NCBI GenBank assembly: GCA_964348695.1
Contig: CAYGDI010000001.1
Span: forward strand, 159,473-223,472
DNA from: an uncultured Candidatus Saccharibacteria bacterium
GTDB taxonomy: Bacteria > Patescibacteriota > Saccharimonadia > Saccharimonadales > Saccharimonadaceae
Length of the DNA: 64,000 nt
Direction: 5' to 3'
Below the pieces are notes generated by a model. That model did no database searches and was not told the DNA's origin. It was given only the letters and a program-made list of their open reading frames with translations. Shown here piece after piece: positions 1 to 64,000 of this stretch. Position numbers and translations under genes: made by a program. Each line of letters begins with the position of its first letter. Within the stretch, counting starts at the first letter, position 1.

Positions 1-725
1 AGGTAGAGGTATTACCCACTGGTGTTGATGCGCTGCCTCAAGCATCGTCGCAAGAAGTTGAGGTATTTAGAGCTCGATACGGCTTCAGTCAAGATGACAA
101 GATCGTGACGTATGTAGGACGTCTTGGGGCAGAAAAAAACCTGGCAAGTCTGATTCCTATGATCGAGCAAGTTCTCGCTACAGAACCACATGCAAAATTG
201 CTCTATGTTGGTGATTTTGAATACAAAAAAACACTTGAAGAGCTCGCTGCTGCTTCGAGTGCTAAAGATGCTATTGTTTTCACTGGTGCTCTTCCCCGTC
301 ATACGCTGGGGGTTGTATACCAGGCTAGTTCGGTATTTGTTTTTCCCTCACTCACCGATACTCAAGGTCTTGTGCTGCACGAAGCGGCACTGGCTGGGCT
401 GCCGATTGTATTGATCGATGGCGCTGTTACAGAAGTTGTCAAAGACACTGAAAATGGTTTTGTTGTTGATAATAATCCAAATTCAATGGCGGAGAGGGTG
501 GCTTTTTTGCTAAGTGATGAACCAACGCGTAAAGCTTTTGGTCGTCAAAGTCGTCAACTTGCTGGCCAGTTCACGGAAACAAAACAAACTAAAAAGCTCG
601 AACAGCTCTATCAACGAGCACTCAAGCAGCACAGTGCGGATCGTCGCTCGACGATGCAAAAAGTATATCGTCGTATTGTCACTATGCGAGACAAGATATT
701 TGCAAAAATAGATTCTGGACAATAA
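1..725 (+). CDS. glycosyltransferase, GT-B fold (family 1/4-like), C-terminal part; 5' end lies outside the window
   Basis: Frame 3 is open from the window edge. The translation ...KIVTYVGRLGAEKN...VFVFPSLTDTQGLVLHEAALAGLPIV... matches the typical GT1/GT4 donor-binding C-terminal domain. Confidence 0.8.
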   Translation, partial: VEVLPTGVDALPQASSQEVEVFRARYGFSQDDKIVTYVGRLGAEKNLASLIPMIEQVLATEPHAKLLYVGDFEYKKTLEELAAASSAKDAIVFTGALPRHTLGVVYQASSVFVFPSLTDTQGLVLHEAALAGLPIVLIDGAVTEVVKDTENGFVVDNNPNSMAERVAFLLSDEPTRKAFGRQSRQLAGQFTETKQTKKLEQLYQRALKQHSADRRSTMQKVYRRIVTMRDKIFAKIDSGQ

Positions 726-1194
726 AAAAACCCCGAGAAGCGAGTGACATAGCGCCCGGTAGGGCTGTGGTGGTCATGTCGGGTTGACCACTGAATCTTG
801 CGTCCTCCTAGAGCTGCAAGATGCTATGTTTTAGCGACCATTTCTGTGGTTCGCTTCACTCGTTTCTCGGGTTGTGCGCACTTGGCGCAATGCACACAGC
901 TCAGTGCGGTGTTGACTCGTGACTGGGGTGGTATCCCAGTACTCTCGACTTGCACGCTTTGGCAAAGTGGCGCGAGGCCAAAGCGGAGTCAACGCAAGGT
1001 TTACTGTAGCTATCCACGGGCCTCCGTATTGCCCTGGATTTTGGTGGTGGAAGATTGCCCGTTGTTACATCGCTGCGCAGGCTCGTAAAGTACGATCTTT
1101 GTAGCAAGGTCACAACGAGTTTCTCGCAATCGAGAGATCAAATGAACTCTCAACACACACGACAGTGATGTGATTTTTGGTCTCCACTATCGAC
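726..1194 (-). ncRNA. candidate structured ncRNA A (family unknown)
   Basis: GC-rich island with no protein-like ORF. Minus-strand sigma70-like promoter (TTGTTT-17 nt-TATACT at 1201-1229). Nested helices include gttgactc/gagtcaac enclosing two hairpins. The 3' domain is closed by a 16-bp helix (731-746 with 856-871) around three hairpins and is followed by a U7 tract. Confidence 0.45.
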
Positions 1195-1200
1195 AGCTGC

Positions 1201-1229
1201 AGTATACTACACCGATCTAAAAAAAACAA
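1201..1229 (-). promoter_or_regulatory. sigma70-like promoter for candidate ncRNA A
   Basis: Minus strand reads TTGTTT, a 17-nt spacer, then TATACT. The -10 lies inside the palindrome AGTATACT. No good -35 exists for the plus orientation. Confidence 0.4.
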
Positions 1230-1242
1230 GCTTTTTTGACAA

Positions 1243-1771
1243 AAAGAAGACCCCAGAGTCCTCTTAGCAGTGGGTTGTATGTCGCCTCGGTGGATGCGAC
1301 GACTGCTTGAGAGAGCTCTGGGGTTTGTTCCTGCTTACCTCGCGCGTCCCGTGGGGTAAGTTGTGAAACTGGGCTCGCTTCGCAGGTGACAGAAGATTTT
1401 CATCTCCGACTACTCCGCAGAGCAGTATACCTGTGAAGCGAGCGTACACATGTGAAACGACGACGGGAATCATCACATGTGTGTTTTCGGGTAAGCTTCC
1501 AGACTCAACCCGAAACTTGTAAACTTTCCCACCCCGTGACCGCTGCAGAAAACTGCGAGCGCCGTCTTCACCTGGTGTGGTGATTAGTACGAGACTACCC
1601 TTTCGGGATATCACGGAGCGGGTTGGAATCTGTCCTAGCATGTGGTCTTGCGATGCACATCATCCCAAAGGGAGTTCAAACCCAGAACAGATTCAGTGGA
1701 TCCATACCACCAACAGAAACGAGGTCATGATGACCCGCCCATCAACACAATGGAAACCTCCCATTGCATCA
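1243..1771 (-). ncRNA. candidate large structured ncRNA B (family unknown)
   Basis: About 530 nt, GC-rich, and the ORFs it contains are Arg/Ser/Cys-rich nonsense. It has its own promoter (TTGTCA-17-TATACT). Many helices are visible, including a 10-bp hairpin acacatgtga/tcacatgtgt, closing helices gaatctgt/acagattc and gctcgcttc/gaagcgagc, and two GAAA-capped hairpins. It ends in a long branched hairpin (1251-1323) plus a U-rich tract. Confidence 0.5.
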
Positions 1772-1777
1772 GTTGCT

Positions 1778-1806
1778 AGTATACTATCCCAAAATGCTAC
1801 TGACAA
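1778..1806 (-). promoter_or_regulatory. sigma70-like promoter for candidate ncRNA B
   Basis: Minus strand reads TTGTCA (1801-1806), a 17-nt spacer, then TATACT (1778-1783). The -35 is embedded in the nrdB terminator hairpin. Confidence 0.45.
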
Positions 1807-1816
1807 GCAGTAGCAT
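1790..1816 (-). terminator. intrinsic terminator after nrdB
   Basis: Hairpin atgctactg-cttg-cagtagcat followed by UUUU on the minus strand, 20 nt after the nrdB stop. Confidence 0.45.
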
Positions 1817-1835
1817 GATATGAGCTGGTTGGTGT

Positions 1836-2834
1836 TTATTTTTTGCTACTACTGGAGTTTACTTCGTAGCTGGTATTGGTGCTCTCGAAGAAGTTGACGA
1901 GCTCTAGGGTGTCGTTGGCTGCAGCCATCCATTTGGCTGGATTGCTGACTTTGTAGTGTGCGCCAAATCCAAGTTCTTCAAGACGACGGTCGGCCAAGTA
2001 TTTGACATATTGGTTGATGTAATCAGCGTTTAGCCCCAGGATGCCGTGCGGCAGTAGGTCTTTGTTGTAGTCTTCTTCCATTTCTACTCCGTCGAGGATC
2101 ATTTGTTTGATCTCGGCTGCGAATTCTTCGGTCTGTAGGTCTGGGTTTTCTTCTAGTACGGTTAGGATCAAATTGATACCAAATTTTAGGTGTAGACTTT
2201 CGTCGCGGACTACCCAATCGATGAGGCTACCAAAGTTGCGCAGGAGATTTCGTTGTCGGAAGCTGAGAGCTACCATGAATCCGCTATAGAACCACAGGCC
2301 TTCGAGAATGATGTTGTAGGCTACTAGGTTTCGGACAAAATCTTTTTTGCCTTCTGTGCTGGTGATGTCGATTTTTTCCTCAGTCATACGTCGGATGTAT
2401 TTGACTTCAAAATCTTCTTTTTTGGCCATTGAGGGCACGTCTATATGAGCGTCGTAGGCTTGTTCTCGATCGAGGGGAAATGTCTCGAGTACGTATTCGA
2501 ATGCCATACAGTGGTTGGCTTCTTCCCACATTTGCTTAGCGATGTACATGTGAGCTTCGGGTGCGTTGATATAAGGGTAGACACCAAAGGCCAGGGCTTT
2601 GTTGACGATGAGTTCGTTGGGGTTAAAATAACTCATGAGAAACTGCACAGCATGGCGCTCTTCGTCGCTCATTTTGCGCCAGTCGGCAACATCTTGACCT
2701 AGCTGGATTTCGTTTGGAAACCACGTATTGGCAACGGCTTGTTCGTAGAGATCATACGCCCATTGATATCGAATTGGTTTGAGACGCAGACCGTCCTGAA
2801 TGCCTGTACCTAAGATGCCTTTTGATTTGCTCAT
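1836..2834 (-). CDS. nrdB: ribonucleotide reductase class Ia beta subunit
   Basis: 332 aa with di-iron ligand motifs (EEANHCMAFEY, VRDESLHLKF). RBS GGGGAGAAAT lies upstream of the ATG. Adjacent to nrdA. Confidence 0.95.
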   Translation of the reverse strand: MSKSKGILGTGIQDGLRLKPIRYQWAYDLYEQAVANTWFPNEIQLGQDVADWRKMSDEERHAVQFLMSYFNPNELIVNKALAFGVYPYINAPEAHMYIAKQMWEEANHCMAFEYVLETFPLDREQAYDAHIDVPSMAKKEDFEVKYIRRMTEEKIDITSTEGKKDFVRNLVAYNIILEGLWFYSGFMVALSFRQRNLLRNFGSLIDWVVRDESLHLKFGINLILTVLEENPDLQTEEFAAEIKQMILDGVEMEEDYNKDLLPHGILGLNADYINQYVKYLADRRLEELGFGAHYKVSNPAKWMAAANDTLELVNFFESTNTSYEVNSSSSKK

Positions 2835-2855
2835 ATTTCTCCCCTGTTTATTATT

Positions 2856-3026
2856 TTATTGACAACCGTCACAAGCGAGTTCGTCTTGTGGGTCGATCAA
2901 AGACTGCATGTTGATATTGCTCGTACTCTGATTGCTCACACCTTGTGCTTGCATCTCAGCCAATGCTTCCTGGATAGCTTTCATCCGGAGCTCTATTTCT
3001 TCTTGTGTTTCTTGTTGTGGACTCAT
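2856..3026 (-). CDS. 56-aa protein with a C-terminal CxxC tail (MSPQQETQEE...DPQDELACDGCQ); absent from the ORF track
   Basis: ATG at 3026 is preceded by AGGGGGAAAA. The stop is 21 nt before the nrdB RBS. It sits between nrdA and nrdB on the same strand. Confidence 0.55.
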   Translation of the reverse strand: MSPQQETQEEIELRMKAIQEALAEMQAQGVSNQSTSNINMQSLIDPQDELACDGCQ

Positions 3027-3086
3027 TTTTCCCCCTACTTATGTTTGATTGTTTTATTTTTTGAGCTATTCGTCGTGATCCATATC

Positions 3087-5486
3087 TTACCCCCGTGCTC
3101 CGAAGCCAAAGCCGAAGCCTCCAGCTTTTGTTTTTGTTATCTCTTCTGCCTTGTTGACTTTTGTGGTTGCTTGTTCGGCCTGGTGACGTGGTTTGACATG
3201 TAGGTAGTAGGTCGTCTTTAAGCCTTTTTTCCATGCGGTCGAATAGATGTCTACCATATCGTCGATGTCGCGGGTCTCTAGGTACATGTTACGGCTAATT
3301 GCTTGGTCTACCCACTTTTGGGCGCGGCCGGCTACTTCGATAAAGGCCATTGGTGACAGCTGAAAACTGGTTTTGTATACGTCTTTTAAGTGCTGTGGAA
3401 TAGCACGAATCTCTGTGAGATCGCCCTGGTATTGCAGGACTTCGTCTTTGACGTCGTTCCAAATGCCGAGAGCTTTGAGGTCATTGACGAGATTGACATT
3501 GACTTCTAGGAATTTGCCGTTTAGGGTTGAGCGGCTAAATATCTGTGAAAACTGTGGGTCTAGGCCTGGTGTTGTACCAGCAACGTGAGCGATATTAGCC
3601 GTTGGCGCGATAGCCATCAGTGTTGCATTGCGCATGCCTTTTTTGACTTTTCCTCTGAGTTTTTCCCAGTCTAGACGAGTCTTGCGGTTGATATCTACAC
3701 TTACTTTGCGGTCGATACTAGCGAGTTCAACAGTGTCAATTGGCACTAAACCTTTGCTCCATCCGCTGCCTTTGAACATTGGGTATGGTCCACGTTCTTT
3801 AGCGAGGTTAGCTGATTCGTCGATTGCCTGGTAACTGATGAATTCTACTAGTTTGTCGATGAGCTCGTAAGCTTCTTCGGATTCGTAACTATAGCCTAAT
3901 TTCTCTATAACATCTGTAAAGCCCATTACACCTAGTCCGATTGCGCGGTTTTGTTGGTTGGAATGCATTGCCTCTTTGACGGGTGTATTGGTGATATCCA
4001 CCAGGTTGTCGAGTTGACGAACCGCAGAACGGGTACTGGCATCTAGTCTTGTCCAGTCAAAATCTTTTTTCTCTGGTATGTAGTGCGCAGCGAGATTGAC
4101 ACTGACAAGGTTGCAAACCGCGGTATTTTCTTTGTCTTGCGGCAAAGTTATCTCGGTACATAGGTTTGAAAGATGTATTGTACCGGTGTTGTTGTTGAGT
4201 GCGCGGACATTGATAGTGTCTTTCCAGGTGAGCCATGGGTGGCTGGTAGCCTGCAGTACTATGAGGATTTGGCGGAACTGTTCACGGGCTTTTGTTTTTT
4301 CAAATGTACGCATCTCGCCTGCATCTGCTAGTTTGATGTACTCGGCGTAGCGTTTGCTAAAAGCGCTGCCATAGAGTTCACATAGATCAGGTGTGTCAGC
4401 TGGGTCGAACAGATACCAATCTTCGTCGTTGTCGACGCGTCGCATGAATTCATCTGATATCCATGCTGCGGTGTTGGCGGTTCGTACACGTAGGTATGGG
4501 TCGCCAGAGTTTTGTTTGAGATCGAGAAATTGTGGGAAATTGAGGTGCCAATTTTCCATATAAAATGCTAGTGCACCCGCCTTTTTGCCCTTTCGACTGA
4601 CAGCTCGCAGAGCTGCATCAACGACATTCATAAATGGTATTGGGCCAGTTGAGACTGTATTGGTGCTCTTGACTGGGCTGCCTTCGGCGCGGAGTTTGTT
4701 CATGGACAGTCCAATACCGCCGGTGCCTTTTGATATCCACATGACGTCGCTGACAGTTTTTGCGATTGAGTCCATTTCATCCTGGGTCTCCATGACGAAA
4801 CAGTTGGAAAGTTGCGGAAAAGCCCCGCCAGCATTGACTCGAGTTGATCCACCAGGTATGTAGTCAAACCTACTCATGTGCTCGTAAAATTTGAGTGCTG
4901 CTTCGGTTGGGTTCTTTTCGTTAAAACTAAGTCCCATCGCTATACGCATCATGGTAAACTGAGGTGTTTCGATAGGTTCTCCATCTTGTTTTCTTAGGGC
5001 GTAGCGGTTTTTACTAGTGATAACACCTAGGTATTTCATCAGTTGATCACGACTTGGATCGATTGCGGCCGCAAGTTTTTTGACATCAAAAAGCTTGCTG
5101 TCTCCCATGCGACGATCGAGGAGTTTGTCTTTGACTCCTTCCCTAATATACGCAGGGAACTTTTTCTGGTGTAGTTTGATGAGCTCTTCATCGTTCTCGT
5201 AATCCCCGAGAACATTTTTGTAGATGGTTTTTAATAATAATCTTGCGGCAATAATATCAAAGTCTGGATCATCTTTGACATTTTGGAGAGCTGCATGTAT
5301 GACGGCTTCGTCTAGTTGTGTCGTTGTGATGCCATCAAACAATGTCAAACTCACCTCTGTTGCAACTTGGATAACTTTTGATATCTGATCATCAAGTCCA
5401 CGCGATGCTCTCTCTAGCGCGCGGTTGATCTTGTCTGCGTTGTACGGCTCTTTTGCACCGTCAATTTTTGTGACTGAAATGTCCAC
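3087..5486 (-). CDS. nrdA: ribonucleotide reductase class Ia alpha subunit with N-terminal ATP-cone
   Basis: 799 aa. ATP-cone (VTKIDGAKEPYNADKINRALERA) and catalytic core motifs (NLCTEI, PTANIA). GTG start follows GGAGGG plus 9 nt. The C-terminal 60 aa contain no cysteine. Confidence 0.95.
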   Translation of the reverse strand: MDISVTKIDGAKEPYNADKINRALERASRGLDDQISKVIQVATEVSLTLFDGITTTQLDEAVIHAALQNVKDDPDFDIIAARLLLKTIYKNVLGDYENDEELIKLHQKKFPAYIREGVKDKLLDRRMGDSKLFDVKKLAAAIDPSRDQLMKYLGVITSKNRYALRKQDGEPIETPQFTMMRIAMGLSFNEKNPTEAALKFYEHMSRFDYIPGGSTRVNAGGAFPQLSNCFVMETQDEMDSIAKTVSDVMWISKGTGGIGLSMNKLRAEGSPVKSTNTVSTGPIPFMNVVDAALRAVSRKGKKAGALAFYMENWHLNFPQFLDLKQNSGDPYLRVRTANTAAWISDEFMRRVDNDEDWYLFDPADTPDLCELYGSAFSKRYAEYIKLADAGEMRTFEKTKAREQFRQILIVLQATSHPWLTWKDTINVRALNNNTGTIHLSNLCTEITLPQDKENTAVCNLVSVNLAAHYIPEKKDFDWTRLDASTRSAVRQLDNLVDITNTPVKEAMHSNQQNRAIGLGVMGFTDVIEKLGYSYESEEAYELIDKLVEFISYQAIDESANLAKERGPYPMFKGSGWSKGLVPIDTVELASIDRKVSVDINRKTRLDWEKLRGKVKKGMRNATLMAIAPTANIAHVAGTTPGLDPQFSQIFSRSTLNGKFLEVNVNLVNDLKALGIWNDVKDEVLQYQGDLTEIRAIPQHLKDVYKTSFQLSPMAFIEVAGRAQKWVDQAISRNMYLETRDIDDMVDIYSTAWKKGLKTTYYLHVKPRHQAEQATTKVNKAEEITKTKAGGFGFGFGARG

Positions 5487-5618
5487 TTTCCTAGACCCTC
5501 CATTTATTTATATGATTTTTGTATTGGACCACACCTCCCAAGCAGACATAAGGTCTCGCAAGCCCCTTCTGCTCTACGGCCGAAAACACCCTCTTACCCT
5601 CAGTGCTTCCGGGCTAAA

Positions 5619-5674
5619 TATACTATATCTAGCGCTTATGTTCCATAGTAATACCCTACATATGCTGTTGTCAA
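5619..5674 (-). promoter_or_regulatory. nrdA promoter (TTGACA-18-TACTAT) with two candidate NrdR-box-like palindromes
   Basis: ATACTATATCTAGCGC (5619-5634) matches about 12/16 of the remembered NrdR box acaCwAtATaTwGtgt. A weaker CTACATATG (5656-5664) lies about 32 bp away, inside the promoter spacer. Confidence 0.3.
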
Positions 5675-5727
5675 CGGTTTTATGCTGCAGAATGTACAAC
5701 GAATTTACCTCTGAAAAGTGGGTAAAA

Positions 5728-5994
5728 CTAAGCTTTTTTATTCAGCGCAGCGTCTATTCCAGGCCGGTCAAATCCCAAAATTATTTCGCCGTTTACGTCA
5801 CTAGTGGGTACTCCACGGAAATTGTCACGTCCACCGATTTTATCCATCAGTTCGTGGTATGCTGCTTCGTCTTTTTCTATATCTTTTGTGACGAAACGGA
5901 CGCCTTTTTTCTCCAAATATTGCTCCAAACTATGACAAAACCCGCACCAACTAGTGCTATATATAGTAACTTGCGGTGTTCCCTCCTCGCTCAT
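5728..5994 (-). CDS. glutaredoxin-family thiol-disulfide protein (CGFC active site)
   Basis: 88 aa starting at the internal ATG 5994: VTIYSTSWCGFCHSLEQYL...GVPTSDVNGEIILGF. Thioredoxin fold pattern. Lies upstream of nrdA. Confidence 0.8.
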   Translation of the reverse strand: MSEEGTPQVTIYSTSWCGFCHSLEQYLEKKGVRFVTKDIEKDEAAYHELMDKIGGRDNFRGVPTSDVNGEIILGFDRPGIDAALNKKA

Positions 5995-6052
5995 GTATAT
6001 ATTGTAACATTCTAGCTTTGATTTTGGATATTTGTTATACTGCATAGAAGTA

Positions 6053-6295
6053 ATGGTGAGTAAAAAAGCAAAAAAATCTACGACTCCGAGTGCTAACGAT
6101 GTGTTAGTTCTTTTTGGTACGGTCGCTGATACTACATGGCGAATGTTCGTTCCGACTATTGGTGGACTAGCGCTTGGGTTGTGGGCAGATAGTGTATTTT
6201 CTATCTCTCCTCTGTTGGCGATTACAGGGGTATGTATTGGCGCGATTGCCAGTCTAGGATTGGTTTTTGTGCAAGTTAAAGGGATATCCAAATGA
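6053..6295 (+). CDS. AtpZ/AtpI-like small membrane protein of the ATP synthase operon
   Basis: 80 aa with two TM segments (TIGGLALGLWADSVF...). Its stop overlaps the atpB start (ATGA). TGTTATACT lies 11 nt upstream of the ATG. Confidence 0.6.
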   Translation: MVSKKAKKSTTPSANDVLVLFGTVADTTWRMFVPTIGGLALGLWADSVFSISPLLAITGVCIGAIASLGLVFVQVKGISK

Positions 6296-7083
6296 TTGGT
6301 TTGTTTGCTGCTGCCGAGACGCCACACATTAGCCTTGCCGCCGAGAAGCTTTTTACAGTTGCTGGTGTGCCAGTAACTAACAGTATGATGATGGGTGTGA
6401 TCGGCTATTCAATTGTGCTGGCGCTGCTACTGTATGTAGCGTTTGCAATACGTCGAAGTCGTATGAACAAACTGGTTATCGCTGTGCAGTGGATATATGA
6501 AATGCTGCTCGGTACTATAGAACAAGTGATCCCTGACAAAACTATTGCTAGACGGCTCTCTCCTCTAGTGATCACATTGTTCTTCTGTATTGTGATCAAT
6601 TATTGGCTGGGTGTACTGCCGATCGTTGGTGAATCGGTGACATACAACGGCACACCGCTATTCCGACCATTACCATCTGATATGAATGTGACCTTTGCAC
6701 TGGCTATTATCAGCATGATCACGGCGCAAATATACGCGATACGAGTGCACGGAGTGTTTGGTAATGCCAAGCGTTATCTGAAAAACCCGATCAAAGATCC
6801 AACAGGTGCTTTTGAGGGTGTATTGGAATTTATCGCTGAGTTTTCTCGTGGTACGGCGCTTAGTTTGCGTCTTTTTGGTAATGTATTCGCAGGTGAAGTC
6901 CTATTGGTAATGGTGGGTTTTATGACAAGCTATTTTGCACCACTTTCACTGCCCGTCTTTTTACTTTTCGAGCTGTTCATGGGTGCAATTCAGGCCTATG
7001 TTTTCTTCATGCTAACAGTGGTATTTGTGAGTTTGGCAGTTTCGCATCACGGCGATGACCATGCGACACAATCTAGCCACTAG
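6292..7083 (+). CDS. atpB: F0F1 ATP synthase subunit a
   Basis: 263 aa polytopic protein with LSLRLFGNVFAGEVLL (conserved Arg helix). Confidence 0.92.
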   Translation: MIGLFAAAETPHISLAAEKLFTVAGVPVTNSMMMGVIGYSIVLALLLYVAFAIRRSRMNKLVIAVQWIYEMLLGTIEQVIPDKTIARRLSPLVITLFFCIVINYWLGVLPIVGESVTYNGTPLFRPLPSDMNVTFALAIISMITAQIYAIRVHGVFGNAKRYLKNPIKDPTGAFEGVLEFIAEFSRGTALSLRLFGNVFAGEVLLVMVGFMTSYFAPLSLPVFLLFELFMGAIQAYVFFMLTVVFVSLAVSHHGDDHATQSSH

Positions 7084-7158
7084 ATCTTTGGTGGTATAAT
7101 TGGTGGGTAATGTACTTTTGGCATTTGGCTAAAGGGCTGTTAGCAAGGTGGTGAAAAA

Positions 7159-7371
7159 GTGGGAGAAGTTGAAGTCACAATTCCGTCTCCATGGATCGGG
7201 CTGATGATTGCCTTGGCAGTGCTGGGTTGTTGGCTGTGGCTTAGCTGGTTGTTTGTCAAACACATAGCCTGGCCATGGATTGATGGCAAGTTTGCTCGCT
7301 GGGAAGCGAATCAAAAAGCGATGATCGACCAGAAATATGACCACACAGGTCATTCGGGGAGTGAGCAGTGA
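7159..7371 (+). CDS. hypothetical small membrane protein
   Basis: GTG start follows AGGTGG plus 7 nt. One Trp-rich TM segment. Promoter-like TGGTATAAT at about 7092-7100. Confidence 0.45.
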   Translation: MGEVEVTIPSPWIGLMIALAVLGCWLWLSWLFVKHIAWPWIDGKFARWEANQKAMIDQKYDHTGHSGSEQ

Positions 7372-7468
7372 TGCTCCTCCCCTTTTCTTTGTCAAGATGC
7401 TCATGCTTGCACCGCAATTTGCAGAGGAATAGACTATATAGTAGCAAAAGTATGAATGGAGGACTGCA

Positions 7469-8515
7469 GTGCCAAACAAAAGTGAAAAAAGAGAGCAAGT
7501 TGTTACGAAACGATTTGATGAAGATCAGGCGGGTTGTGATGTTGGTTTTGTGACTGTTGAAAAGAGTAATGCACAGCGCAGTACAACCATGGATACTATA
7601 GTGGACGTCACGCTCAGAGTAACGCGTATAGGAAAGAACGGTGCTTTTTGTGGCTATACAGAATGTCCTGATATAGAGGACGACAAAAAAGTTGTCTTTG
7701 GGGATAATGTTTCGGGGTTTGAGGAGCTCACTGCCGTCAAGGTGATGTTGCATCCAGAATTGATTCCACAACACGCCGCGCGTGACGGACTGGTGACTAT
7801 CGGAAAGCGCCAGAGAGGCATAGAAGCAGATAGAACTATAGCTGGATATTCTCTGAGTGAAAATTTGACTGATGATGATTGGCTGGTAGGCAAAGACACA
7901 ATACTAGATGCGCTGAAGAATGGGTTGGAAGGTCAGGACATGCAACGTTTTTACCCACTACTCTATTACCTCTTGAACAACGCACTTCTACGCAATCATC
8001 GGTATCAAACATTGGTAGATGACGCAGCTGACAAATGCTATGCCGATAAAGACATGGCTGAGATGACACAGGCTCAGTTGCTTCGTGCGATGGAGATCAC
8101 TTCTATATTCGATGCTATCGCGGTGGAAGATGAGGAAATGTTAGAGAATCTTACCGTTTTTTCTGCTGTTCCTGCCAGCCGCATCTCCAAAGCGTTTAAA
8201 AAATCGCGTGTGCAGGTCTACGAATACGAAAACGCAGCTAGAGAAGCTGCCGAACAACTGTACCTTCCTGGTCTTACGTATGAGCCTATCGGGCAGGTAG
8301 TAGGCGGTCGATCGTGGCCGTATATGGATGCTACATTGAACCCTGAAGATGAAAGAAGTTTTGGTCGTGAGCTGGCGGCGCTAGAGGAAAAGAATGTTAC
8401 TCCTGCTGCCCATGAGCTAAAACGGGAGTTGGATGAGGTTCGCCGAAGAGCGGATAGTGCACGAACTTCTCATATCATGCATACGGTACTTTTGGACAAG
8501 GAGCAGGCTGCATAA
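7469..8515 (+). CDS. hypothetical protein (no recognisable domain)
   Basis: 348 aa. GTG start follows GGAGG plus 6 nt. Normal amino-acid composition with a coiled-coil-like C-terminus. Confidence 0.65.
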   Translation: MPNKSEKREQVVTKRFDEDQAGCDVGFVTVEKSNAQRSTTMDTIVDVTLRVTRIGKNGAFCGYTECPDIEDDKKVVFGDNVSGFEELTAVKVMLHPELIPQHAARDGLVTIGKRQRGIEADRTIAGYSLSENLTDDDWLVGKDTILDALKNGLEGQDMQRFYPLLYYLLNNALLRNHRYQTLVDDAADKCYADKDMAEMTQAQLLRAMEITSIFDAIAVEDEEMLENLTVFSAVPASRISKAFKKSRVQVYEYENAAREAAEQLYLPGLTYEPIGQVVGGRSWPYMDATLNPEDERSFGRELAALEEKNVTPAAHELKRELDEVRRRADSARTSHIMHTVLLDKEQAA

Positions 8516-8519
8516 AACA

Positions 8520-9281
8520 ATGGCTGAGCTGAAGGGCGATGAAAAAATAGTCGTCATGTCTGATATTCATGGATATGACAATCCCCTTGCCCAAGCTATT
8601 GATTTTTATGGCGATCAACCCGATAGATATCTGGTAATCGGTGACATGATCGGGGGTGATGGTCCGCATAGTGCACAGGTGCTAGATCGCCTGCAACAGG
8701 TCGACGCCGACGTCACACTAGGAAACTGGGAGTTGTATTTGCTCGCTGGTATGCTACACCAGGACGAGTATACGCGTCATGGTATTCAGTATTCTATGCG
8801 ACCTTTTGAACAAAACTATCTGGGTGTTATTGCTGGTTCGTATGGAGTTGCTACTAAAGGCATAGAGCGCAGCGAGGCGATCAAAAGATTGCGAGAAAAG
8901 ATGCAACAGCGTGGGCATTTGCAAATGCTGGCACAAGCGGCATTGTATTTTGAGGGAAGAGATTTTGTTGCGATACACGCGGGATTGACTGACCAAGCAT
9001 GGTTGCCGCAAAAACAGACATTGTATGGGTCAAGGCAAAAGATCACAAGCGGAGAATTTGATGAGCCTCAGCAGATTATAGACCTTGGTCTTGCGCGTCA
9101 ATCCGAAGCCTTTGGTGCAACACATAAAACAGTTGTTACAGGACACACCCATTCTCCGAGAGGCAGCAGGATCAGTGCGAATGGCGCACGTGTTCGTATT
9201 GGCAGTCAACTAGATCTTGGTCGCCCACTTTATGCCTGGCAGAGCTGGAACGGTGAACTAAAAGAAATACCGCAAAAATAG
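8520..9281 (+). CDS. metallophosphoesterase (calcineurin-like)
   Basis: Motifs SDIHG, GDMIGG, GNWE and GHTH in the canonical order. ATG at 8520 lies 2 nt after the previous stop. Confidence 0.8.
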   Translation: MAELKGDEKIVVMSDIHGYDNPLAQAIDFYGDQPDRYLVIGDMIGGDGPHSAQVLDRLQQVDADVTLGNWELYLLAGMLHQDEYTRHGIQYSMRPFEQNYLGVIAGSYGVATKGIERSEAIKRLREKMQQRGHLQMLAQAALYFEGRDFVAIHAGLTDQAWLPQKQTLYGSRQKITSGEFDEPQQIIDLGLARQSEAFGATHKTVVTGHTHSPRGSRISANGARVRIGSQLDLGRPLYAWQSWNGELKEIPQK

Positions 9282-9364
9282 TTGTATTTTGCCCAAAAAC
9301 CCTTTATCTCAGAGTGATAATTCGGTATACTACATACAGTAATAACAAAGGAGAGAAAAAGAAA

Positions 9365-9577
9365 ATGGAAGTATTAGCATTTGGTTTGACCTATGCTATC
9401 ACTGCTGGACTATGTGGTCTAGGAGTCGGTATCGTCGCGGGATCTGCTGTGCAAGCAGTCGGTCGCAATCCAGAAAAAATAAGTGAAATAAGAAGCTTGA
9501 TGATCTTGGGTATATCATTTGTTGATGCCTTGGCTATCATCGCCATCATCGTGGCTATCATCGCACGATCTCTTTAG
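9365..9577 (+). CDS. atpE: F0F1 ATP synthase subunit c
   Basis: 70 aa hairpin proteolipid (GLGVGIVAGSAVQAVGRNPE). RBS AAAGGAGAGAAAAAG. Confidence 0.9.
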   Translation: MEVLAFGLTYAITAGLCGLGVGIVAGSAVQAVGRNPEKISEIRSLMILGISFVDALAIIAIIVAIIARSL

Positions 9578-9583
9578 GGGACT

Positions 9584-10129
9584 ATGGAAAATCTCATTTT
9601 ATTTGCAGCCACAGAGAGCCCAGCTCAAAAACCCGATCTCTTCGGTGTATTGGGTATTGATTGGAAATTGCTTTTACTGCAGACAATCGCCTTTTTGTTG
9701 ATGTTGTGGATTTTGAAGCGTTTTGCCTATCCCCCACTGAATCGTGCGCTCGAGGAGCGTCAAAAGACAATCGAATCTAGCTTGCAAGCAGCAAAGGAAG
9801 CTGAGACAAAGGCCGAAAAAAGCCAAGCAGCAGTAGAAAAGATGCTAAAAGAAGCCCAGACGCAAGCAAGTGAAATCGTTGCGACAGCTAAGACAGAGGC
9901 TACCGCAGCTATCGAAGCAGCTGAGGCAAAAGCCCGCACAAAAGCCCAGCGAGTGCTTGATCAAGCGCATGAACAAGTCGAACAGGACATAGAGGCTGCG
10001 CGCAAATCTCTACGCAAAGACACGATCGAACTAGTCGCAATGGCTACAGAAAAAGTAGTGCGTGCAAAAACAACTTCTGGCGAAGATGAAAAACTGATTC
10101 AGAACGTTGTAAAAGAGGTGCAAGCATAA
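9584..10129 (+). CDS. atpF: F0F1 ATP synthase subunit b
   Basis: N-terminal TM segment plus a long Ala/Glu/Lys-rich helix. Position in the operon. Confidence 0.88.
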   Translation: MENLILFAATESPAQKPDLFGVLGIDWKLLLLQTIAFLLMLWILKRFAYPPLNRALEERQKTIESSLQAAKEAETKAEKSQAAVEKMLKEAQTQASEIVATAKTEATAAIEAAEAKARTKAQRVLDQAHEQVEQDIEAARKSLRKDTIELVAMATEKVVRAKTTSGEDEKLIQNVVKEVQA

Positions 10130-10515
10130 TGTCCGTTTCACGACGACAGGTTGCGATGCATGCTGCACAAGAGCTTGCTACTGGAGTCGACACTGCAATA
10201 GTCGCTCAACGATTGGCCGCATATATTGTCGATACCAAATCATCTCGGATGGTGGAGCTGCTTGTTCGTGATATCGAGCTTTATTTGCATGAGAGATTTG
10301 GTCATAGTGTCGTACATATATCTTCCGCCCATGAGATCGCAGGACAATTACAAAAGTCTATTATTGCCCAGCTTGGATTAGATGTAGCACATGTAGAAAT
10401 CGAGACATCTATCGACGAGCAGCTGATTGGTGGTGTCGTGGTTGGCAGTGCGGGTAAAGAATTTGACGGGTCAATTAAACGTTCACTGAAGACAGTGGCG
10501 TCGTTAGCAAACTAA
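10129..10515 (+). CDS. atpH: F0F1 ATP synthase subunit delta (short, 128 aa)
   Basis: C-terminus IDEQLIGGVVVGSAGKEFDGSIKRSL resembles the delta/OSCP consensus. Lies between atpF and atpA. Confidence 0.75.
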   Translation: MSVSRRQVAMHAAQELATGVDTAIVAQRLAAYIVDTKSSRMVELLVRDIELYLHERFGHSVVHISSAHEIAGQLQKSIIAQLGLDVAHVEIETSIDEQLIGGVVVGSAGKEFDGSIKRSLKTVASLAN

Positions 10516-10551
10516 ACGGTACAAATGAAAAAAGGAGCAAAGTAGATAACA

Positions 10552-12081
10552 ATGGCAGGTACAATTTCGGTAAAAGAACTTTCTAAAGAACTAAAAGATG
10601 CTATTGCTAATCTTGATGTCAGTGGGTCACTAGAAGATACGGGTATCGTAACGCGTGTTGGCGATGGTGTTGCATGGATTTATGGGTTATCAAATGCTGG
10701 TTACAGCGAGATCGTAGCGATTGAGACCGACAAAGATGAGGTTGAAGCGTTTGTTCTCAACCTCGGCGAAGATGATATCGGCGCAGTTTTGTTGGGTGAA
10801 GACTCTGCTGTCAAAGCCGGCGCCAAAGTGCGATTGACTGGCAAGACATTGGAAGTTCCTGTTGGCAAAGAGCTACTGGGTCGTGTTGTTGACCCTCTAG
10901 GTCGTCCTCTAGATGGTTTGGGTCCTATAAAAACAAAACAGACTGGTCCAGTTGAGAATGCAGCTCCTGGAGTGATGCAACGTAAATCTGTCCACGAACC
11001 ATTGATGACGGGTATTATGTCTATCGATGCCATGTTCCCAATCGGTCGTGGTCAACGAGAGTTGATTATCGGCGACCGACAAACTGGTAAAACGGCTGTT
11101 GCTGTAGATACCATGATCAATCAAACTCGACAGAAGAGTGGCGTTGTCAATGTATACGTTGCTATTGGACAAAAACTCAGCAAAGTATCTCAGTTGGTTG
11201 AAAAACTACGTGAAGAAGGTGTGATGGATCAGACTATTGTGGTTGCGACCGGTCCGAGTGATCCTGCATCACTGCTCTATCTCGCGCCGTATTCGGGTAC
11301 TGCTATGGGTGAATATTTCCGCGACAACAAACAGCACGCTTTGATGATTTATGACGATCTTACAAAACATGCTGTTGCTTATCGTCAGATGTCGCTACTG
11401 CTTCGTCGCCCACCAGGTCGCGAAGCGTATCCAGGCGATGTGTTCTACCTACATTCTCGTTTGTTGGAGCGTTCAGCAAAATTGTCCGACAAATTAGGCG
11501 CTGGTAGTTTGACTGCCTTGCCTATTATCGAAACTCAAGCTGGTGACATCTCTGCCTATATTCCTACTAATGTGATTTCTATCACTGACGGCCAGATTTT
11601 CTTCGAAACTGATCTGTTTTACCAGGGTATTCGACCAGCTATTTCGGCAGGTCTTTCGGTCTCTCGTGTTGGTAGCGCGGCGCAGACAAAAGCCCTAAAA
11701 AGCGTCAGCGGCAATCTCAAACTTGGGTTGAGCCAGTTTCGTGAGCTTGCCAGTTTCGTACAATTTGGCTCTGATCTCGACGAAGATACTAAGAAGCAAA
11801 TTGACCTAGGCCAGAGGTTGACTGAACTACTTAAACAGCATCAATATCAACCAATGGGAGTGTGGGAACAAGTAGCTAGTATTGTTGCTATCCAGTCGGG
11901 TGCGTTTGACATAGTCGCCGTCAAAAAGGTCAAAGAAGCTCAAGAAGCACTACTGAGTGAATTGTGGTCAAAACAAAAAGAAGCCATGCGCGAGCTCAAC
12001 AAAGGTGACAAGCCAACAGACAAGCTGACTGCTACTATCACAAAAACAGCTGAAAAAGTTGCGAAAGGATTTAAGGAATAG
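10552..12081 (+). CDS. atpA: F0F1 ATP synthase subunit alpha
   Basis: 509 aa with Walker A GDRQTGKT. Typical alpha sequence throughout. Confidence 0.97.
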
Positions 12082-12087
12082 CAGTCT

Positions 12088-14380
<2,293 letters not shown>

Positions 14381-14483
14381 TATTGACCAAATAGTCCTTT
14401 AGTTGTATAGTAGTAATAGTAATCCTTGATATTTTTGAGGGTTAGGTAGTTTTCACTTCAACCCTTTTACAAAGGAGGAGCGT

Positions 14484-15320
14484 GTGAGTGACCTTACTCA
14501 CGATCTCAACATTGCCACTACAACGTGGCATAGTCGGTGGTATCACCACTGGCTAAACCTGACAGAGCGAAAGCCATCGCCGGAAAATCTGTGTCACTAC
14601 GTACGAGTGTTGCTCTTTTGGGCACCACTGGCGTGGTTGACTCGAGGGCGTGTCTTCAAGGTTGTCCCACCGTGGACAATTGCGCTAGGCATTCTCGCGA
14701 GCGGTGTGTTGATCACACTGTTCATGCTGTGGCCAAATGATGTGCTCAGGGTGCTGCTGATTGTCGGCTGCTTTTTGGGTGGTGCCTTGTTGGTGATTGG
14801 AGCGATCTTTATCGTCGACAATGGCCCACGTTGGGCGCGTATCGCACTCGCGTGTGTGACGTTTCCGATTTGGATCATCCCGTTGCTGATTGTTGCTCCT
14901 ATCGTGTATCTGACCGATAGATATGAGAAGGGCATCAAGGCATTTAAGCTCTGGTGGACGACACCACAGTATAGGCTGGCAAGTAGGACGCCTCTGGGTG
15001 TGCTGCTAGCTTCTATTGCTGTCGGCTTCCTAGCACTGATAGCAGTGGTCAACTTTAGTAAATTTCTGGAGTTGATGCTCATATTGGTGCTTGTGTTTGT
15101 TGGCGTGTTTCTGGTCATTGGTGGCATGCTTTTGCTCGATGAAGCGCAAGGAAGAAGCCGTGCTGGCAAGCCAGTATTTGGTGAAAAATTCGCCAGCATT
15201 TCTGACACGGTGAAGCTCGGTGCGACGTATGTTGCAACCAAAAAACGTGGCAGTAGAATCTGCCCGTTTATTCGCTTTGACGATCAGTCAGGAGTTGACC
15301 TAGGCAAAGAACCTGCCTAA
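14484..15320 (+). CDS. hypothetical polytopic membrane protein
   Basis: GTG start follows AAGGAGG plus 5 nt. About 6 TM segments. The long antisense ORF is its mirror image. Confidence 0.65.
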   Translation: MSDLTHDLNIATTTWHSRWYHHWLNLTERKPSPENLCHYVRVLLFWAPLAWLTRGRVFKVVPPWTIALGILASGVLITLFMLWPNDVLRVLLIVGCFLGGALLVIGAIFIVDNGPRWARIALACVTFPIWIIPLLIVAPIVYLTDRYEKGIKAFKLWWTTPQYRLASRTPLGVLLASIAVGFLALIAVVNFSKFLELMLILVLVFVGVFLVIGGMLLLDEAQGRSRAGKPVFGEKFASISDTVKLGATYVATKKRGSRICPFIRFDDQSGVDLGKEPA

Positions 15321-15517
15321 AAACCTCAGGGTTGAGGTCAGCGAGAAGCAAGGAAGCTTCTCGCTGGATTGGATTTGTAGAGCTTTGTATAGCTCCAAAT
15401 CCTTTTGCTTTCATACGTGTGTACGTATGCTGATGATTCCAAAAGGATGAAAAGCACAGTAGTTTTTATCTGCCTGTAACATGGTTATTTGACGTATTTT
15501 TTGGTATACTAACAGAT

Positions 15518-15940
15518 ATGAAACTACAACTTGTGACAGTACTGGGCACAAAACTCGATACAGAGGTGTATGGTATTACTTTGCCAACAAAAGCTGGTGA
15601 AATTTCTGTGTACGAGGGACATGAACCATTGATCACCCTCGCCCAGCCTGGTGTGATTGCTGTGAGATACAAAAAGCAAGACAGTGAAAAACAACTAGAC
15701 TATTTTGCGACTAGTGGTGGTGTTGTTGAGGTCAATGCCGATTCTGTCAAAGTACTGGTTGATGAGGCTGAACACAGTGACGATATTGTCGAAGGTGAAA
15801 CGAAAGCAGCATTAGACCGGGCTCTCAAGCTCAAACAATCTGCCAAGAATCAAGTCGAACTAGAAGAAGCTAGCCAACTAGTTGATAGACATGCTGTTCG
15901 GCTCAAAGTCGCTGGTCTTAGGCGACATCGACGCAGCTAA
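15518..15940 (+). CDS. atpC: F0F1 ATP synthase subunit epsilon
   Basis: 140 aa. Beta-sandwich N-terminus (LQLVTVLGTKLDTEVYGITLPTKAGEISVYEGHEPL) plus a helical C-terminus. Confidence 0.85.
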   Translation: MKLQLVTVLGTKLDTEVYGITLPTKAGEISVYEGHEPLITLAQPGVIAVRYKKQDSEKQLDYFATSGGVVEVNADSVKVLVDEAEHSDDIVEGETKAALDRALKLKQSAKNQVELEEASQLVDRHAVRLKVAGLRRHRRS

Positions 15941-15991
15941 GGCTGTCTATTCCCACACTTATCATGGTATAATAAGCCTTATAAGGAGTTG

Positions 15992-16417
15992 ATGATGGAG
16001 CGAAGCCCAACTACAAATGCTCTAAAAGTCGAAGAAGCGATCGCAGCTCGTCGACGTATCGGACATCGTGCCCTAGATCATGATGTATCACCTCGCACTC
16101 AACAAGAACCGCAACCAGAAAAAGAACCACTCTCTATTGGTGTCGGTAGTCTCGTTTCGTTAGACATATTAGATCGAGATATGGTAGTCGCGGTCTATAT
16201 ATCAGAAACAGAAAAAACTGTTGCAGACTTACCACCAGCTATCCAATCGCAATTACCTGAGCGTGTCAAAATAGATCCTGCTGTTCGTTATGATGACAGT
16301 AAAAAACAGCTTGATAATCTCGCTGATCGTTTACAGGGAAAGATGGTTGGCGATACAGTAGAGCTACTCAATGGCAAACTGGCGAAAGTGGACGATATTG
16401 TTCAGTTGGCGCTATGA
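15992..16417 (+). CDS. hypothetical protein with a GreA/GreB C-terminal-domain-like region
   Basis: VGSLVSLDILD...LQGKMVGDTVELLNGKLAKVDDIV resembles the GreA C-terminal FKBP-like domain. RBS AAGGAG. Confidence 0.45.
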   Translation: MMERSPTTNALKVEEAIAARRRIGHRALDHDVSPRTQQEPQPEKEPLSIGVGSLVSLDILDRDMVVAVYISETEKTVADLPPAIQSQLPERVKIDPAVRYDDSKKQLDNLADRLQGKMVGDTVELLNGKLAKVDDIVQLAL

Positions 16418-17359
16418 GATCAAAGTGTCGAGTAATGCTCTGACTTCAGTTGTGTCTCTAGTTTGCATCAGTTGGTTGCGCAGCTCGCTTGCACCTTCAA
16501 AATCTCGTATGTATATTTTGAAGAAACGTTTTAGTGTTTCAAATTTTCTTTTTTTCTCGCCTCTTTTGTCGTATAGATCTAGGTGAAAATGTAAAAGCTG
16601 CACGAGCTCTTCTTTGGCGTGAGTTGCAGGCTGCTTTTCAAATGCAAATGGATTGTTGAACACGCCTCTACCGATCATTACACCGTCAACATGGTATTGA
16701 TCGACGATAGATTGACCGTGAGAACGATCGCGAATGTCACCATTGGCGATGATCATTGTTTGTGGGGCTATCTTGTCGCGCAAGTCAACAATACCAGACA
16801 ATATATCCCAGTGAGCTGGTACTTTGCTCATTTCTTTTTTTGTGCGTAGATGTATCGTCAGCGCGCTAATATCCTGTTCTAGTAAAAATCTTAGCCACTG
16901 CTCGTATTCTTTTACACTAGAGTATCCCAGTCTGGTTTTGACACTGACAGGTAGTTCGGCTGTTTTTGCAGCAGCTATCATAGATTGTGCAAGTTCTGGA
17001 TTAGTAATCAAAGCTGCCCCACCGCCGGATTTTATCGCGGATTTATCAGGACACCCCATATTGATATCAATACCATCGTAGCCTAGTGTTTTGCAGTGTT
17101 TTGCTAGTGCTGCCATGTCTTCTGGCACGCCTCCCCAGAGTTGTGCGATGATGGGTTGTTCATCGTCTGACTTGTCTAGACGACCACCAACTGCAATATC
17201 GCCTGCATTAACCCAGCCGGTTGCGTTGGTAAACTCTGTAAAATACATATCGGGTCGTGCTGCACGATCGACAACTTTGCGAAAAACTATATCAGTGACT
17301 GCTTCCATAGGGGCAAGTATAAAAAGTGGTGTTTTCTGTTGATGCCAAATATTTTTCAT
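16412..17359 (-). CDS. dus: tRNA-dihydrouridine synthase
   Basis: 315 aa with LAPMEAVTDIVFR, GIDINMGCP and a TIM-barrel FMN pattern. Confidence 0.9.
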   Translation of the reverse strand: MKNIWHQQKTPLFILAPMEAVTDIVFRKVVDRAARPDMYFTEFTNATGWVNAGDIAVGGRLDKSDDEQPIIAQLWGGVPEDMAALAKHCKTLGYDGIDINMGCPDKSAIKSGGGAALITNPELAQSMIAAAKTAELPVSVKTRLGYSSVKEYEQWLRFLLEQDISALTIHLRTKKEMSKVPAHWDILSGIVDLRDKIAPQTMIIANGDIRDRSHGQSIVDQYHVDGVMIGRGVFNNPFAFEKQPATHAKEELVQLLHFHLDLYDKRGEKKRKFETLKRFFKIYIRDFEGASELRNQLMQTRDTTEVRALLDTLIS

Positions 17360-17386
17360 AGTATAAAAGTGGTTTTAGAAATTCAT

Positions 17387-17708
17387 AAAAAAAGAACCCC
17401 ACTCCCCTACGCCGGGCGGCAAATCAATCACTAGGATCGTATTTGCGCCGCTGGCGTAGGGTGTGGGTTTCGCTGCGATGCTATCGTGTCACTTTCAAGC
17501 TCACTCGTCGGTGTGGATCAAGTGTGCCCTACTTTAACGAGGATACGGTATCCTCCCCTTTGTACACGAAGCTGCAGCGAAGTGTCATCGGTGTCTCGGC
17601 GGCTACCGATGACAGGTGGTAACGTATCTGTTGCGCTAGAAGACCTCCATCTTCTTGCATCCCTGCCCTCCTCCCCAGCGGGCGAAGGTATACGTTACCA
17701 AACTGTTA
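17387..17708 (-). ncRNA. structured GC-rich 3' region / candidate ncRNA C, downstream of the 46-aa ORF
   Basis: About 320 nt with no plausible ORF. Consecutive helices are ggtaacgtat...atacgttacc, gtcatcggt...accgatgac and gaggatac-cg-tatcctc. A roughly 35-bp terminal hairpin (17395-17470) is followed by a U7 tract. Confidence 0.4.
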
Positions 17709-17849
17709 CTACTTGGGCTCGCCACAGTCTTTGCAGACTTCGCCTTTGCCCTTGCAGTGAGAACATGGCCACCCGGACATGCCGAGTGATTTGCCGTGTC
17801 CACTGCAGTTCTTGCAGGTTACGGTGCCGTTCTTGTGGTAACAGGACAT
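17709..17849 (-). CDS. 46-aa Cys-rich protein with DnaJ-type zinc-finger repeats (MSCYHKNGTVTCKNCSGHGKSLGMSGWPCSHCKGKGEVCKDCGEPK); absent from the ORF track
   Basis: ATG follows AAAGGAGTGG plus 6 nt. Two CxxCxGxG repeats plus a CxxC. Confidence 0.6.
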   Translation of the reverse strand: MSCYHKNGTVTCKNCSGHGKSLGMSGWPCSHCKGKGEVCKDCGEPK

Positions 17850-17895
17850 CTGCACACCACTCCTTTGTCTCGAAATGGTCTACTGACGGTCGTTA

Positions 17896-17924
17896 ATTAT
17901 AGACTTTTACTTGTCCGAAAGCAA
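17896..17924 (-). promoter_or_regulatory. sigma70-like promoter for the 46-aa ORF
   Basis: Minus strand reads TTGCTT-17 nt-TATAAT and overlaps the helicase stop codon. Confidence 0.45.
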
Positions 17925-20900
17925 GTCTTTTTCAAACTCTAAAACACCTTTGTACGTGTTCGGGTAGCTTGAAGTGTCAATAAATTCACAGTGCATGATG
18001 CACGACCAGACTTTTGTAACTAGTAATTTGAACTTTTCTAGATCATCTTGGGTAAAGTCTGCATCGAGTGAGACAAGTTTTTTACTCGCTGATGGTTCGA
18101 TAAAATCAAGGGTCAGTTTGCCGACGCGATAACCTTTGAAATCACGTGCATTTTCGATCAAAAGTTGGTAAAACATCAGTTGTTGTTTGTATTTGTGCAG
18201 CTTGATTTTTTCAAAATCAGTAGAGCCTTTCCAGCTCGTAGGTGGTTTGCCTGTTTTGTAATCAACCACATCTACTGTCTTGTCTACTCTAGTAACTTGC
18301 ATTAGATCTACAACTCCAGTGAGACGAGCTTCTCCACAAGTTGCGCCTTGGTGTGCGAAATTGAATTCGGCATCTTGTTGGGGGTCGAATGAATCATAAG
18401 AATGATCGAGATAGAAGCGCAGAGCGTCACTTCCTTTTTGTAGTTGCTGATTGTATTCGTGTTCGGGTAGGCGTGCACGTTTTAGGTATTTTTCGAAGTC
18501 ACCAACAACATCCTCTATCGGTCGTCGGTCACCTTCAGCCCGTAGATGTTGATGAGCGTTCTGTAGGGCGCTATGGACACTCGATCCAGTTGCAGCACTC
18601 GCTGACATACTTTTAGGAAAATGCAGTAGATTATTGAGTAGAAAGCCTTTTGGCCCACCTTCTGTAATGTCGATAAAATTGTTCAAATGGGTGGCGCTCA
18701 GTTGGTAATTCTTCAGTAATTTTACGAGTATTTCCTGCAAGGTTTTATCTTTGTTGATATCAACTGCCGCGTGCCAGGTATTCTCAGCTGCTTCTAGCTG
18801 TATATTGTGTGATTGTCCATCTGTCAGTTGCCATTTTTGATCTGATAAAAATTCTGCTTTCAGGCTTTTTTTGCCCGACAAACTTTGTTCGGATGATGAT
18901 ATATGCAAGTATTTTTTTGCACGAGTCATTGCGACAAAAAAGAGACGCAACTTGTCGTCGTAGCTATCACCAGAGAGTCCAATAGGCATATTTGTTGGGT
19001 AAGATAGTTTGTTCGAGGCCCCCCTGCTTTTACTGCCCCACACATCGTCATTTGCATGAAGTATATAGACTGCTTCAAACTCCAGACCTTTTGATTTGTG
19101 AGCTGTCATTACCTGTACAGCTCCCTCTATGGTTTCGGCTGAGTAATGATTTTTGAGCTGTATGCCCGCGCTCTTGGCGAGATCGCAATATGCAACAAAA
19201 TCGTCAAGTGCCAAGGTTTCCGTGGATCGGTATTGTCGAATAGTCGAACGAATAGTGGCTAGTGACTGTAGAAGCGTAATATACTCACCAGGGTTTTTAT
19301 GTATTTTTTTCTCTGAAAAATAGTATTCTTTTAGTGGTGAAGTGTATGTTTTGTCATGCTGGCTACCTAGTAGCATATCGAGACTCGTCTCTACAGTGAC
19401 TTCTGTACTGATCTTTGCCATGTCGAGCAACCACTCAGCTAGCGTGCTGATATGGTTTTCGTACCCAAGCATCGTCTCTAACCATTGTTCACGCTTCTTG
19501 TACGCATCCAAACTGATTTGCCACAGCTCACGAGGTGCAAGACCAAAAGCGGGGTGAGAAAGAATTTCTGGTAGTTGTTGGTCTATGTGTTGGATATCCC
19601 CTCGGGCTATTGATTGCACGACTCGAGCAAGTCTGATCAATATATCAACAACAGGACTCTCTAGTATATTCTCGTCATGCTCAAAACTAACCTTGATGTT
19701 TTTGTGATGGAGGTATGGCAAAAACGCAAGTATGTCTTTTTTGCCGCGTGCGAGCACTGCAATATCGTGCGGTTTCGTACCAGACGCAATCTTCTGTGCT
19801 ATATTTTCTGCAACGGCAAGAAACTCGGCTGCTTGAGTTTCGTACTCGGCAAAGTGGGTCTCTTTCCCGTTGCCAGCGCTATGCGCCAAAAGCTCTTTGT
19901 TGATTGATTCTATTTGCGTTTCGAGCCGATCAGAGCCTTGCACGATAACTTCACGAGAGGTGCTGAGTATGTGTTTGACACTCCTATAATTGTGTTTGAG
20001 CGTGATGATTTCAATGCCAGGTAAGTGTTTTTGAAAGTTTAGGATATTGCTAATCTCAGCGCCCTGAAAACTATAAATTGCTTGGTCGTCATCACCAACT
20101 ACCATGACATTCGGAGCGTCCCCAGTAGGTATGTTGATGAGGTTTTTTAGAATACGCATCTGAGCACCGTTGGTATCTTGGAACTCGTCGACCATTATGT
20201 ATTGGTATTTTTCCTGAATATTAAGACGCAGCTCGTGGTTGACGTCCAAACCAACTGCAACGCGCAGTATCATGTCGTCGTAATCGTACAGCTTTGCTTG
20301 ATGCATTGCATCTATGTAATCTTGGTACACGCTGCTAGCGGCAACTAGCACCACAAATCTTTTTTTGTCACGTAATACAAATTGCCCTTCGTTGTTTTTT
20401 TCGAGCCAGTTTGATTTCCACTGAGTGATTGCCGTAGTTTTTTGCGTTTCCTGAGCTGTTTGTACAGCATCTCGAAGCTGCTGTACGCAGACCGAGGCGA
20501 GAGGTTCTATGTTTGGTACATTTGTTGGTTCTGGTGTGTAGCGTGACAGTTTATCCAGGAAAGCGTCCAGGCCTGTGATGATTTTTTTGTCTATTCTTTC
20601 CGGCCAAAAATCTTGTAGTATCGGTTCAACGTATTCTATGAAGTCTAGTGAGTGACGCGCTGCGCGCTGGATCTCATCTGGAGTCATACCAGCACGTTTG
20701 AAGTCAGATATGCTCGCCTGTATCTTTTTCATATACGTATATTCATCGCCAATTTTTTTGTTGAGAGGGTCGTCGTGCGCTAGGTTGCGAAATATTTTGC
20801 GGAGTATCTCGTATGTAGACAGCTCGTCGGCAGGGCTAAAGTCTGCACCTCGGTAGAAAAAATCAGGGTTGTTGCTCATCACTTCACTACCAAAGCCGTG

Positions 20901-21173
20901 GAAAGTTTGGATTGCAACCCTATACGCATCCTGTCCGATTAGATCAATCAAGCGCTCCCGCATAGCACGAACGCCACTCTCGGTGTACGTTAGGCATAGA
21001 ATGTTGCTGGCATCCATGTCAGTAGAGCGCAATATGTTCGCTGTGCGCATGCTTAGAAGTTCAGTTTTGCCGGTACCTGGGCCAGCGATTACCATTAGGG
21101 GTCCCTCGATGTGATCAACAGCTTGCTTTTGGGCGCTATTTAGTGCGTCGTAGCGTTTTTTGTACTCTATCAT
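17907..21173 (-). CDS. UvrD/PcrA-family helicase fused to a C-terminal PD-(D/E)XK (RecB-like) nuclease
   Basis: 1088 aa. Walker A AGPGTGKT, DEFQDT, and later helicase motifs. C-terminus has VVDLM...VDVVDYKTGKP...QLMFYQLL, a RecB nuclease pattern. Confidence 0.88.
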   Translation of the reverse strand: MIEYKKRYDALNSAQKQAVDHIEGPLMVIAGPGTGKTELLSMRTANILRSTDMDASNILCLTYTESGVRAMRERLIDLIGQDAYRVAIQTFHGFGSEVMSNNPDFFYRGADFSPADELSTYEILRKIFRNLAHDDPLNKKIGDEYTYMKKIQASISDFKRAGMTPDEIQRAARHSLDFIEYVEPILQDFWPERIDKKIITGLDAFLDKLSRYTPEPTNVPNIEPLASVCVQQLRDAVQTAQETQKTTAITQWKSNWLEKNNEGQFVLRDKKRFVVLVAASSVYQDYIDAMHQAKLYDYDDMILRVAVGLDVNHELRLNIQEKYQYIMVDEFQDTNGAQMRILKNLINIPTGDAPNVMVVGDDDQAIYSFQGAEISNILNFQKHLPGIEIITLKHNYRSVKHILSTSREVIVQGSDRLETQIESINKELLAHSAGNGKETHFAEYETQAAEFLAVAENIAQKIASGTKPHDIAVLARGKKDILAFLPYLHHKNIKVSFEHDENILESPVVDILIRLARVVQSIARGDIQHIDQQLPEILSHPAFGLAPRELWQISLDAYKKREQWLETMLGYENHISTLAEWLLDMAKISTEVTVETSLDMLLGSQHDKTYTSPLKEYYFSEKKIHKNPGEYITLLQSLATIRSTIRQYRSTETLALDDFVAYCDLAKSAGIQLKNHYSAETIEGAVQVMTAHKSKGLEFEAVYILHANDDVWGSKSRGASNKLSYPTNMPIGLSGDSYDDKLRLFFVAMTRAKKYLHISSSEQSLSGKKSLKAEFLSDQKWQLTDGQSHNIQLEAAENTWHAAVDINKDKTLQEILVKLLKNYQLSATHLNNFIDITEGGPKGFLLNNLLHFPKSMSASAATGSSVHSALQNAHQHLRAEGDRRPIEDVVGDFEKYLKRARLPEHEYNQQLQKGSDALRFYLDHSYDSFDPQQDAEFNFAHQGATCGEARLTGVVDLMQVTRVDKTVDVVDYKTGKPPTSWKGSTDFEKIKLHKYKQQLMFYQLLIENARDFKGYRVGKLTLDFIEPSASKKLVSLDADFTQDDLEKFKLLVTKVWSCIMHCEFIDTSSYPNTYKGVLEFEKDLLSDK

Positions 21174-21196
21174 TACATATATTATATACTAGTACT

Positions 21197-21682
21197 ATGG
21201 ACGCAACCTATGACAAGCTAGCACTTGAAGGAGTCACTCGAGAAAAGTTCGGATTGCATACGGATATAAAACAGCTATTACTATGTGATGTACCGGTGAG
21301 TCATACTTCTACAGCCTCTGTTTTTTTGACAAAAAACAAACAATTGTATGTGTATATCAACGGCCAGGCTAGGCTGAGTCTCGGTGATATACGGAAAATT
21401 ATTACACGTATGGGTCTTGTACCGGAGCTTTTTTTACCTCCACGGGGCGAAGTGGATTATTTTAGTGAGTACGCTAGAGAAAAATTCAAAGAAGTATATC
21501 CAGGAAGATCACATGCTAGTGATTCGGATCTCGCTTACTACAAAACGTTGACGCCATATAGGCCAGCGCTTGTGCAAATCAACGAAGTCAAAGATGGTGT
21601 GATACGCCAATTTGATACTGATAGCTCACAAGGCTGGCGCCCGGCAAAGTCGTTTAGCTACAAAAGAATCAAGACTATTTAG
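21197..21682 (+). CDS. hypothetical protein
   Basis: 161 aa from the ATG at 21197. TATACT lies 6 nt upstream, which suggests a leaderless mRNA. Confidence 0.6.
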   Translation: MDATYDKLALEGVTREKFGLHTDIKQLLLCDVPVSHTSTASVFLTKNKQLYVYINGQARLSLGDIRKIITRMGLVPELFLPPRGEVDYFSEYAREKFKEVYPGRSHASDSDLAYYKTLTPYRPALVQINEVKDGVIRQFDTDSSQGWRPAKSFSYKRIKTI

Positions 21683-22202
21683 TTTTTGTCGTTTTGGTCT
21701 TTTTTTGTGTGTAGTTATTTTTGATCTGAAATAACAAGTAAAAACCAATCGCTGACCCTACTAGACTCATCAAAAAGCTCGGAAGACCGTATCCTACTAG
21801 AAAAATCTGCAGCACACCATAGGCAACATTCACGACACTGGCAAGAAACAGTAGATCCCAGCCTTTTTTTGATTTTTCTGATAGTGGTTTGTACGCCATC
21901 AAGAATATTGCGGCGTTTACTATTAGGAACCCTATACCAACATACAGCAAGATTTTGTCAGTTTGGCTATAGACAACTCCGTAACCGATAGATGCGCTGA
22001 GGTAATTGGCGGCTTCCAATATTCTGTTAGTTGATGTTACTGCACCCCATACTGTAAATGCTGCAGCGAGCTGGATGATCGCCAAAAAGAGCGCTAAATA
22101 TGGCCAGATTGACACAAGTGTGTCCTTGGCGTTTTTTGGTAGCTCTGGCAGATCCTTGAATAGTGGCTCTAGCTGAGCTTCTAGTTTATGTAATGTCTCC
22201 AT
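21675..22202 (-). CDS. hypothetical membrane protein (4 TM)
   Basis: 175 aa with hydrophobic segments and a Lys/Thr-rich tail. Confidence 0.6.
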   Translation of the reverse strand: METLHKLEAQLEPLFKDLPELPKNAKDTLVSIWPYLALFLAIIQLAAAFTVWGAVTSTNRILEAANYLSASIGYGVVYSQTDKILLYVGIGFLIVNAAIFLMAYKPLSEKSKKGWDLLFLASVVNVAYGVLQIFLVGYGLPSFLMSLVGSAIGFYLLFQIKNNYTQKKTKTTKTK

Positions 22203-22372
22203 AATTCCCCCGTCATGTTAGATTATCTACCTACAGCATACGCGCAAGGCAGAGACTATGCAATATGTTTTATGTAGTTATGTATACTTTTGGTATATAT
22301 CAAAAATTTGCACAAATACACAAAGTTGCTGTGGCAGAGGGGGCGCTGGTTGCACCCCCTCTGCTCCACAGA

Positions 22373-23398
22373 TTAGAGCTTCGGGTTGTTGCTTGAGAGC
22401 ACTGCAGTGATCCTGCTATTCGTTTCTGGGAAACGATAACTCTCTTCCTGCCCCTCTATCTCTAGAGGAATTGGTATGCTCACCCTTTGCTTGGAATGGA
22501 TGATGTCACTGATAGTCAGCGGCACCATGTCGGGGTTGAGTCTTTCGATCTCACCGAACAGATCACATGCCAGTGCTCTGCAGCGCCGGGAAAAGTCCTC
22601 GACCTTGTCCTGAGGGATTGTAGCCCACTCAGAGACAGGACTATGAGGACTGATGTAGGGCATGCAGAACGTAGCCTGGTGGCTGCTGTAAAACGGTGAC
22701 AGACGTTTACCGAGCTTGACACCCAGTACTTTGCCGCATCCTGGGACGAAGGGCAAAAAATCATGGTCGGGAACCCAGTCCAAAATTGGACCTAGTTCTC
22801 TGGCCACATGTACTGGTACACCGAGTGTTTCCTCGATCTCTTTCACAGGCGCTTTGCTGTAATTAAACCCAGCAACGATTCCTGCGATATTGACCCCGAC
22901 CTCCTGGAGGCCGCGTACGACATACTTCATGGTTTCACCCTTGAAGATGCCGTCTTCTGCGAGAACAACTGGTGTGTTTTGACCACGACTCTTGCTAAGA
23001 GCAGCGATATTGACGAACTGAGCATGCAGATCTTTGTGACCGGGACGAGGTCCTAGTCCAAGGGAATTGCCATAGATGTCAACCAGACGGTTGATCTGTA
23101 TGGATATTCCGTGTACAGACTGCTGTATCTCAGGGCAGGTGCTGACGACAAGAACGTTGTCTCCGTAGAGCTCATAAATCTCACCCAGAACTTCATCGGC
23201 GACATCACGCATCTTGAGACGCATAACCGGGGTGTCTGCCCCGATTGCACCCTGCAGTACGTTCGCGAGCTCATCTTGGATGGTCTCGATGAATTGACTG
23301 TCAGGTTCCGGAGTTTTGAGCCCCAGATGTCGTATCTTTATGACTTTTTCGCCCAGATCTTCTGTTAGAAGATATGAGCCCGATGGTTGAGCTGACAT
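22373..23398 (-). CDS. hypothetical protein with a phosphoribosyltransferase-like motif
   Basis: 341 aa. PVVLAEDGIFKGETMKYV resembles the type I PRTase PRPP loop. GC content is locally higher. Confidence 0.4.
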   Translation of the reverse strand: MSAQPSGSYLLTEDLGEKVIKIRHLGLKTPEPDSQFIETIQDELANVLQGAIGADTPVMRLKMRDVADEVLGEIYELYGDNVLVVSTCPEIQQSVHGISIQINRLVDIYGNSLGLGPRPGHKDLHAQFVNIAALSKSRGQNTPVVLAEDGIFKGETMKYVVRGLQEVGVNIAGIVAGFNYSKAPVKEIEETLGVPVHVARELGPILDWVPDHDFLPFVPGCGKVLGVKLGKRLSPFYSSHQATFCMPYISPHSPVSEWATIPQDKVEDFSRRCRALACDLFGEIERLNPDMVPLTISDIIHSKQRVSIPIPLEIEGQEESYRFPETNSRITAVLSSNNPKL

Positions 23399-23413
23399 AG
23401 GTTCGTTACCTAT

Positions 23414-24721
23414 CTATGGTCGAATGGACTGCGCCAGATCGGCGACAGAGACTGTCTCGTTCGAACCGGAATCCATGTCTTTGAGAGATACGGATTCTGC
23501 TTCTACTTCTCGCTCGCCAATCAGAACAACGTAACGAAAACCCATACGGTCCGCGTAACGCATTTTCTTCTTGACGGCGTTTGACTCTGTGTACAGCATG
23601 ACGCCAATACCTGCATCGCGAAGCGTCTTGGCAACGGAAAGCGCGTATTGGGTCTGGTCTTGGTCGATTGGCATCACTACAACGTCTACAGGACTCTGCT
23701 GGGTCGGTGTGATAACACCAATTTCACGGAGTTTGTAGAACAGTCGTGTGAGACCGATGGAGATACCAACTCCTGGAAGTTCGGTATTGGTGTAGTAGCT
23801 GGCAAGGTCGTCGTAACGACCGCCAGAACACACACTGCCGACTTCTGGGTGATCGTCAAGAATTGTTTCGTACACAGTGCCTGTGTAGTAGTCCAATCCT
23901 CGGGCGATCTTGAGGTCAATCTTGAACCGTGATTCAGGCACACCCATGACTCGCAGAGCTTGGATAAGCGCTGTGAGTTTGGAGACGCCTTCTTCGAACA
24001 GTTCTGATTGGATGTTGAGTCCGCTGAGCTTGCCGAGTATCTCGTCGTTGTTTCCAGCGATTGCTGTGAAATCAATGACTTGATCGATCTGCTCGTTGGA
24101 CAGTCCGAGCTCGGAGAGTTCGGCGACAACATCCTCTCGACTGATCTTCTCCATCTTGTCGATGATCCGAAGAACATTTGCTGACTGTTCTTTCAAGCCA
24201 ATTCCCTCGAAGAATCCGTTGAGGACTCGACGATCATTCAGACGAATTGTGAACTCGCCAAAATTGAACTGCTCGAAAATCTCGTTGATGATCGCCGGAA
24301 ATTCGGCGTCAACGATTGCACTGTTTGATCCGATGATGTCGATGTCACACTGGTAGAACTCGCGAAAACGACCCGCTTGGGTGCGCTCACCGCGGTGGAC
24401 TTTGCCAATGTGGTAACGACGGAACGGAAATGTCAATGCACTTTCGTGCTGTGCTGTGTACCGTGCGAGCGGGACGGTCAGATCAAAGCGAAGGCTGAGA
24501 TCGTTGCGTCCGTGGTCAAATCGGTACACCTGTTGTTCTGTTTCACCGCCTCCTTTTGCGAGCAACACCTCTGACAATTCAATGTCAGGCGTGTCGATCG
24601 GCGAGAATCCGTGCAGTTCGTATGTTGCACGAATGATGTCCATCAATCGATTGAACTCGAGTTGTTCCCCTGGTAGATATTCACCAAAGCCACTCGGTGT
24701 TCGTGGTTTGACTAGTGTCAT
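23414..24721 (-). CDS. hisS: histidyl-tRNA synthetase
   Basis: 435 aa with class II motifs (FRYERPQ-like FRRYHIGKVHRGERTQAGRFREFYQCD, GGRYD, RGLDYYTG) plus an anticodon-binding domain. Confidence 0.9.
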   Translation of the reverse strand: MTLVKPRTPSGFGEYLPGEQLEFNRLMDIIRATYELHGFSPIDTPDIELSEVLLAKGGGETEQQVYRFDHGRNDLSLRFDLTVPLARYTAQHESALTFPFRRYHIGKVHRGERTQAGRFREFYQCDIDIIGSNSAIVDAEFPAIINEIFEQFNFGEFTIRLNDRRVLNGFFEGIGLKEQSANVLRIIDKMEKISREDVVAELSELGLSNEQIDQVIDFTAIAGNNDEILGKLSGLNIQSELFEEGVSKLTALIQALRVMGVPESRFKIDLKIARGLDYYTGTVYETILDDHPEVGSVCSGGRYDDLASYYTNTELPGVGISIGLTRLFYKLREIGVITPTQQSPVDVVVMPIDQDQTQYALSVAKTLRDAGIGVMLYTESNAVKKKMRYADRMGFRYVVLIGEREVEAESVSLKDMDSGSNETVSVADLAQSIRP

Positions 24722-24916
24722 TATTCCTCTCTTTTTAATCTGCGATGAGCCATTTCCCTGATGAGGGAGATGGCCTCCCTAGGGATGGCCCATTGCGTGA
24801 ATAATAAATTAAATTTTGTGATTTGTCAAATATGAATTATGAAAAGTAAATTCAGATATTATTCATTTAGTATATCATTTTTTTACTCCGATGCGTGTTT
24901 TTGTCTTGGTATAAAA

Positions 24917-25240
24917 TCAGGCATCTATTTTGGCAAAAAAACAGCTTTTGGTGCCAGTATGGCAGCATACGCCATCACCTTCGATTGTGACTTTTGCTAG
25001 TACGCTATCGGCGTCGCAGTCAGCCGTTAGTTCGTTGACCTTGAGTTTATTACCCGACGTCTCACCTTTCATCCAGAGTGACTGGCGTGTTCTACTCCAA
25101 AAATACATGTAGCCAGTCTCCAAGGTTTTTTGGTAGGCTTCTTTGTTCATAAACCCAAGCATTAGTACTTCGTCTGTAGTGGTATCTTGAACGACTACAG
25201 GAACAAGGCCACTAAGTTTTTCAAAATCAAGCTGTGTCAT
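24917..25240 (-). CDS. hisI: phosphoribosyl-AMP cyclohydrolase
   Basis: 107 aa from the internal ATG: GLVPVVVQD...MLGFMNKEAY...FWSRTRQSLWMKGETSGN...DCDADSVL...CHTG. Confidence 0.88.
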   Translation of the reverse strand: MTQLDFEKLSGLVPVVVQDTTTDEVLMLGFMNKEAYQKTLETGYMYFWSRTRQSLWMKGETSGNKLKVNELTADCDADSVLAKVTIEGDGVCCHTGTKSCFFAKIDA

Positions 25241-25297
25241 ACTATCTATTCTATCATTTGCACAAACAATACACGTAGGTGTATAGTACAAAGCACT

Positions 25298-26011
25298 ATG
25301 AGTGTGAATGTACAATCAATCAATCACATGAGGTTCAATAGTGACGATTACGAAAAGTATCGTGATGAACTAGTGCAAAAAGTGAGGGAGACTTTGGCGC
25401 ATAACGCTATTAGATTTGTCTTGGGTATAACGGGCGATGGTGGTGATGATCATCTCCGTGAAGCTGAAGCTGCTGTCGACGGCTTTGTCGAGGGGGTTAG
25501 GGGTCAGGGATACGCTATTTTGACAGGTGGCACCGAGGGAGGCATACCTCAACTCGGAGTTGAAGTTGCTCAAAAATACGGTGTTCCAACAATTGGTGTA
25601 TTTCCTCGTCAGGGAAACAAGTATGCCCTTTTTGATGACCTAGATCTTGCTGTAGAGACAACTCAACCAGACATTGGTGATGGAAATTTTGGCACAGAAA
25701 CTCCTTCGTTTGTAAACCTGCTAGACGGCGCAGCTGTTATAGGTGGTAGCTACGGTACGCTCGTCGAAGCGAGCACTATACTAAAAGTAAACACAAAACG
25801 TATATCAGACAAAGAAAAAGGCAAAGACACGCCTGAGCCTATTTTCCTAGCACCTATTATTGGTACAGGAGGAGCGGCAGACCACATTTATGAAGTTGCA
25901 AGAGTCTTTGCTCGAGGAGCTGAACAGTGTTTGCCAGAAGTAGATGAGCCAGTCATGACTGGTGCAGATGCGGCGCGATTTTTGCGACGCAAACTCGAGA
26001 CTCAACCGTAA
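25298..26011 (+). CDS. LOG/SLOG-superfamily Rossmann-fold protein (TIGR00725-like)
   Basis: ILTGGTEGGIPQLG...IGGSYGTLVE pattern. TATAGT lies 10 nt upstream of the ATG. The start is uncertain (alternative 25328). Confidence 0.55.
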   Translation: MSVNVQSINHMRFNSDDYEKYRDELVQKVRETLAHNAIRFVLGITGDGGDDHLREAEAAVDGFVEGVRGQGYAILTGGTEGGIPQLGVEVAQKYGVPTIGVFPRQGNKYALFDDLDLAVETTQPDIGDGNFGTETPSFVNLLDGAAVIGGSYGTLVEASTILKVNTKRISDKEKGKDTPEPIFLAPIIGTGGAADHIYEVARVFARGAEQCLPEVDEPVMTGADAARFLRRKLETQP

Positions 26012-26014
26012 TGT

Positions 26015-26557
26015 TTATTGATATTTTTTGCAGTATTTGGCAGCTTCGCGTAGCGCGATTTTGACTGCTTGTTCTGGGTTTTCGGCACCGTGAGTGAGTT
26101 GACGCTGACGTTCGTCGAGGTAGGTATCGGCAAGTTTATCTGACCACCCGCCGTAGCCTTTTAGGACAACGATCGGTATATCAGCTTGGTAAGCAATAGC
26201 TAATTCTGTGAGAGTGCCCGAACCACCACTAATGGCAATCACCACATCACATGCTGTCACCAAAACAGTTTCTCGTCCGCCACCTCGTTCTAGTCCACAA
26301 GGAATAATGACATCTGCTCCATGTTGCCAGACATCTTTTCCTTTTCCGTAGGTCACGCCTACAGTTAGTCCGCCTGCGTCTTTTGCACCGCGAAAAGCTG
26401 CAGTTGAGAGAGAATCACTATCTTTTTCCGCACCAAACAACAAGGTAGCATTATGTTTTGCTATGAACGTGCCTATTTCGTATGCGGCATTTTCAGCTGT
26501 TTTTGCATACTGCAAGTCTGCAGCAGAACCCATGACGCCGATTTGTAATTTTCTCAT
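26015..26557 (-). CDS. LOG-family / TIGR00725-like protein
   Basis: 180 aa with IGVMGS...LLFGAEKD...AISGGSGTLTE. Its ATG overlaps the hisE stop (ATGA) and follows AAGGAG. Confidence 0.7.
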   Translation of the reverse strand: MRKLQIGVMGSAADLQYAKTAENAAYEIGTFIAKHNATLLFGAEKDSDSLSTAAFRGAKDAGGLTVGVTYGKGKDVWQHGADVIIPCGLERGGGRETVLVTACDVVIAISGGSGTLTELAIAYQADIPIVVLKGYGGWSDKLADTYLDERQRQLTHGAENPEQAVKIALREAAKYCKKYQ

Positions 26558-26859
26558 GATGAAACTCCTTTTGTGTTGGTCTTTTCAGCATGTCTTTCTG
26601 CGAGCTTTTGCTCGATCTCATCGATAGTGATATCTTTTGCTGCTAGAAGTACAAGCAGGTGGTAATATAGGTCGGCGACTTCTCCTACGAATTCAGTTCG
26701 GTCTTTGTTCTTTGCAGCTATCACGACTTCAACTGATTCCTCACCTACTTTTTGGATAATTCTATCTAGCCCATCTGCAAAAAGTGAAGATGTATATGAC
26801 TGAGAGTTCGCATTGTTTTTACGGCTGATAATGATATCGTACAATTCTTTTGTTGTCAT
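26554..26859 (-). CDS. hisE: phosphoribosyl-ATP pyrophosphatase
   Basis: SYTSSLFADGLDRIIQKVGEESVEVVIAAKN...EVADLYYHLLVLL, a MazG-like HisE signature. Start chosen after AGGGAG. Confidence 0.85.
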   Translation of the reverse strand: MTTKELYDIIISRKNNANSQSYTSSLFADGLDRIIQKVGEESVEVVIAAKNKDRTEFVGEVADLYYHLLVLLAAKDITIDEIEQKLAERHAEKTNTKGVSS

Positions 26860-26869
26860 AGTCATCTCC

Positions 26870-27748
26870 CTACGCAATCATTTTCTCAATCGGTAATACT
26901 AGTATTCCTTCGGCTCCGAGAGCTTTTAGGTCGTTTGCAACTTCCCAAAAAGTACTTTCTTCCATGACGGCGTGAATAGCTACCCAGTCAGGTCGGGTTA
27001 GTTCCATGACGGTTGGTGCGGACAATCCTGGAGCGATTTTTTTAATATCTTCCAGACTGGTTTTTGGTGCATTCATCATGATGTATTTTTGGCTTTTGGC
27101 TGCTATAACGCCTTCGAGACGAGTAATCATCTGAGTGACAAGCTCTTGTTTGGCTTTGGAAAGTTTTTTGCCACTCTCGATCATGACAGCTTCGGTCTCC
27201 ATGATAGTATCTAGTCGACGAAGATCATTGAGGAGTAGTGTGCTGCCTGTACCTGAAATGTCGGTAATTGCATCGGCAACACCTAGTGCTGGCGTGATCT
27301 CGACAGCGCCTGCGATGAGGGTGATTTCGACGTCAACACCGTGTTTTTTGAAATATTCGCGCGTAATATTTGGAAAAGAGGTTGCGATCTTTTTGCCTTG
27401 GAGATCTTGTATAGTGCGAAACTTTGATTCTTTTGGTACAGCTACTGCGATCTGGCAGTAACCAAACCCTGGGCGTATGAGTTCTTTTGCTTCGACATTC
27501 GCCTCTTTTAGTATGTTTTGACCTACGATACCGATATCAGCGATACCGCTCTGCACGTAACCAGGAATATCATCATCTCGACAGAACAGCACCTCGACCG
27601 GAAAATTCCGACATGTTGCGAACAATCGTCGGCTATACGATTCTAGGTCAAGTCCCATCAGGCGCAGCGCTTCCAGGGATCCATCTGTCAAGCGTCCGTC
27701 TTTTTGAATAGCGATTTTTAAGTTTTTTTCCTCGAGCCTTTTTTCCAT
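26870..27748 (-). CDS. hisG: ATP phosphoribosyltransferase (long form)
   Basis: 292 aa with LKIAIQKDGRL, DIGIVGQN and the C-terminal regulatory domain. Confidence 0.9.
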   Translation of the reverse strand: MEKRLEEKNLKIAIQKDGRLTDGSLEALRLMGLDLESYSRRLFATCRNFPVEVLFCRDDDIPGYVQSGIADIGIVGQNILKEANVEAKELIRPGFGYCQIAVAVPKESKFRTIQDLQGKKIATSFPNITREYFKKHGVDVEITLIAGAVEITPALGVADAITDISGTGSTLLLNDLRRLDTIMETEAVMIESGKKLSKAKQELVTQMITRLEGVIAAKSQKYIMMNAPKTSLEDIKKIAPGLSAPTVMELTRPDWVAIHAVMEESTFWEVANDLKALGAEGILVLPIEKMIA

Positions 27749-27996
27749 ATGGGTTCTCCTCTAGATTTACAAATAATAAAAAAATATATGTTTTTTCTAA
27801 GGAACGAAAGGTTTGAATTAAAAAAAGACCTTCCGCGGTCCCATCCTTATTCCAACTTGTATTGCTACAAAAAGGCTCTTGGCACCGGCTCTACGCATGA
27901 CGCGATTTCGGTTGCTCTATTTTACGGCTAAGCTACCGTAGCGTATTTTGACGCTCAGCTCGTTCCGTCGTGACTGGAACTCAAACGCTTTATGTA
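27749..27996 (-). promoter_or_regulatory. T-box-like leader upstream of hisG
   Basis: Minus strand reads AAUAAGGAUGGGACCGCGG (27833-27851) against the remembered T-box consensus AAUUAGGGUGGNACCGCG. A U7 tract follows. The variable N is G, which would pair with the C73 discriminator of tRNA-His. Confidence 0.5.
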
Positions 27997-28002
27997 GTTC
28001 TA

Positions 28003-28030
28003 ACTATAGGGATATTTTTAAAAATGTCAA
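28003..28030 (-). promoter_or_regulatory. sigma70-like promoter for the hisG leader
   Basis: Minus strand reads TTGACA-16 nt-TATAGT and overlaps the stop codon of the upstream phosphatase gene. Confidence 0.55.
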
Positions 28031-28536
28031 GAGTTAGGATGGTTGTTGGTGCCAAGGTGTGAGCTAATGGCTTGCCCAAAATTGCCATTGGTCGGCATTT
28101 GGATACAAGCGATACCGAGATTGTCTGCTAGTTTGTGGTCTGTGATACGATCGCCACATACAAAAGATTGCTCCATATCCATATCAGCTGTCTTTAGCCA
28201 TTCATCGAGCATACCTGTCTTTGGTTTGCGACACGTACAATTGTCTTCTGGCTTGTGCGGGCAGACGAAGATTTTTTCAAACTCTATACCAGCGTCTCGA
28301 AAAATATCTAACATGGCGTTTTGTGGCTCTTCGAATGTTTCTGTTGGGAAAGATTCAGTACCTAGTCCGTCTTGGTTCGAAACCATGATCAGATGGAAGT
28401 CGTTGTCTAGTAAAAGATGTAAACCTTCGATCACTCCATCGAGTAGCTGTAACTTTTCGAGTGAATCGATCTGATATGTGTCTTGTGGTTCAAAGATGAG
28501 CGTGCCATCTCTGTCTAGTAGTGCGTATTTTTTCAT
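28027..28536 (-). CDS. hisB: histidinol-phosphatase (HAD-IIIA, HisB N-terminal-domain type)
   Basis: LLDRDGTLIFEP...MVSNQDGLGT...CPHKPEDNCTCRKPK closely parallels the remembered N-domain of E. coli HisB. No IGP dehydratase domain is present. Confidence 0.85.
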   Translation of the reverse strand: MKKYALLDRDGTLIFEPQDTYQIDSLEKLQLLDGVIEGLHLLLDNDFHLIMVSNQDGLGTESFPTETFEEPQNAMLDIFRDAGIEFEKIFVCPHKPEDNCTCRKPKTGMLDEWLKTADMDMEQSFVCGDRITDHKLADNLGIACIQMPTNGNFGQAISSHLGTNNHPNS

Positions 28537-29804
28537 GTTCTTACCTCCATTGCGTTTTTATGAGCATCCAAACCTTCTGCTGCAGCCATTTCCATCACAG
28601 TAGGTGCAAGCAGCTGAGCGCCTTTTTGTGTAATTGATTGAAAACTAATGTATTTGCAAAAGCTTTCTACCGAAAGCCCGCTGTATGTACGAGCCCAGCC
28701 GTTTGTAGGTAGAGTGTGATTTGTCCCCGAAGCGTAGTCGCCTGCACTCTCCGGTGTGTAGTTACCTAAAAACACGGAGCCTGCGTTGTTGATGTGTTTG
28801 GCTATTAATTCTGCACTATCAATACTGAGTATTAGGTGTTCTGGTGCATATGTATTAACAAAACTAATGATTTCTTCGTCGTTTGCGAGAATAACGATTT
28901 TAGATGATGTAAGTGCTTGAGACGCGATGTTTTGACGTGGCAGAGTTTGGAGCTGTTTCGTAATTTCATGCTCGACAGCATTGGCGATTTTTTTGTCTGT
29001 ACACACTAGTACTACTTGACTATCTTCGCCGTGCTCTGCTTGGCTGAGCAAGTCTGCGGCTACGAACTTTATATTAGCTGTATGGTCGGCGACAACCATT
29101 ACTTCCGACGGCCCGGCCGGCATATCTATAGCGACGCCGTGTTTTTGTGCCTGCATCTTTGCTTCGGTTACGTATTGGTTGCCAGGCCCAAATATTTTAT
29201 CTACTTTTGGTACGCTTTCCGTCCCTACCGCCATAGCTATGATGGCTTGGGCACCACCAACGCAAAAGATTTGTTCTATACCTACTTTTTGTGCCGCGTA
29301 ACAAATAGCTGGGTGCAGCGATCCATCAGGTAGTGGTGGTGTGCAGAGCACTATACTCCTGCAGCCTGCAAGCTGCGCAGGGACACCCAGCATTAATACA
29401 GTAGAAAATAGCGGTGCACTACCCCCGGGAATATAAAAACCAACGCTGTCAATTGCTCGGCTTTCACGCCAGCATACAACTCCTTTAGTTGTTTCGATTT
29501 TCTCAATATCATTTTTTATTTGGCTTTTGTGGAATGTTGCGATGTTTTGATACGCAGTATCTATGGCCTGGCGTACTTTTGTTGGTGTTTTTTGCGCCCA
29601 TCTTGTGATGTCTGTTGGCGTGGCGGCTATGTGCTCGAGCTCGACTTTGTCAAATTTTTTTGTCAGTTCTCGCAACACCACATCGCCTTGAGCTTCTATA
29701 GAATCGTAAGCCGATGCAATAGGACCTGCAATATCACTACTGTTCACTGGTCGTGTACATATGTTTTTCCATTGTGATTTTTTTGGTTGCAGGTATGTTT
29801 TCAC
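28533..29804 (-). CDS. hisD: histidinol dehydrogenase
   Basis: 423 aa with SQAEHGEDSQ, GDYASGTNHTLPT and other HisD signatures. Confidence 0.93.
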   Translation of the reverse strand: MKTYLQPKKSQWKNICTRPVNSSDIAGPIASAYDSIEAQGDVVLRELTKKFDKVELEHIAATPTDITRWAQKTPTKVRQAIDTAYQNIATFHKSQIKNDIEKIETTKGVVCWRESRAIDSVGFYIPGGSAPLFSTVLMLGVPAQLAGCRSIVLCTPPLPDGSLHPAICYAAQKVGIEQIFCVGGAQAIIAMAVGTESVPKVDKIFGPGNQYVTEAKMQAQKHGVAIDMPAGPSEVMVVADHTANIKFVAADLLSQAEHGEDSQVVLVCTDKKIANAVEHEITKQLQTLPRQNIASQALTSSKIVILANDEEIISFVNTYAPEHLILSIDSAELIAKHINNAGSVFLGNYTPESAGDYASGTNHTLPTNGWARTYSGLSVESFCKYISFQSITQKGAQLLAPTVMEMAAAEGLDAHKNAMEVRT

Positions 29805-29883
29805 AGGCGAGCTCCGATTATTTGTCTATTCAGTATATTGTAGCAGGTATGAAAAAATGAGCCCATTGGGACTCATCATTTCA

Positions 29884-29958
29884 TGGCTGGGATGGAGGGA
29901 TTCGAACCCCCGAATGCCAGGACCAAAACCTGGTGCCTTACCACTTGGCCACATCCCA
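29884..29958 (-). tRNA. tRNA-Gln (anticodon UUG), CCA encoded
   Basis: Hand-folded cloverleaf: acceptor tgggatg/catccca, D stem gcc/ggc, anticodon stem ccagg/cctgg with loop uuUUGgu, T arm ggggg-ttcgaat-ccctc, discriminator G, then CCA. Total 75 nt. Confidence 0.9.
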
Positions 29959-30021
29959 TCGATATCTCAGAAATTATACCACAGGCTGTTATAATAGATA
30001 ACAGATAAACGGGAGGTACAT

Positions 30022-30612
30022 ATGTTCGAACTACCAAAGTTGCGCTATGCATACAGCGATCTAAGTCCTGCAATTAGTGCTCAGATAATGGAGCTGCATC
30101 ATGGCAAGCATCATCAAACATACGTTGACAAACTCAACGCAGCATTGGAGAAGGCGCCTGATTGGCAGCAAAAACCTATCGAGAATATTTTGCAAAACCT
30201 CGATGAGCTTCCAGAGGAGATTCGCATAGCTGTACGCAATAATGGTGGCGGTCATTATAATCACTCGCTTTTCTGGGAGATTATGAAACCAGGTGGCAGT
30301 CAGCCAACGGAATCGTTGTTGGCAAAAATCAACGAGACATTTGGCAGTATGGACGGGTTTAAAGACCAATTCACGCAAGCAGCATTGGGGCTTTTCGGTA
30401 GTGGCTGGGTGTGGCTACTGCCAGACATGACCATCACTACGACGTCAAATCAAGATTCGCCAATTTCAGAAGGTACCAACCCTATTTTAGGTTTGGATAT
30501 ATGGGAGCACGCCTACTATCTAGACTACCAAAATCGTCGTCCGGAATATGTCGCGGCTTGGTGGGACGTTGTTGACTGGTCTATGGTTGAACAGAGATTA
30601 GCTGCCTCTTAA
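30022..30612 (+). CDS. sodA: Fe/Mn superoxide dismutase
   Basis: LPKLRYAYSDLSP...HHGKHH...GGGHYNHSLFW...DIWEHAYYLDYQNRR. Confidence 0.95.
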   Translation: MFELPKLRYAYSDLSPAISAQIMELHHGKHHQTYVDKLNAALEKAPDWQQKPIENILQNLDELPEEIRIAVRNNGGGHYNHSLFWEIMKPGGSQPTESLLAKINETFGSMDGFKDQFTQAALGLFGSGWVWLLPDMTITTTSNQDSPISEGTNPILGLDIWEHAYYLDYQNRRPEYVAAWWDVVDWSMVEQRLAAS

Positions 30613-31263
30613 ACCTATGATACATTCGCGATAAGATGATGTTTCTCGCGAGTATTTTGCGCTGGTAAATGTTAGATTGCCCGCAGAAAAGGTCATGACA
30701 TCAGACGATCCGCAGTCATAAGCTGGGTCAATATAGTATACCAAGAAACCCTTTGCCGAAGCTGTGCTGGTATACAGTGCGCCAGTAGTGTTACGTATAT
30801 ACAAGAGGCCAGTTTTGGTTGTGGAGGTTTCTTTGCAGGGTCCATTGCTCATCATTCCAGAAGCAGTACAGTCAATAAAATTTGCAAAGTTTGGCATACG
30901 CGGCGGCGGATCTTCGACGTAGCGTTCTACCCAGCCTGCAGGTGAACTGTTAGCAGGCCAACCTAGATCAGTATCATTACCGCACCTGACTGTCGTCGGC
31001 TCTGCGCTAGTTGTTGAGCAACATTTTGAATCTTTTGGTACGCAAAAACTGCTCGACGGGTAGGAGTCGGCTTCAAAAGCGATTCCTTTGAGAGAGCCTT
31101 GGTAGGCATGTATGGTGGTAGTGATTTGAGACTGGTTTGCATTTTGGACATAGGCTAGATAACCTACTGTAACCATTGTCACCAAAATACCAATCACTGT
31201 TATGGTGATCAGTATTTCAACTCCGGTAAAACCGAGTGAACGTAAAAGCATATGCTTTTTCAT
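30598..31263 (-). CDS. type IV pilin-like protein (prepilin N-terminal methylation motif)
   Basis: The N-terminus LRSLGFTGVEILITITVIGILV is the class III signal (G/FTxxE plus a hydrophobic helix). Confidence 0.8.
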   Translation of the reverse strand: MKKHMLLRSLGFTGVEILITITVIGILVTMVTVGYLAYVQNANQSQITTTIHAYQGSLKGIAFEADSYPSSSFCVPKDSKCCSTTSAEPTTVRCGNDTDLGWPANSSPAGWVERYVEDPPPRMPNFANFIDCTASGMMSNGPCKETSTTKTGLLYIRNTTGALYTSTASAKGFLVYYIDPAYDCGSSDVMTFSAGNLTFTSAKYSRETSSYRECIIGLRGS

Positions 31264-31309
31264 AAATTCTATTATACACTGATCGACGTGTTATAATCGA
31301 GATTAAGTT

Positions 31310-32410
31310 ATGAGTAGTTATACTTCCCGAGATGTTCCAACAGCAACATTCATACGATTTTGGCTCGTGATGGTTGGGTTTTTGGTGAGCTTGCTTGCTC
31401 TATATCTGTCGTACAAAGCCTTTATCCTGATTTTTATTGCAGCCTTTTTGGCTATCGCCCTCAATACGCCAGTTACAGGTATCGCCAAGCGTTTGCCAGG
31501 CAAGAGTCGAGTTGGAGCGACAGCACTTGCTTATCTAATCGTGATGAGTGCTCTAGGTGTATTCTTCTTTACGGTTGTACCTGTGATCATTGATCAGCTT
31601 GCTCATTTTTTCAAAACACTACCTAGTATTATCGAAAGCATCTCTAGGCAATCGGCATGGATTGACGATGTAGTAACAAGATATGGACTAGAGCAGCAAT
31701 ACAGCGATACACTGCAAAATCTGCGGGAACAAGCTGGCTCAACAGCCTCAACTCTAGGTGGTTCGTTTATTAGTAGTATAGGCTCTGTTGTTGAAGTGTT
31801 TACATCTTCCCTACTGGTGTTTGTGATGACTTTTTTGATGCTTGTCGAAGGTCCGACCTGGATACGTCGGCTTTGGGGGCTATACAAAAACCCTGCTCGC
31901 CAAGAACGACACAAAAAGATATTCTTTGGTATGTACAAAGTGATCAATGGCTATGTCAATGGTCAGGTATTGATATCGGGTATTTCTGCCACATGCGCGT
32001 TGGTAGTGATAGTAATACTGTCTACTCTGTTTGATATGCCGGCAAACTTGGCAGTGCCGATAGCATGTATATTATTTGTCGCTGGTCTTGTGCCTATGTT
32101 CGGCGCGACTATCGGTGCGATTATTGCGGCGCTGTTGATCGGTATCAACGACACAGGTGCGGCATTGATATTCATCGTATATTATTTTATCTATCAGCAG
32201 ATAGAAAACAATTTTATATCACCTACTATCCAGTCAAAATCTGTGGAGGTTTCGGCTCTAACTGTGATCATAGCGCTTACTATTGGACTAACCGTATTTG
32301 GGCTGCTAGGGGGTTTGATCTCAATCCCAATCGCTGGCTGTATCCGCGTGCTAGTCATGGACTATCTAGAGCACAACAAAGCTAAGACCCCTGCTCTTAA
32401 AAAAGCTTAG
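31310..32410 (+). CDS. AI-2E family (PerM/UPF0118) transporter
   Basis: 366 aa with about 8 TM segments. The C-terminal region GATIGAIIAAL...QQIENNFISP is typical of the family. Confidence 0.75.
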   Translation: MSSYTSRDVPTATFIRFWLVMVGFLVSLLALYLSYKAFILIFIAAFLAIALNTPVTGIAKRLPGKSRVGATALAYLIVMSALGVFFFTVVPVIIDQLAHFFKTLPSIIESISRQSAWIDDVVTRYGLEQQYSDTLQNLREQAGSTASTLGGSFISSIGSVVEVFTSSLLVFVMTFLMLVEGPTWIRRLWGLYKNPARQERHKKIFFGMYKVINGYVNGQVLISGISATCALVVIVILSTLFDMPANLAVPIACILFVAGLVPMFGATIGAIIAALLIGINDTGAALIFIVYYFIYQQIENNFISPTIQSKSVEVSALTVIIALTIGLTVFGLLGGLISIPIAGCIRVLVMDYLEHNKAKTPALKKA

Positions 32411-33861
32411 ATACGATACCAATATGTACTTGCAGGCTTGTCTTCCAAGCCTATTTTTTGTTGAGTCAGTTTTGCTCTGATAGCATCTGCTTGAGCAAAG
32501 TTTCCATTTGCCTTGGCGTCGACTCGTTGCTGGATGAGTGTTTTTTGCTCGTTGGTAATGTCATCGTCAAAAAGATCTAGCCCAAGTAGCTGGCTAGCAT
32601 GCTGCAATATTTTTGTAAAAGAACCTACGATAAAAGAGGTCATACCTTCGGTCTCGACAAGATGCATCATTTCGTCGATGGTTGCAATAGCTTTTGGGGT
32701 GTCAAGATCGTTTTGTAGAGCCTGTACAAAATTTTCTGCTAGCTGTTTGGCGGCGATAGTTTGCGGATGAGATTGTTCGATCTTCTCGAAATCTTCGTGG
32801 TTGTCAGGTAAATCTTTTAGAAACTGAGGAGGTTGCAATACCTGCCATCTCAGGCTAGTTGTTTGTTGCCAACGCTTCAACCTATTGGCAGATGCCTCTA
32901 GGATCTCCCAGGTAAAGTTTCCTTCTGTACGGTAATGTTTTGAGAGGATCATTAGTTTAAAAGCTCTCAGGTCGAAACCTTTGTCTAGAATATCTTGCAG
33001 TGTGTAGATGTTGCCTAGTGATTTGCTCATCTTTGTGCCGTTTACTTTTATGTGGTTTGCATGTACCCATATATTTGCAAACTTTTGGCCTGTTAGCGCT
33101 TCTGTCTGAGCAATCTCATTGGTGTGGTGTACAGGTATGTGGTCGATGCCACCGGTGTGTATATCTATCTGATCTCCTAGTATTTCACGGGCGATACAAG
33201 AACACTCCAAATGCCACCCTGGGAAACCTATCCCCCATGGACTCTCCCACTGCATATCGCGTTTTTGGTCTTTTGGTGAAAATTTCCATAGAGCAAAGTC
33301 TGTAGGATTTTTTTTGCCAGTGTCTTTTACCCGCGCACCAAAACGCAGCCCTTCAAGATCTAGCTTTGCGAGCTTTCCGTAATCATCGAGTTTGCTAGTG
33401 TCAAAATAAACACCGTCGTCAATTGTATAGGTAAAGCCTTTTGCTTCTAGCTTTTGTACAAAGTCAATCTGCTGGTCAATATAGTCTGTTGCTCTAGGTA
33501 GGAATTGGGGTTTGGTCAAACCTAAGAGATCGTATGCTTCGTGGTTGGCAATATCGATGTATTTGTCGGCTACTTGCCACGCGGTCATGCCCTCGCTGAG
33601 TGCACTTTGTAACATCTTGTCTTCCCCAGCGTCTTCATCAGTTGTCAGATGTCCGACATCAGTGATATTTTGTACTCTTTTGACCTTGTAATTATTTGAC
33701 TCCAGTATTCGCTGTAGGATATCCCAATAAATATATGCGACCCAATTGCCTATATGTGGCTGGCTGTAGACGGTCAGTCCGCAGGTGTATAAACTGATCT
33801 CCCCTTCTTGAAGTGGTTGGATCTCCTCGGTCTGTCTGGTTAGAGTGTTATACAGTTTCAT
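32407..33861 (-). CDS. cysS: cysteinyl-tRNA synthetase
   Basis: MKLYNTLTRQTEEIQP, HIGN (HIGH) and KMSKS motifs. The start could also be 33867. Confidence 0.95.
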   Translation of the reverse strand: MKLYNTLTRQTEEIQPLQEGEISLYTCGLTVYSQPHIGNWVAYIYWDILQRILESNNYKVKRVQNITDVGHLTTDEDAGEDKMLQSALSEGMTAWQVADKYIDIANHEAYDLLGLTKPQFLPRATDYIDQQIDFVQKLEAKGFTYTIDDGVYFDTSKLDDYGKLAKLDLEGLRFGARVKDTGKKNPTDFALWKFSPKDQKRDMQWESPWGIGFPGWHLECSCIAREILGDQIDIHTGGIDHIPVHHTNEIAQTEALTGQKFANIWVHANHIKVNGTKMSKSLGNIYTLQDILDKGFDLRAFKLMILSKHYRTEGNFTWEILEASANRLKRWQQTTSLRWQVLQPPQFLKDLPDNHEDFEKIEQSHPQTIAAKQLAENFVQALQNDLDTPKAIATIDEMMHLVETEGMTSFIVGSFTKILQHASQLLGLDLFDDDITNEQKTLIQQRVDAKANGNFAQADAIRAKLTQQKIGLEDKPASTYWYRI

Positions 33862-34837
33862 ACTCATCCAAAGCCTTGTCGGTTGCTGTTATTAGTTCGT
33901 TGACTATTTTGTCATAGTCTTCGAACACGCGAAAGCCAGCTGCGTAAGGGTGGCCACCGCCACCAAAATATCCAGCGACGGTCTCGGCAATTTTCGCTTC
34001 TGGATTAGCTCGTAATTTACCAGTAATTTTGCCGTCGGGATAGGTTTTTATAACGACTGCTAGCTTTACACCCTCAACGAGGCGCATTTCATCTATGACG
34101 AGAGCCCCTGGATTGTAAGCATCTGAATATTCTTCGATTTCCTCCCATGGGACATGTACGAGTGCTAGTCGGCCGTCCAGATGGTATTGAACCCTTTGTA
34201 GTAGCACGCCCTTGTAGGCCAAGATGCTAGGTGATTTTTTCATAAACTCACGGCGGGCAATCTCTATATTCGAGATCGAGGCCCCAAGACCGACGAGGTC
34301 TGTGACGATCTGCAAGCTATCCACTGTCACTGCTTCGCTGGTAAGACCCAGACTATCACTCAGTATTGCGAGTAGCATATGTTCGGCTGCCTGCTGGTTG
34401 ATCTTCCATTTGTTGTCTTTTGCGATGCGGTAGATTACCTCAGTCGTTGCGACTGCCTGCTGGCTGATGAGTGTGTGTTCAAACGGCAGGTCACTTTCTG
34501 TTTTGTGATGATCGATAACGACCACTGGCTTTTTCTCGAGTTGAGCCTGATTCTCGGGGACCAAAGCTTTGTCTAGCAGTGTCTTGCTAGAAGTGTCTAC
34601 TATAATGTACAGATCGTCGCTATAGGAAAATTCGTTGGTAATTCTATCCCAGCCTTTAGCATAACGGAGGTATTTTGGTATATCAACAGGACAATAAAGA
34701 TGAATTTTTTTTCCAAGATCTCCTAGAATTTCCTCCAACGCTAGTGCTGAACCTAAAGAATCGCCATCGGGATTTTCGGCCTGGATAATAGTGATGCTGT
34801 TTGCCTGATCTACAAATTGTTTAAACTGGTCGTGCAT
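33848..34837 (-). CDS. nrnA: DHH-family phosphoesterase (NrnA-like oligoribonuclease/pAp phosphatase)
   Basis: DGDSLGSALAL, VVIDHH and GGGHPYAAG (DHHA1). Confidence 0.85.
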   Translation of the reverse strand: MHDQFKQFVDQANSITIIQAENPDGDSLGSALALEEILGDLGKKIHLYCPVDIPKYLRYAKGWDRITNEFSYSDDLYIIVDTSSKTLLDKALVPENQAQLEKKPVVVIDHHKTESDLPFEHTLISQQAVATTEVIYRIAKDNKWKINQQAAEHMLLAILSDSLGLTSEAVTVDSLQIVTDLVGLGASISNIEIARREFMKKSPSILAYKGVLLQRVQYHLDGRLALVHVPWEEIEEYSDAYNPGALVIDEMRLVEGVKLAVVIKTYPDGKITGKLRANPEAKIAETVAGYFGGGGHPYAAGFRVFEDYDKIVNELITATDKALDEYETV

Positions 34838-34867
34838 TATAGCTCATTATAACAGAGATTAGATCGA

Positions 34868-35482
34868 CTAATCACCTTGAACGTAGTCGACAACTGTATC
34901 TTTTTGATTTTCAGTGATTAATCTTTCCGTATGCAGAGTTTCAACTAGCGCAGAGATACTCAATCCAGCCTGAATATCATAACCTGCGTGTTGGATCATC
35001 TCTAGCCCTCCTTGTTGACGGTCTACGAGCACGACAAATTTTTCAACCACCAAGCCCGCCTGTTCAACTTGCTCTATGGCTTCAAGTTTCGAGTCTCCTT
35101 GGGATATGAGATCATCTAAAAGTACGACCCTGTCTCCTGCTTCGAACTCGCCCTCTACGGAATTTTTCGTGCCATGTTCTTTGATGATTTTGCGTGGTTG
35201 CAACAGTGGACGATGGGTCGAATAGCCTATTGCGCCAGCAAAAGGAGTAGCCGCCTCTGGTATGCCTGCAACAGGTATTGTGCGGTCAATATCTTCGAGC
35301 ATTTGTGCGTAGGAGTCAACAATCGCTCGAAAAGCTATCGGATGTGATTGTGCCTTTCGAAGATCCAGATAAAACGGTGACATAGCACCACTTTTTAATT
35401 CAAAATCACCAAATTTTAGCAACTGTGCATCGTAGATTGCTCGTGCGACTCTTGTTTTGTTGATTGTTGAAATTTCTGTCAC
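34868..35482 (-). CDS. pyrE: orotate phosphoribosyltransferase
   Basis: FELKSGAMSPFYLDLR and the PRPP loop VVLLDDLISQGDS. Confidence 0.9.
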   Translation of the reverse strand: MTEISTINKTRVARAIYDAQLLKFGDFELKSGAMSPFYLDLRKAQSHPIAFRAIVDSYAQMLEDIDRTIPVAGIPEAATPFAGAIGYSTHRPLLQPRKIIKEHGTKNSVEGEFEAGDRVVLLDDLISQGDSKLEAIEQVEQAGLVVEKFVVLVDRQQGGLEMIQHAGYDIQAGLSISALVETLHTERLITENQKDTVVDYVQGD

Positions 35483-35490
35483 TTTTACTC

Positions 35491-36339
35491 CTAGATTAGT
35501 TTTTCAATAGCGCTATGCCCATCTCGTACGATCAGGGTTGCGGCTTGCACGCCATCTGCGCCTGCTTTTTGGTACAGTTTTCTGTCGATCTTGGTTTCGA
35601 TACCACCAACGCCTATTATTTTTATGTGATCTGGCAATAGTTTTCGAAATTGTTGTACTTGACCGAGTGCTATAGGCTGCAGCGCTCGTCCGCCAAAACC
35701 TGCAAGTTTGGTTGTGTGTGAGCTACGAATTGCACCCATGGAGCTGTTGGGGAAAGTGTTTGATGTAACGATAGCACTTACAGGAAGCTTCGCCACAGTT
35801 CGAGCAACTCTCGCAAGCTCTTCGGGGTTTGAATAAGGCGAAAGTTTCAGGAGTAATGGGGCGGTTGTCACCTGGTGAACTGCTTTGACTATCTGCTCAA
35901 TCATTTTTGGGTCGAAACTAAAAATTGGTTTTTGTGAACCTTTGATACTAATATTTGGACAACCAAGATTGAGCTCTAGTAGGTCAACTCCGGTTGTGTT
36001 TGCTAGTTCGGCTAGTTGCGTATATTCATCTGCGCTGAACCCAGCAACTGAAAGCACAAATTTCTTGTTGTGAGTATGGACGATGTTCGCAAGTTCTGGC
36101 AAATGTTCTTTGTAGTACTGATAACCGTTATTGGGCATACCAAAAGAATTGATAGAGTAGCTGTCATTTGTCAGCCATCGTAGCCCAGCGTTTGCTTTTC
36201 TGGGCAACAAGGTGACAGAGCCGACCAGAACAGCACCGATAGATGTGCGAGATAAAGCTTCGACATCACTCTTATTTTTTGCGATACTGCAGGCAGCGTT
36301 CATAACGGCTGGTTCAACCGCGACGCCGCCTATTTTCAC
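35491..36339 (-). CDS. pyrD: dihydroorotate dehydrogenase (class 1-like)
   Basis: ELNLGCPN, VKLSPY and IGVGGI motifs. Confidence 0.88.
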   Translation of the reverse strand: MKIGGVAVEPAVMNAACSIAKNKSDVEALSRTSIGAVLVGSVTLLPRKANAGLRWLTNDSYSINSFGMPNNGYQYYKEHLPELANIVHTHNKKFVLSVAGFSADEYTQLAELANTTGVDLLELNLGCPNISIKGSQKPIFSFDPKMIEQIVKAVHQVTTAPLLLKLSPYSNPEELARVARTVAKLPVSAIVTSNTFPNSSMGAIRSSHTTKLAGFGGRALQPIALGQVQQFRKLLPDHIKIIGVGGIETKIDRKLYQKAGADGVQAATLIVRDGHSAIEKLI

Positions 36340-36950
36340 AAGATCTTCCTACCTTCAAGTGCATGCGAGAGTGTCATTTGGTCTGCATATTCTAGGTCGA
36401 CGCCTGCAGGTATGCCTCGTGCAAGACGACTCAGGCGTACAGTGAGTTTTGCTTCTTCGATTTGTTTTTTGACATAAAGGGCTGTCGACTCCCCTTCAAC
36501 CGATGCGTTTGTAGCCAAAATAACTTCTTCGACATTGTCTTCACGCAATCGCTCTAAAAGCTCTGTGATATGTAGCTGCTCTGGCGTGATGCCGTCTAGC
36601 GGTGAGAGTGCGCCACCTAATACGTGGTATGTCCCCTGGTAGTTGCCTGTGCGCTCGAGCGCTGCTATATCAAAAGGTTCTTCGACAATTGCGACCAACT
36701 TTTTGTTGCGCAATGTGTCGCTATAGAGTCGTGAAATTTCTTCGTCGGCATCTATGAGTGCGAATGTCTTTGGACATAGTTTGATACGAGACCGAACTTC
36801 TTCTATTGCTTTGCTCAGATTGTGCCGTGTTTTGTCGTCAGTCTTGAACAAAAAATAGGCGTAGCGCTCGGCAGTGCGAGCGCCAACCCCTGGCAAACTA
36901 CCAAGTTCTTCTATCAATATATCTAAAGCCGGAGGCAGTATAGAGCCCAC
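36336..36950 (-). CDS. recR: recombination protein RecR (no Cys4 zinc finger)
   Basis: HhH LPGVGARTAERYAYFL plus Toprim VAIVEEP...ILATNASVEGESTALY. GTG start chosen by N-terminal length; alternative is 36980. Confidence 0.85.
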   Translation of the reverse strand: MGSILPPALDILIEELGSLPGVGARTAERYAYFLFKTDDKTRHNLSKAIEEVRSRIKLCPKTFALIDADEEISRLYSDTLRNKKLVAIVEEPFDIAALERTGNYQGTYHVLGGALSPLDGITPEQLHITELLERLREDNVEEVILATNASVEGESTALYVKKQIEEAKLTVRLSRLARGIPAGVDLEYADQMTLSHALEGRKIL

Positions 36951-36954
36951 AGTG

Positions 36955-37242
36955 TTATAGTCCCAAGTTGCCCAATCCACCCATGAGTGGTTTCATTTTT
37001 TCTGCGGCTAGCTCCTGAGCTGCTTGCATTGCTTCGCGGACTGCGTCTTTGATCCAGCCCTCTAGTTCTTTCATGTCGTCAATATCAATCAACTCTGGAT
37101 CGATTTTGACATCAACAATCTTGAGCTCGCCGTTGACTTGTACAGTCACGGCTCCATCACCTGCCTCTACTTCGACTAGTTCTTTTTTGAGTTCGCTTTG
37201 GGCTTTTTTAAGCTTTGCGACCATTTTCATTTGATCCATCAT
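36955..37242 (-). CDS. ybaB: YbaB/EbfC nucleoid-associated protein
   Basis: 95 aa with the family pattern MKMVAKLKKAQSELKK...VTVQVNGELKIVDVKIDPEL. Confidence 0.88.
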   Translation of the reverse strand: MMDQMKMVAKLKKAQSELKKELVEVEAGDGAVTVQVNGELKIVDVKIDPELIDIDDMKELEGWIKDAVREAMQAAQELAAEKMKPLMGGLGNLGL

Positions 37243-37282
37243 AATAGTAATCCTCCTCTGTAAGTATTGAGTTAATTATACC

Positions 37283-38734
37283 TTATTTTTGGTATACGTA
37301 AAACCGTACGGAGCTAGATTGGTACGGATCAACTACTAGTTTTTCTAAGATACCGTACTGTATCTGAGGTAGTTGAACAGTTGATATAGCGGTATCATGT
37401 TGGCTCACTTCGCTACTATCATCTGTAACTGTTATGCCAGGATAATCTCGGCGCAGTAACCCATAGAATTCTTTGTCTGGTGTGCTTGTGACGAGAGCGG
37501 CACGAGGGTATTTGTCCAAAGTCTCTCGTGCTAATTGTAGGTCGTGACTATGAATCTGCGACAATGCAGGGCTATATCGATAAGCATCTAGATAAAAGGT
37601 CAGGTTGCCTATCATGATACCAGCGAGCAAAATGACCATAGGAACGAGTGCGGTGACTCTAGCGTATGGGTTGTGCGGGAAGAGTTTGTACCATTCATCT
37701 AACAGTGTTTCTATCCCCAGCCCCATGAGTAGTACTAGAGGTATGCTCAAAATGATCAAAAAATCGGGATTGAGAAGGCTTGGCAAAGCGACAACAGGTA
37801 GTGTCATGATGAGCATATAGCTACGCGCGCTATGGTGGTCGCGTATTAGGTTGAGCAAACCAAAGACAATGAGGACGAAACTAGCTGCACTAAAGATTGG
37901 AGCAAGCCCGATTTCTGTTAGTTGTGGCTTCCAAAACATAAAGTATGCTTTGAAAATCTCTTTAATGTTGTGTCGGATTAACTCAAAAGTCACTGCTGTC
38001 TGCGGCCAGCCCGCTAGAGTAGCTAATATGAACGGGTGTTTCACTATAGCAAAGATGAGAGGTGTCAGAATAATACCAGCTACGGCAATACATACGGCTA
38101 AATGAGCTTTGGGGATAGTGGTGACTACATATCTCAGGTGAGGGTGCAAGATACTCGCAGCAAGCATACATATAACAACGTACAGACTGAGTGGCGTGTA
38201 TAGACTCAGGGCAAGGCTGGCGCTTAGCAGTACGCTCCAGACGAGTGATTTGTTATTTGCAGTAAATTTGAGCGCAAATAACAAGACAAAGATGAGCCAA
38301 AAGACCATCATGATCAGAGGCACTCCCTCTTGTGAAGTGTAGAGGAACTGTCGCAATGCTACGAAGATACAGATAGTAAAAATTGCCACAGAGTCACGTA
38401 GTAGCCAACGTCTCAGTAGCCACAAAAGACCGATCGCACTCAGTGCGCCTATTATGATCGAAGGTAATTTGATGCCTAGATTTGTGATACCAAAAAAATG
38501 CAGACTGGCTTTTTGTAGTAGATGGTATGGGAGGTCAATGACGTTTTTTGTAGATGGATCAGTGAGTGAAATGGTTGCACTTGCGACAGCGCTTTGTTTT
38601 TCGGCACTAGTCAGCTGCCCAGGTATTTCGAAGCCAACCAATAGTGCACCGATCAAAACCACAATGAATAATGCATACCCAATAATATATCGGTAGCGGT
38701 ATAATAGTATTTCGCTGAGAATATTTCTTTTCAT
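37283..38734 (-). CDS. polytopic membrane protein, possibly a GT-C (ArnT/PMT-like) glycosyltransferase
   Basis: About 12 TM segments. ATG at 38734 follows TATAAT-GGTAGAGG. The functional call is weak. Confidence 0.4.
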   Translation of the reverse strand: MKRNILSEILLYRYRYIIGYALFIVVLIGALLVGFEIPGQLTSAEKQSAVASATISLTDPSTKNVIDLPYHLLQKASLHFFGITNLGIKLPSIIIGALSAIGLLWLLRRWLLRDSVAIFTICIFVALRQFLYTSQEGVPLIMMVFWLIFVLLFALKFTANNKSLVWSVLLSASLALSLYTPLSLYVVICMLAASILHPHLRYVVTTIPKAHLAVCIAVAGIILTPLIFAIVKHPFILATLAGWPQTAVTFELIRHNIKEIFKAYFMFWKPQLTEIGLAPIFSAASFVLIVFGLLNLIRDHHSARSYMLIMTLPVVALPSLLNPDFLIILSIPLVLLMGLGIETLLDEWYKLFPHNPYARVTALVPMVILLAGIMIGNLTFYLDAYRYSPALSQIHSHDLQLARETLDKYPRAALVTSTPDKEFYGLLRRDYPGITVTDDSSEVSQHDTAISTVQLPQIQYGILEKLVVDPYQSSSVRFYVYQK

Positions 38735-38797
38735 TAAACCTCTACCATTATACCGCACAGGTACTATATCTGCATGTCAAAAGTGCTACCAGGTATA

Positions 38798-40312
38798 TTA
38801 TTGCTTGAGTTTGTCGAAGTTGTCTCTGGCATAGCAGATGCCTTCTTCGACAGTTGTAAACTCGCCATTGATTTGGGCTTCGTAGATTGCCTTTAGCATC
38901 ATGCCTAAACCAGGGCCTTCTTGGAGACCAAGCTCGAGTGCGAGCAGGTCTCTGCCAAATACCAATTTTGCTGGAGGTTGCTTGTCTACTTCGAGCTCCA
39001 TTGCTCTGGCATATATATCGTACGATGCAGTTTTTTCCTGGAATGTATCACCACGACCATTTGAGTCGCTACGACAGACCAGGTCCCACAGACGTATACT
39101 GGCTGGCTGCAGGCGCAGAGCAAGTTTGCGGATCTGTTTTTCATTTGGTTCAGGGTTGCCAACATGAAACATGTGATTCTTGACGATCGGTATGACTTTT
39201 TGGACGATATCTTTTTTGATGTTCAGAGTTGCCATCAACGTTCGGGCTGGCTCTTCTCCAGCAATGTCATGTCCATATGCAGTGATACGCATTACATCAT
39301 TTTTCAATCGTCTTTCTGTGGTTGTCGCTTTGCCCAAATCGTGACAAAGTGCACCTAGTAGCACTGTCAATACATCGTCTCCTTCTAGCTGTTCCATACG
39401 AACGATTTTTGCTGCTGCATCAACAACTAGCATTGTATGATTCCAGACATTACCTTCCGGGTGCCACTCAGCCTCTTGTTCGATTTGCTCCAGGATATCT
39501 AGTTCGGGGTGTAGCGTACTGAGAATACCAATCTCTTTTGCTAGTTGCAGACCTATGCTTGGCTTTTCGGCTTTTGTGAGTAGTTTTATCCACTCCTCTC
39601 CGATTCGTTCTTTGGAAAGTTCCTGCAGATCAAGCGTGCGACATAGTTCAGCGGTTTCCTCTTCCATAGTCATATCAAATCTTGCTGCAAACTGCATGCC
39701 TCGCAATACTCGCAGCGGATCGTCGGCGAACAACTCTGGATCGGTTGCACGCAAGACCTTATTTTTGATGTCACCCATCGCCCCGTACCAGTCATGTAGT
39801 TCACCTGTAATAGGATCAAGCGCCAGTGTGTTCATAGTAAAATCACGACGTCGCGCGGCCTCCTCGATAGACATATGCGGGTCGCCTGTGACCTGGAAAC
39901 CTTTGTGCCCTTTGTCTACTTTTGAGTCACGACGAGGTATCGAAAAATCAATCACATTGCCAGTGTGTGGGTTGGTTAGTTTTGCAATACCAAAACTCTG
40001 TCCAACGAGATCAATTTTTCCATATTGCTCGAGCAACTGCTCCATAGTTTCAAACGCCAGCCCGTAGACTTCAATGTCGATATCTTTTGATGCTGTATCT
40101 GTGTCGTGCGTAGCATCGATAACAAGATCTCTGGCAAAGCCGCCGACAACTAGTGCTTGTCCGCCAGCTTCCGCGATTGCAGTTGCGCAGGTATGAGCAA
40201 GTACTAGATCGGCAGATGTGCTAGGATCTTGTTCGGTATCGGCCAAAGACAAAAAATCAGCAAACTGTAGATGCTGAGCTGTGTTGTGTATATCTGGGTT
40301 ATATTCTGACAT
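38798..40312 (-). CDS. cca: CCA-adding tRNA nucleotidyltransferase with HD domain
   Basis: GGFARDLV...DIDIEV, RRDFTMNTLA and the HD motif CHDLGK. Confidence 0.88.
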   Translation of the reverse strand: MSEYNPDIHNTAQHLQFADFLSLADTEQDPSTSADLVLAHTCATAIAEAGGQALVVGGFARDLVIDATHDTDTASKDIDIEVYGLAFETMEQLLEQYGKIDLVGQSFGIAKLTNPHTGNVIDFSIPRRDSKVDKGHKGFQVTGDPHMSIEEAARRRDFTMNTLALDPITGELHDWYGAMGDIKNKVLRATDPELFADDPLRVLRGMQFAARFDMTMEEETAELCRTLDLQELSKERIGEEWIKLLTKAEKPSIGLQLAKEIGILSTLHPELDILEQIEQEAEWHPEGNVWNHTMLVVDAAAKIVRMEQLEGDDVLTVLLGALCHDLGKATTTERRLKNDVMRITAYGHDIAGEEPARTLMATLNIKKDIVQKVIPIVKNHMFHVGNPEPNEKQIRKLALRLQPASIRLWDLVCRSDSNGRGDTFQEKTASYDIYARAMELEVDKQPPAKLVFGRDLLALELGLQEGPGLGMMLKAIYEAQINGEFTTVEEGICYARDNFDKLKQ

Positions 40313-40377
40313 ATGTATAAAGTTATTATAAAAAAGTGTAGGTACTAGAGGGCGCTGCGGCCCTCTAGTACCCTGCG

Positions 40378-40683
40378 TTACCGATGCTGATCCTCGAGTA
40401 CTTGGCGTGTGACTTCTCGTCCGAAGAGTCTTATCATCAGCGCAGCGAATATGACTGCTGGAATTAGCATCACAGTCATGACCATCAGCGGATCTTTGGC
40501 GCTAACCATTGTGTAGGCCAGCAAAAATGCCGCAACGAATGCGTAGAGAGAAAACAGCCAGGCTTTTGCCGGTGTGAACTCGAACTTTTGCTTGTTGCGC
40601 ATTGATCGCCAGACGACAAACAATGGTGCTGCGTAGTAGAGCGACAGTAACGAATACGTCGCCCACGTCGGTATTGTGTGCAT
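40378..40683 (-). CDS. hypothetical small membrane protein (3 TM)
   Basis: 101 aa, hydrophobic. Confidence 0.5.
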   Translation of the reverse strand: MHTIPTWATYSLLSLYYAAPLFVVWRSMRNKQKFEFTPAKAWLFSLYAFVAAFLLAYTMVSAKDPLMVMTVMLIPAVIFAALMIRLFGREVTRQVLEDQHR

Positions 40684-40747
40684 CCCTTTCTCACTTTCGA
40701 TTGTTGATTAGGATTATTACTACAATACAATATTTATATGAGATATG

Positions 40748-42103
40748 TCAAGCGTCTTTAGCCTTGCGATCAAGAGACATAAACCGTAGTCTCTCTGGGT
40801 GGAAGTACAGCTGCAGCTTGCCAGTCGGTCCGTTACGGTGTTTTGCGATGATCAGGTCGGTAATATGCTGGTTGTCGGTGTCAGGATTGTAATAATCTTC
40901 TCGGTACAAAAACATCACGAGATCGGCATCTTGCTCGATAGATCCAGACTCACGTAGGTCGGCTAGTTGTGGGATCTGAGGGTGTCGCGATTCAACTGAA
41001 CGGCTTAGCTGCGACAGTGCGATTACCGGTACATCGAGCTCACGAGCGATGAGTTTGAGCCCACGTGATATTTCACTAACCTCTTGTACTCGGTTGTCGC
41101 TGTTGTTGCGCCCACTACCCTGCATGAGCTGGAGGTAGTCAACGATGATCAACCCTAGCGGGTGGTTGTGAGCTTCTCGCCGCGCTTTTGTGCGCATCTC
41201 TAACACACTTAGCCCAGGGGTATCGTCAATAAAGATCGGCGCCTCGGCCATTTCGCCCATAGCGTCTGATAATTTAGAAAAATCATTGTCGCTCAAATTT
41301 CCAGTACGTATTTTGAAAGCATCTACCCCACTCGCATCTGCTAACATACGATCTACCAACTGGTCTTTGCTCATCTCGAGGCTAAAGAACAGTACGGCTT
41401 TCTTTTGTTGAGATGCTATATTGTATGCCAGATTTGATACAAAGGTTGATTTTCCCATAGCTGGACGAGCCGCGAGAATCAGCAGGTCAGATTTTTGTAG
41501 GCCTGCAGTTTTGTTATCAAGGTCTTTGTAGCCTGTTGGCACACCGCGTAGACTACCTTTGTTTCGGTGTAGCTCTTCGATACGGTCGAAGCTTTCGTTG
41601 AGGATTGACTCTAAGCTGACAAGATCTTGTTTTAGGCTGGCATCTGAGACTGAGAAAAGATCAGCCTCTGCCTGACCGAGCAGTTCGGCTATTGATTTGT
41701 CTTCGTCGTAGCCTAGTTCGGCTATTTCACTACTTGCTTTTATGAGACGACGACGCACTGCTTTGCTGCGGACGAGTTCTGCATAGGCAGTAGCGTGAGC
41801 CGATGTTGGTACGTAGTTTGTGAGCTCTGTTAGGTAGCTCGCTCCGCCTACAGTATCTAATAATTTCTTGCCTTTTAGCTCGTCGCTCAGTGTCAAAAGG
41901 TCCACGGGTTTGTGTTTTTCGTAGAGGCGCATGATCGCCGCAAACACCGCTTCGTGACGTGAGTCATAAAAATCAGCGGGTTTTACTTTGTCACTAATAT
42001 CAGCTAGCACATTGTCATCAATCAAAACCGCACCGAGCAAACTCTTTTCGGCGTCTATGCTTTGTGGTGGAATCTTTCCCTCTTGTTTAGGCTTGGCTGA
42101 CAT
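40748..42103 (-). CDS. dnaB: replicative DNA helicase
   Basis: PPQSIDAEKSLLGAVL, Walker A ARPAMGKST and IIVDYLQLM. Confidence 0.96.
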   Translation of the reverse strand: MSAKPKQEGKIPPQSIDAEKSLLGAVLIDDNVLADISDKVKPADFYDSRHEAVFAAIMRLYEKHKPVDLLTLSDELKGKKLLDTVGGASYLTELTNYVPTSAHATAYAELVRSKAVRRRLIKASSEIAELGYDEDKSIAELLGQAEADLFSVSDASLKQDLVSLESILNESFDRIEELHRNKGSLRGVPTGYKDLDNKTAGLQKSDLLILAARPAMGKSTFVSNLAYNIASQQKKAVLFFSLEMSKDQLVDRMLADASGVDAFKIRTGNLSDNDFSKLSDAMGEMAEAPIFIDDTPGLSVLEMRTKARREAHNHPLGLIIVDYLQLMQGSGRNNSDNRVQEVSEISRGLKLIARELDVPVIALSQLSRSVESRHPQIPQLADLRESGSIEQDADLVMFLYREDYYNPDTDNQHITDLIIAKHRNGPTGKLQLYFHPERLRFMSLDRKAKDA

Positions 42104-43475
42104 TCACTTCTTCTCCTCCACCCATAATAGCAGTAATCGAAGAGATGCCCTTGTCGGCAGTGGGTAACTTGTCTACAGATGTGGAGATCGTGGGGACAAC
42201 GCCAAGTTTTTTGTGTAAAAACTCAGTCAACATATCGCGATATTTGCCCTGATCAAGCTTTTTTTGGTGTAGTTTGAACCCAAATGTGATCGAGATCATG
42301 TCTTGATCCCCCACTACGATAGCTTTTTGCATGATGCCGTATAGCGGTGGGTTTTCAGTGCGCAGATCATTGAGCAGCTCGTCCCATTTGAAAGCAGCAG
42401 TCTTTTTCTTTTTTGTTTGCACTGGTGTCGCTGGTTTGGGTTCTACGGGCTGAGTTGCTTTTTTGAGGGTTTGGGTCGGAGGTTCAATCGTAATGGTGGT
42501 ATCTTTTGACGTGAGTGCAACATGTTTTGGCTTTTCACTACTAGAATGTTTTGCAACGATGCTGAGCAGTTTGAGTTGAGGATCGTACGAACGGCCTATC
42601 TCTATTAGCTCATCAATGAGAGGTATGAGTTCTGTGTGGGTTGCAATCTGGGAGCGTAGATATTGTGTCAGCTGGTCGCTCAACACAACTGGTGATATCC
42701 CTTGTTGCTCTAGCTGGTCAATTGTGTGAATCGCCTTTTCCATATGGTGTTGTAGTATGTGGTCAACTAGTTCGATTACGCTCTCGGCAGGCGCTAGCCC
42801 TAGGGCTTGTTCGATAGTATCAGCTGTGATCGTTTCGTCACTGATGCTACGTATTTGATCTAGGATCGATATGCCATCGCGAAAACTACCACCAGAACGC
42901 TGGGCTATGAGAGTCAGTGCTTTTTTGTCTATCTTGATCTTTTCTTTTTTTGCTATTGCTGCCAAATGCTGGGTCATTTCATCGGTAGCTATGGGTCGAA
43001 AATGAAATCGTTGTGTGCGACTGAGTATTGTATCTGGTAGTTTGTGGACTTCGGTAGTCGCTAGTATGAACACGACGTGTTCCGGTGGTTCTTCGAGAGT
43101 TTTGAGCAGCGCGTTAAAGGCAGGCTTTGATAGCATATGAACCTCGTCTATGATATAGACTTTTTTATCCGCGCTGACTGGTGCTATGGTCACCTTTTCT
43201 CGCAGATCGCGTACATCTTCTACTCCGTTGTTGCTTGCGGCATCTATTTCGATAATATCCAGGTTCATGTTGCTGCTGTACGGTATTTTGTTGATCTCGT
43301 GTGCGAGAATACGAGCAATTGATGTTTTACCCACTCCGCGTGGGCCAGTCAGTAGATATGCATGATTTATATGACCATTCTTGAGTGCACGAGACAATAT
43401 ATCAGTGATATGCTGTTGACCCACTATTTCGCCTAGCGACTTCGAACGGTATTTTCTGTACAGAGCTTGCGCCAT
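42087..43475 (-). CDS. dnaX: DNA polymerase III subunit gamma/tau
   Basis: LYRKYRSKSLGEIVGQ, GPRGVGKTS, DEVHMLS and SRTQRF. Confidence 0.95.
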   Translation of the reverse strand: MAQALYRKYRSKSLGEIVGQQHITDILSRALKNGHINHAYLLTGPRGVGKTSIARILAHEINKIPYSSNMNLDIIEIDAASNNGVEDVRDLREKVTIAPVSADKKVYIIDEVHMLSKPAFNALLKTLEEPPEHVVFILATTEVHKLPDTILSRTQRFHFRPIATDEMTQHLAAIAKKEKIKIDKKALTLIAQRSGGSFRDGISILDQIRSISDETITADTIEQALGLAPAESVIELVDHILQHHMEKAIHTIDQLEQQGISPVVLSDQLTQYLRSQIATHTELIPLIDELIEIGRSYDPQLKLLSIVAKHSSSEKPKHVALTSKDTTITIEPPTQTLKKATQPVEPKPATPVQTKKKKTAAFKWDELLNDLRTENPPLYGIMQKAIVVGDQDMISITFGFKLHQKKLDQGKYRDMLTEFLHKKLGVVPTISTSVDKLPTADKGISSITAIMGGGEEVNVSQA

Positions 43476-43561
43476 ATTGTTTATTTTGTACCCCTCATAC
43501 TCCCTAATCTTGTTATTATTATACGCCTATATCCATTGTTTTTTGACGTAATTTTTACGAT

Positions 43562-44227
43562 TTATGGCATTAGTTTACTAGTTACCAATACTCTTTTTTC
43601 ATATTGATTGGTTTTTTTGTCGAATTTGCCGCCGCAGGTTATCAGATTTAGCTGATTTTCTATTGATTCTGATTGTTCGTACATCTTTTTGGTCGTTTCA
43701 TCTGGTGAGTACTCTTTGACGCTCACTACTTCGAAAGTTTTTGTCGTTTGATCACCAAACTCTATCTTGTATTTGTCACCCACCTGCAGCTGCTTCAACT
43801 TTTTGAATATCCCTGGATTGTATTTGCCGCTGACATGACCGTCAATGATACTAACACCTTTTTCACCTGGCAGTGGTGAGTTTGTATACCAGCCCGCCAG
43901 ATGTATATTGCCTGGCACTGCTATTGCATTGTCCTGATCTACACCGACACGTATGATACAGCCATCGCTATCTATACTGGGCAATATGATTTTGCGAGGT
44001 TGATCCTCTGCTACCTTGTGTGCTGCACAGTTTGGCTTGGTTTCTTCGGGATCGTCAGTTGAATTTGTTAGAGTTTGGTTGCTGATTGGTGATGCTGGTT
44101 TGTGGGTAGCTTGGTACTGTTGCCAGAATACCAAGACGCCGAAGACTATCAGCGCAATTGCAAATATCGTCAAGACGGTAGCACTATAGCGTTGTAGCTT
44201 CGTTTTTCTTCCAACCTTTTTGATCAC
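43562..44227 (-). CDS. sortase-family transpeptidase
   Basis: N-terminal TM anchor, IDGHVSG..., catalytic LNLITCGG and a C-terminal R. The start is uncertain (GTG 44227; the ORF extends to 44332 but that part carries the promoter-like TGCTAGAAT). Confidence 0.75.
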   Translation of the reverse strand: MIKKVGRKTKLQRYSATVLTIFAIALIVFGVLVFWQQYQATHKPASPISNQTLTNSTDDPEETKPNCAAHKVAEDQPRKIILPSIDSDGCIIRVGVDQDNAIAVPGNIHLAGWYTNSPLPGEKGVSIIDGHVSGKYNPGIFKKLKQLQVGDKYKIEFGDQTTKTFEVVSVKEYSPDETTKKMYEQSESIENQLNLITCGGKFDKKTNQYEKRVLVTSKLMP

Positions 44228-44296
44228 AACCTCCGAAATTCTGCTATTAACGTATATTCTAGCACAAGCATGTTTGAGATTCTGTATAATATAAGT

Positions 44297-44689
44297 ATGA
44301 ACAAAGATATTAGTGACTACAACAAAAGACAAGAAGAAATCAATCGTGCTATTTGTGAGCTATTGGCTAGCGAAATACAAACAGTTTTGAATGGCAAGAC
44401 GGACAGCAAAATCTGGCACGGTGGGCCGGTGTGGTTTAGCGACGGTAATCCTATTGCTGGCTATGATGTGCTAAAAAACTGTGTGCGATTGCTGTTTTGG
44501 AGCGGCCAGGACTTTGACGAGCCAGGTCTAAAGGCTGAAGGCTCATTCAAAGCCGCCGAAGCTCGCTACACCAGCCCAGATCAAGTAAATGTCGAAGATG
44601 TACAGCGTTGGTGCCAAAAAGCCCTAGATATTCAGTACAACTACAAAGATATCGTCAAAAACCGCGGTCAACTAGATCGTTTGAAATAA
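44297..44689 (+). CDS. DUF1801 (YdhG-like) domain protein
   Basis: 130 aa. TATAAT lies 6 nt upstream of the ATG (leaderless-type). Sequence pattern WHGGPVWF... Confidence 0.55.
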   Translation: MNKDISDYNKRQEEINRAICELLASEIQTVLNGKTDSKIWHGGPVWFSDGNPIAGYDVLKNCVRLLFWSGQDFDEPGLKAEGSFKAAEARYTSPDQVNVEDVQRWCQKALDIQYNYKDIVKNRGQLDRLK

Positions 44690-44706
44690 ACACACGTGGT
44701 GTAAGA

Positions 44707-45300
44707 TCAAATATCTTCTACCAGCTTTTCTAACATAATTTGCAGCGGTTTTTCATCTCCGTGGTAGCCTATGGCGCATGCACCAATATTTTCTTTGCTG
44801 TTCATTCTATTCCAAGCAATACTTTTACCAGCGTTAAATGCCAAGAGGCTCAAAAAGGTTCGAATGACCCGTCCATTACCCTCTCTGAAAGGATGGATAA
44901 TATTTAACTCGCAATAGTAGTGAGCAATCCGCTTAATAAAATCATCAATCGAAAGATTATTCAGATTATCTTCACGCTTTAACTCCTCCAATAACTCTAT
45001 CGCCGAGCTCTCTATATGCCGCGAGTGAGCAAAACGTGTCTTATCTTTCGCCAGTTCTATTCTGCGTATTTCACCGGCCCAGTCATATATATGTGAAAAT
45101 ACTTGTTTGTGTATTTCACGCAGCAACTCCAGATCAAACACAGTAATAGCGGGACTTTCAATCAAGATTGTACTAATTTCAACGGACGTGATCTCTGCTT
45201 CTACTTGTTCCAGTTCACTTTGCGTTTTGATATTCAGTAAATTATGCAATACTCCAGTATCCGGATTAAAATACGGGTCATTGGCAACATCGTACGACAT
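44707..45300 (-). CDS. fic: Fic-family protein (AMPylase-type toxin)
   Basis: Canonical Fic motif HPFREGNGRVIR within a 197-aa protein. Confidence 0.9.
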   Translation of the reverse strand: MSYDVANDPYFNPDTGVLHNLLNIKTQSELEQVEAEITSVEISTILIESPAITVFDLELLREIHKQVFSHIYDWAGEIRRIELAKDKTRFAHSRHIESSAIELLEELKREDNLNNLSIDDFIKRIAHYYCELNIIHPFREGNGRVIRTFLSLLAFNAGKSIAWNRMNSKENIGACAIGYHGDEKPLQIMLEKLVEDI

Positions 45301-45307
45301 GGCTGTC

Positions 45308-45499
45308 TTACTTGTTATTAGAGTTTGTAGTCATTTCTTGGATAGTTACTTTGCGTAACTTGCTAGCTGTCATTTTGCCACTAGCGTATTCATTCAGGCG
45401 TTGTTGAGTATTTTTAGAGGGTTTTAGGCCTTCTGCCCGCACTGATCCTATTGCAGCATTAACTGCCTTTTGTCTAGCCGCGACATTTGACTTATTCAT
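45308..45499 (-). CDS. VbhA-like antitoxin of class I Fic toxins
   Basis: 63 aa, 7 nt upstream of fic. It carries the inhibitory (S/T)xxxE(G/N) motif as SVRAEG. Confidence 0.75.
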   Translation of the reverse strand: MNKSNVAARQKAVNAAIGSVRAEGLKPSKNTQQRLNEYASGKMTASKLRKVTIQEMTTNSNNK

Positions 45500-45571
45500 G
45501 TTTTAATTATATCACAATACTACGTTACGATCAATACTTTTAGCTTATGCTTATCTGTGTGGAATAATCTG

Positions 45572-46030
45572 CTAGAAATCTGCGATAACGAGTTTTTTCA
45601 TTTGCATCATTTTTTTGAATGCATCTGGTTTGCTCATTAGTTCGCCCATGTTTTCGGGGACGACTTGCCAGCTCAGGCCGTATTGGTCTTTGCACCAGCC
45701 GCATTGTTCGTTCTCAGGGTTTTTGGATAATTTTTCCCAGTAATAGTCGATTTCGGCTTGGTCTTTGCAACTGATCGAGAATGATACAGATTCGTTAAAT
45801 TTAAACTCAGAGCCTGCGTTGATAGCGACAAATGGTACACCGTCTAGCTCGAACTCGACTGTCAGCACATCGCCAGCCAAGTTTTGCTGAAAGTCAGCCA
45901 GCCCTTCCTCGGCCGTTTTCGGATAATATTCGGTAGATGTTATTTTGCTGTTCGGAAATACCGACACATAATAATCAACCGCTTCCTTTGCGTTACCATC
46001 GAACCATAAATTTGCTGTGATCTTTTGCAT
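45572..46030 (-). CDS. VOC-superfamily protein (PhnB / 3-demethylubiquinone-9 methyltransferase-domain type)
   Basis: MQKITANLWFDGNAKEAVDYYVSVFPNSKI is the family's typical N-terminus. Confidence 0.75.
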   Translation of the reverse strand: MQKITANLWFDGNAKEAVDYYVSVFPNSKITSTEYYPKTAEEGLADFQQNLAGDVLTVEFELDGVPFVAINAGSEFKFNESVSFSISCKDQAEIDYYWEKLSKNPENEQCGWCKDQYGLSWQVVPENMGELMSKPDAFKKMMQMKKLVIADF

Positions 46031-46092
46031 AACTCGCCCCTTTGCTTATGTTCTAATTATATATTAATTCACAATATGAGCAGCACACAATG

Positions 46093-46845
46093 TCATAGTT
46101 GATTCGCCTCTTCTACCAAACGAGGTAAAGTTAAGCCATATTGCCTCTTCATTTCTCTCATACGCCAAATACCTCGTAGCATATCGTTGTGGCAATTTTT
46201 CACCTTATCACCCGAATTGCAAACGCAGCGATGGTTGGCCCCGTACTTCTTGCTCAATAGATAGAAAAATAGCTTTTCACCAGTTAACTTAATAATGTCT
46301 CGGGCGGTTGTGACTAGGTCTTCCCGTGTAATATTGGCAGCTCTTGCAAACCACTCGAATAGGCCAAGGAAATGATGGCTTAGCTCGCCCCAGGGCCAGT
46401 CGTGGTACTTTTCGTAATACGACTGAGCGTATAGGCGTGGGATGAGGAAATTAGTTATATATTTTTCGAGATTGAAAGTTTTATCAAAAGCGCGGGTAAG
46501 ATCTCTTGGGCCTGAGTCACACAGAAAGTTTGGTAGAGTTTCATATACGTGTAGATCGGCTAAGCGCTTTCCTAGACTCGCCGATAAAGCTTCGACACGT
46601 CCGCCTATTTCTTCTGTAAAAGGATACTTGTAGCCTGGCTGCCAGCGTATACGAACTTTGTAGCGGTCCTCAATGAGCATACCTTTGTCGGCTAGCCTTG
46701 CAATATCTACGGCAGATGGGTTTATGACAACCTGTTGGCCGTCATAAAGCGCCTTAAATGGCACCCATCCTTCAACAAACTGCCCTTTGTGGTATAAGGG
46801 CAGCTTGGCAGTTTGAAGCCACTGCAAATCTTCATCGGACCACAT
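46093..46845 (-). CDS. hypothetical protein with a possible UBC/E2-like core and a C-terminal SEC-C-type CxC...CH motif
   Basis: ATG lies 4 nt after the NTase stop (alternative TTG at 46887). Motifs are YKYPF..., LHVYETLPNFLC (H-x9-C) and CVCNSGDKVKNCH. Confidence 0.6.
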   Translation of the reverse strand: MWSDEDLQWLQTAKLPLYHKGQFVEGWVPFKALYDGQQVVINPSAVDIARLADKGMLIEDRYKVRIRWQPGYKYPFTEEIGGRVEALSASLGKRLADLHVYETLPNFLCDSGPRDLTRAFDKTFNLEKYITNFLIPRLYAQSYYEKYHDWPWGELSHHFLGLFEWFARAANITREDLVTTARDIIKLTGEKLFFYLLSKKYGANHRCVCNSGDKVKNCHNDMLRGIWRMREMKRQYGLTLPRLVEEANQL

Positions 46846-46849
46846 GGGT

Positions 46850-47884
46850 TTAGTAACCCCAGGGTTGACTTGGGGTTGGAATAACAACCCGCTGTGTAAA
46901 AACCGGAGCGGCTGTACTGTTCGCTTCTTCTACAGACGTAAGCTTGTCTAGTAAGGTAGCCACTTCTGTTACCGAGCTAGCACGAGATAGGCTTGCAACC
47001 AACCTAGCTGCCTCTTGCTGCAAGCCAAGTATTAATTTGCGGCCTTCATCGGTCAGCTTATCTTCAATATACTGGTCTACATACTGGGTGCTGTCTGCTC
47101 GGTCTGGATAATGTGGAGCATCAAGTCGTTCTGCTAGCAGCGCAATACTACCTCCTATAGATTCGAGAGTATTTGCGCCTGGGTTAGTCTGGAAGTGCTC
47201 AACACAGACCTGTTCTAAATGGAATGATTTCAGTATGAAATTATCTTCGTGGTTGACTTTTTGCTTGTGTCGCCATGACTTGACTACCTTTACAGTCTTG
47301 CGAAAAGTACCTTTGGTATCGGCATCGAGCTTTGTTGCTGCAGAGATGTAGCCCTTCGGATCCGATTTAATCCAACCGATTGGGCTGTGGGCTTCGTTTT
47401 CATAGCATTCGACACGTTTTTGATGGCTAGCCTTTAATATTTCGGGCACGATATATAGTGGGTCGCCAAACTCATTAGTCTCGCTGTCTGAAGTTACAGC
47501 TGGCACGACATCGATACTGAAGGATTCTGGAGCATCATCGTCATCAAAAACTATCGTCACGGAGTGTGTTTGGGCGATAATCTCTTTGATCTTACTAATC
47601 TTGCTCTTCATGTAGGCTTCTAGCAACACGGCGCGCAACTTAGCCATGACCTTTTGGGGATCGCTTAGTACGGCATTGTCAGGTAGGACGTAGATTACAT
47701 CCAGATCGTGTACCGGGTCGATGGCGGTAAAGCGTGCGTAAGAACCGGATTGGAAGCAACTATTGCCAAGAAGTGTGCACAGCTCCGCGTATTTCTTGGT
47801 TATGTAATCCCGCTGTTCCTGTTTTGGTGAGAGGTTCTTCCGTACGTAGTTGTCAATAGACTGTGAAATTTCAGTAGTATTCAT
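46850..47884 (-). CDS. SMODS / CD-NTase-like nucleotidyltransferase
   Basis: The Pol-beta NTase core has GSYARFTAIDPVHDLDVIYVL (G-S...D-x-D) and a third acidic residue in FSIDVVPA. An OAS1-C-like helical region follows (VKSWRHK...LKSFHLE). Confidence 0.75.
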   Translation of the reverse strand: MNTTEISQSIDNYVRKNLSPKQEQRDYITKKYAELCTLLGNSCFQSGSYARFTAIDPVHDLDVIYVLPDNAVLSDPQKVMAKLRAVLLEAYMKSKISKIKEIIAQTHSVTIVFDDDDAPESFSIDVVPAVTSDSETNEFGDPLYIVPEILKASHQKRVECYENEAHSPIGWIKSDPKGYISAATKLDADTKGTFRKTVKVVKSWRHKQKVNHEDNFILKSFHLEQVCVEHFQTNPGANTLESIGGSIALLAERLDAPHYPDRADSTQYVDQYIEDKLTDEGRKLILGLQQEAARLVASLSRASSVTEVATLLDKLTSVEEANSTAAPVFTQRVVIPTPSQPWGY

Positions 47885-48361
47885 CTATTTGTCCTCCGGA
47901 TAGGTACTCATCAGTGCAAAAACGTCAGAAATTAGCCGCAGCGGCGTGTTGCACATGGACTGATGTGAGTAGCTCTGTAGCAGCTTCATGTCATCATCGT
48001 TAATGTGTGTTGGCCCGGCATACACAACCACCGGTATCTCTTTGTTCTTCGCTGCATTGAAGACCTTTTTGAAGTCATCTGAGTTGGGAGTATAGCCGAT
48101 AATAGCCAGACGACTGCCGTTGAGTAAATCAGCTTCCCGATTGTCGGACGCAGCTTCACCAACATTGAAGAAACCGACGCGCTTTAATAGTTTTGCCTCG
48201 TGCTTCATTGGTTTATCGGCGGTGCCAATTACACAGATTGGCCGTTTAATATTTTTGAAGAGACGACGCTCCTTCTTGTGGAAGAAACTAAGCCACACCG
48301 CCGCTCCAACGAAGCCACCTACGAGTGGCCAAAGAGTTTGAATTGTAGACCAGGGGTCCAT
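47885..48361 (-). CDS. single-pass membrane protein with a cytosolic Rossmann-like alpha/beta domain
   Basis: ATG follows GAGGG plus 5 nt. TM segment WPLVGGFVGAAVWLSFF. Alternating beta-alpha pattern (ICVIG / AIIGY / PVVVYA). Its stop abuts the NTase ATG. Confidence 0.65.
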   Translation of the reverse strand: MDPWSTIQTLWPLVGGFVGAAVWLSFFHKKERRLFKNIKRPICVIGTADKPMKHEAKLLKRVGFFNVGEAASDNREADLLNGSRLAIIGYTPNSDDFKKVFNAAKNKEIPVVVYAGPTHINDDDMKLLQSYSHQSMCNTPLRLISDVFALMSTYPEDK

Positions 48362-48509
48362 GGTTACCCTCACTTTCGTGAAATAAATTTATATATGTTT
48401 TGTTTTTCCAGCTTTAAACTAGTAATTTTTGTTTTTGCAAGAGGTTGGGCTTTTGCCGGTTGATCGCCTTTCAGTCAATCGGTTAAAGTCTGATATTCTT
48501 GATACAAAA

Positions 48510-48538
48510 ATATTATCACAAGCAATTTGAAAAGTCAA
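48510..48538 (-). promoter_or_regulatory. sigma70-like promoter of the three-gene NTase cassette
   Basis: Minus strand reads TTGACT-17 nt-TAATAT, about 150 nt upstream of the ATG at 48361. Confidence 0.45.
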
Positions 48539-48569
48539 CATATATATTGTCTATTATGCTTATGCTTAA

Positions 48570-50225
48570 TCAATTATAGCTACGACGAGTTGCGACTATC
48601 GCAAATGCGCTGGCGGTGAAGAGGGTGATAGTTAGCAAGTTCTCTACTATATTTGGCTGCTGTGGGGCGAAACCTGTGTTTGGCGCATCTGGGGCGTTTG
48701 CAATACCTACTGGGTCGACTATGGCGCCATTTGCAGTGCCGTCAGTGTCATATGGGCCACCGTCTGTTAGGTTGTAGGTCACAGTGGTCTTTTGCACGCC
48801 GCCGACTGTTGTAGTGCCGAATGTTGCGCCTGCAACGGTAGTGTATGCGTGTGTGGTTGGGTTGTAGTGGCGTAAGACGGCTTTGCTAGTGTCGTAGACT
48901 TTGTCATAAATGATTGTGACCGGAACAGTTGCGCCAGCTGTTGGGCAATATAGTGTAAAGCCTGTGAGGTTGATGATCGGGCTGAAACCGGTGTCGGTTG
49001 CTAGGCTGCTAGCGGCGGTAGATTCTGGTGTATCGAGTGTGCAGCCACCTGCGCTAGGTACTGTCACAGTGCTGAATACCCCATTTGTGTCGCTGATTGA
49101 ACCTACGTAGGGCTGGAAGCTGTCATCTGTGCTGTCGCCGTTGGCGTCGCCTAGGTTTGGTACAGTTGGGCTTTCAAAATCTGCGATGCCTCGTAGTGTT
49201 GGGTAGCCAGTTGTTGTTTGCCATACGTTCGTGAAATCCCAAGCATTTAGCGGTGCATTTGTACTGTTGTTTTTGAAATAATTTGGCGTGCTATTGCCAG
49301 AGTTTACACCTGTACAGACACTACCACCTCCGCAGGTACTAGTGCCGTTACTAGTAATATCAAAGTAGTTGTTGGTATATGTGCCACTACCGTTAGAGCC
49401 GACCAAACCACCGTAACTACTGCCACCAGTGCGTGCGACTGCCGAGAAACTATTGCTGACTGCGGTTTGGTTGACTCCTACTAGCCCGCCGTTATACTGG
49501 CTGCTGTTTGCGTTGAAAGTCATACCGGAATACACTCGGTTGATTGTTCCGCTAAAATTTGCCCCCGCGATACCACCTGCATAGCTAGCATTTGAGTTAA
49601 ATGTTCCGCTAGAAAAACTGTCGGTTATAGATGTGCCAGAGTCCCATAGATCACCTACCAAACCGCCAGTATAAGACGAATTGGTAGTGATGGAACCACT
49701 GAAAGAACTCTTTGAAATAGCTGTGGTGCCGTTCACATCACCTACTAGCCCGCCGCTGTAAGCCGCGCTAATACTATTCAATGTCATACCCGAGTGGACG
49801 TTTGTAAATGTGCTATTGCCATATGATGATGCGGCAAAACTGCCAATGTATCCGCCAGTAACGCTACCACTGACTATCCACAGGTTTTTGATTGCGCCGC
49901 CGTTTACGCTTTCGAAGAGCCCTTTGTCGTCAACATTGAGGTTTGTAATCTTGTTGTTGCGGCCGTCTAGTGTGCCTGTGAATGTACCAAGATGGGTAAA
50001 GCTAACTCCGTTGCAGTTGATATCTGAAACCAAAACATAATAACCTGCAAGATTATTGTTTATTTCCTGAAGTTGGCTACAGTTTGCTATGCGGTATGGG
50101 CTGCCACTAGTACCTGCGCCGTGACCGGTGAAGGCGCTGGCTGGTGTGGAAGTAACGAAGATTTGCAAGGTTAGTAATAAAGCAATGAACAATGAGCCAG
50201 TTTTCACCCTCTGCAGTACTCGCAC
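48570..50225 (-). CDS. secreted GLUG-repeat surface protein with an APNTG sorting signal
   Basis: Signal peptide, at least 5 GGLVG/GGIAG repeats, and a C-terminal DAPNTGF plus hydrophobic segment plus RRSYN. Confidence 0.8.
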   Translation of the reverse strand: MRVLQRVKTGSLFIALLLTLQIFVTSTPASAFTGHGAGTSGSPYRIANCSQLQEINNNLAGYYVLVSDINCNGVSFTHLGTFTGTLDGRNNKITNLNVDDKGLFESVNGGAIKNLWIVSGSVTGGYIGSFAASSYGNSTFTNVHSGMTLNSISAAYSGGLVGDVNGTTAISKSSFSGSITTNSSYTGGLVGDLWDSGTSITDSFSSGTFNSNASYAGGIAGANFSGTINRVYSGMTFNANSSQYNGGLVGVNQTAVSNSFSAVARTGGSSYGGLVGSNGSGTYTNNYFDITSNGTSTCGGGSVCTGVNSGNSTPNYFKNNSTNAPLNAWDFTNVWQTTTGYPTLRGIADFESPTVPNLGDANGDSTDDSFQPYVGSISDTNGVFSTVTVPSAGGCTLDTPESTAASSLATDTGFSPIINLTGFTLYCPTAGATVPVTIIYDKVYDTSKAVLRHYNPTTHAYTTVAGATFGTTTVGGVQKTTVTYNLTDGGPYDTDGTANGAIVDPVGIANAPDAPNTGFAPQQPNIVENLLTITLFTASAFAIVATRRSYN

Positions 50226-50335
50226 TTAAATCCCCTCGTATAAGTATTGGTTATGATTATAGATAATGAGCGTAAGCGAGTCAATCTATTTTCATCGGGA
50301 TTGAAAAGGAATCTAAATGGTGTTGTAATGTATAT

Positions 50336-50713
50336 ATGAAATACCATGGGGAGTTCGAGAGGTTCGTTGACGAACTGAGTGTTGTCGATCTAGTAGAGGC
50401 GGTAAATGAACGCACTTCTTATCTGTCTTTTTTTGAATACGAAGATCATGATGAGTTTTTGAGGTTAGTTGATATGGGCGAAGAGGCGCTGCCTGAGCTT
50501 TTCGATGCCCTAGCGAACAGTGAAATCGATGGCTGGATATGTTTTGTTGCTATAGGCAAGATAGCAGACGATCTGAGGATGCCCAGAATACCTATGCCCG
50601 AAGGTGCTATAGGCGACTACACTATGGACTACGACGTAATACGCCAAGCTTTTGTGGACTATGGCGATGAGCATGGATTTGTTGTTCGTGATGGAGAAAG
50701 CCATACTGCCTAA
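50336..50713 (+). CDS. hypothetical acidic protein
   Basis: 125 aa with normal composition. A -10-like TGTAAT lies 6 nt upstream of the ATG. Confidence 0.5.
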   Translation: MKYHGEFERFVDELSVVDLVEAVNERTSYLSFFEYEDHDEFLRLVDMGEEALPELFDALANSEIDGWICFVAIGKIADDLRMPRIPMPEGAIGDYTMDYDVIRQAFVDYGDEHGFVVRDGESHTA

Positions 50714-50731
50714 GATCTAAGGTTGCTGATC

Positions 50732-52651
50732 TTAGATTTGTCTTTGTGCCACAGTGAAGCTGTGAGCTAGTAGCCCGAGTCCAATGAAAATCATAATGAT
50801 GTACAAGGCATAGTCAAACTCTTGTATACCGGTATTTGGAGCGCCTGCGGCGCTAGATGCAGACGAGCCGCTAGGGCTAAAGACTGCAGGGCCTGCCGGG
50901 TCGACAATGACGCCGTTTGCTAAACCATCATCATCTAATGCTCCGCCGTCGGTCACTTGGTAGCTGACGACTAGGACTGACCTACCGCCAATAGTTTGTG
51001 TTGAAATATTCGCAACCGAAACTGTCTGGTAGCTGCCATTTACGTATTTGCGCAGTGTAAAATCTTGTGCTGGTGGGTCGTAAAAATACTGTGTTACAGT
51101 GGTCGTAAAGCCTGGTGTGCCACAGTTTGCGGTGAAATCTAGCAAGCCCAGTGGGTATGTATAGCTAGTATCGCTACCAAGATCGCTAGCGCGTCGTAGC
51201 TGAGTGCTGCTGAGGGTACAGCTACTGTTGACAACCAGTGTGCTGTACTCTCCCGTGATGGAATTTACGATCGATGTGACATGATCTTGGGTGGAATCGT
51301 CTGTACCGTCATCGTCACCGTCGCCGCTATTTGGAGCTGCTCGTTCGGTGGCATTTTCTATACCATCGCCATCATCGTCATTTGTAAGGGTGAGTGTCGA
51401 TGTTCCAACGTTGTTAGTAATGCCGGAAAGTCCCGAAACGCTGGCAGAAGAGATGGTGTAACTACCGGCTATGGCTGATTGAACAGGTACAGAAACAACA
51501 CAGTTTGCACCACCAGAGACGGTACCTCCGGTAATAGTCACCGTGCTACCACCTGTGTTTGCAGTCAGCGTACCGCCACAGCCGTTTGTCTTTGTACCAG
51601 AACCTAGCACAAGGTTGTTCGGTAGTGTGAATGTGTATGCCAAACTGTTTGCCGATGTCAGCAATGTGTTGACGATAGAGATGCTCATCTGTACAGGCGT
51701 ATCGAGCTCGGCCGAAGATGATGCTAGTGAAGCGTTGAGGTTTGTCCCCTGTTGTGTGGCGAACTGTTCTAGACTGGCGGTTTGTGTACCCGGTGTAGAA
51801 CCTAAGTTCCACTGTGTCATCAAACCTGCATCGTGGTTACTAGCTGTCACAACATAGCCGATATTACCACCGGACTGAACGGTGCCATACGGTACACTAA
51901 AGCTTTGTGAAGTTGCGCCATCGAATATCTTTGAACCTGAAATTTCGCGGAATCCGAACATGATTTGTGACGAAGTATTGAGTGATATCACAGAACGCAC
52001 GGGCGAAGTCAGCATGATACCGTAACCTTGGTCTGAAGAGCCTGGTGCGGTGTCACCACCTAGATAAAATTTGACGGCTTCGGTATTGCCATCCGGTATT
52101 GTGAATGTGTACGAATCTGTCACATAGTCGTTTGGATATGTATAGGTGACGGTACGATCCATTGTGTACGTCATGCTGTTTTTGACTGCAGTATAGCGTA
52201 CAGTTGCGGCTGAATTGCCTGTCGTCGAGGTTCGCGTGCCAGTCGATGTTGCGCCAGAGGTCGAGATGATTTGTATAGATGACCAGTTGGCTGCACTACC
52301 TGCTGGTCCTGATTGTCCGTATAATGTTCCTCCAACATTGAGCATCGGCGCACCTGCACCGCAACAATATTGCCTGGTTGCACGATAAACTACACCGTCT
52401 TGGCCAGCCACTGCAGAGTCGTAGCTAGAGCCACCTGGGGCTGAATTGATAGTAAAACGTAGTCCGTCAGAGCCGTTAGTTTGTATACCACCACCTGGGT
52501 TGAGGGTGACTTGTTCTACGCCTCCCTGCCCACTAGCGGCGTTCGCATCTGAAGCGGCGTAGATGAAACCTAAAGTCGCAAGAATGACGAGCATAGCGCC
52601 AATGAACGCTTGTATAGATATGTGTAGTATATTTCGTTTCTGTTTGTACAC
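50732..52651 (-). CDS. secreted surface protein with an APNTG sorting signal
   Basis: Signal peptide, Thr/Ser/Gly-rich beta-rich body, the shared C-terminal module VTDGGALDDDGLANGVIVDPAG, then GAPNTGI plus a TM segment plus a basic tail. Confidence 0.8.
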   Translation of the reverse strand: MYKQKRNILHISIQAFIGAMLVILATLGFIYAASDANAASGQGGVEQVTLNPGGGIQTNGSDGLRFTINSAPGGSSYDSAVAGQDGVVYRATRQYCCGAGAPMLNVGGTLYGQSGPAGSAANWSSIQIISTSGATSTGTRTSTTGNSAATVRYTAVKNSMTYTMDRTVTYTYPNDYVTDSYTFTIPDGNTEAVKFYLGGDTAPGSSDQGYGIMLTSPVRSVISLNTSSQIMFGFREISGSKIFDGATSQSFSVPYGTVQSGGNIGYVVTASNHDAGLMTQWNLGSTPGTQTASLEQFATQQGTNLNASLASSSAELDTPVQMSISIVNTLLTSANSLAYTFTLPNNLVLGSGTKTNGCGGTLTANTGGSTVTITGGTVSGGANCVVSVPVQSAIAGSYTISSASVSGLSGITNNVGTSTLTLTNDDDGDGIENATERAAPNSGDGDDDGTDDSTQDHVTSIVNSITGEYSTLVVNSSCTLSSTQLRRASDLGSDTSYTYPLGLLDFTANCGTPGFTTTVTQYFYDPPAQDFTLRKYVNGSYQTVSVANISTQTIGGRSVLVVSYQVTDGGALDDDGLANGVIVDPAGPAVFSPSGSSASSAAGAPNTGIQEFDYALYIIMIFIGLGLLAHSFTVAQRQI

Positions 52652-52752
52652 CTTTTCCCCTATTGATCCCAGTTCTCACACTTTTGTAGGATACTTATGA
52701 TCAAGAATACTACTGTAGTCAAAAAAACACAAGCTTAATCTTTTGCGAACTA

Positions 52753-53739
52753 TTATTGAAAAAACAAACTCCACACGTAAAATAGCCCGAAAAGAACAAG
52801 TAATACGATTGTGGCTACAGGTACTTTTGTTGCAAGACGTTTGCCTGGTGCCGCGATGACATTTTGACTGCGGTCACCTACCCGAGAATCGGCGTAGTAG
52901 TCGGTCTGCTCGGTGAATTCTTTGTTCAAAAGATTGGCGATACTCACGATCTCTTGCAAGCGTTTGGCATCTGTGAGTTTGAGCTTTGACGGTGAATATA
53001 GATATAGTGAGTCGTCGATAATTTCGCAGTCGTAGTCATGAGCGGCATCTATCATAGCCTGCATAACATCAGGTGTAAAGACGTACAAAGCATCGGTTTT
53101 GTACTGTGCTGGTGCGAAGAGTGTGAAGTGTGAATTAAAATCTCCTTCTAGCTCTAGTTTTTGATCATTAGAAAATCCTGTTGGCAGATTGGTGAATTTG
53201 CCAAAGAGATTGTTCTTTTTTGCATCGAGCACCATGTGAGGTAATCTCCGCGGCAGTTTGATACGAACATATCCGTAGTCGTGTGTTTGTCTATTTTTTC
53301 CACTACCAGTTTCGTATTGGTAGTTGCCTATTTCGGCAAAAGCTTGATTGGCGGCACTTAGTACAGAAGTAAACTCTTGTGAATCGCCTTGTTGGAATAT
53401 CAAGCCTGGGCGACCATCAAATCCGAAAGATTCTTTGTATGTTAGGTTGTTTTGTTTTGCAAATTCTTTCAGGCGAATATGTTTTGCTGCTGAAAAGTAA
53501 AGACCTATGACAACAACGAGTATGAATACGCCTATAAAGAAAAAGAAAAAAGCATTTTCTATCAGTATGAGCGCCAGAAACATACAGGTAAACGCTATGA
53601 CAACAGCAGCGGTATATGTGATAATATTTGTTTCGAAACTACCTGCTCCATGTGCGATTCTTTCTTTGAAAGTGACTTTTCTCGAAAGAGCCGAGTAATC
53701 AAGTGGCTTGTTGTTCGTGATACTACCCTCGCTGTTCAT
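52753..53739 (-). CDS. hypothetical membrane protein (2 N-terminal TM, 1 C-terminal TM)
   Basis: 328 aa. TGTTATAAT lies 8 nt upstream of the ATG (leaderless-type). Confidence 0.6.
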   Translation of the reverse strand: MNSEGSITNNKPLDYSALSRKVTFKERIAHGAGSFETNIITYTAAVVIAFTCMFLALILIENAFFFFFIGVFILVVVIGLYFSAAKHIRLKEFAKQNNLTYKESFGFDGRPGLIFQQGDSQEFTSVLSAANQAFAEIGNYQYETGSGKNRQTHDYGYVRIKLPRRLPHMVLDAKKNNLFGKFTNLPTGFSNDQKLELEGDFNSHFTLFAPAQYKTDALYVFTPDVMQAMIDAAHDYDCEIIDDSLYLYSPSKLKLTDAKRLQEIVSIANLLNKEFTEQTDYYADSRVGDRSQNVIAAPGKRLATKVPVATIVLLVLFGLFYVWSLFFQ

Positions 53740-53794
53740 ATGAAAGTATTATAACATCTTGGATATTGTAAAAGCCGACGGAGGTTTGGTGACC

Positions 53795-53968
53795 TCACGC
53801 CGGCTTGAAACGAAAGAACATTTTGAGCCACTGGAGTACTCGGCTCGGTGTTCGTTCGCTGTGAAAAAGTGAATTGACTGCACCGCAATAGCGGCAGACG
53901 ATTCTGGCTCCTATGCCATTTTTTAGCAATTTGCTTGTCTGAGTGTGTTTGCATTCTCTACAGATCAT
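53795..53968 (-). CDS. small zinc-ribbon protein (CxxC...CxxC)
   Basis: MICRECKH...IVCRYCGAV. AAAGGAG lies 11 nt upstream. The start is uncertain. Confidence 0.4.
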   Translation of the reverse strand: MICRECKHTQTSKLLKNGIGARIVCRYCGAVNSLFHSERTPSRVLQWLKMFFRFKPA

Positions 53969-54040
53969 GCCCTGTACTACTCCTTTTTGCGTGGTTTGCA
54001 AAAAACCAATATCTACATGTTACTACACAATATGTCTAAA

Positions 54041-54661
54041 TCATTTAGAAATGATTGGTGATTTTTGGACAAAGCTATTTTGTTCGAGGACTTGCAAAAT
54101 TGCGCTGGCTACCTCGTCGCGGCCAACATATGGTTTGGTAGGCCCGTTTTCACGTAGTGTGAAGGGTTTTTCGGCGACATTCTGTAGTTTGAGTACCCGA
54201 ATAACTGTCCAATCTACATCACTTTGCTCTAGTAGTTTGACGTGTTCTATGCCGTCTTTGACACGGTTTGGGTCGACGATACTGATACCGAGGTTTAAGA
54301 ATCTATCTAGAAGCGTTATTTTGTCGCCAGGAAAGCGCACGCCAGTACCTGTCAGGCTGACGATACGTGTGACGCCTGTGGATTTCATGCAATCTATAAC
54401 TGTAGATATAGCCTGAGTCTGCACATGAGCTGGTGAACCTTTGACATGGCCGATCAGGCTGACGACTGCATCGCAGCCAGTGATAAGTTCCTTGACCTGA
54501 TCTGGATTTGTTGCATCGCAATCAACTGTGGTGAGTTTCGGGTTATTTGGCAGGTAGCTTTTGCCTAGTATGCCACCGCGGACCTGGTGGCCAGCATCGA
54601 GCGCCTTTTGTACAAACGCTTGCCCACTACGGCCATTGGCTGCAATAACGGCAATTTTCAT
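54041..54661 (-). CDS. NAD(P)-binding atypical SDR (NmrA/BVR-B-like)
   Basis: MKIAVIAANGRSGQAFV matches the GxxGxxG variant of the NAD(P)H-binding family. Its ATG overlaps the heliorhodopsin TAA (TAATG). Confidence 0.75.
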   Translation of the reverse strand: MKIAVIAANGRSGQAFVQKALDAGHQVRGGILGKSYLPNNPKLTTVDCDATNPDQVKELITGCDAVVSLIGHVKGSPAHVQTQAISTVIDCMKSTGVTRIVSLTGTGVRFPGDKITLLDRFLNLGISIVDPNRVKDGIEHVKLLEQSDVDWTVIRVLKLQNVAEKPFTLRENGPTKPYVGRDEVASAILQVLEQNSFVQKSPIISK

Positions 54662-55425
54662 TATGGTCGCAGTGTACCGGCAAAGACTTGCCAGGCTAGT
54701 AATGATTTTGCAACTAGGCTGAGGATGATGTACGCACGTTCGCCGTATAAGTAATTCGCCCAAGGGCCGATCTTTTTGTATTGCAACACCATATTGAGTG
54801 CAAAGCAGTTAAAGAATACAAAGATAGATACGAATATCCAGTAGACAAATGTTGGGGCAGCGCTGCCGTGGTCGGCGCCTGCCCACATGTACAGTGCGAT
54901 AACTGCCCATGGCACGATACCAGCTAGACAGCCTATCCAGTAGCTGAGCCAGTTGGTCTTTTCGGTAGTTTGGTTATGAATCTCCATCACTAATCCCATG
55001 AGGTTCATGATTGCCGCTAGGACAAATATCATCAACAAGCTAGCACTGTCGTATATGCCGACCAATAGCGCAATTGCGACCATCATGACACTGGCAGATA
55101 TAGAATATTCTATCCAGCGGGCTTTGTTGATGCCCTTTTTGAGGTTTTTGTTGTACGCACGATTATAAACTGTGGCGATCGTAAGGTGTGCAATTGCTGA
55201 GAGGAAGAAAAATGATGCGATCAATGCAGGTAGTGATAGATCGAATAATGTGTCACTAGTTGGCTGTAGGCTGCGGGTTGCTGGGTCAAATGTCAGGTAG
55301 CTGACGCTAATCGGTAGTTCGAATGTTTTACTGAGTAGCAATACGGCTACACCCTGGGCTGCATGTAACGCTGCCGCTATTAGATTTAGTTTTCGTAAAC
55401 TTTTAGGCGTGATTTCCTTTACCAT
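54661..55425 (-). CDS. heliorhodopsin
   Basis: 254 aa with 7 TM segments. Long stretches align with my remembered heliorhodopsin 48C12 sequence: RWIEYSISASVMM, WIGCLAGIVPWAVI, FVYWIFVSIFVFFNCFAL and YGERAYIILSLVAKSLLAWQVFAGTL, the last including the Schiff-base Lys. Confidence 0.85.
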   Translation of the reverse strand: MVKEITPKSLRKLNLIAAALHAAQGVAVLLLSKTFELPISVSYLTFDPATRSLQPTSDTLFDLSLPALIASFFFLSAIAHLTIATVYNRAYNKNLKKGINKARWIEYSISASVMMVAIALLVGIYDSASLLMIFVLAAIMNLMGLVMEIHNQTTEKTNWLSYWIGCLAGIVPWAVIALYMWAGADHGSAAPTFVYWIFVSIFVFFNCFALNMVLQYKKIGPWANYLYGERAYIILSLVAKSLLAWQVFAGTLRP

Positions 55426-55485
55426 AATCGCAATATAACATAAGCATATTAAAAATGCCTAATATTGTTTTTGTTGCAAGTTGTT

Positions 55486-55998
55486 TTACAGCGCTGCTTC
55501 GACTGCTGCCCAGGTAGCGTCTGGGTTGTCTTCCGGTACTACTATGCTGACCTGGTCGCCTAGTTTTGCTTTGAAGTACGTTACACTAGCGAGCAAAATA
55601 CGGTATTCTGTACCATTGACTTCAACAAAATAGCCGCCATCGTGTTGCATCAGAGTGCCGATGACTTGTTTTCGCGGTACTGGACCTATTTGTTTGTAGA
55701 GAAAGTTTCCGCCCTCGGCTATGGTTAGTTTCAAAATATCGCCTTCGACGAGTTTTGATTTAGATGCGTAGTTTGCAGGTACTGGGTATGTTTTACCATC
55801 TGGGCCGATCATACTTTGACCGTCAAAAACTCCTTCGATAACCTTGCCTGTGATTTCTTCTGGTTTGACATGAGGTAGAGCAGACTCGTCGTCACCTACT
55901 ATACTGATTAATAGTTCTTTGGCAGCAGCCAAGTTTGTTTCGGCTTCCTGAATAAGGCCTCTTAGCCTTTTTGCTTGTTTTTCTGGTAATTCAGACAT
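55486..55998 (-). CDS. hypothetical protein
   Basis: 170 aa with an N-terminal coiled coil and a beta-rich C-terminus. Confidence 0.6.
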   Translation of the reverse strand: MSELPEKQAKRLRGLIQEAETNLAAAKELLISIVGDDESALPHVKPEEITGKVIEGVFDGQSMIGPDGKTYPVPANYASKSKLVEGDILKLTIAEGGNFLYKQIGPVPRKQVIGTLMQHDGGYFVEVNGTEYRILLASVTYFKAKLGDQVSIVVPEDNPDATWAAVEAAL

Positions 55999-56132
55999 GT
56001 ACTCGCATGTTCCTATCTGTCTGTTTTTGACTTATTTCTATCCCTCGCAGAATACCACTCATACCCCCTTTTAGTCAACAGTTTTCTTTTCCACAACAAA
56101 ATATGAGGTAAGGAGAAAAGCGTTGTAAAAAA

Positions 56133-56546
56133 TTATTCACTGCCTTCTACTGATCGCGGTAGGTCTAGAAATTCTGATGCATCTGCATCGTGTAGTACGG
56201 CTGCTAGGGCTTGCGTACCAAGACTAATATTGTTCTCGACTGACTCTGTTCTCTTTTGCCATTCACGTGCTATGCCAGACAGAATGAGCTGCTGGCATTC
56301 GTCGTAGCTGACTCGGGTTTCTGGCAAAAACTTTGCAGTGAGTTGCAAAGTCATAACATCGAGTGTTTTGACAAAATCATCCAGATCTATCACATGTTCG
56401 TGATCGGTTGTCGCTGCCGAAAAAAATCTTCTATATAGTAGGTCTCGATATTCCATGACAGCATCCCATCCTTCGCTGTTTTTGTCTATACGGTCTAGCA
56501 AAATTTTATATGCATCTTCTCTTGCTTGTGCGGATGGTTGTTCCAT
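56133..56546 (-). CDS. hypothetical acidic protein
   Basis: 137 aa with normal composition. Confidence 0.55.
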   Translation of the reverse strand: MEQPSAQAREDAYKILLDRIDKNSEGWDAVMEYRDLLYRRFFSAATTDHEHVIDLDDFVKTLDVMTLQLTAKFLPETRVSYDECQQLILSGIAREWQKRTESVENNISLGTQALAAVLHDADASEFLDLPRSVEGSE

Positions 56547-56704
56547 ATGGTCCTCGCTTTGTTAGATACAAGCTAGTATAACACTATATAAATAGAATTT
56601 ACACAATAGTCATAAAATGTTTCTCTCTCGCAACAATCAACGTTTTGATTGCTAAGAGAGAGGACAGAAGGAAACTGCTGAGCCTCTCGTTTTTGCATGC
56701 TCAC

Positions 56705-56908
56705 TTAGTTGTTACTAAGTGAGATAAGCGGTGCGGTAATACCTGCTTGTGTGCGCAAACAATGTGAACACACACCTCCTTTGCACAAGCCTCCTTCGAT
56801 ACGCAGGCTTGCTCCTCGACGTTTGTAATAGTCATCGTCGGGCAAGCAAGTATATTGTCTGCCGCAGTCTTCGCATTCAACTTTCATGTATCTTTGGTCG
56901 ATTGTCAT
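56705..56908 (-). CDS. small Cys-rich zinc-ribbon-like protein
   Basis: 67 aa with CEDCGRQYTC...CKGGVCSHC. RBS GGTGGAGAG. A hairpin terminator lies downstream. Confidence 0.5.
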   Translation of the reverse strand: MTIDQRYMKVECEDCGRQYTCLPDDDYYKRRGASLRIEGGLCKGGVCSHCLRTQAGITAPLISLSNN

Positions 56909-56947
56909 GTCTCTCCACCTCGCTACATATGTGTGGGCGGGTTTAGC

Positions 56948-57319
56948 TCACTTGACTTTGAATTTGCATTTGATGATGCACTCGCCTGCCTCGTACTTGA
57001 TCTTTACCTTGACTTTGCCCTGAGGGAACATTTCTCCCCAGGCGTCTTCGAGCTCGATTTGTAGAGGTTTGCTGAGTTCAAAAAACGAAAACAGTGCGTT
57101 GGCGATACCGCCCCAGAATCGAAGTTCGATTTTGTAGGTCTTTTTGTCCGGGTTTTGTTCGAAATGTGCGGATGCTCCTTCGAGAAAGTATCTCGAAAGA
57201 AATTCGGTGTACTCGCGTACCACGCTCTGCATATTTCGGCATAGCACATTGAAAAAGAGATCTTTCTCGAGAGTCTCGATGATCTCTTCTAGCTTTTTTT
57301 CAAAATCGCTGTCACTCAT
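56948..57319 (-). CDS. hypothetical protein
   Basis: 123 aa from the ATG after GAAGGAA. Its stop lies 39 nt before the next ORF. Confidence 0.55.
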   Translation of the reverse strand: MSDSDFEKKLEEIIETLEKDLFFNVLCRNMQSVVREYTEFLSRYFLEGASAHFEQNPDKKTYKIELRFWGGIANALFSFFELSKPLQIELEDAWGEMFPQGKVKVKIKYEAGECIIKCKFKVK

Positions 57320-57468
57320 CGTGATTCCTTCTGTCGAATTGTTAAAACACGTCAGGCGTGTAAACTCCATAAAACTGTATGGTAAGCAAATTATACTAAA
57401 AAATAGCGCATACATCAAAATACCGCTCTAAAATGAACGGTATTTTGAAATAGTAGTAAAGCGCTTTA

Positions 57469-57879
57469 CTAAGAAAGTTCTACTGCTGCGCCTGCTTCTT
57501 CTAGAAGCTTCTTAGCAGTATCTGCTTCGTCTTTGCTAACTTTTTCTTTGACTGGTGCCGGAGCGCCGTCAACGATAGCTTTAGCTTCACCTAGACCTAG
57601 TCCAGTGATTTCTTTTACAGCTTTGATGACTGCAACTTTTTGTGCGCCTGCATCTTTTAGAGTTACTGTAAATTCAGTTTTCTCTTCTGCTGTGTCTGCA
57701 CCTGCGTCACCGCCAGCTGCTGGAGCTGCTGCAACTGCTGCTGGAGCTGCTGCTGATACACCCCATTCATCTTCAAGGTGTTTAACAACCTGTGAAAGCT
57801 CGAGAGCTGAAAGTTTGTTGAGCTCGTCAACGATTTTCTTTTGGGCTGCGTTTAGTTTTACTGATTCTGTATCTGCCAT
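57469..57879 (-). CDS. rplL: 50S ribosomal protein L7/L12
   Basis: Ala-rich hinge plus C-terminal domain [27 protein letters not shown]. Confidence 0.97.
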
Positions 57880-57900
57880 GATATTCTCCTTTGGTTAAAA

Positions 57901-58425
57901 TTATCCTTGTTCTGCCTTTTGCGCTAGGACTTGTGTGAATCCGCGCTGTGCGCCATTTGCTACACCCAAGAACTGGGTGAGAGGAGCTGACATAACGCCA
58001 ACTAGCTGTCCGCGTAGTTGGTCTTTGCTAGGCAAGTTTGCAAGTGATTGGACAGTTGCTGTGTCGAGTACATTGCCGTCGCTAAACCCAGAGACCAATT
58101 GTAGGTCAGTATGAGTTTTTGCAAATGCAGCGATAACTTGAGCTGGCGCTATCTCGTCCTCTGAAGAAAACGCATAGAGCAGCTGGTCGGTTAGAGATGA
58201 AGTGTCGGCATCTTTGTAAGATGCGTTTTCACCCAAAGCCACACGTACAAGACGGTTTTTGACTACCTTTATCACAACGCCGTTTTCACGAGCCTTTTTG
58301 CGCAGTTCCTGCATGTCTTGCACGCTAAGTCCTGTATATTTTGCTGTGACAGTTATTTTTGCACTAGCGAATAGCTCTGCAAGTTCTGCGACTAGTTCTT
58401 TTTTCTTGTCTTTTGTGATTGCCAT
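57901..58425 (-). CDS. rplJ: 50S ribosomal protein L10
   Basis: 174 aa with YTGLSVQDMQELRKKARENGVVIKVVKN. Confidence 0.95.
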   Translation of the reverse strand: MAITKDKKKELVAELAELFASAKITVTAKYTGLSVQDMQELRKKARENGVVIKVVKNRLVRVALGENASYKDADTSSLTDQLLYAFSSEDEIAPAQVIAAFAKTHTDLQLVSGFSDGNVLDTATVQSLANLPSKDQLRGQLVGVMSAPLTQFLGVANGAQRGFTQVLAQKAEQG

Positions 58426-58575
58426 ATAAAATGACTCCTGTTTAGTTGTATCGACCTTGTCCTTAAAACCATAAACTCCGACTCAGACCCGCAAAATTAC
58501 CAGGGCAATGTAACTTCGCTACTCGGGGAACGAGAGTCTTCGCTAGAGTTTATGGTTTAAGGTATATCTCGACTT
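58426..58575 (-). promoter_or_regulatory. ribosomal protein L10 leader-like structure
   Basis: A long helix ccttaaaccataaactc / gagtttatggttttaagg (58461-58562) encloses a branched region immediately upstream of rplJ. Confidence 0.5.
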
Positions 58576-58582
58576 TTTACAA

Positions 58583-58618
58583 ATAAAAAAGTCTTTGATT
58601 CTCGCATTACCAAAGACT
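58583..58618 (-). terminator. intrinsic terminator after tmk
   Basis: Hairpin agtctttgg-taatgcgagaat-ccaaagact followed by U6 on the minus strand. Confidence 0.6.
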
Positions 58619-58709
58619 AATAACAATCTTGTTTTTACTCCTCGGTGGCTTGATTAAGTCTGACGACCGCCACTGTCTTCGGGTAATGTTCATGTACTAT
58701 GCTAACAAA

Positions 58710-59351
58710 CTAGGCGGCCTCTGTCAACGGCTCTATATGCTCCCAAATCTCAGCATACACTTCTTCAACTGTGGTGCTTGCATCTATGACCGGGTATTTG
58801 AAGAAGTGAGCCAGCTCTTCGTAGCCAGCCTTGACTCTATTTTGAAAATCATCATCACGTGATTCAAATGTGTCCGGGTTTTCTAAAGAACCTCGTTGCT
58901 CTATTCTTTTTGTCCGTTCTACTTCGTTCTTGAGACTCAGTACACAAGTAAAATCAGGGCTGATATAGCCTTCGGAAGTAAACTGCTTGGTGGTTTCCCA
59001 TATATCATCTCGGTTAAGTCCTTCTCCATAGCCTTGATATGCCATTGTTGATATCCAGTTTCTGGCTGCCACGACCCATGTGCCTTGTTCTAGGCTAGGT
59101 ATAATAACTTGGCTATCTATTTCACGCCGAGCAGCGGTAAAAAGAAGAAGATTGGTGATAGCGTCGCGCTGTAAGTCTCCGTTTTTAATAATAGTACGTA
59201 GTTCATCTGCAATGGCTATGCCCGCAGGCTCTTCGATTTTGACTGATTGGATACCGCTAGCAGCAAGTCGTTTACGAAGGATCTCAACTTGTGTTGATTT
59301 ACCAGTGCCATCGTGGCCTTCGATTACGATATATTTACCTCGTTCGGTCAT
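58710..59351 (-). CDS. tmk: thymidylate kinase
   Basis: P-loop IVIEGHDGTGKST and the DRY-like AARNWISTMAYQG. Confidence 0.9.
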   Translation of the reverse strand: MTERGKYIVIEGHDGTGKSTQVEILRKRLAASGIQSVKIEEPAGIAIADELRTIIKNGDLQRDAITNLLLFTAARREIDSQVIIPSLEQGTWVVAARNWISTMAYQGYGEGLNRDDIWETTKQFTSEGYISPDFTCVLSLKNEVERTKRIEQRGSLENPDTFESRDDDFQNRVKAGYEELAHFFKYPVIDASTTVEEVYAEIWEHIEPLTEAA

Positions 59352-59422
59352 GATTCTAATCTCCTATAAAAATTGATGTGGGCGGGCGCTTTTTAGGGCG
59401 CCCGCCTGCATCTTTACTTCCT

Positions 59423-60400
59423 TTATGCCGCGTGTTTGATCAGACCGAAATTCTCTTCATGTGGAAGATCTGCTCGGTGCTGGTGCCAACCGAGGAGGTT
59501 GCCCTTTTGGGGCTCTCCTTCTTCGTTTGGTCGACAAGAGTGTTCCATGGGCGACATGTGCCCAGGACCAGCTAGCCGTCCGTACATCGTGAGGTCTTCG
59601 CCATAATCGCGAACACCCCTGTGAGTCAGGTAGCTGGTACGAGCACAGCGTGCACATGAGATCTTGATTTTGGTCTCTGTGTCGAGCTCCTGCTTTTCGT
59701 CCGGTTGCACGAACGGCACGTGCCATTGTCCGTAGTCGAGCGCCTCGGGTGTCGAAGACTCCATTGCTGCAAGCATCAATTCCGCTGGTTTGCGGATTTC
59801 TGCCTGGGCATGCTCGTCGATACGTAGCGCCATGAAGTTTTCCCATTCAGTGGCGGTCACGATGACCGTGTGCCACATGTATGGCTCGAGACCCCGGTTG
59901 GCCAACTGCTTGTGCACGTTGAGAATCTCAACATCAGCTGGGTCTTCCTTGTCCAGCTCTTTGATGATCAGCTTTTTGGCCGCTTCAAAGCCTGCCTCTA
60001 GTTGATCAATGGTTGCATATTCACCAGCTGTTGGGCTGTACTTGAACATGTCACTTGCGCGTTCTTCGCCAAGAATCAACTCAAACGCGGTTGTCACAGC
60101 GCGGTCACGACCACGCAGCCAAATACGAAGTGCCTCGTCGCGCGCCAGGCCGTCCAGCCAAGCATACGACTGCATGCCCTTCTGGTTGATACCGAACCTT
60201 TCTGGAATGAAAGGCTCTACAAGCAGTTTTTCGATCTGCTTGTGCACTGGAATTGCTCGTGAACTAGCCGAATTTCGACTGAACATGCGATGTGTGTTGA
60301 ACTCAGCCAACACAATGCGAGGCATTTCTGCCTCAAGAGTTGTGACTCGCTTTCCCTGTGGTGACACAGAATCAGCGACCACCTCTGCTCTGTAAGCCAA
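59423..60400 (-). CDS. ThyX-like (flavin-dependent thymidylate synthase-like) protein, divergent
   Basis: The N-terminal THRMFSRNSASSRAIP resembles the ThyX signature RHRxxSxxxxSxRY, but it is shifted to residues about 36-51 and has A in place of Y. The protein is 325 aa. Confidence 0.5.
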   Translation of the reverse strand: MAYRAEVVADSVSPQGKRVTTLEAEMPRIVLAEFNTHRMFSRNSASSRAIPVHKQIEKLLVEPFIPERFGINQKGMQSYAWLDGLARDEALRIWLRGRDRAVTTAFELILGEERASDMFKYSPTAGEYATIDQLEAGFEAAKKLIIKELDKEDPADVEILNVHKQLANRGLEPYMWHTVIVTATEWENFMALRIDEHAQAEIRKPAELMLAAMESSTPEALDYGQWHVPFVQPDEKQELDTETKIKISCARCARTSYLTHRGVRDYGEDLTMYGRLAGPGHMSPMEHSCRPNEEGEPQKGNLLGWHQHRADLPHEENFGLIKHAA

Positions 60401-60440
60401 TGCTGGCCTCCAATGTCGGATTGTTTAGGATGTAAAGATA

Positions 60441-61154
60441 CTACCCACGTGGGTGTAATTGTACACCATCATCCCGGTAGAGTCGAACAGCTTTTCCACC
60501 AAGTCTTGGCAGCATCATTTCTGGCGTCCAAAGCTCTTTTAGCTCTTCTAGGTCTGATGTTGTCTGGTAGTGACCACTTAGCTGTGAATACTCACTTTCT
60601 ACTTCACCAGTTTCGTGGAAAACGATTTGTGCTATAGGTGCTCCAACAACTAGAGGTATGTGTTCATGCTCGTTGGTGTTCTGTATTTCCATAGTCCAAC
60701 GGTTAAAATAACCAGGGTCGCCCCAACCAGCGTCATAGCAAACTGCTACGCCGATACGTCCCATCGAACTTTTAGCCTGCATACTAGTTGTACCTTCTCG
60801 TATGCCTATAAATTCTTGTGTATGTCCCAGCACTCTCTCTCCTGGTCGCAATATTATTATTTTTGCATCCTCTGGTATACCAGTTAGTTCTCTGGGGCCA
60901 AATACTTCTTGCATTTTACTGTGCTCAGCAAAAGGCAACGCAGGAAAATATCGAAAATAGCGATCTACATCTTCTTGATCGTAAGGGTTAAATAGTTTTG
61001 GGTAAGGGTCGCCATTTGGGTCGGTTGCGTAAAAATGCTCGCCTAGCGTGACATCTACACTACTTCCATTTACGTTTTCAGAAATCAAAGGGTCAATAAT
61101 AACATTCCCTCGTGCGTAATGTTCCATTATTTGTTTGTTGCTCAAAACTCCCAT
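60441..61154 (-). CDS. dcd: dCTP deaminase / dUTPase-superfamily protein
   Basis: N-terminus GVLSNKQIMEHYARGNVIIDP...SSVDVTLG and core GWGDPGYFNRWTMEIQN. Confidence 0.75.
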   Translation of the reverse strand: MGVLSNKQIMEHYARGNVIIDPLISENVNGSSVDVTLGEHFYATDPNGDPYPKLFNPYDQEDVDRYFRYFPALPFAEHSKMQEVFGPRELTGIPEDAKIIILRPGERVLGHTQEFIGIREGTTSMQAKSSMGRIGVAVCYDAGWGDPGYFNRWTMEIQNTNEHEHIPLVVGAPIAQIVFHETGEVESEYSQLSGHYQTTSDLEELKELWTPEMMLPRLGGKAVRLYRDDGVQLHPRG

Positions 61155-61234
61155 GTCTAGCTATTCATTATACATACTTTTCAAAGCTGCAAAAATGTGA
61201 AACATACATCATTTTTGCATGTTATTATTGTTGC

Positions 61235-61672
61235 ATGACAGCAACAAGATCTAGAAAAGAAGTAAAAACATACAGCAAACATATGAAAAATACGCCAAAA
61301 TCGAGTAGCTGTGTTTTTTGTGCGATTGATGGTAGTACTGACCAACTAGTTGCTGAGACAAAGTATTTTAAGATAGTTCGCAATATATTCGGATATTCAC
61401 TCTGGGACAGTCAAAGGGTAGCTGACCACCTAATGGTAGTACCAAAGAAACATACCGATAGTTTGAACAAATTGTCCAAAGAGGTGGCAATAGAATTTGT
61501 CAGTATACTAGGAGAATACGAGTCAAAACAATATAACATATACGCCAGAGCTCCTTCATCGATCATGAAGACTGTTACTCATCAACATACTCATCTCATC
61601 AAACCTTCTGGGAGACCACGAAAACTAGTCTTTTTGTGGCGCAAACCATATATACGTTTGACGCTTGGGTAG
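61235..61672 (+). CDS. HIT-family nucleotide hydrolase/transferase
   Basis: CVFCAI... and the histidine triad HQHTHLI. TGTTATTAT lies 6 nt upstream of the ATG. Confidence 0.75.
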   Translation: MTATRSRKEVKTYSKHMKNTPKSSSCVFCAIDGSTDQLVAETKYFKIVRNIFGYSLWDSQRVADHLMVVPKKHTDSLNKLSKEVAIEFVSILGEYESKQYNIYARAPSSIMKTVTHQHTHLIKPSGRPRKLVFLWRKPYIRLTLG

Positions 61673-61674
61673 AT

Positions 61675-62652
61675 TTAAAGGCTGACTTTGATACCAGGAC
61701 CCTGCGTTGTGCTGACACTGATACTGTGTATGTAGGTTGCTTTCAAGCTTGATGGTTTTTGGGATTGTAGGCTATCGACAAAAGTTTTTGCATTGTCTTG
61801 TAGTTTTTGTGCGCCAAAAGAGACTTTGCCGACGGCAACATGTACTATTGCTTGCTTGTCAACACGGTACTCGATCTTGCCTGCTTTTGCTTCTTTTACG
61901 GCTTTTGCAACATCGCCAGATACGGTTCCACTTTTTGGATTTGGCATGAGACCGCGAGGTCCTAGTACACGAGCGTATTTACCAAGACGAGGCATAAACT
62001 GAGGGGTAGCGACAAGAATGTCAAAATTGATCTCTTCTTTGTCTAGTTGTTGCAAAAATTCATCTTCACCTACAATATCTGCACCGGCTTTTTTGGCTGC
62101 TTCATGCTGATCGCTAGGGGCAAACACAGCGACACGTATGGTTTTGCCTGTTCCATGAGGTAGGCTGACTGTGGATCGGATATTTTGGTCGGCTTGTCGA
62201 GGGTCTACACCCAAGCGGACATGTAGTTCAACTGAAGCATCAAATGTGCTAGGACTTGTCTTTGTGGCCAGCTCAAGCGCTTCTTCAAGGCTGTAAAGTT
62301 TTGCACTATCGACTAGCTTGGCTCTTTCTTGGTATTTTTTGCCACGACGTTCGATCATGGGTCTTGTGACTGGTTTTGGACCCTTTTTCTCTACAACAGC
62401 TTCGCCTATTGGGCTAGTGTCGCCTGCTTCTTTGCGAGCTGCTTTTTCAGCTTTTTCTTCTGATTCTTTGACTGATTTTGCAGACCGTTTACCAGCTTTT
62501 GCAGTTGCTTCTGGCTTCTCTGATACTGCTGTGTCGGCGCTAGAGGTATCAGCTGATTGTAGGGCAGCTTCTATCTCGGCAATTGTGTTTTTTGTTGTGA
62601 CTTCAAGTCCCAGTGACTGGGCTTGTTGTAATAATTCGGCCTTTTTTGCCAT
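61675..62652 (-). CDS. rplA: 50S ribosomal protein L1 with a ~100-aa N-terminal extension
   Basis: The core GKKYQERAKLVD...VELHVRLGVDPRQADQNIRSTVSLPHGTGK is canonical L1. It is preceded by a HeH/Rho-N-like helix pair and a Lys/Glu/Ala-rich linker. Confidence 0.9.
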   Translation of the reverse strand: MAKKAELLQQAQSLGLEVTTKNTIAEIEAALQSADTSSADTAVSEKPEATAKAGKRSAKSVKESEEKAEKAARKEAGDTSPIGEAVVEKKGPKPVTRPMIERRGKKYQERAKLVDSAKLYSLEEALELATKTSPSTFDASVELHVRLGVDPRQADQNIRSTVSLPHGTGKTIRVAVFAPSDQHEAAKKAGADIVGEDEFLQQLDKEEINFDILVATPQFMPRLGKYARVLGPRGLMPNPKSGTVSGDVAKAVKEAKAGKIEYRVDKQAIVHVAVGKVSFGAQKLQDNAKTFVDSLQSQKPSSLKATYIHSISVSTTQGPGIKVSL

Positions 62653-62729
62653 TTTCGTTACTCCTTTCGTGGTGCATACGAGTTTTTTCACTCTCCCACA
62701 AATTTACTATTAAAATATATTATACCATA

Positions 62730-63506
62730 TTATCCGTGAAAACTGTGAGCATATTGAATACTTGTGCTCACAAAGATGATTCCGAATAGCAACATCAGTG
62801 TCTGTATATTGGCAGTACGTCTTTTTTGTTCTGTGTGTAGACTTGGTACGATGTCGCTTGCTGCGATATAGATGAACAGACCTGCCGTAACTGCGAGTAA
62901 GAGTGGTTCAGAGATTTGTAAAGCGTCGCCTAGGCCAAATACTAATACTGCTCCTACTACTGTTGCTAGAGCGCTTGCTAGATTGATCCAGAATACTTTG
63001 ATCTTGTCGACGCCCTTTGCTAGGAGTAACCCAAAATCTCCGATTTCCTGGGGGATTTCGTGTGCTGCGACAACAACTGTTGTCAAAATACCGGTTGCAG
63101 GACTGACCAAGAACGCTCCACCGATAGCTAGACCATCGATGAAATTGTGCAATGTATCACCAATAACTATGAGAGATGTGGTAGACGATCTGCCGGAATG
63201 AGTTTTTGTTGTTTCTTTTTTTGTGTGGTGATGAAACCAGTGCAAAAACCGCTCGAGCACAAAGAACCCAACAAAACTTGCTAATGTGTACTGCAGTACA
63301 GTATGAGGATCTTCGCCGTGTTCAATTGCTTCAGGTAGGAGTTCTACGAAAGTTGCTGCTAATAGAGCCCCAGCTGCAAAAGGAGTTGCGAATACCTGGA
63401 TAGTACGCATATTGATTTTGCTATATATCAGCAAAACTCCACCGATGATAGATACTACACTACCAACGATGCTTGCTAGTAGTAGTAATGTCCATGTCGA
63501 TTCCAT
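62730..63506 (-). CDS. ZIP-family metal transporter (ZupT-like)
   Basis: HNFIDGLAIG and HEIPQEIGDFGLL motifs, about 8 TM segments. Confidence 0.85.
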   Translation of the reverse strand: MESTWTLLLLASIVGSVVSIIGGVLLIYSKINMRTIQVFATPFAAGALLAATFVELLPEAIEHGEDPHTVLQYTLASFVGFFVLERFLHWFHHHTKKETTKTHSGRSSTTSLIVIGDTLHNFIDGLAIGGAFLVSPATGILTTVVVAAHEIPQEIGDFGLLLAKGVDKIKVFWINLASALATVVGAVLVFGLGDALQISEPLLLAVTAGLFIYIAASDIVPSLHTEQKRRTANIQTLMLLFGIIFVSTSIQYAHSFHG

Positions 63507-63507
63507 A

Positions 63508-63933
63508 CTAGCCCTCTACCTCTACGCCCATACTACGAGCTGTACCCGCAATGATTTTAACTGCACCATCAACGTCAATAGCGTTGAGTTGGTCTTTTTT
63601 TTCCTCGGCTATCTCTTCTAACTGCTTGCGTGAGATTTTGCCTACTTTTTCACTGTGCGGTTTGCCAGATCCTTTTTCGATACCTATCTTTTCTCTGATA
63701 AGATCGTCAACTGGTCGGCCAAGACTTTTCCAGTCAAAACTACGGTCATCGTATATTTTGAGATGTACAATAACGTCCTTGCCGCCAAGGTCTTTTGTTG
63801 CTTCGTTGAATGGATTGATAAAATCCATCATGTTGAGTCCCCACTGACCCAGGGTTGAACCCACTGGAGGGCCTGCTGTTGCTCGCCCTGCAGGGATACG
63901 TAGCTTTAAGCTACCTATAACTTGCTTTGCCAT
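63508..63933 (-). CDS. rplK: 50S ribosomal protein L11
   Basis: KLRIPAGRATAGPPVGSTLGQWGLNMMDF... Confidence 0.96.
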   Translation of the reverse strand: MAKQVIGSLKLRIPAGRATAGPPVGSTLGQWGLNMMDFINPFNEATKDLGGKDVIVHLKIYDDRSFDWKSLGRPVDDLIREKIGIEKGSGKPHSEKVGKISRKQLEEIAEEKKDQLNAIDVDGAVKIIAGTARSMGVEVEG

Positions 63934-64000
63934 AATTTGTCTTCTATTTCCTTCTTATAAGATTGCTCGATCTTTTTATATCGAGTGCGTAACTTTGATA

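Follow-up and report, generated by a model that had tools for sequence, protein, structure and literature searches.

Few bacterial non-coding RNAs exceed ~400 nt while possessing many conserved helices, and to our knowledge those examined to date (ribosomal RNAs, RNase P, group I/II introns, OLE, ROOL, and GOLLD) are all catalysts or large assemblies. OLE, ROOL, GOLLD, and the raiA motif RNA are stand-alone genes of ~400 to 600 nt with many helices kept by covariation, are lineage-restricted and enriched in GC relative to the genome, and have functions that are not obvious from context; some of them are linked to phage, mobile-element, or membrane-protein genes. Other described systems, such as 6S-1/6S-2, CsrB/CsrC, and the Qrr sRNAs, consist of related RNA genes that each possess a promoter and a terminator, and protein-sequestering RNAs present a purine-rich GGA or GGAGG at a hairpin apex. 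These features recur at a locus in a 64,000-nt stretch of DNA from an uncultured Candidatus Saccharibacteria bacterium (GCA_964348695.1 CAYGDI010000001.1:159473-223472, hereafter the window), where positions 1240 to 1771 of the minus strand probably constitute a stand-alone gene for a highly structured non-coding RNA of ~530 nt, termed unit A, belonging to a genus-restricted family absent from Rfam. In contrast to OLE, ROOL, GOLLD, and the raiA motif RNA, unit A has no sequence or structure match in Rfam 15 and is found in a single genus of Saccharibacteria, and it and its neighbor, unit B, occur as tandem relatives and in split or fused versions, without linkage to phage, mobile-element, or membrane-protein genes. 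Compared with the 6S, CsrB, and Qrr RNAs, units A and B are much larger, are organized into branched domains in place of a rod or a plain series of hairpins, and each have one or two copies of GGAGG, not many. Searches of the full-text literature turned up no account of this RNA.

The source genome comprises 1.0 Mb in 69 contigs, of which the window represents C1:159473-223472. On the minus strand, the window encodes an NrdH-like gene, nrdA, a small ORF, and nrdB, the last of these convergent, together with the RNA units, with a glycosyltransferase ORF (Table 1). The 56-aa ORF between nrdA and nrdB ends C-terminally in ...DELACDGCQ. NrdB of the window, compared with loci L027–L096, is 81 to 86% identical to NrdB of Microbacteriaceae and other Actinomycetota (Clavibacter, Leifsonia, Rhodoglobus, and Salinibacterium) and 83 to 88% identical to NrdB of other Saccharibacteria, so that the actinobacterial proteins are about as near. 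Actinobacteria are the usual hosts of Saccharibacteria, and this similar closeness suggests gene transfer of class I RNR between Saccharibacteria and their actinobacterial hosts.

Between the glycosyltransferase and nrdB lie 1110 nt (726–1835) without a credible ORF, bearing out the remark of a first-pass annotation, made from the sequence of the window, that about 1.1 kb of consecutive DNA is non-coding. That annotation had also noted a higher GC content than in the flanking genes, and indeed positions 1243 to 1771 have a GC fraction of 0.524, as compared to 0.464 for nrdB, 0.451 for the glycosyltransferase, and 0.452 for the genome. The longest ORFs of the unit A stretch (125 and 78 aa) lack a Pfam match, consistent with the earlier view of its frames as nonsense, and a Pfam search of five ORFs from the gap returned zero matches. 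When 3680 ORF translations from 82 loci (80 containing nrdB, plus L005 and L006) were compared to the gap by tblastn, only the relatives' own non-coding frames matched; the search for a protein homolog that the first-pass annotation had proposed thus yielded nothing significant in either tblastn or Pfam. Across the whole 64-kb window, the only Rfam matches at gathering score were an L10 leader (58575–58700, 71.5 bits) and one tRNA (29887–29958).

Table 1 Features of the nrd operon, the unit A and unit B RNAs, and the adjoining glycosyltransferase. Positions are those of the window.
Feature	Position	Strand	Description or basis
NrdH-like gene		−	
nrdA	3087-5486	−	
56-aa ORF	2856-3026	−	
nrdB	1836-2834	−	
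nrdB terminator	1794..1816	−	hairpin AUGCUACUG / CAGUAGCAU, then UUUU; 9 bp, -14 kcal/mol, z -4.0
Unit A predicted promoter	1778..1806	−	-35 TTGTCA (1806..1801), 17-nt spacer, -10 TATACT (1783..1778)
Unit A RNA (~530-538 nt)	1240..1771	−	start ~1771 inferred from -10 box; 3' end at the U tract
P1, 5' hairpin	1743..1772	−	invariant apex (A/G)UGGGAGG, with Shine-Dalgarno-like GGAGG; fold z -3.3
P2 hairpin, GGGUCA-UCA-UGACCU	1722..1736	−	two compensatory positions
P3, variable	1695-1711	−	MFE fold
P4, long arm with inner hairpins	1626-1694	−	contains the gaatctgt/acagattc helix; inverted repeat I9 and MFE
P5 domain	1528..1622	−	13-bp helix CCCGCUCCGUGAU / GUCACGGGGUGGG around three hairpins; covariation
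Junction J	1514-1527	−	AAAGUUUACAAGUU; motif (CAC)YUU..ACAA..UUC, recurs in all units
P6 hairpin	1486-1514	−	8 pairs, 4 changed on both sides
M1 hairpin	1446..1482	−	ACACAUGUGA ... UCACAUGUGU; inverted repeat I8
Second helix-junction-hairpin module	1334..1443	−	inverted repeat I2 and MFE
M2	1373-1443	−	GCUCGCUUCACAGGU / ACCUGCGAAGCGAGC, around two hairpins; inverted repeat I2
Junction J'	1361-1372	−	CCAGUUUCACAA; MFE
P6' hairpin	1334-1360	−	MFE
Unit A branched terminator (~75 nt)	hairpin 1251-1323; U tract 1240-1250	−	U tract UCUUCUUUUUG; inverted repeat I3; -37 kcal/mol, z -5.6
Unit B predicted promoter	1201..1229	−	TTGTTT (1229..1224), 17-nt spacer, TATACT (1206..1201); read from sequence
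Unit B RNA (~475-477 nt), tandem relative	724..1200	−	z -6.2
Unit B 3' domain, five-way junction	732-871	−	closed by CCCGAGAAACGAGUGA / UCACUCGCUUCUCGGG; model R2, 97.8 bits
Glycosyltransferase ORF	ends 725	+	convergent with nrdB and the RNA units

A scan of positions 600 to 2000 returned the unit A promoter as the sole promoter-like site, with a consensus score of 10/12. Its −35 box sits within the loop of the nrdB terminator hairpin, forming a compact terminator–promoter overlap, as the first-pass annotation had described for this TTGTCA-17-TATACT promoter. A hairpin with TTGnnA in its loop was recognized by eye also in G001, G002, G005, and G006, genomes of the same genus, and the −35 box lies inside the loop at the equivalent sites of loci L006, L112, L114, and L111 as well. 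TTGTCA and the −10 box are retained in G001 and G008 (TACAAT), and in every relative a −35-like TTGnnA occurs in or adjoining the preceding terminator hairpin, ~17 nt before a TAnnnT box. Unit B is preceded by a further predicted promoter, the design of which is shared by the promoter between the two units of G005 (TTGTTT-17-TATTAT). At the 3' end of unit A, the stability of the predicted fold upheld the earlier assignment of a long branched hairpin followed by a U-rich tract. Units A and B thus each carry their own promoter and terminator signals and are probably transcribed independently of nrdB.

The 551-nt stretch containing unit A folds at −227 kcal/mol as compared to −175 kcal/mol for shuffled sequences (z −7.1, with none of 100 shuffles as good), in agreement with the many nested helices that had been drawn by eye. 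Helices named individually in the first-pass annotation were recovered as inverted repeats, namely acacatgtga/tcacatgtgt (I8, a perfect 10 bp), gaatctgt/acagattc (I9, 11 nt), and gctcgcttc/gaagcgagc (I2, 15 nt). In the 5' half, P1 exhibited compensatory changes at 4 of its 13 pairs among five RNAs while its apex was invariant, and P2 covaried in the three sequences compared (GGUCA/UGACC in the window, GGGCA/UGCCC in G008, and CGGCA/UGCCG in G001). The region of P3 and P4 (1626..1711) is ~84% identical in G008 and partly deleted in G001. P5 encloses the inner hairpins CCC-GAAA-GGG, UCACC/GGUGA, and CUCGCAG/CUGCAGCG; 100% of its alignment cells are paired, and compensatory changes were observed both in the P5 helix and in the inner hairpins. 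In G001, the position of M1 is occupied by a hairpin of another sequence (CACCAUGC ... GCAUGGUUG). The succession M2-J'-P6' appears to resemble the P5-J-P6 module, by motif order only. As only one relative, G001, is alignable with the 3' half of unit A (1240–1482, comprising M1, M2, J', P6', and the terminator), and that only partially, the structure predicted for this half is based mainly on thermodynamics. Two GAAA tetraloops had been put forward as a hallmark of a large tertiary-folded RNA; both are present (CCC-GAAA-GGG at 1598–1607 and GAU-GAAA-AUC at 1392–1407) but they are not conserved features, and the former is not a conserved GNRA loop since the relatives have CCAAAAA or AAAA in its place.

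Unit A is followed in tandem by a second, related RNA gene, which corrects the earlier reading of a single locus. The closing stem of the unit B 3' domain consists of 15 to 16 bp whose arms lie >100 nt apart, and seven U residues (U7, 724–731) follow directly, such that this long-range helix appears to act as the intrinsic terminator of unit B. Neither BLAST nor nhmmer found a link between A and B. The two share an order of elements, namely a purine-rich P1, a C-rich/G-rich P5 helix (CYCGCUCC ... GGRGYGGG), a junction of the form (CAC)YUU..ACAA..UUC, and a hairpin; the junction reads GUYAACAAUC in both units of G005 and in the A-type unit of G003 and is shortened in unit B of the window. Model R3, which was built from the A-type P5-J-P6 module only, matched modules in G006 (24 bits), G007 (21 bits), the B-type unit of G005 (17 bits), and the second module of G008 (21 bits), at E values of 6e-5 to 8e-3 in a 92-kb search. 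Shared element order and R3 matches suggest a module-level relationship between A and B, one weaker than the homology within each type.

A BLAST search of 61 related genomes gave partial matches only in the same-genus genomes G001 and G008. The region following nrdB was taken from every same-genus genome with nrdB, and G007 was added after its match to model R2, which represents the B-type 3' domain. All eight same-genus genomes with a contiguous locus contained a related RNA in a gap of 470 to 1150 nt extending from the nrd operon to the glycosyltransferase, the latter being 67 to 72% identical to that of the window. The content of this gap differs among genomes. Tandem units are present in the genome of the window (A, 538 nt; B, 477 nt) and in G005 (577 and 476 nt); G003 has one A-type unit, located after an extra ORF, and no B; G002, G006, and G007 have one B-type unit each (404, 498, and 376 nt, respectively) and no A; and G001 and G008 have a single RNA (614 or 569 nt) in which an A-type 5' half is fused to a B-type 3' domain. 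The extra ORF of G003 (locus L113, G003:C1:104300-107500, positions 179–688) encodes 169 aa (MQNILGDFETKIANIN...), lies between nrdB and the RNA gene, has its own terminator, and is absent from other genomes of the genus. In G007 (locus L121, G007:C54:3500-6500, positions 1187–1900), an NrdH-like gene is immediately followed by the RNA and then the glycosyltransferase, with nrdA and nrdB missing from the locus; neither was found elsewhere in this 89%-complete assembly. G007 therefore indicates that the RNA is kept independently of nrdAB.

Searches at greater phylogenetic distance gave a consistent picture. Model R1 (the 5' 174 nt of A) matched only the genus among 301 family genomes, apart from weak hits in G309 and G252 that were rejected as false, being situated inside ORFs of ~360 aa. 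Model R2 was likewise limited to the genus among 401 family genomes from 95 genera, and model R3 detected its own genome only among 401 order-level genomes from 256 genera. No homolog was identified by nhmmer in 80 nrdB loci of other Saccharibacteria and Actinobacteria, in which the gaps following nrdB are at most 340 nt, and exact-pattern scans of JGI metagenome contigs, a set from which near relatives may be missing, gave 0 matches. In its own 1.0-Mb genome, an nhmmer search with all 10 units found only this locus, establishing a single copy, and R1, R2, and R3 each matched one locus per genome. The family appears, as far as these searches see, to be confined to one genus of Candidatus Saccharibacteria, a distribution from which it follows that it could be young, fast-evolving, and possibly dispensable.

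Covariation was counted per domain because a full-length MAFFT alignment of all units misaligned P1 and the variable arms; the alignments comprised 4 to 5 related sequences (three for P2). For the P5-J-P6 core of unit A (window 1484–1627; four sequences), 97% of cells were paired and 10 of 34 pairs had changed on both sides; none of 500 shuffles scored as high and slid controls reached at most 2. In the B-type 3' domain (window 732–871; five sequences), 17 of 41 pairs were compensatory, a count again attained by none of 500 shuffles, and slid controls for the two domains together did not exceed 4. Relatedness alone can beat the shuffle control, an explanation against which the slid controls argue. 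The first-pass annotation had made its reading depend on conservation and covariation in homologous loci, and both are present there, with compensatory changes in the helices. Base pairs are thus maintained by compensatory substitutions, which is the mark of a structured non-coding RNA. The covarying helices of unit A include 14 G-U cells that would be A-C mismatches on the other strand, placing the RNA on the minus strand, that of nrdB, and in most units z-scores were stronger for the sense than for the antisense sequence. All 10 units were more stable than dinucleotide shuffles (z −5 to −12.6). Insertions and deletions of 1 nt occur within conserved blocks, so that no reading frame persists. 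What the locus contains is a structured non-coding element that is conserved, syntenic, and present in a single copy and that bears signals for a promoter and a terminator, and its helices are under selection; that it is a real structured RNA gene we regard as highly probable.

Several known identities were examined and rejected. A scan of window positions 1 to 6000 with Rfam 15 gave no match at E ≤ 1, and among seven related loci (28 kb) only two chance-level matches were obtained (E 0.41 and 0.81). The cmscan comparison suggested in the first-pass annotation accordingly produced no family match at the locus, with OLE, ROOL, GOLLD, raiA, HEARO, and group I/II introns among the families covered. 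Bacterial type A RNase P RNA is of similar size and also multi-helix, and an GGGAAAGU-like stretch in unit A is reminiscent of its P4/CR-I region, but the GGGAAAG stretch of unit A is not conserved in the A-type units of G003 and G005 or in B-type units, and the resemblance of 'GGGAAAGUUUAC' to RNase P that had been mentioned earlier likewise proved not to be a conserved feature. The genuine rnpB is located at C5:45408-45744 (RF00010, 253 bits), and the unit A locus has no match to RNase P RNA at E ≤ 10. Similarly, the genuine ssrA is located at C5:48515-48914 (RF00023, 109 bits), with no tmRNA match at the locus. Unit A, which the first-pass annotation had been unable to match to either, is thus neither of these RNAs, both genes being on contig C5. 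A cis-regulatory leader or riboswitch was rejected because the minus strand carries no gene beyond the RNAs for them to regulate, the next gene being convergent. A dispersed repeat or mobile element was rejected because all family members match only this one locus in the window's own genome.

An improbable alternative to a stand-alone gene is that the RNA represents an extended 3' untranslated tail belonging to the nrdH-nrdA-nrdB operon, produced by read-through of a weak nrdB terminator and acting in cis, for example as a block to 3' exonucleases or as a bidirectional terminator that would also serve the convergent glycosyltransferase gene. Such a tail would fit the invariable position of the RNA, on the same strand and directly after the nrd operon, as well as the location of the region between convergent genes and the character of the nrdB terminator, which has only four U residues and was not called by the terminator scan. 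It would not account for the well-spaced promoter found conserved ahead of each unit, the internal unit B among them, nor for the ORF, terminator, and promoter that separate nrdB from the RNA in G003, nor for the retention of the RNA in G007 where nrdA and nrdB are absent from the locus. Furthermore, a covarying multi-helix structure of 0.5 to 1.1 kb far exceeds what a terminator or stabilizer needs. Slightly less probable again is a structured intergenic element of mosaic, selfish, or fast-turnover character that would be acquired, lost, duplicated, and recombined among relatives and have little or no cellular function. The variation in unit content among close species (A, B, A plus B, or an A/B fusion) and the confinement to one genus are what would be expected of such an element; the single copy per genome, the one fixed syntenic site in eight of eight genomes, and the lack of any transposase, integrase, or terminal repeats found nearby are not, and conserved promoters together with compensatory changes indicate selection on the RNA itself.

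The invariant GGAGG of P1 raises the question of whether unit A might instead be an mRNA translated into very small proteins, one or several, with the P1 apex as ribosome-binding site, which we judge very unlikely. GGAGG is found 16 to 17 nt into all five A-type RNAs, AGGAG or GAGGU occurs near the same position in G002 and in the B-type unit of G005, and a GUG lies 8 nt downstream of GGAGG in unit A of the window, G001, and G008. However, the frames opened by these GUG codons are 7, 28, and 12 codons long and unrelated, a start codon at this distance is lacking in the A-type units of G003 and G005, part of the GGAGG is engaged in P1 pairing, and Pfam matches none of the ORFs of the gap. Least probable of all is a region of decayed protein-coding genes. 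In its favor, the position of the gap is occupied in other Saccharibacteria by genes of ~200 and ~420 aa immediately downstream of nrdB, and NrdB proteins align weakly to window positions 1058 to 1279 (26% over 81 aa, E ~0.06–0.14, judged to be chance because such values are not significant for 3680 queries). Against it, conservation tracks base pairing rather than frames, 1-nt indels interrupt the conserved blocks, the promoter and the terminator are both conserved, the region is Pfam-negative, and none of the post-nrdB genes of other genera matches the gap in tblastn.

A stand-alone structured RNA gene accordingly remains the preferred reading of unit A, and from its elements a mode of action can be proposed. 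A sigma-70-type promoter nested in the nrdB terminator would start the unit A RNA, and the RNA's own branched intrinsic terminator would end it. The family is modular, each member opening with a purine-rich P1 (whose apex in the A type is GGGAGG), continuing with one or two modules, and closing with a terminal domain that also appears to serve as terminator; in each module, a multi-hairpin domain closed by a helix is followed by an A-rich junction and then by a hairpin. Unit A seems too large and too branched to be a mere terminator. Its RNA would presumably act in trans as a folded RNA, for which a protein-binding scaffold or ribonucleoprotein component seems the likeliest role, offered here as a tentative suggestion; a role as antisense RNA, leader, or mRNA is unlikely. 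Each genome retains at least one unit while others are lost, split, or fused, a pattern suggesting that it is the modules that act as functional units. Contacts would most likely be made by the conserved single-stranded GGAGG apex and by the strands of the junctions. A purine-rich arm similar to the A-type GGAGG is present also in B-type P1, and, judged from sequence and predicted structure, this similarity and the invariant, exposed GGAGG of the A type make contact with a protein or with the 30S subunit plausible; the 3' end of 16S rRNA was not found in the assembly.

That a ~1-Mb genome with little spare DNA keeps 1.1 kb of structured RNA at a site fixed throughout the genus, in G007 even without nrdAB, argues for selection. 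The natural variants (A only, B only, A plus B, and the A/B fusion) separate the domains of the RNA and could guide part-by-part experiments. More speculatively, units A and B may represent a hitherto undescribed class of large modular RNA in episymbiotic Saccharibacteria, in which modules serve as building blocks distributed over one or two transcripts, tandem RNAs or fused halves form one ribonucleoprotein or RNA-only particle, and many such families replace protein functions lost from ~1-Mb genomes; we hold this to be possible, though doubtful. The locus also gives a hint that lineage-specific large RNAs may be unusually abundant in Saccharibacteria; if so, they would constitute an overlooked part of the biology of these uncultured episymbionts.

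Follow-up and report, generated by a model that had tools for sequence, protein, structure and literature searches.

The three minus-strand genes at 46093..48361 of the window, the 64,000-nucleotide stretch of uncultured Candidatus Saccharibacteria DNA analysed here, very probably form an antiphage operon of the type II-short (E2-only) class of CBASS, whose biochemistry and antiphage role we infer. Translation of the open reading frames gives proteins of 158, 344 and 250 amino acids, referred to below as the effector, the cyclase and the E2-like protein, and the assignment follows from all three matching PADLOC CBASS models. An effector, a cyclase and an E2 without E1 or JAB is a catalogued arrangement, known as type II-short or E2-CBASS (PMC12948482), and the E1-E2 fusion and JAB deconjugase of type II CBASS are missing from the operon and its neighbours in both the Pfam and the PADLOC annotation. 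The earlier note had taken the cassette for an unrecognised, atypical combination, and had itself named a catalogued CBASS subtype as what would speak against that view; as the class already has a name (PMC12948482) and every component fits a PADLOC CBASS model, the view has to be given up. The kind of system is an ordinary one, a CBASS class with a lone E2 regulator being already known. Named relatives, as well as heliorhodopsin, sortase and traits of a small genome, point to a host that is probably Saccharibacteria-like and belongs to the Patescibacteria.

The genes are as tightly packed as had been described, both junctions and the coordinates holding on re-checking (Table 1). The TAG of the effector gene ends at 47885 and abuts the cyclase ATG at 47884, while 4 nt separate the cyclase TAA (46850-46852) from the E2 ATG at 46845. 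Homologues of the effector and the E2-like protein start at the same residues as the ATG starts given here, and a GAGGG Shine-Dalgarno sequence is positioned 5' of the effector ATG. A single promoter with a leader of ~150 nt had been proposed for the operon. The site and its spacing from the first ATG stand, but six promoter-like matches were found in the region against 4.9 expected from shuffles, so that the site can be taken as no more than a plausible promoter. An Rfam search of the leader gave no RNA family and its comparison with one distant homologous locus gave no conservation. Downstream of the cassette lie the VOC-like gene (PF06983), the VbhA/Fic pair, a gene of the DUF1801 family and one for a sortase; upstream are two large surface proteins, each with a terminal PNTG-type motif and TM helix. 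The GC content of the cassette is 45-47% against a local range of 41-49%, and no clear compositional island was seen in this comparison.

Table 1. Positions in the window of the genes and sequence features of the CBASS cassette.
Feature	Position	Strand	Basis
Block of 3.8 kb with 99.8% nucleotide identity to a second lineage	45572..49371	.	blastn, L002 vs L001
Promoter-like TTGACT-17-TAATAT with upstream TG	48538..48510	-	consensus match alone
Gene for the effector (158 aa): TM helix at the N-terminus, then a cytoplasmic five-stranded beta/alpha (flavodoxin/CheY-like) domain	47885..48361	-	PADLOC, AF2, Foldseek
TM segment TLWPLVGGFVGAAVWLSFF, residues 9-27, followed by basic stretch HKKERRLFKNIKR	48281..48337	-	Kyte-Doolittle maximum 1.57
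CD-NTase/SMODS oligonucleotide cyclase, 344 aa	46850..47884	-	Pfam, PADLOC, PDB profile matches
Catalytic G47-S48 ... D60-L-D62	47699..47746	-	invariant in 32 diverse homologues
D125, the third Asp of the catalytic triad, within SIDVVPA	47510..47512	-	invariant in 32 diverse homologues
Cyclase C-terminal tail PSQPWGY, predicted E2 recognition/processing site	46853..46873	-	conserved tail pattern
E2-like protein, 250 aa, extended at the C-terminus by a helical part and a zinc knuckle of SEC-C type	46093..46845	-	PADLOC models
Predicted active-site loop H99-x9-C109 (HVYETLPNFLC)	46519..46551	-	H99 and C109 invariant in 138 homologues
H157 after WPWGELSH, candidate counterpart of SmE2 H152	46375..46377	-	invariant in 138 homologues
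SEC-C type knuckle C207-x-C209-x8-C218-H219, CVCNSGDKVKNCH	46189..46227	-	conserved 100/99/99/91%

The middle gene encodes a SMODS/CD-NTase, as had been proposed, matching Pfam SMODS at 1.2e-9 and the PADLOC cyclase model PDLC00785 at 3.3e-79. The Pol-beta nucleotidyltransferase triad, GS...DLD and then IDVVPA, was confirmed by translation and is invariant in the family; with GS, DxD and the third Asp all present, the cyclase is by these residues catalytically intact. Against the PDB the family profile found CdnD and CdnC at 3e-18 to 7e-15 as the nearest solved relatives, and one further match with a CD-NTase name (7LJM, 8e-4). The closest structures by sequence (PDB 6P80, 6P82, 6P8J and 6P8U) are the CdnC and CdnD of HORMA-TRIP13 (type III) systems. 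In contrast to those systems, the HORMA and TRIP13 genes are missing here, and the window cyclase has a tail and a conserved insertion of ~25 aa at residues about 133-170. For this segment a role as a protease-sensing activation loop was considered; it is well conserved (NEFG.PLY.VPEIL..NH..R..RY), unlike the variable, disordered loops described in PMC12991175. The Pol-beta motifs are generic and the window cyclase scores under the cut-offs of the NCBIfam CBASS cyclase models, as might suit a non-signalling nucleotidyltransferase of the MNT, KNTase or AbiEii toxin-antitoxin type with unrelated neighbours. That reading can be considered already refuted, given that no match of such a type was found in Pfam, NCBIfam or PADLOC, that the matches to CBASS cyclases and to CdnC/CdnD in the PDB are strong, and that both neighbouring genes are co-conserved.

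The end of the cyclase in ...PWGY rather than Gly had been listed as an oddity. It is instead a family trait, and the E2-CBASS mechanism predicts just such an ending, in which a small residue precedes one that can be removed. The pattern P-[WY]-[GSA]-x(0-8) ends 84 of 98 short cyclase homologues (the small residue being G in 22, S in 24 and A in 38) and none of 16 long ones, with 1 to 8 residues trailing, and among the compared loci such tails are confined to cyclases with an adjoining E2 gene. That the trailing residues vary in number beyond a conserved motif has its simplest explanation in their being clipped off. In Serratia marcescens the E2 clips the residue after the C-terminal Gly of the cyclase, which ends G406-E407, and links the cyclase to its own Cys (bioRxiv 10.1101/2022.05.25.493364). 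G343-Y344 of the window cyclase likewise presents a small and a removable residue, and from SmE2 cleavage is predicted after G343 with removal of Y344, the position being uncertain as in about 14% of homologues the W/Y is followed by a residue that is not small. Whereas only the Gly is reported to be conserved in the studied E2-CBASS family, the tail here is strongly conserved as PxQPW[GSA]x. It follows a hypervariable Pro/Ala/Ser/Thr-rich linker with indels at residues about 318-337, itself preceded by a helix. The E2-CBASS cyclases studied so far are long, mostly of clade G, and carry a C-terminal helix and three-stranded-sheet motif that binds the E2 (PMC12948482). This motif is probably missing from the window cyclase, which at 344 aa, against 407 aa for SmCdnG, is nearest to CdnC/CdnD and not to clade G.

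The product of the third gene matches the PADLOC E2 models at 3.5e-27 to 3.4e-10, and the E1-E2 model at 2.9e-12; with type II CBASS (Cap2 E1-E2, Cap3 JAB) it would share an E2-family domain acting on the cyclase C-terminus. Neither a ThiF nor a JAB domain was found in the 250-aa protein with Pfam. Its homologues form 626 representative clusters at 50% identity, and conservation was computed on 138 diverse members (20-46% identity). The earlier description of an E2-like protein with a SEC-C end was borne out, and the YKYPF motif, H-x9-C and the terminal knuckle CVCNSGDKVKNCH were all recovered by translation. Alignment with four eukaryotic UBCs by hhalign is weak (probability 4-11%, best E 0.003), with H99/H75, C109/C85 and YPF in register with the UBC enzymes, and a few family members have weak Pfam matches to E2-ntca, UEV and RWD. 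Pfam SEC-C (PF02810) was matched by 64 of the 138 homologues, the best at 2.5e-9, while the window protein alone falls below threshold (E 0.22). The knuckle is, on its conserved residues, a SEC-C zinc knuckle and a putative metal site. Sequence and profile searches of the PDB returned SecA zinc-finger peptides (family profile, E 2.6e-4) and, besides these, one UBC at E 0.36. SmE2 and Cap2 were not retrieved from the PDB by the profile, so the tie to the studied E2 enzymes runs through the PADLOC E2 models. The AF2 model (pLDDT 68) has a UBC-compatible order of secondary structure, and is of low confidence at H99/C109, H157 and the knuckle, with values <50 around the active site; this poor model accounts for Foldseek against the PDB giving noise alone (best CorA, E 0.13).

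The S. marcescens E2-CBASS, composed of SmCdnG, SmE2 and a 2TM-SAVED effector, resembles the window operon in having three genes and a stand-alone E2 without E1 or JAB. SmE2 uses a catalytic C101 and an essential H87, with a second His ~50 residues on, and the candidate counterparts here are C109, H99 and H157; the last is paired with H152 because the Cys-to-His distances are alike (48 and 51 residues). The loops themselves differ, H-x9-C here against H-x13-C in SmE2, and there is no conserved Lys here at the position of K159, the acceptor Lys that in SmE2 comes soon after the second His in the C-terminal tail: no column of the alignment reaches 40% Lys at positions 147-201, with partly conserved Lys/Arg at 146, 202 and 213-216. 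The E2-like protein is also longer (250 aa against 162 aa), its helical extension of ~90 aa and invariant SEC-C knuckle having no counterpart in SmE2. Together with a cyclase that probably does not carry the ubiquitin-like E2-binding motif of SmCdnG (PMC12948482), and a UBC fold that the structural models leave without confirmation, these differences would fit an operon of the same class in which the E2-like protein binds the tail non-covalently as a regulator or senses phage, for example through the knuckle, with H99 and C109 otherwise employed. We consider this unlikely. The invariant His and Cys at UBC spacing speak for catalysis, the 1-8 variable residues beyond the tail motif are most simply read as removed, and natural fusions of cyclase and E2 occur, such as P0244 (566 aa).

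The first gene encodes a protein with one TM helix and an alternating beta/alpha domain, the arrangement originally suggested, which AF2 models with a pLDDT of 85.7 and a helix at residues 3-38. By the positive-inside rule, the basic stretch HKKERRLFKNIKR after the TM helix places the globular domain in the cytoplasm. The effector matches the PADLOC models C3a59 (TM) at 5.5e-22 and CBASS 'Effector 1TM' at 1.1e-8, and in its family these are matched by 32 and 30 of 32 members, respectively. A literature search on the label C3a59 found nothing related. Of the SLOG-, TIR- or receiver-like identities put forward earlier, a receiver-like fold is upheld by Foldseek (E about 3e-4, TM 0.5-0.58 to receiver domains). 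A response-regulator receiver was nevertheless rejected, as the conserved residues (R33, N37, R40, E55, D78, D124, Y131, N138, P140, R142, S145 and D146) lie off the receiver positions, namely an acidic pocket (DD behind beta1 and D behind beta3), T/S behind beta4 and K behind beta5. SAVED, CARF, SLOG and TIR were also rejected, with no Pfam match and none among the best 50 Foldseek PDB matches, which comprise receiver, SIS and DNPH1-type Rossmannoid folds and nothing specific. No similarity to a beta-barrel was found by Pfam or Foldseek, and sequence and profile searches of the PDB gave no match. PADLOC Mem_04, a type III CRISPR membrane protein, matches the effector weakly (E 0.025), and is described by PADLOC as one that 'could be a CARF diverged beyond recognition'. 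The S. marcescens effector differs in being a 2TM-SAVED protein, against 1TM and a flavodoxin-like domain here. Among small membrane-anchored CBASS effectors, Cap14 (2TM-SAVED) and Cap15 (2TM beta-barrel) have a cytoplasmic ligand-sensing domain and are presumed to disrupt the membrane. The window effector is likewise membrane-anchored and cyclase-adjacent, but a single TM helix and a flavodoxin/CheY-like domain of five strands take the place of theirs.

The gene trio is co-conserved elsewhere. It is kept at loci whose cyclases are 50% and 41% identical. The best cyclase match of the GTDB scan was 50% identical, and about 28 of 64 GTDB loci have the effector, a short cyclase and E2-SEC-C, the others having a long SMODS+AGS-C cyclase without E2. 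The E2 gene strictly co-occurs with the short, tailed cyclase. These 64 loci are mostly from Patescibacteria, with the effector directly upstream of the cyclase in most. The block shared with a second lineage (Table 1) was identified against L001, which is window 36850..57884 reversed (99.995% identity). Besides the CBASS trio it holds the VOC-like gene and the 3' end of the surface-protein gene, and it may reach further, its left edge being a contig end; the flanking DnaX/DnaB DNA of the second lineage is just 77% identical. This pattern indicates recent horizontal transfer of the cassette, and the distribution is patchy. The effector is unusually conserved, at 64-73% identity between loci against 44-51% for the cyclase and 31-37% for the E2-like protein. 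With the concentration of the family in Patescibacteria and the surface proteins and sortase around the cassette, this could be seen as pointing to a housekeeping second-messenger module of the candidate phyla radiation (CPR), one governing a membrane protein (in envelope or episymbiosis physiology, for example) and having no antiphage role. Such a housekeeping function appears very improbable, since all three families are those of PADLOC CBASS models, the cassette is patchy and recently moved, the same E2 family is paired at other loci with SAVED effectors, and the flanking genes vary by locus, some being of defence type (an AAA_15/AAA_21 ATPase at L006, LexA-like genes at L008 and L076, and N6_Mtase at L076). 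Public annotations call these genes 'nucleotidyltransferase', 'SMODS domain-containing nucleotidyltransferase' or 'hypothetical protein', with no CBASS label among those seen.

For the preferred reading, a type II-short CBASS, the following sequence of events can be proposed by analogy with CdnG-E2 of Serratia marcescens. The E2 would bind the cyclase tail ...P-S-Q-P-W-G343-Y344, and C109 and H99, acting as a cysteine-protease-like dyad, would remove Y344 and capture G343 as a thioester without E1 or ATP. Neither E1 nor JAB was found among genes with a Pfam annotation up to 10 kb from the cassette, unlike in Cap2/Cap3 type II systems, so any activation would come from cleavage of the peptide bond and not from ATP. 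The cyclase might then be held on the E2 or passed to lysines, whether on the E2, on the cyclase or on further targets, and this holding or transfer would set its state as restrained or primed. Phage infection would shift the balance of the cyclase so that a cyclic oligonucleotide is made. Cyclic tri-AMP is the product of the nearest solved relatives of the cyclase, CdnC and CdnD. The signal would presumably be bound by the cytoplasmic flavodoxin-like domain of the effector, which would oligomerise and damage the membrane, aborting the infection.

The sister two-gene systems, which have a type I CBASS architecture, carry a homologous 1TM effector upstream and a cyclase whose core is 35-44% identical. 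Their cyclases are longer (434-499 aa), with AGS_C (PF18134) at residues about 316-440, and have neither the tail motif nor an E2. AGS-C, acting in cis, and E2, acting in trans, look like alternative regulators of one cyclase-effector pair. A possible extension, put forward tentatively, is that the tail, P-x-x-P-[W/Y/H]-[G/S/A]-x(1-8), and E2-SEC-C make up a portable, E1-independent clip-and-conjugate regulator. Its client would be recognised by the tail alone, without the ubiquitin-like E2-binding motif of SmCdnG, and the invariant zinc knuckle would help to recognise the client or to sense infection. On one cyclase family the regulator may stand in for AGS-C, and it may also have been transferred to a ThsB-type TIR enzyme in the cyclase-less, Thoeris-like candidate system PDC-M50.

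A cassette that looked exotic can thus be placed in a catalogued defence type, and its odd features explained. A literature search found no experimental study of the short-cyclase/E2-SEC-C sub-family, and nothing specific on SEC-C with CBASS, on CBASS in Patescibacteria or on TIR with an E2-only regulator. The sub-family is large, pairing a short cyclase with E2-SEC-C across the 626 E2 clusters, and it contradicts a recent general description of E2-CBASS cyclases as long proteins with a ubiquitin-like E2-binding motif. At 158 aa its effector is very small; it crosses the membrane once, is highly conserved and has a ligand domain that is as yet uncharacterised. The switching of one cyclase-effector pair between AGS-C and E2 provides a natural experiment on the roles of the two regulators, in a family found mainly in Patescibacteria, a group with tiny genomes and few defence systems.

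The cassette is a type II-short/E2-CBASS operon with catalogue models for all three of its parts, and the suggestion of an earlier note that it forms an unrecognised combination was not borne out. The domain interpretation made there, of a TM/Rossmann-like protein, a SMODS/CD-NTase and an E2-like SEC-C protein, is right as judged by PADLOC, Pfam and family-level profiles. PADLOC puts all three proteins in CBASS model families: the effector (gene A) hits 'Effector 1TM' at 1.1e-8 and the TM family C3a59 at 5.5e-22, the cyclase (gene B) hits Cyclase PDLC00785 at 3.3e-79, and for the E2-like protein (gene C) there are hits to seven models of E2 or E1-E2, the best at 3.5e-27. Pfam finds SMODS in gene B (1.2e-9) and, below threshold, SEC-C in gene C but nothing else, while the NCBIfam CBASS cyclase models score gene B under their cut-offs. 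It is because these matches are so sparse that public records say just 'nucleotidyltransferase' or 'hypothetical protein'. No E1 or JAB was found within 10 kb of the cassette.

The tight packing of three minus-strand genes is confirmed by the ORFs and their junctions, and all of the motifs quoted in the earlier note are present. The stop of gene A directly adjoins the start of gene B, and 4 nt separate the gene B stop from the gene C start; the ATG starts of A and C are backed by homologues beginning at the same residues. The promoter proposed upstream, TTGACT-17-TAATAT, exists as a site, but such matches are no commoner than in shuffled sequence. No Rfam family matched the 208-nt intergenic leader, nor was conservation of the leader seen in one distant homologous locus; across the whole window Rfam matches just a ribosomal protein L10 leader and one tRNA. 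As had been described, the cassette is followed by a VOC-like gene, the VbhA/Fic genes, a DUF1801 gene and a sortase gene, and two large surface proteins are encoded upstream of it. The VbhA/Fic pair, just downstream of the cassette, is found in some close strains (loci L001 and L003) and missing from another (L002), so that this flank is variable. Both surface proteins are Gly/Ser/Thr-rich, and their C-terminal A-P-N-T-G motif, with a hydrophobic helix and then basic residues behind it, looks like a sortase sorting signal.

Positions of the cassette and other features in the window
Feature	Position	Strand	Details
Three-gene cassette	46093..48361	minus	
Gene A (effector)	47885..48361	minus	158 aa from ATG; alternative GTG 12 nt upstream
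Gene B (cyclase)	46850..47884	minus	344 aa
Insertion in gene B	47374..47487	minus	cyclase residues ~133-170
Gene C (E2-like)	46093..46845	minus	250 aa from ATG; alternative TTG at 46887
Block shared with second assembly	45572..49371		3.8 kb; L001:8514-12313, L002:1-3800
VbhA antitoxin and Fic toxin	44707..45499	minus	63 aa and 197 aa
Surface protein	48570..50225	minus	
Surface protein	50732..52651	minus	
Interval given with the surface-protein pair	43562..44332	minus	sortase gene nearby
Heliorhodopsin gene	54661..55425	minus	PF18761, 254 aa; ~6 kb from cassette
Ribosomal protein L10 leader	58575..58700	minus	Rfam, 71.5 bits
tRNA	29887..29958	minus	Rfam

Residues G47, S48, D60, D62 and D125 of the cyclase are invariant in 32 diverse homologues. 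Among solved structures, the family profile matches CdnD of P. aeruginosa and CdnC of E. coli best (3e-18 to 7e-15) and other CD-NTases far more weakly, and the window cyclase is therefore not a member of clade G, unlike the studied E2-CBASS examples. Of the 98 short homologues (320-365 aa), 84 have P-[W/Y]-[G/S/A] at the C-terminus with 1 to 8 residues after it, exactly one in 65 of the 84; the motif is found in none of the 16 long homologues. The ~20 residues preceding this tail are hypervariable and Pro/Ala/Ser/Thr-rich. The cyclase also contains a conserved ~25-aa insertion relative to CdnC and CdnD, NEFG.PLY.VPEIL..NH..R..RY. Protease-sensing activation loops sit at roughly the same place in other CD-NTases (PMC12991175), although those loops are variable and the sequence of the window segment is conserved.

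A complete HMMER search of 1.84 billion representatives yielded 626 relatives of the E2-like protein, mostly of 210-265 aa. Across 138 of these, which share 20-46% identity with the window protein, H99, C109, H157 and C207 never vary, and C209, C218 and H219 are 91-99% conserved. The H-x9-C spacing is that between the HPN and the Cys of eukaryotic UBCs, and alignment to UBE2D2 with hhalign places YKYPF on YPFKPP, H99 on H75 and C109 on C85, with a probability of just 4-11% and an E-value of 0.01-0.003. The AF2 model, built from nine sequences only, has a pLDDT of 68 and the order helix, beta-meander, loop, long helices; its confidence falls below 50 exactly where the invariant residues lie, and Foldseek found nothing with it. 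Support for the predicted UBC fold of gene C thus comes from profiles and from the register of the motifs, not from structure. The SEC-C knuckle, as judged from sequence, is real at the family level: Pfam SEC-C matches 64 of the 138 members and the family profile matches SecA zinc-finger peptides (2.6e-4). A 1988-aa homologue, P0286, contains 12 separate stretches that match the helical part of the window E2 near WPW...H157 (residues ~113-188), and its only Pfam matches are DUF5774, DUF7378, DUF6362 and MerR fragments.

The AF2 model of the effector is confident (pLDDT 85.7) and consists of one long N-terminal helix (3-38) with a hydrophobic segment at 9-27, followed by HKKERRLFKNIKR and a five-stranded beta/alpha domain. 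Foldseek gave generic flavodoxin-like folds, namely receiver, SIS and DNPH1 (E ~3e-4 to 3e-3, TM 0.45-0.58). The conserved residues do not fit the acid pocket of a receiver domain, and no SAVED, CARF, TIR or SLOG signal was seen with Pfam or Foldseek. By the positive-inside rule the globular domain would be cytoplasmic and could bind a nucleotide signal there.

The trio recurs at 50% cyclase identity in Parcubacteria and again at 41%. A scan of GTDB representative genomes gave 64 loci (L010-L073), most of them in Patescibacteria, including Saccharibacteria, Parcubacteria, Peregrinibacteria, Microgenomates lineages and others, and a few in Proteobacteria, Bacteroidota and archaea. HMM searches of every ORF in these loci distinguish two mutually exclusive architectures that have the effector and cyclase-core families in common. 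The first has a short cyclase (320-360 aa) and the E2-SEC-C protein; the second has no E2, and its long cyclase (434-499 aa) carries AGS_C (PF18134) as a C-terminal domain at ~316-440. Tails are found only in cyclases adjoining an E2 gene, three E2-linked loci (L021, L045 and L065) being without a recognisable one. With the tail restricted to E2 loci and AGS_C to E2-less loci, AGS-C in cis and the tail with E2 in trans look like two alternative ways of regulating a single cyclase-effector pair. A natural fusion of SMODS (~10-124, Pfam) and E2-SEC-C (393-562) occurs in a 566-aa homologue, P0244. Within the closest clade identity declines from the effector (64-73%) through the cyclase (44-51%) to the E2 (31-37%).

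E2-only CBASS is a defined class, comprising 616 of ~2,200 type II systems (PMC12948482). In the S. marcescens system the 162-aa SmE2 is a cysteine protease, acting via C101 and H87, that clips E407 from the cyclase just behind the conserved G406; the G406-C101 thioester interconverts with an isopeptide to SmE2 K159, modulated by H152, and SmE2 is able to make cyclase chains that activate signalling (bioRxiv 10.1101/2022.05.25.493364; PMC12948482). Like that system, the window operon has a lone E2 with a His/Cys pair, invariant in its family, and with a second His, invariant too, that lies 48 residues beyond the Cys (against 51 in SmE2); the cyclase, like SmCdnG, ends in a small residue plus a predicted removable one. 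In contrast to the published generalisation, the cyclase is short and outside clade G, the helix and three-stranded-sheet E2-binding motif is probably absent, and the tail sequence is itself conserved. Unlike SmE2, the window E2 has ~90 extra residues with a zinc knuckle and in its family no conserved Lys was seen at the position expected for K159; instead of a 2TM-SAVED effector there is a 1TM protein. The cassette belongs to an experimentally unstudied sub-family of E2-CBASS with some variant features.

The identities of the components, the invariant residues, the co-occurrence rules and the absence of E1 and JAB within 10 kb were established directly; the steps that follow are inferred by analogy with the S. 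marcescens system. The E2 would dock on the cyclase tail, and C109 and H99 would cut after G343, freeing Y344 and leaving the cyclase bound as a thioester. Whether the cyclase is then passed on to lysines or kept on the E2 would set cyclase activity, with infection shifting the E2-cyclase state. The cyclase would produce a cyclic oligonucleotide, and the effector may bind this signal through its predicted cytoplasmic domain and oligomerise, leading to membrane damage.

Besides the cassette, the block shared with a second assembly, L002, takes in the VOC-like gene and the end of the surface-protein gene upstream; it is 99.8% identical at the nucleotide level, whereas the neighbouring DnaX/DnaB DNA is just 77% identical. 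At the level of sequence this indicates that the cassette passed recently from one lineage to another by horizontal transfer, apparently along with the VOC-like gene, at whose end the right edge of the block exactly lies. The GC content of the cassette shows no anomaly. The nearby heliorhodopsin gene, taken with a gene content typical of small genomes, fits a host among the Patescibacteria, which is probably Saccharibacteria-like.

E2-SEC-C homologues are also found behind SAVED-effector CBASS operons, with cyclases that are 403 aa long and end in ...RPASPHSERQV or 314 aa long and end in ...PSKPWGLSDYYVDL. At a further locus (L074:2560-4759; GCA_020054605.1, JAHZTR010039724.1) a 252-aa E2-SEC-C protein, P0340, directly follows a ThsB-type TIR protein (PADLOC ThsB 2e-61 / PDC-M50B) with an extra ~35-aa C-terminal stretch ending in ...NPAKPWSC, the tail motif of the window cyclase. 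Upstream, a membrane protein (PDC-M50A) and a small protein of the HNH type are encoded, and there is no cyclase at the locus. It would seem that the tail and E2 regulate this TIR enzyme as well. Their occurrence with both SAVED-effector operons and a ThsB-type TIR protein suggests a portable regulatory module, and, as a tentative and rather doubtful reading, the tail and E2-SEC-C may form a portable regulator that also serves TIR enzymes.

Follow-up and report, generated by a model that had tools for sequence, protein, structure and literature searches.

The window analyzed here, a 64,000-nucleotide stretch of a contig from an uncultured Candidatus Saccharibacteria bacterium, carries on its minus strand a heliorhodopsin (HeR) gene whose stop codon overlaps the start codon of a second gene, which encodes a predicted NADP(H)-binding atypical SDR. 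An extended −10 box stands directly ahead of the HeR gene, and a separate box of the same type precedes the next gene downstream of the pair (Table 1).

Table 1. Features of the HeR-SDR locus (positions are those of the window)
Feature	Position	Strand	Remarks
Weak −35-like hexamer TAGGCA	55456..55461	−	From consensus scan only
Extended −10 box TGTTATATT	55432..55440	−	Last T is 7 nt upstream of the A of the HeR ATG; 6 nt (GCGATT) between
Heliorhodopsin (HeR) CDS	54661..55425	−	254 aa plus TAA stop (54663-54661); full-length PF18761 match
TAATG stop/start overlap, proposed termination-reinitiation site	54659..54663	−	Read from sequence
NADP(H)-binding (predicted) atypical SDR, BVR-B/flavin-reductase fold	54041..54661	−	206 aa; PF13460 match
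Small CxxC...CxxC (zinc-ribbon-like) ORF, possible third cistron	53795..53968	−	Downstream of SDR; membership uncertain
Separate extended −10 box TGTTATAAT	53748..53756	−	8 nt before the ATG of the next gene (52753-53739); sequence and regex scan

The heliorhodopsin gene and its junction with the SDR gene

The HeR open reading frame matches the full length of the Pfam family PF18761 (profile positions 1–242 of 242; E = 1.4e-100; 336 bits, cutoff 26.7) as well as the NCBIfam HeR model NF038020 (343 bits, cutoff 100), and it aligns with two proteins of solved structure, TaHeR (6IS6, E = 7e-83) and HeR-48C12 (6SU3, E = 3e-57). In these alignments, Lys240 of the SxxxK motif on TM7 (S236-L-V-A-K240) occupies the position of the Schiff-base lysine (K238 in TaHeR, K241 in 48C12), and Glu106 in RWIEYS on TM3 occupies that of the counterion (E108 in TaHeR, E107 in 48C12). 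The conserved histidines of TM1 and TM2, H21 (LHAAQ) and H80 (IAHL), align with H23 and H80 of 48C12. The sequence-only reading had called the protein a heliorhodopsin on the strength of these same four motifs and had marked the helix-7 lysine as the residue to check; the two family models and both structural alignments agree with that call, and all four motifs align to the functional residues.

Hydropathy analysis reveals six strong hydrophobic segments in addition to the helix that bears E106. Lysine and arginine are enriched at the N-terminus and in the TM2-3 and TM6-7 loops, a distribution that points to a cytoplasmic N-terminus. The sequence thus indicates a protein of seven predicted transmembrane helices in the inverted, N-in topology, with only small gaps relative to the solved structures. 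In its full-length alignment, SxxxK lysine, glutamate counterion, TM1 and TM2 histidines, and predicted topology, it resembles TaHeR and HeR-48C12, from which the protein itself shows no notable difference. It is a member of a Saccharibacteria-dominated HeR clade, with homologues of ~75% identity in many Saccharibacteria MAGs. Heliorhodopsins as a family bind all-trans-retinal and have a slow photocycle in which no ions are pumped.

The junction between the two genes reads CCA TAA TG, in which the A at position 54661 is both the last base of the HeR stop codon and the first base of the SDR start codon, a 1-nt overlap. The overlap had been noted before in the window alone; the same TAATG recurs in five lineages that have diverged to dS ~1 (L081, L087, L089, L092, and L093), and in the lineages of the window clade no GGAG-like Shine-Dalgarno motif is found upstream of the junction, ahead of the SDR ATG. 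This arrangement suggests that ribosomes probably terminate at the UAA and restart at the overlapping AUG to translate the SDR, in which case HeR and SDR would be made together and in linked amounts.

At the HeR promoter, the consensus scan returned TAGGCA-18-TATATT with an upstream TG. Of 95 HeR loci in different species, 46 have a box of the form TGnTAnnnT in the last 20 nt before the HeR start, and it ends at least 3 nt, and usually 5–6 nt, upstream of the start; it is missing at loci in which HeR comes after SDR. Most other genes in the window have GGAG-type Shine-Dalgarno sequences, which sets HeR apart as one of a distinct minority class. The position of the −10 box and its recurrence in Saccharibacteria HeR genes support a leaderless, bicistronic HeR-SDR mRNA, in keeping with the earlier proposal that the rhodopsin transcript is leaderless; transcription would begin with the A of the HeR start codon or right beside it.

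At the other end of the unit, the small CxxC...CxxC ORF is present in L081-86, L089-91, L093, and L001, following HeR directly in L001; L087 and L092 lack it. Neither Pfam nor NCBIfam gave a match to this ORF. The second extended −10 box likely marks the downstream limit of the HeR-SDR unit.

An SDR with the BVR-B fold

The SDR matches NAD_binding_10 (PF13460) over nearly the whole profile (E = 8e-27; 94.7 bits, cutoff 27.2; positions 2–183 of 184). Its AlphaFold (AF2) model has a pLDDT of 93.6 and is matched by Foldseek to human BLVRB (5OOG, 1HE3, and 1HDO) with TM 0.82–0.84 at 22% identity. A match to NmrA (PF05368) is borderline (27.7 bits, cutoff 27) and confined to the N-terminal, Rossmann half (positions 4–103 of 298); membership in the NmrA-like family was rejected because the match falls short of the whole ~300-position domain. 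A faint match to the thylakoid SDR-like protein ThyD was also observed. Of the label given to the protein at the outset, NmrA/BVR-B-like NAD(P)-binding, the BVR-B part is upheld by the modeled fold and the PF13460 match, whereas the NmrA part reduces to this partial, borderline similarity.

The N-terminus, MKIAVIAANGRSG, is kept across 33 homologues. The glycine-rich motif, A7-A-N-G10-R-S-G13 (A-x-x-G-x-x-G), has in place of its first glycine an alanine that is invariant in the family. The likewise invariant R11 aligns with the arginine at position 14 of BLVRB, which has been described as a ‘clamp’ over NADP (PMC11675717). NADP(H) would be the cofactor of the SDR, a prediction that R11 favors and against which the departure from GxxGxxG counts.

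No tyrosine is invariant or nearly so among the 33 members of the family, and there is hence no YxxxK motif; the classical SDR families PF00106 and PF13561 are absent from the Pfam matches of the protein. On both grounds, identity as a classical SDR retinol dehydrogenase was rejected. The positions of Ser111 and His153 of BLVRB, which we take to be active-site residues, are filled by G105 and K158, both invariant in the family, according to a hand alignment extended from the phmmer alignment; these replacements and the low identity speak against a BLVRB orthologue. In the pocket region, the invariant positions hold charged residues (R109, D113, D119, D130, R133, D136, R155, and K158), and the family has an invariant set of its own: GHVKGS, SLTGTGVR, DRxLN, DPxRxxDG, and RVLKLQ. 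In summary of these comparisons, the SDR shares with BLVRB (1HDO, 5OOG) and the bacterial relatives ChuY, YlbE, and SP1627 a ~205-aa, single-domain Rossmann architecture that does without the classical SDR tyrosine and has an arginine at the position-14 clamp, and it differs from BLVRB in the first glycine of the nucleotide motif, in G105 and K158, and in its own invariant set.

Both genes are under strong purifying selection, with dN/dS = 0.02–0.05 for HeR and 0.04–0.09 for SDR within the clade, the latter range leaving out the value for L087. The SDR family is basic (pI ~9), with a net charge of +4 for the window protein and a median of +6 for the family. A 240-aa version of the SDR ORF that starts at a TTG was discarded, as all homologues begin MKIAV, and the ORF antisense to SDR (53943-54416, plus strand) is taken as spurious, judging by the strong purifying selection on the minus-strand frame. 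The longest hits to the SDR family (268–310 aa) carry junk-like N-terminal extensions and look like mis-called starts.

Linkage of the HeR and SDR families

HeR and SDR are genuinely paired, but the distribution of the pair is patchy. The window, L081, L087, L089, L092, and L093 all have the overlapping HeR>SDR unit, although the downstream genes differ. In L001, which is nested in this clade, exactly the SDR gene has been lost in a clean deletion with HeR still at dN/dS ~0.02, so HeR needs no adjacent SDR. The 80 closest HeR loci, taken from different species, include five with an adjacent SDR, all in reverse order, and 75 without one. Around the SDR, HeR is adjacent in 11 of 80 SDR-anchored metagenome loci, in four arrangements. 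The sequence-only reading had named the neighborhood survey as a refuting test for a partnership, and the outcome is divided: the SDR accompanies HeR in the immediate clade and, in other arrangements, elsewhere, but not in the great majority of the closest HeR loci or in L001.

Thirteen loci have the reverse order, SDR>HeR. Two of them, L071 and L077, have overlapping genes, and L170 has a gap of 1 nt; at the remaining loci the gap measures 12–31 nt, and several of these have GGAG-like motifs. Further arrangements are a divergent HeR/SDR pair in L163 and the cluster HeR-c9-SDR-DUF2177 in L161. In the HeR set of 80 species, the gene most often found immediately upstream of HeR is SDR (5 of 79 loci), and the commonest downstream neighbor of SDR is HeR. 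By chance, 0.16–0.27 adjacent HeR/SDR pairs are expected in 80 genomes, and the observed adjacency is about 20–30 times that number. Linked pairs are scattered over at least seven places in both the SDR and the HeR trees, which are NJ trees without support values and make the number of independent linkage events approximate. Members of the SDR family are often located elsewhere, in one clade after RNase Y-MMPL-6-phosphogluconolactonase. No HeR-SDR fusion is present among the best 150 hits of an exhaustive phmmer search of 1.84 billion representatives.

The two families have further neighbors in common, DUF2177 and c9, the latter an unannotated 168-aa family that often flanks SDR and gave no lead on the function of the module. 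DUF2177 adjoins the same SDR family in L146, L160, and L161 and adjoins related HeRs in L046 and L064. It is one of the two most characteristic HeR neighbors (Chazan et al., bioRxiv 10.1101/2021.02.16.431466), and the present SDR family and related HeRs can be set beside the DUF2177/DegV/DUF1295 neighborhood network of that study in that they also adjoin DUF2177; the families that its main text names as significant do not include NAD_binding_10. In the window itself, a tblastn search found no DUF2177, and neither DUF2177 nor DegV was matched among the scanned ORFs.

Possible roles of the pair

We consider the best explanation, held tentatively and at somewhat less than an even chance, to be that HeR and SDR form a co-expressed module of a photoreceptor and an NADP(H) reductase in Saccharibacteria (Saccharimonadia). 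By analogy with HeRs of known function, the SDR would be a cytoplasmic effector or partner of the HeR photoreceptor. It would either catalyze NADP(H)-dependent hydride transfer, with a conjugated substrate of polar or anionic character, or act as a protein that binds NADP(H). Its activity might be needed in the light, or be modulated by light-activated HeR, and the probable context would be redox or photo-oxidative homeostasis, or else a DUF2177-linked membrane process. Between the two roles first suggested for the SDR, a light-regulated redox enzyme and a retinol/retinal oxidoreductase, the former is our preferred option.

The analogy is to HeRs reported to bind and regulate an operon-encoded glutamine synthetase (AbHeR; PMC9529153) and an operon-encoded ABC transporter (OcHeR-OmrDE; PMC11109279). 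As in those systems, the partner gene here is co-directional and lies at a very short or negative intergenic distance, and the proposed logic, in which a photoreceptor would regulate the protein encoded with it, is the same. The partner family differs, being a BVR-B-fold NAD_binding_10 protein that is basic rather than acidic. Charge complementarity with basic HeR loops, as for the Lys-rich loops of AbHeR with glutamine synthetase, was considered and rejected because the SDR family is itself basic. Operons that pair HeR with a partner are a known theme, to which the SDR would add a new family. The accessible part of the supplement of Shim et al. (2024) names no NAD(P)H-binding, NmrA, or flavin-reductase neighbor; it has Saccharibacteria only as HeR sequences in an alignment and includes one operon from Thermococcus sp. 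2319x1.

HeRs are abundant, few have an assigned role, and each known role has come from testing the protein encoded beside the HeR. For the HeRs of Saccharibacteria, no conserved genomic context has been reported, and the SDR gives a specific candidate, a small soluble protein convenient for expression. It is linked to HeR tightly, repeatedly, and in either gene order, and the locus also connects it to DUF2177. A functional link would join light sensing to chemistry that depends on NADP(H), in an episymbiont of minimal metabolism; failing such a link, the locus simply adds another well-formed HeR gene.

That there is no functional link, and that the genes sit together through neutral synteny or hitch-hiking in a region prone to rearrangement, with an overlap produced by chance compaction in a small genome, seems to us unlikely. 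It would fit the extreme variability of Saccharibacteria HeR neighborhoods, in which no neighbor exceeds about 9% at any position, the failure of earlier surveys to find a conserved context for the CPR HeR cluster, the rearrangement of the flanks of the pair even inside the clade, and the clean loss of SDR in L001. It is at odds with an adjacency so far above chance and spread over so many tree positions, which moreover survives inversion of the gene order, with overlapping genes in both orders. The unit has also been kept over dS ~1 while its flanks changed, and HeR and SDR have DUF2177 and c9 as common neighbors.

Quite unlikely, in our judgment, is a non-catalytic role, in which the SDR would do no more than bind NADP(H), so as to signal the redox state to HeR or to take the light signal from it, or else would serve in pigment-protein assembly. 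Precedents exist for both functions: NmrA/HSCARG is an NADP(H) redox sensor, and the atypical SDR Ycf39/HCF244 acts with Hlips as a pigment-protein assembly factor. The missing classical catalytic triad, the borderline NmrA and faint ThyD matches, and the tight co-translation predicted for the two genes are all consistent with such a role. However, BVR-B-fold enzymes catalyze without the triad, the NmrA match is limited to the Rossmann half, and the very strong conservation near the predicted substrate site points to a particular small molecule as the ligand.

Chromophore salvage, in which the SDR interconverts retinol and retinal or processes a retinoid and so supplies all-trans-retinal to HeR in an organism that does not produce it, we regard as improbable. 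Its premise holds for the window, as had been remarked from the outset: among ~50 ORFs, comprising all those of at least 150 aa and a few shorter ones, none matched blh/BCD, crtB, crtI, crtY, or the type-1 rhodopsin families. Rhodopsin-bearing Saccharibacteria are without blh and are thought to import retinal (PMC9296517), and a retinol-dehydrogenase role has earlier been proposed for adh_short neighbors of HeRs (Bulzu et al., bioRxiv 10.1101/2021.02.01.429150). The theme of that proposal, an NAD(P)-dependent Rossmann enzyme beside HeR in an organism without retinal synthesis, is the same as here, but the adh_short proteins are classical SDRs (PF00106), whereas the SDR of the window has neither a PF00106 match nor YxxxK. 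The BLVRB pocket can hold a retinoid drug (PDB 7ER7). Tight co-translation of HeR and SDR would, in addition, suit chromophore loading. The retinol dehydrogenases and retinal reductases known so far belong to the classical SDRs, the MDRs, or the AKRs and use an acid/base catalyst. The SDR of the window lacks a tyrosine invariant in its family, it has G105 and K158 in place of the BLVRB residues by the hand alignment, and the charged invariant residues of its pocket region are ill-suited to a hydrophobic polyene. Moreover, more than 90% of related HeR loci have no adjacent SDR, L001 dropped SDR and kept HeR, and many SDR loci have no HeR nearby. The retinol/retinal oxidoreductase first suggested for this gene is therefore a poor fit, besides having already been published as an idea for adh_short SDRs.

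Last in our ranking, and improbable as well, is the reading that the SDR is a dedicated cytoplasmic transducer or assembly partner of HeR within a shuffling set of four families, HeR, SDR, DUF2177, and c9, in which HeR would link light, at the membrane, either to the sensing of NADP(H) or to a reaction that uses NADPH; if true, it would be the first defined HeR output pathway in Saccharibacteria. The c9 family has no Pfam, NCBIfam, or PDB sequence match, and its confident AlphaFold model (pLDDT 85.6), for which no PDB fold match was found, gave one structural match, to an unnamed viral entry.

The heliorhodopsin gene, its overlapping neighbour and their proposed transcript

The product of the first ORF is, judged by its sequence, a complete heliorhodopsin (HeR). 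It covers the entire Pfam profile PF18761 (E = 1.4e-100), scores 343 bits against the NCBIfam HeR profile (cutoff 100), and aligns with the solved heliorhodopsins TaHeR (6IS6; E = 7e-83) and HeR-48C12 (6SU3; E = 3e-57). Since in these alignments K240 occupies the Schiff-base lysine position (TaHeR K238, 48C12 K241), E106 that of the counterion glutamate, and H21 and H80 those of 48C12 H23 and H80, the motifs quoted in the sequence-only reading are all present and rightly assigned. Hydropathy and K/R distribution are consistent with the predicted seven helices and cytoplasmic N-terminus. The HeR ORF shares one base with the ORF of a predicted NAD(P)-binding protein (SDR) at the junction CCA-TAA-TG, the last A of the HeR stop codon being the first base of the SDR ATG; the initial description of HeR, SDR and TAATG junction was thus confirmed in every detail.

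Features of the window and of homologous loci (L numbers) from other genomes and metagenomes
Feature	Coordinates	Strand	Remarks
HeR ORF	55425→54661	minus	254 aa
SDR ORF	54661→54041	minus	206 aa
Small zinc-ribbon-like ORF	53795-53968	minus	CxxC...CxxC; just downstream of HeR/SDR unit
Next gene downstream	52753-53739	minus	own extended -10 box
Region with SMODS protein	44707-48373	minus	possible defence locus
SMODS nucleotidyltransferase-domain protein	46850-47884		between two ORFs
Fic protein	44707-45300
rplK-rplA-rplJ-rplL cluster	57469-63933	minus	interrupted
Zinc-ribbon-like ORF of L001	L001:2735-2905		directly follows HeR
TetR / HeR-c9-SDR-DUF2177 cluster	L161:668-3733		compact; TetR divergent
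c9 directly after HeR	L033:6155-6712
c9 directly after HeR	L044:6732-7262
Paired ABC exporter genes	L016:2397-5971
Paired ABC exporter genes	L027:2433-5964
Paired ABC exporter genes	L051:2247-5847

No Shine-Dalgarno (SD)-like motif was found before the SDR start, and the 40 nt preceding it, TAATG included, are nearly identical in five lineages. This arrangement fits SDR translation by termination-reinitiation coupling, and the cross-genome comparison lends good support to the coupled operon originally proposed.

A consensus scan of the minus strand yielded the promoter match TAGGCA-18-TATATT, with TG in front; the last T of the HeR -10 box lies at 55432, 7 nt ahead of the first base (A, 55425) of the HeR start codon. 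In 46 of 95 non-redundant loci, from different Saccharibacteria, the 20 nt ahead of the HeR start codon contain the motif TGnTAnnnT, which ends at least 3 nt, usually 5–6 nt, upstream of that start; across the 95 loci, the sequence farther upstream is not conserved. The box is missing in loci with HeR after SDR, several of which have GGAG-like motifs instead. About half of the window genes have a GGAG-type SD, and in only four, among them HeR and the gene downstream of the zinc-ribbon-like ORF, does an extended -10 box adjoin the start codon; leaderless transcripts thus seem to form a minority class in the genome. Because the box position recurs across loci and few window genes share the box, the proposed leaderless HeR mRNA is well supported by inference, the comparative support being stronger than that from the consensus scan. 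The window genes starting at 15518, 34837 and 53739 lack an SD and carry a TGnTAnnnT box 7–8 nt ahead of the start codon.

No terminator-like hairpin was found 3′ of the SDR, and the zinc-ribbon-like ORF, which is found in part of the immediate clade, may belong to the same transcript. N-terminal Zn-ribbon–HeR fusions are known from other lineages (Bulzu et al., bioRxiv 10.1101/2021.02.01.429150); by analogy, a link between the two is conceivable.

Conservation of the pairing

For both proteins, the close homologues belong to MAGs of Candidatus Saccharibacteria/Saccharimonadales. In the immediate clade, SDR homologues 88–99% identical all directly follow HeR with the same 1-nt overlap, and the genes farther downstream vary (a 328-aa protein, DUF4342/EamA or DUF5652). 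Synonymous divergence among the clade lineages is about 1 and dN/dS is 0.02–0.05 for HeR and 0.04–0.09 for SDR, values indicating that HeR, SDR and their junction are under selection. L001 carries an HeR that is 97% identical and nested inside the clade on the HeR neighbour-joining (NJ) tree, and its SDR is missing. DNA similarity between L001 and the window breaks off precisely at the HeR stop codon and starts again with the zinc-ribbon ORF, so about 620 bp were cleanly deleted; HeR was evidently kept without an adjacent SDR.

Among the best 80 HeR loci of a collection in which each species is represented by one genome, the SDR lies within 6 kb in only 5, all in the order SDR>HeR. The neighbourhoods are otherwise very diverse, and the SDR is the commonest single neighbour directly upstream of HeR (5 of 79 loci); chance would give 0.16–0.27 adjacent pairs in 80 genomes of 600–1000 genes. 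When 80 metagenome loci were gathered through the SDR, HeR was adjacent in 11 and clearly not in 41, the remaining 28 being too short to tell. Four architectures were seen: overlapping HeR>SDR; SDR>HeR, with an overlap (L071, L077), a 1-nt gap (L170) or gaps of 12–31 nt in the other loci, several of which have SD-like motifs; a divergent pair separated by 62 nt (L163); and the L161 cluster. Linked pairs occupy at least seven separate places on NJ trees of HeR and SDR, which carry no support values.

Adjacency either arose repeatedly or survived rearrangements, among them a reversal of gene order, and on either account its scattered, order-independent occurrence argues for a functional link between HeR and SDR; neutral synteny is a live rival explanation. 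The low overall frequency and the loss in L001 argue that such a link is facultative. On whether related genomes keep the pair, the answer is therefore mixed: the immediate clade keeps it and it recurs elsewhere in other arrangements, and L001 and most HeR-anchored loci lack it.

Fold and likely role of the SDR

The SDR matches PF13460 (NAD_binding_10; E = 8e-27) and, at a borderline level and in its N-terminal half only, the NmrA profile; by sequence it matches solved structures only weakly (E ~1e-7). An AlphaFold model built from 33 homologues is confident (pLDDT 93.6) and matches human biliverdin-IXβ/flavin reductase (BLVRB) with a TM-score of 0.82–0.84 at 22% identity (Foldseek), followed by ChuY, YlbE and other small bacterial reductases. 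The alignment of these homologues shows very strong conservation, with invariant or near-invariant blocks AANGRSG, CDAT, GHVKGS, SLTGTGVR, DRxLN, DPxRxxDGxxH and RVLKLQ. R11 aligns with the position-14 Arg “clamp” of BLVRB, which straddles NADP (PMC11675717), and this correspondence supports NADP(H) binding. G105 and K158 stand at the equivalents of BLVRB S111 and H153 (hand alignment extended from the sequence-search alignment), so the SDR is not classed as a BLVRB orthologue. Most of the invariant residues near the predicted substrate site carry a charge, suggesting a ligand that is polar or anionic rather than a retinoid.

The sequence-only reading had offered two roles for the SDR, retinoid salvage or light-regulated redox chemistry, an interpretation that is supported in part. 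A light-linked redox enzyme or HeR partner is our best reading, held tentatively. A non-catalytic sensor or assembly role is a live rival. HeR partner operons are an established theme, one example being glutamine synthetase, which is described as docking electrostatically onto Lys-rich HeR loops (PMC9529153); the SDR family is basic (pI ~9) and so gives no support for docking of that type. No HeR–SDR fusion was found among the best 150 SDR family representatives. Retinol dehydrogenases use classical SDR YxxxK chemistry, which is absent here because the 33-homologue alignment contains no invariant or near-invariant Tyr, and with a charged predicted substrate site as well, retinoid salvage fits poorly. 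That role had already been proposed for adh_short neighbours of HeRs by Bulzu et al., who also noted that the CPR HeR sub-cluster sister to Actinobacteria HeRs, within the CPR-dominated cluster C17, showed no conserved context.

Our literature search found no paper linking HeR with a BVR-B, NmrA or flavin-reductase-type protein, and the accessible part of the Shim et al. supplements names no such neighbour; the pairing with this BVR-B-fold family in Saccharibacteria thus appears undescribed so far. It is a variant of the known partner-operon pattern, not a new kind of system, and offers a cheap, concrete candidate partner to test in a lineage without any known HeR partner.

Wider neighbourhoods and other window contents

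Clustering of all neighbours revealed two further families, DUF2177 and c9, that adjoin either HeR or SDR; neither is present in the window. DUF2177 adjoins the SDR in L146, L160 and L161 and HeR in L046 and L064. As a large independent survey picked out DUF2177 and DegV as the neighbours most characteristic of HeR, Patescibacteria included (bioRxiv 10.1101/2021.02.16.431466), this gene context places the SDR within an already recognised HeR-associated set. The HeR of the L161 cluster has 273 aa and only 48% identity to that of the window; the cluster joins the SDR family to DUF2177, the gaps being 18–19 nt on the two sides of c9 and 87 nt ahead of DUF2177.

The unannotated c9 family (about 168 aa, rich in Trp, Tyr and Arg) lies beside the SDR in seven loci (L102, L105, L112, L146, L156, L159, L167), between HeR and SDR in L161 and immediately behind HeR in two others, repeatedly co-directional with its neighbour. 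Its homologues number at least 8000, and all those with names are from Saccharibacteria. Searches against Pfam/NCBIfam profiles and PDB folds gave no match; its confident AF2 model (pLDDT 85.6) has one structural match, an unnamed viral protein, and gives no clue to the function of the module.

One SDR subclade sits in a conserved block of RNase Y, MMPL transporter, 6-phosphogluconolactonase/NagB family and SDR (L113, L119, L121, L124, L125, L128, L131, L134, L145, L148, L168 and relatives), with no HeR nearby; this context may hint at NADPH or sugar metabolism. In L016, L027 and L051, paired full-length ABC exporter genes (ABC_membrane + ABC_tran), oriented like HeR, stop a short way upstream of it; these arrangements resemble the experimentally studied OmrDE-HeR operon.

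A Pfam scan of about 50 window ORFs (all of at least 150 aa and a few shorter) contained no β-carotene dioxygenase, phytoene synthase, phytoene desaturase, lycopene cyclase or type-1 rhodopsin, bearing out the earlier remark on retinal synthesis. This fits the view in the literature that rhodopsin-bearing Saccharibacteria have no blh and import their retinal (PMC9296517). Contig DASTXH010000031.1 (Saccharimonadales) carries two HeR genes (L018 and L063) about 54 kb apart, so HeR paralogues exist within a genome. Saccharibacteria-like HeR contigs in MAGs labelled Dormiibacterota, Burkholderiaceae, Actinomycetes and Thiobacillus (L013, L029, L073 and protein P0161) are probably mis-binned, which bears on claims about HeR taxonomic range.

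The window also carries genes for an F-type ATPase, ribonucleotide reductase and histidine biosynthesis. The ORFs flanking its SMODS protein have no Pfam match and a Fic protein lies nearby; together they may form a defence locus, CBASS-like or of another type. In the rplKAJL cluster, a ZIP transporter separates L11 from L1 and dcd-thyX-tmk separates L1 from L10; the L1 ORF (338 aa) has about 140 extra N-terminal residues, which may reflect a mis-called start.
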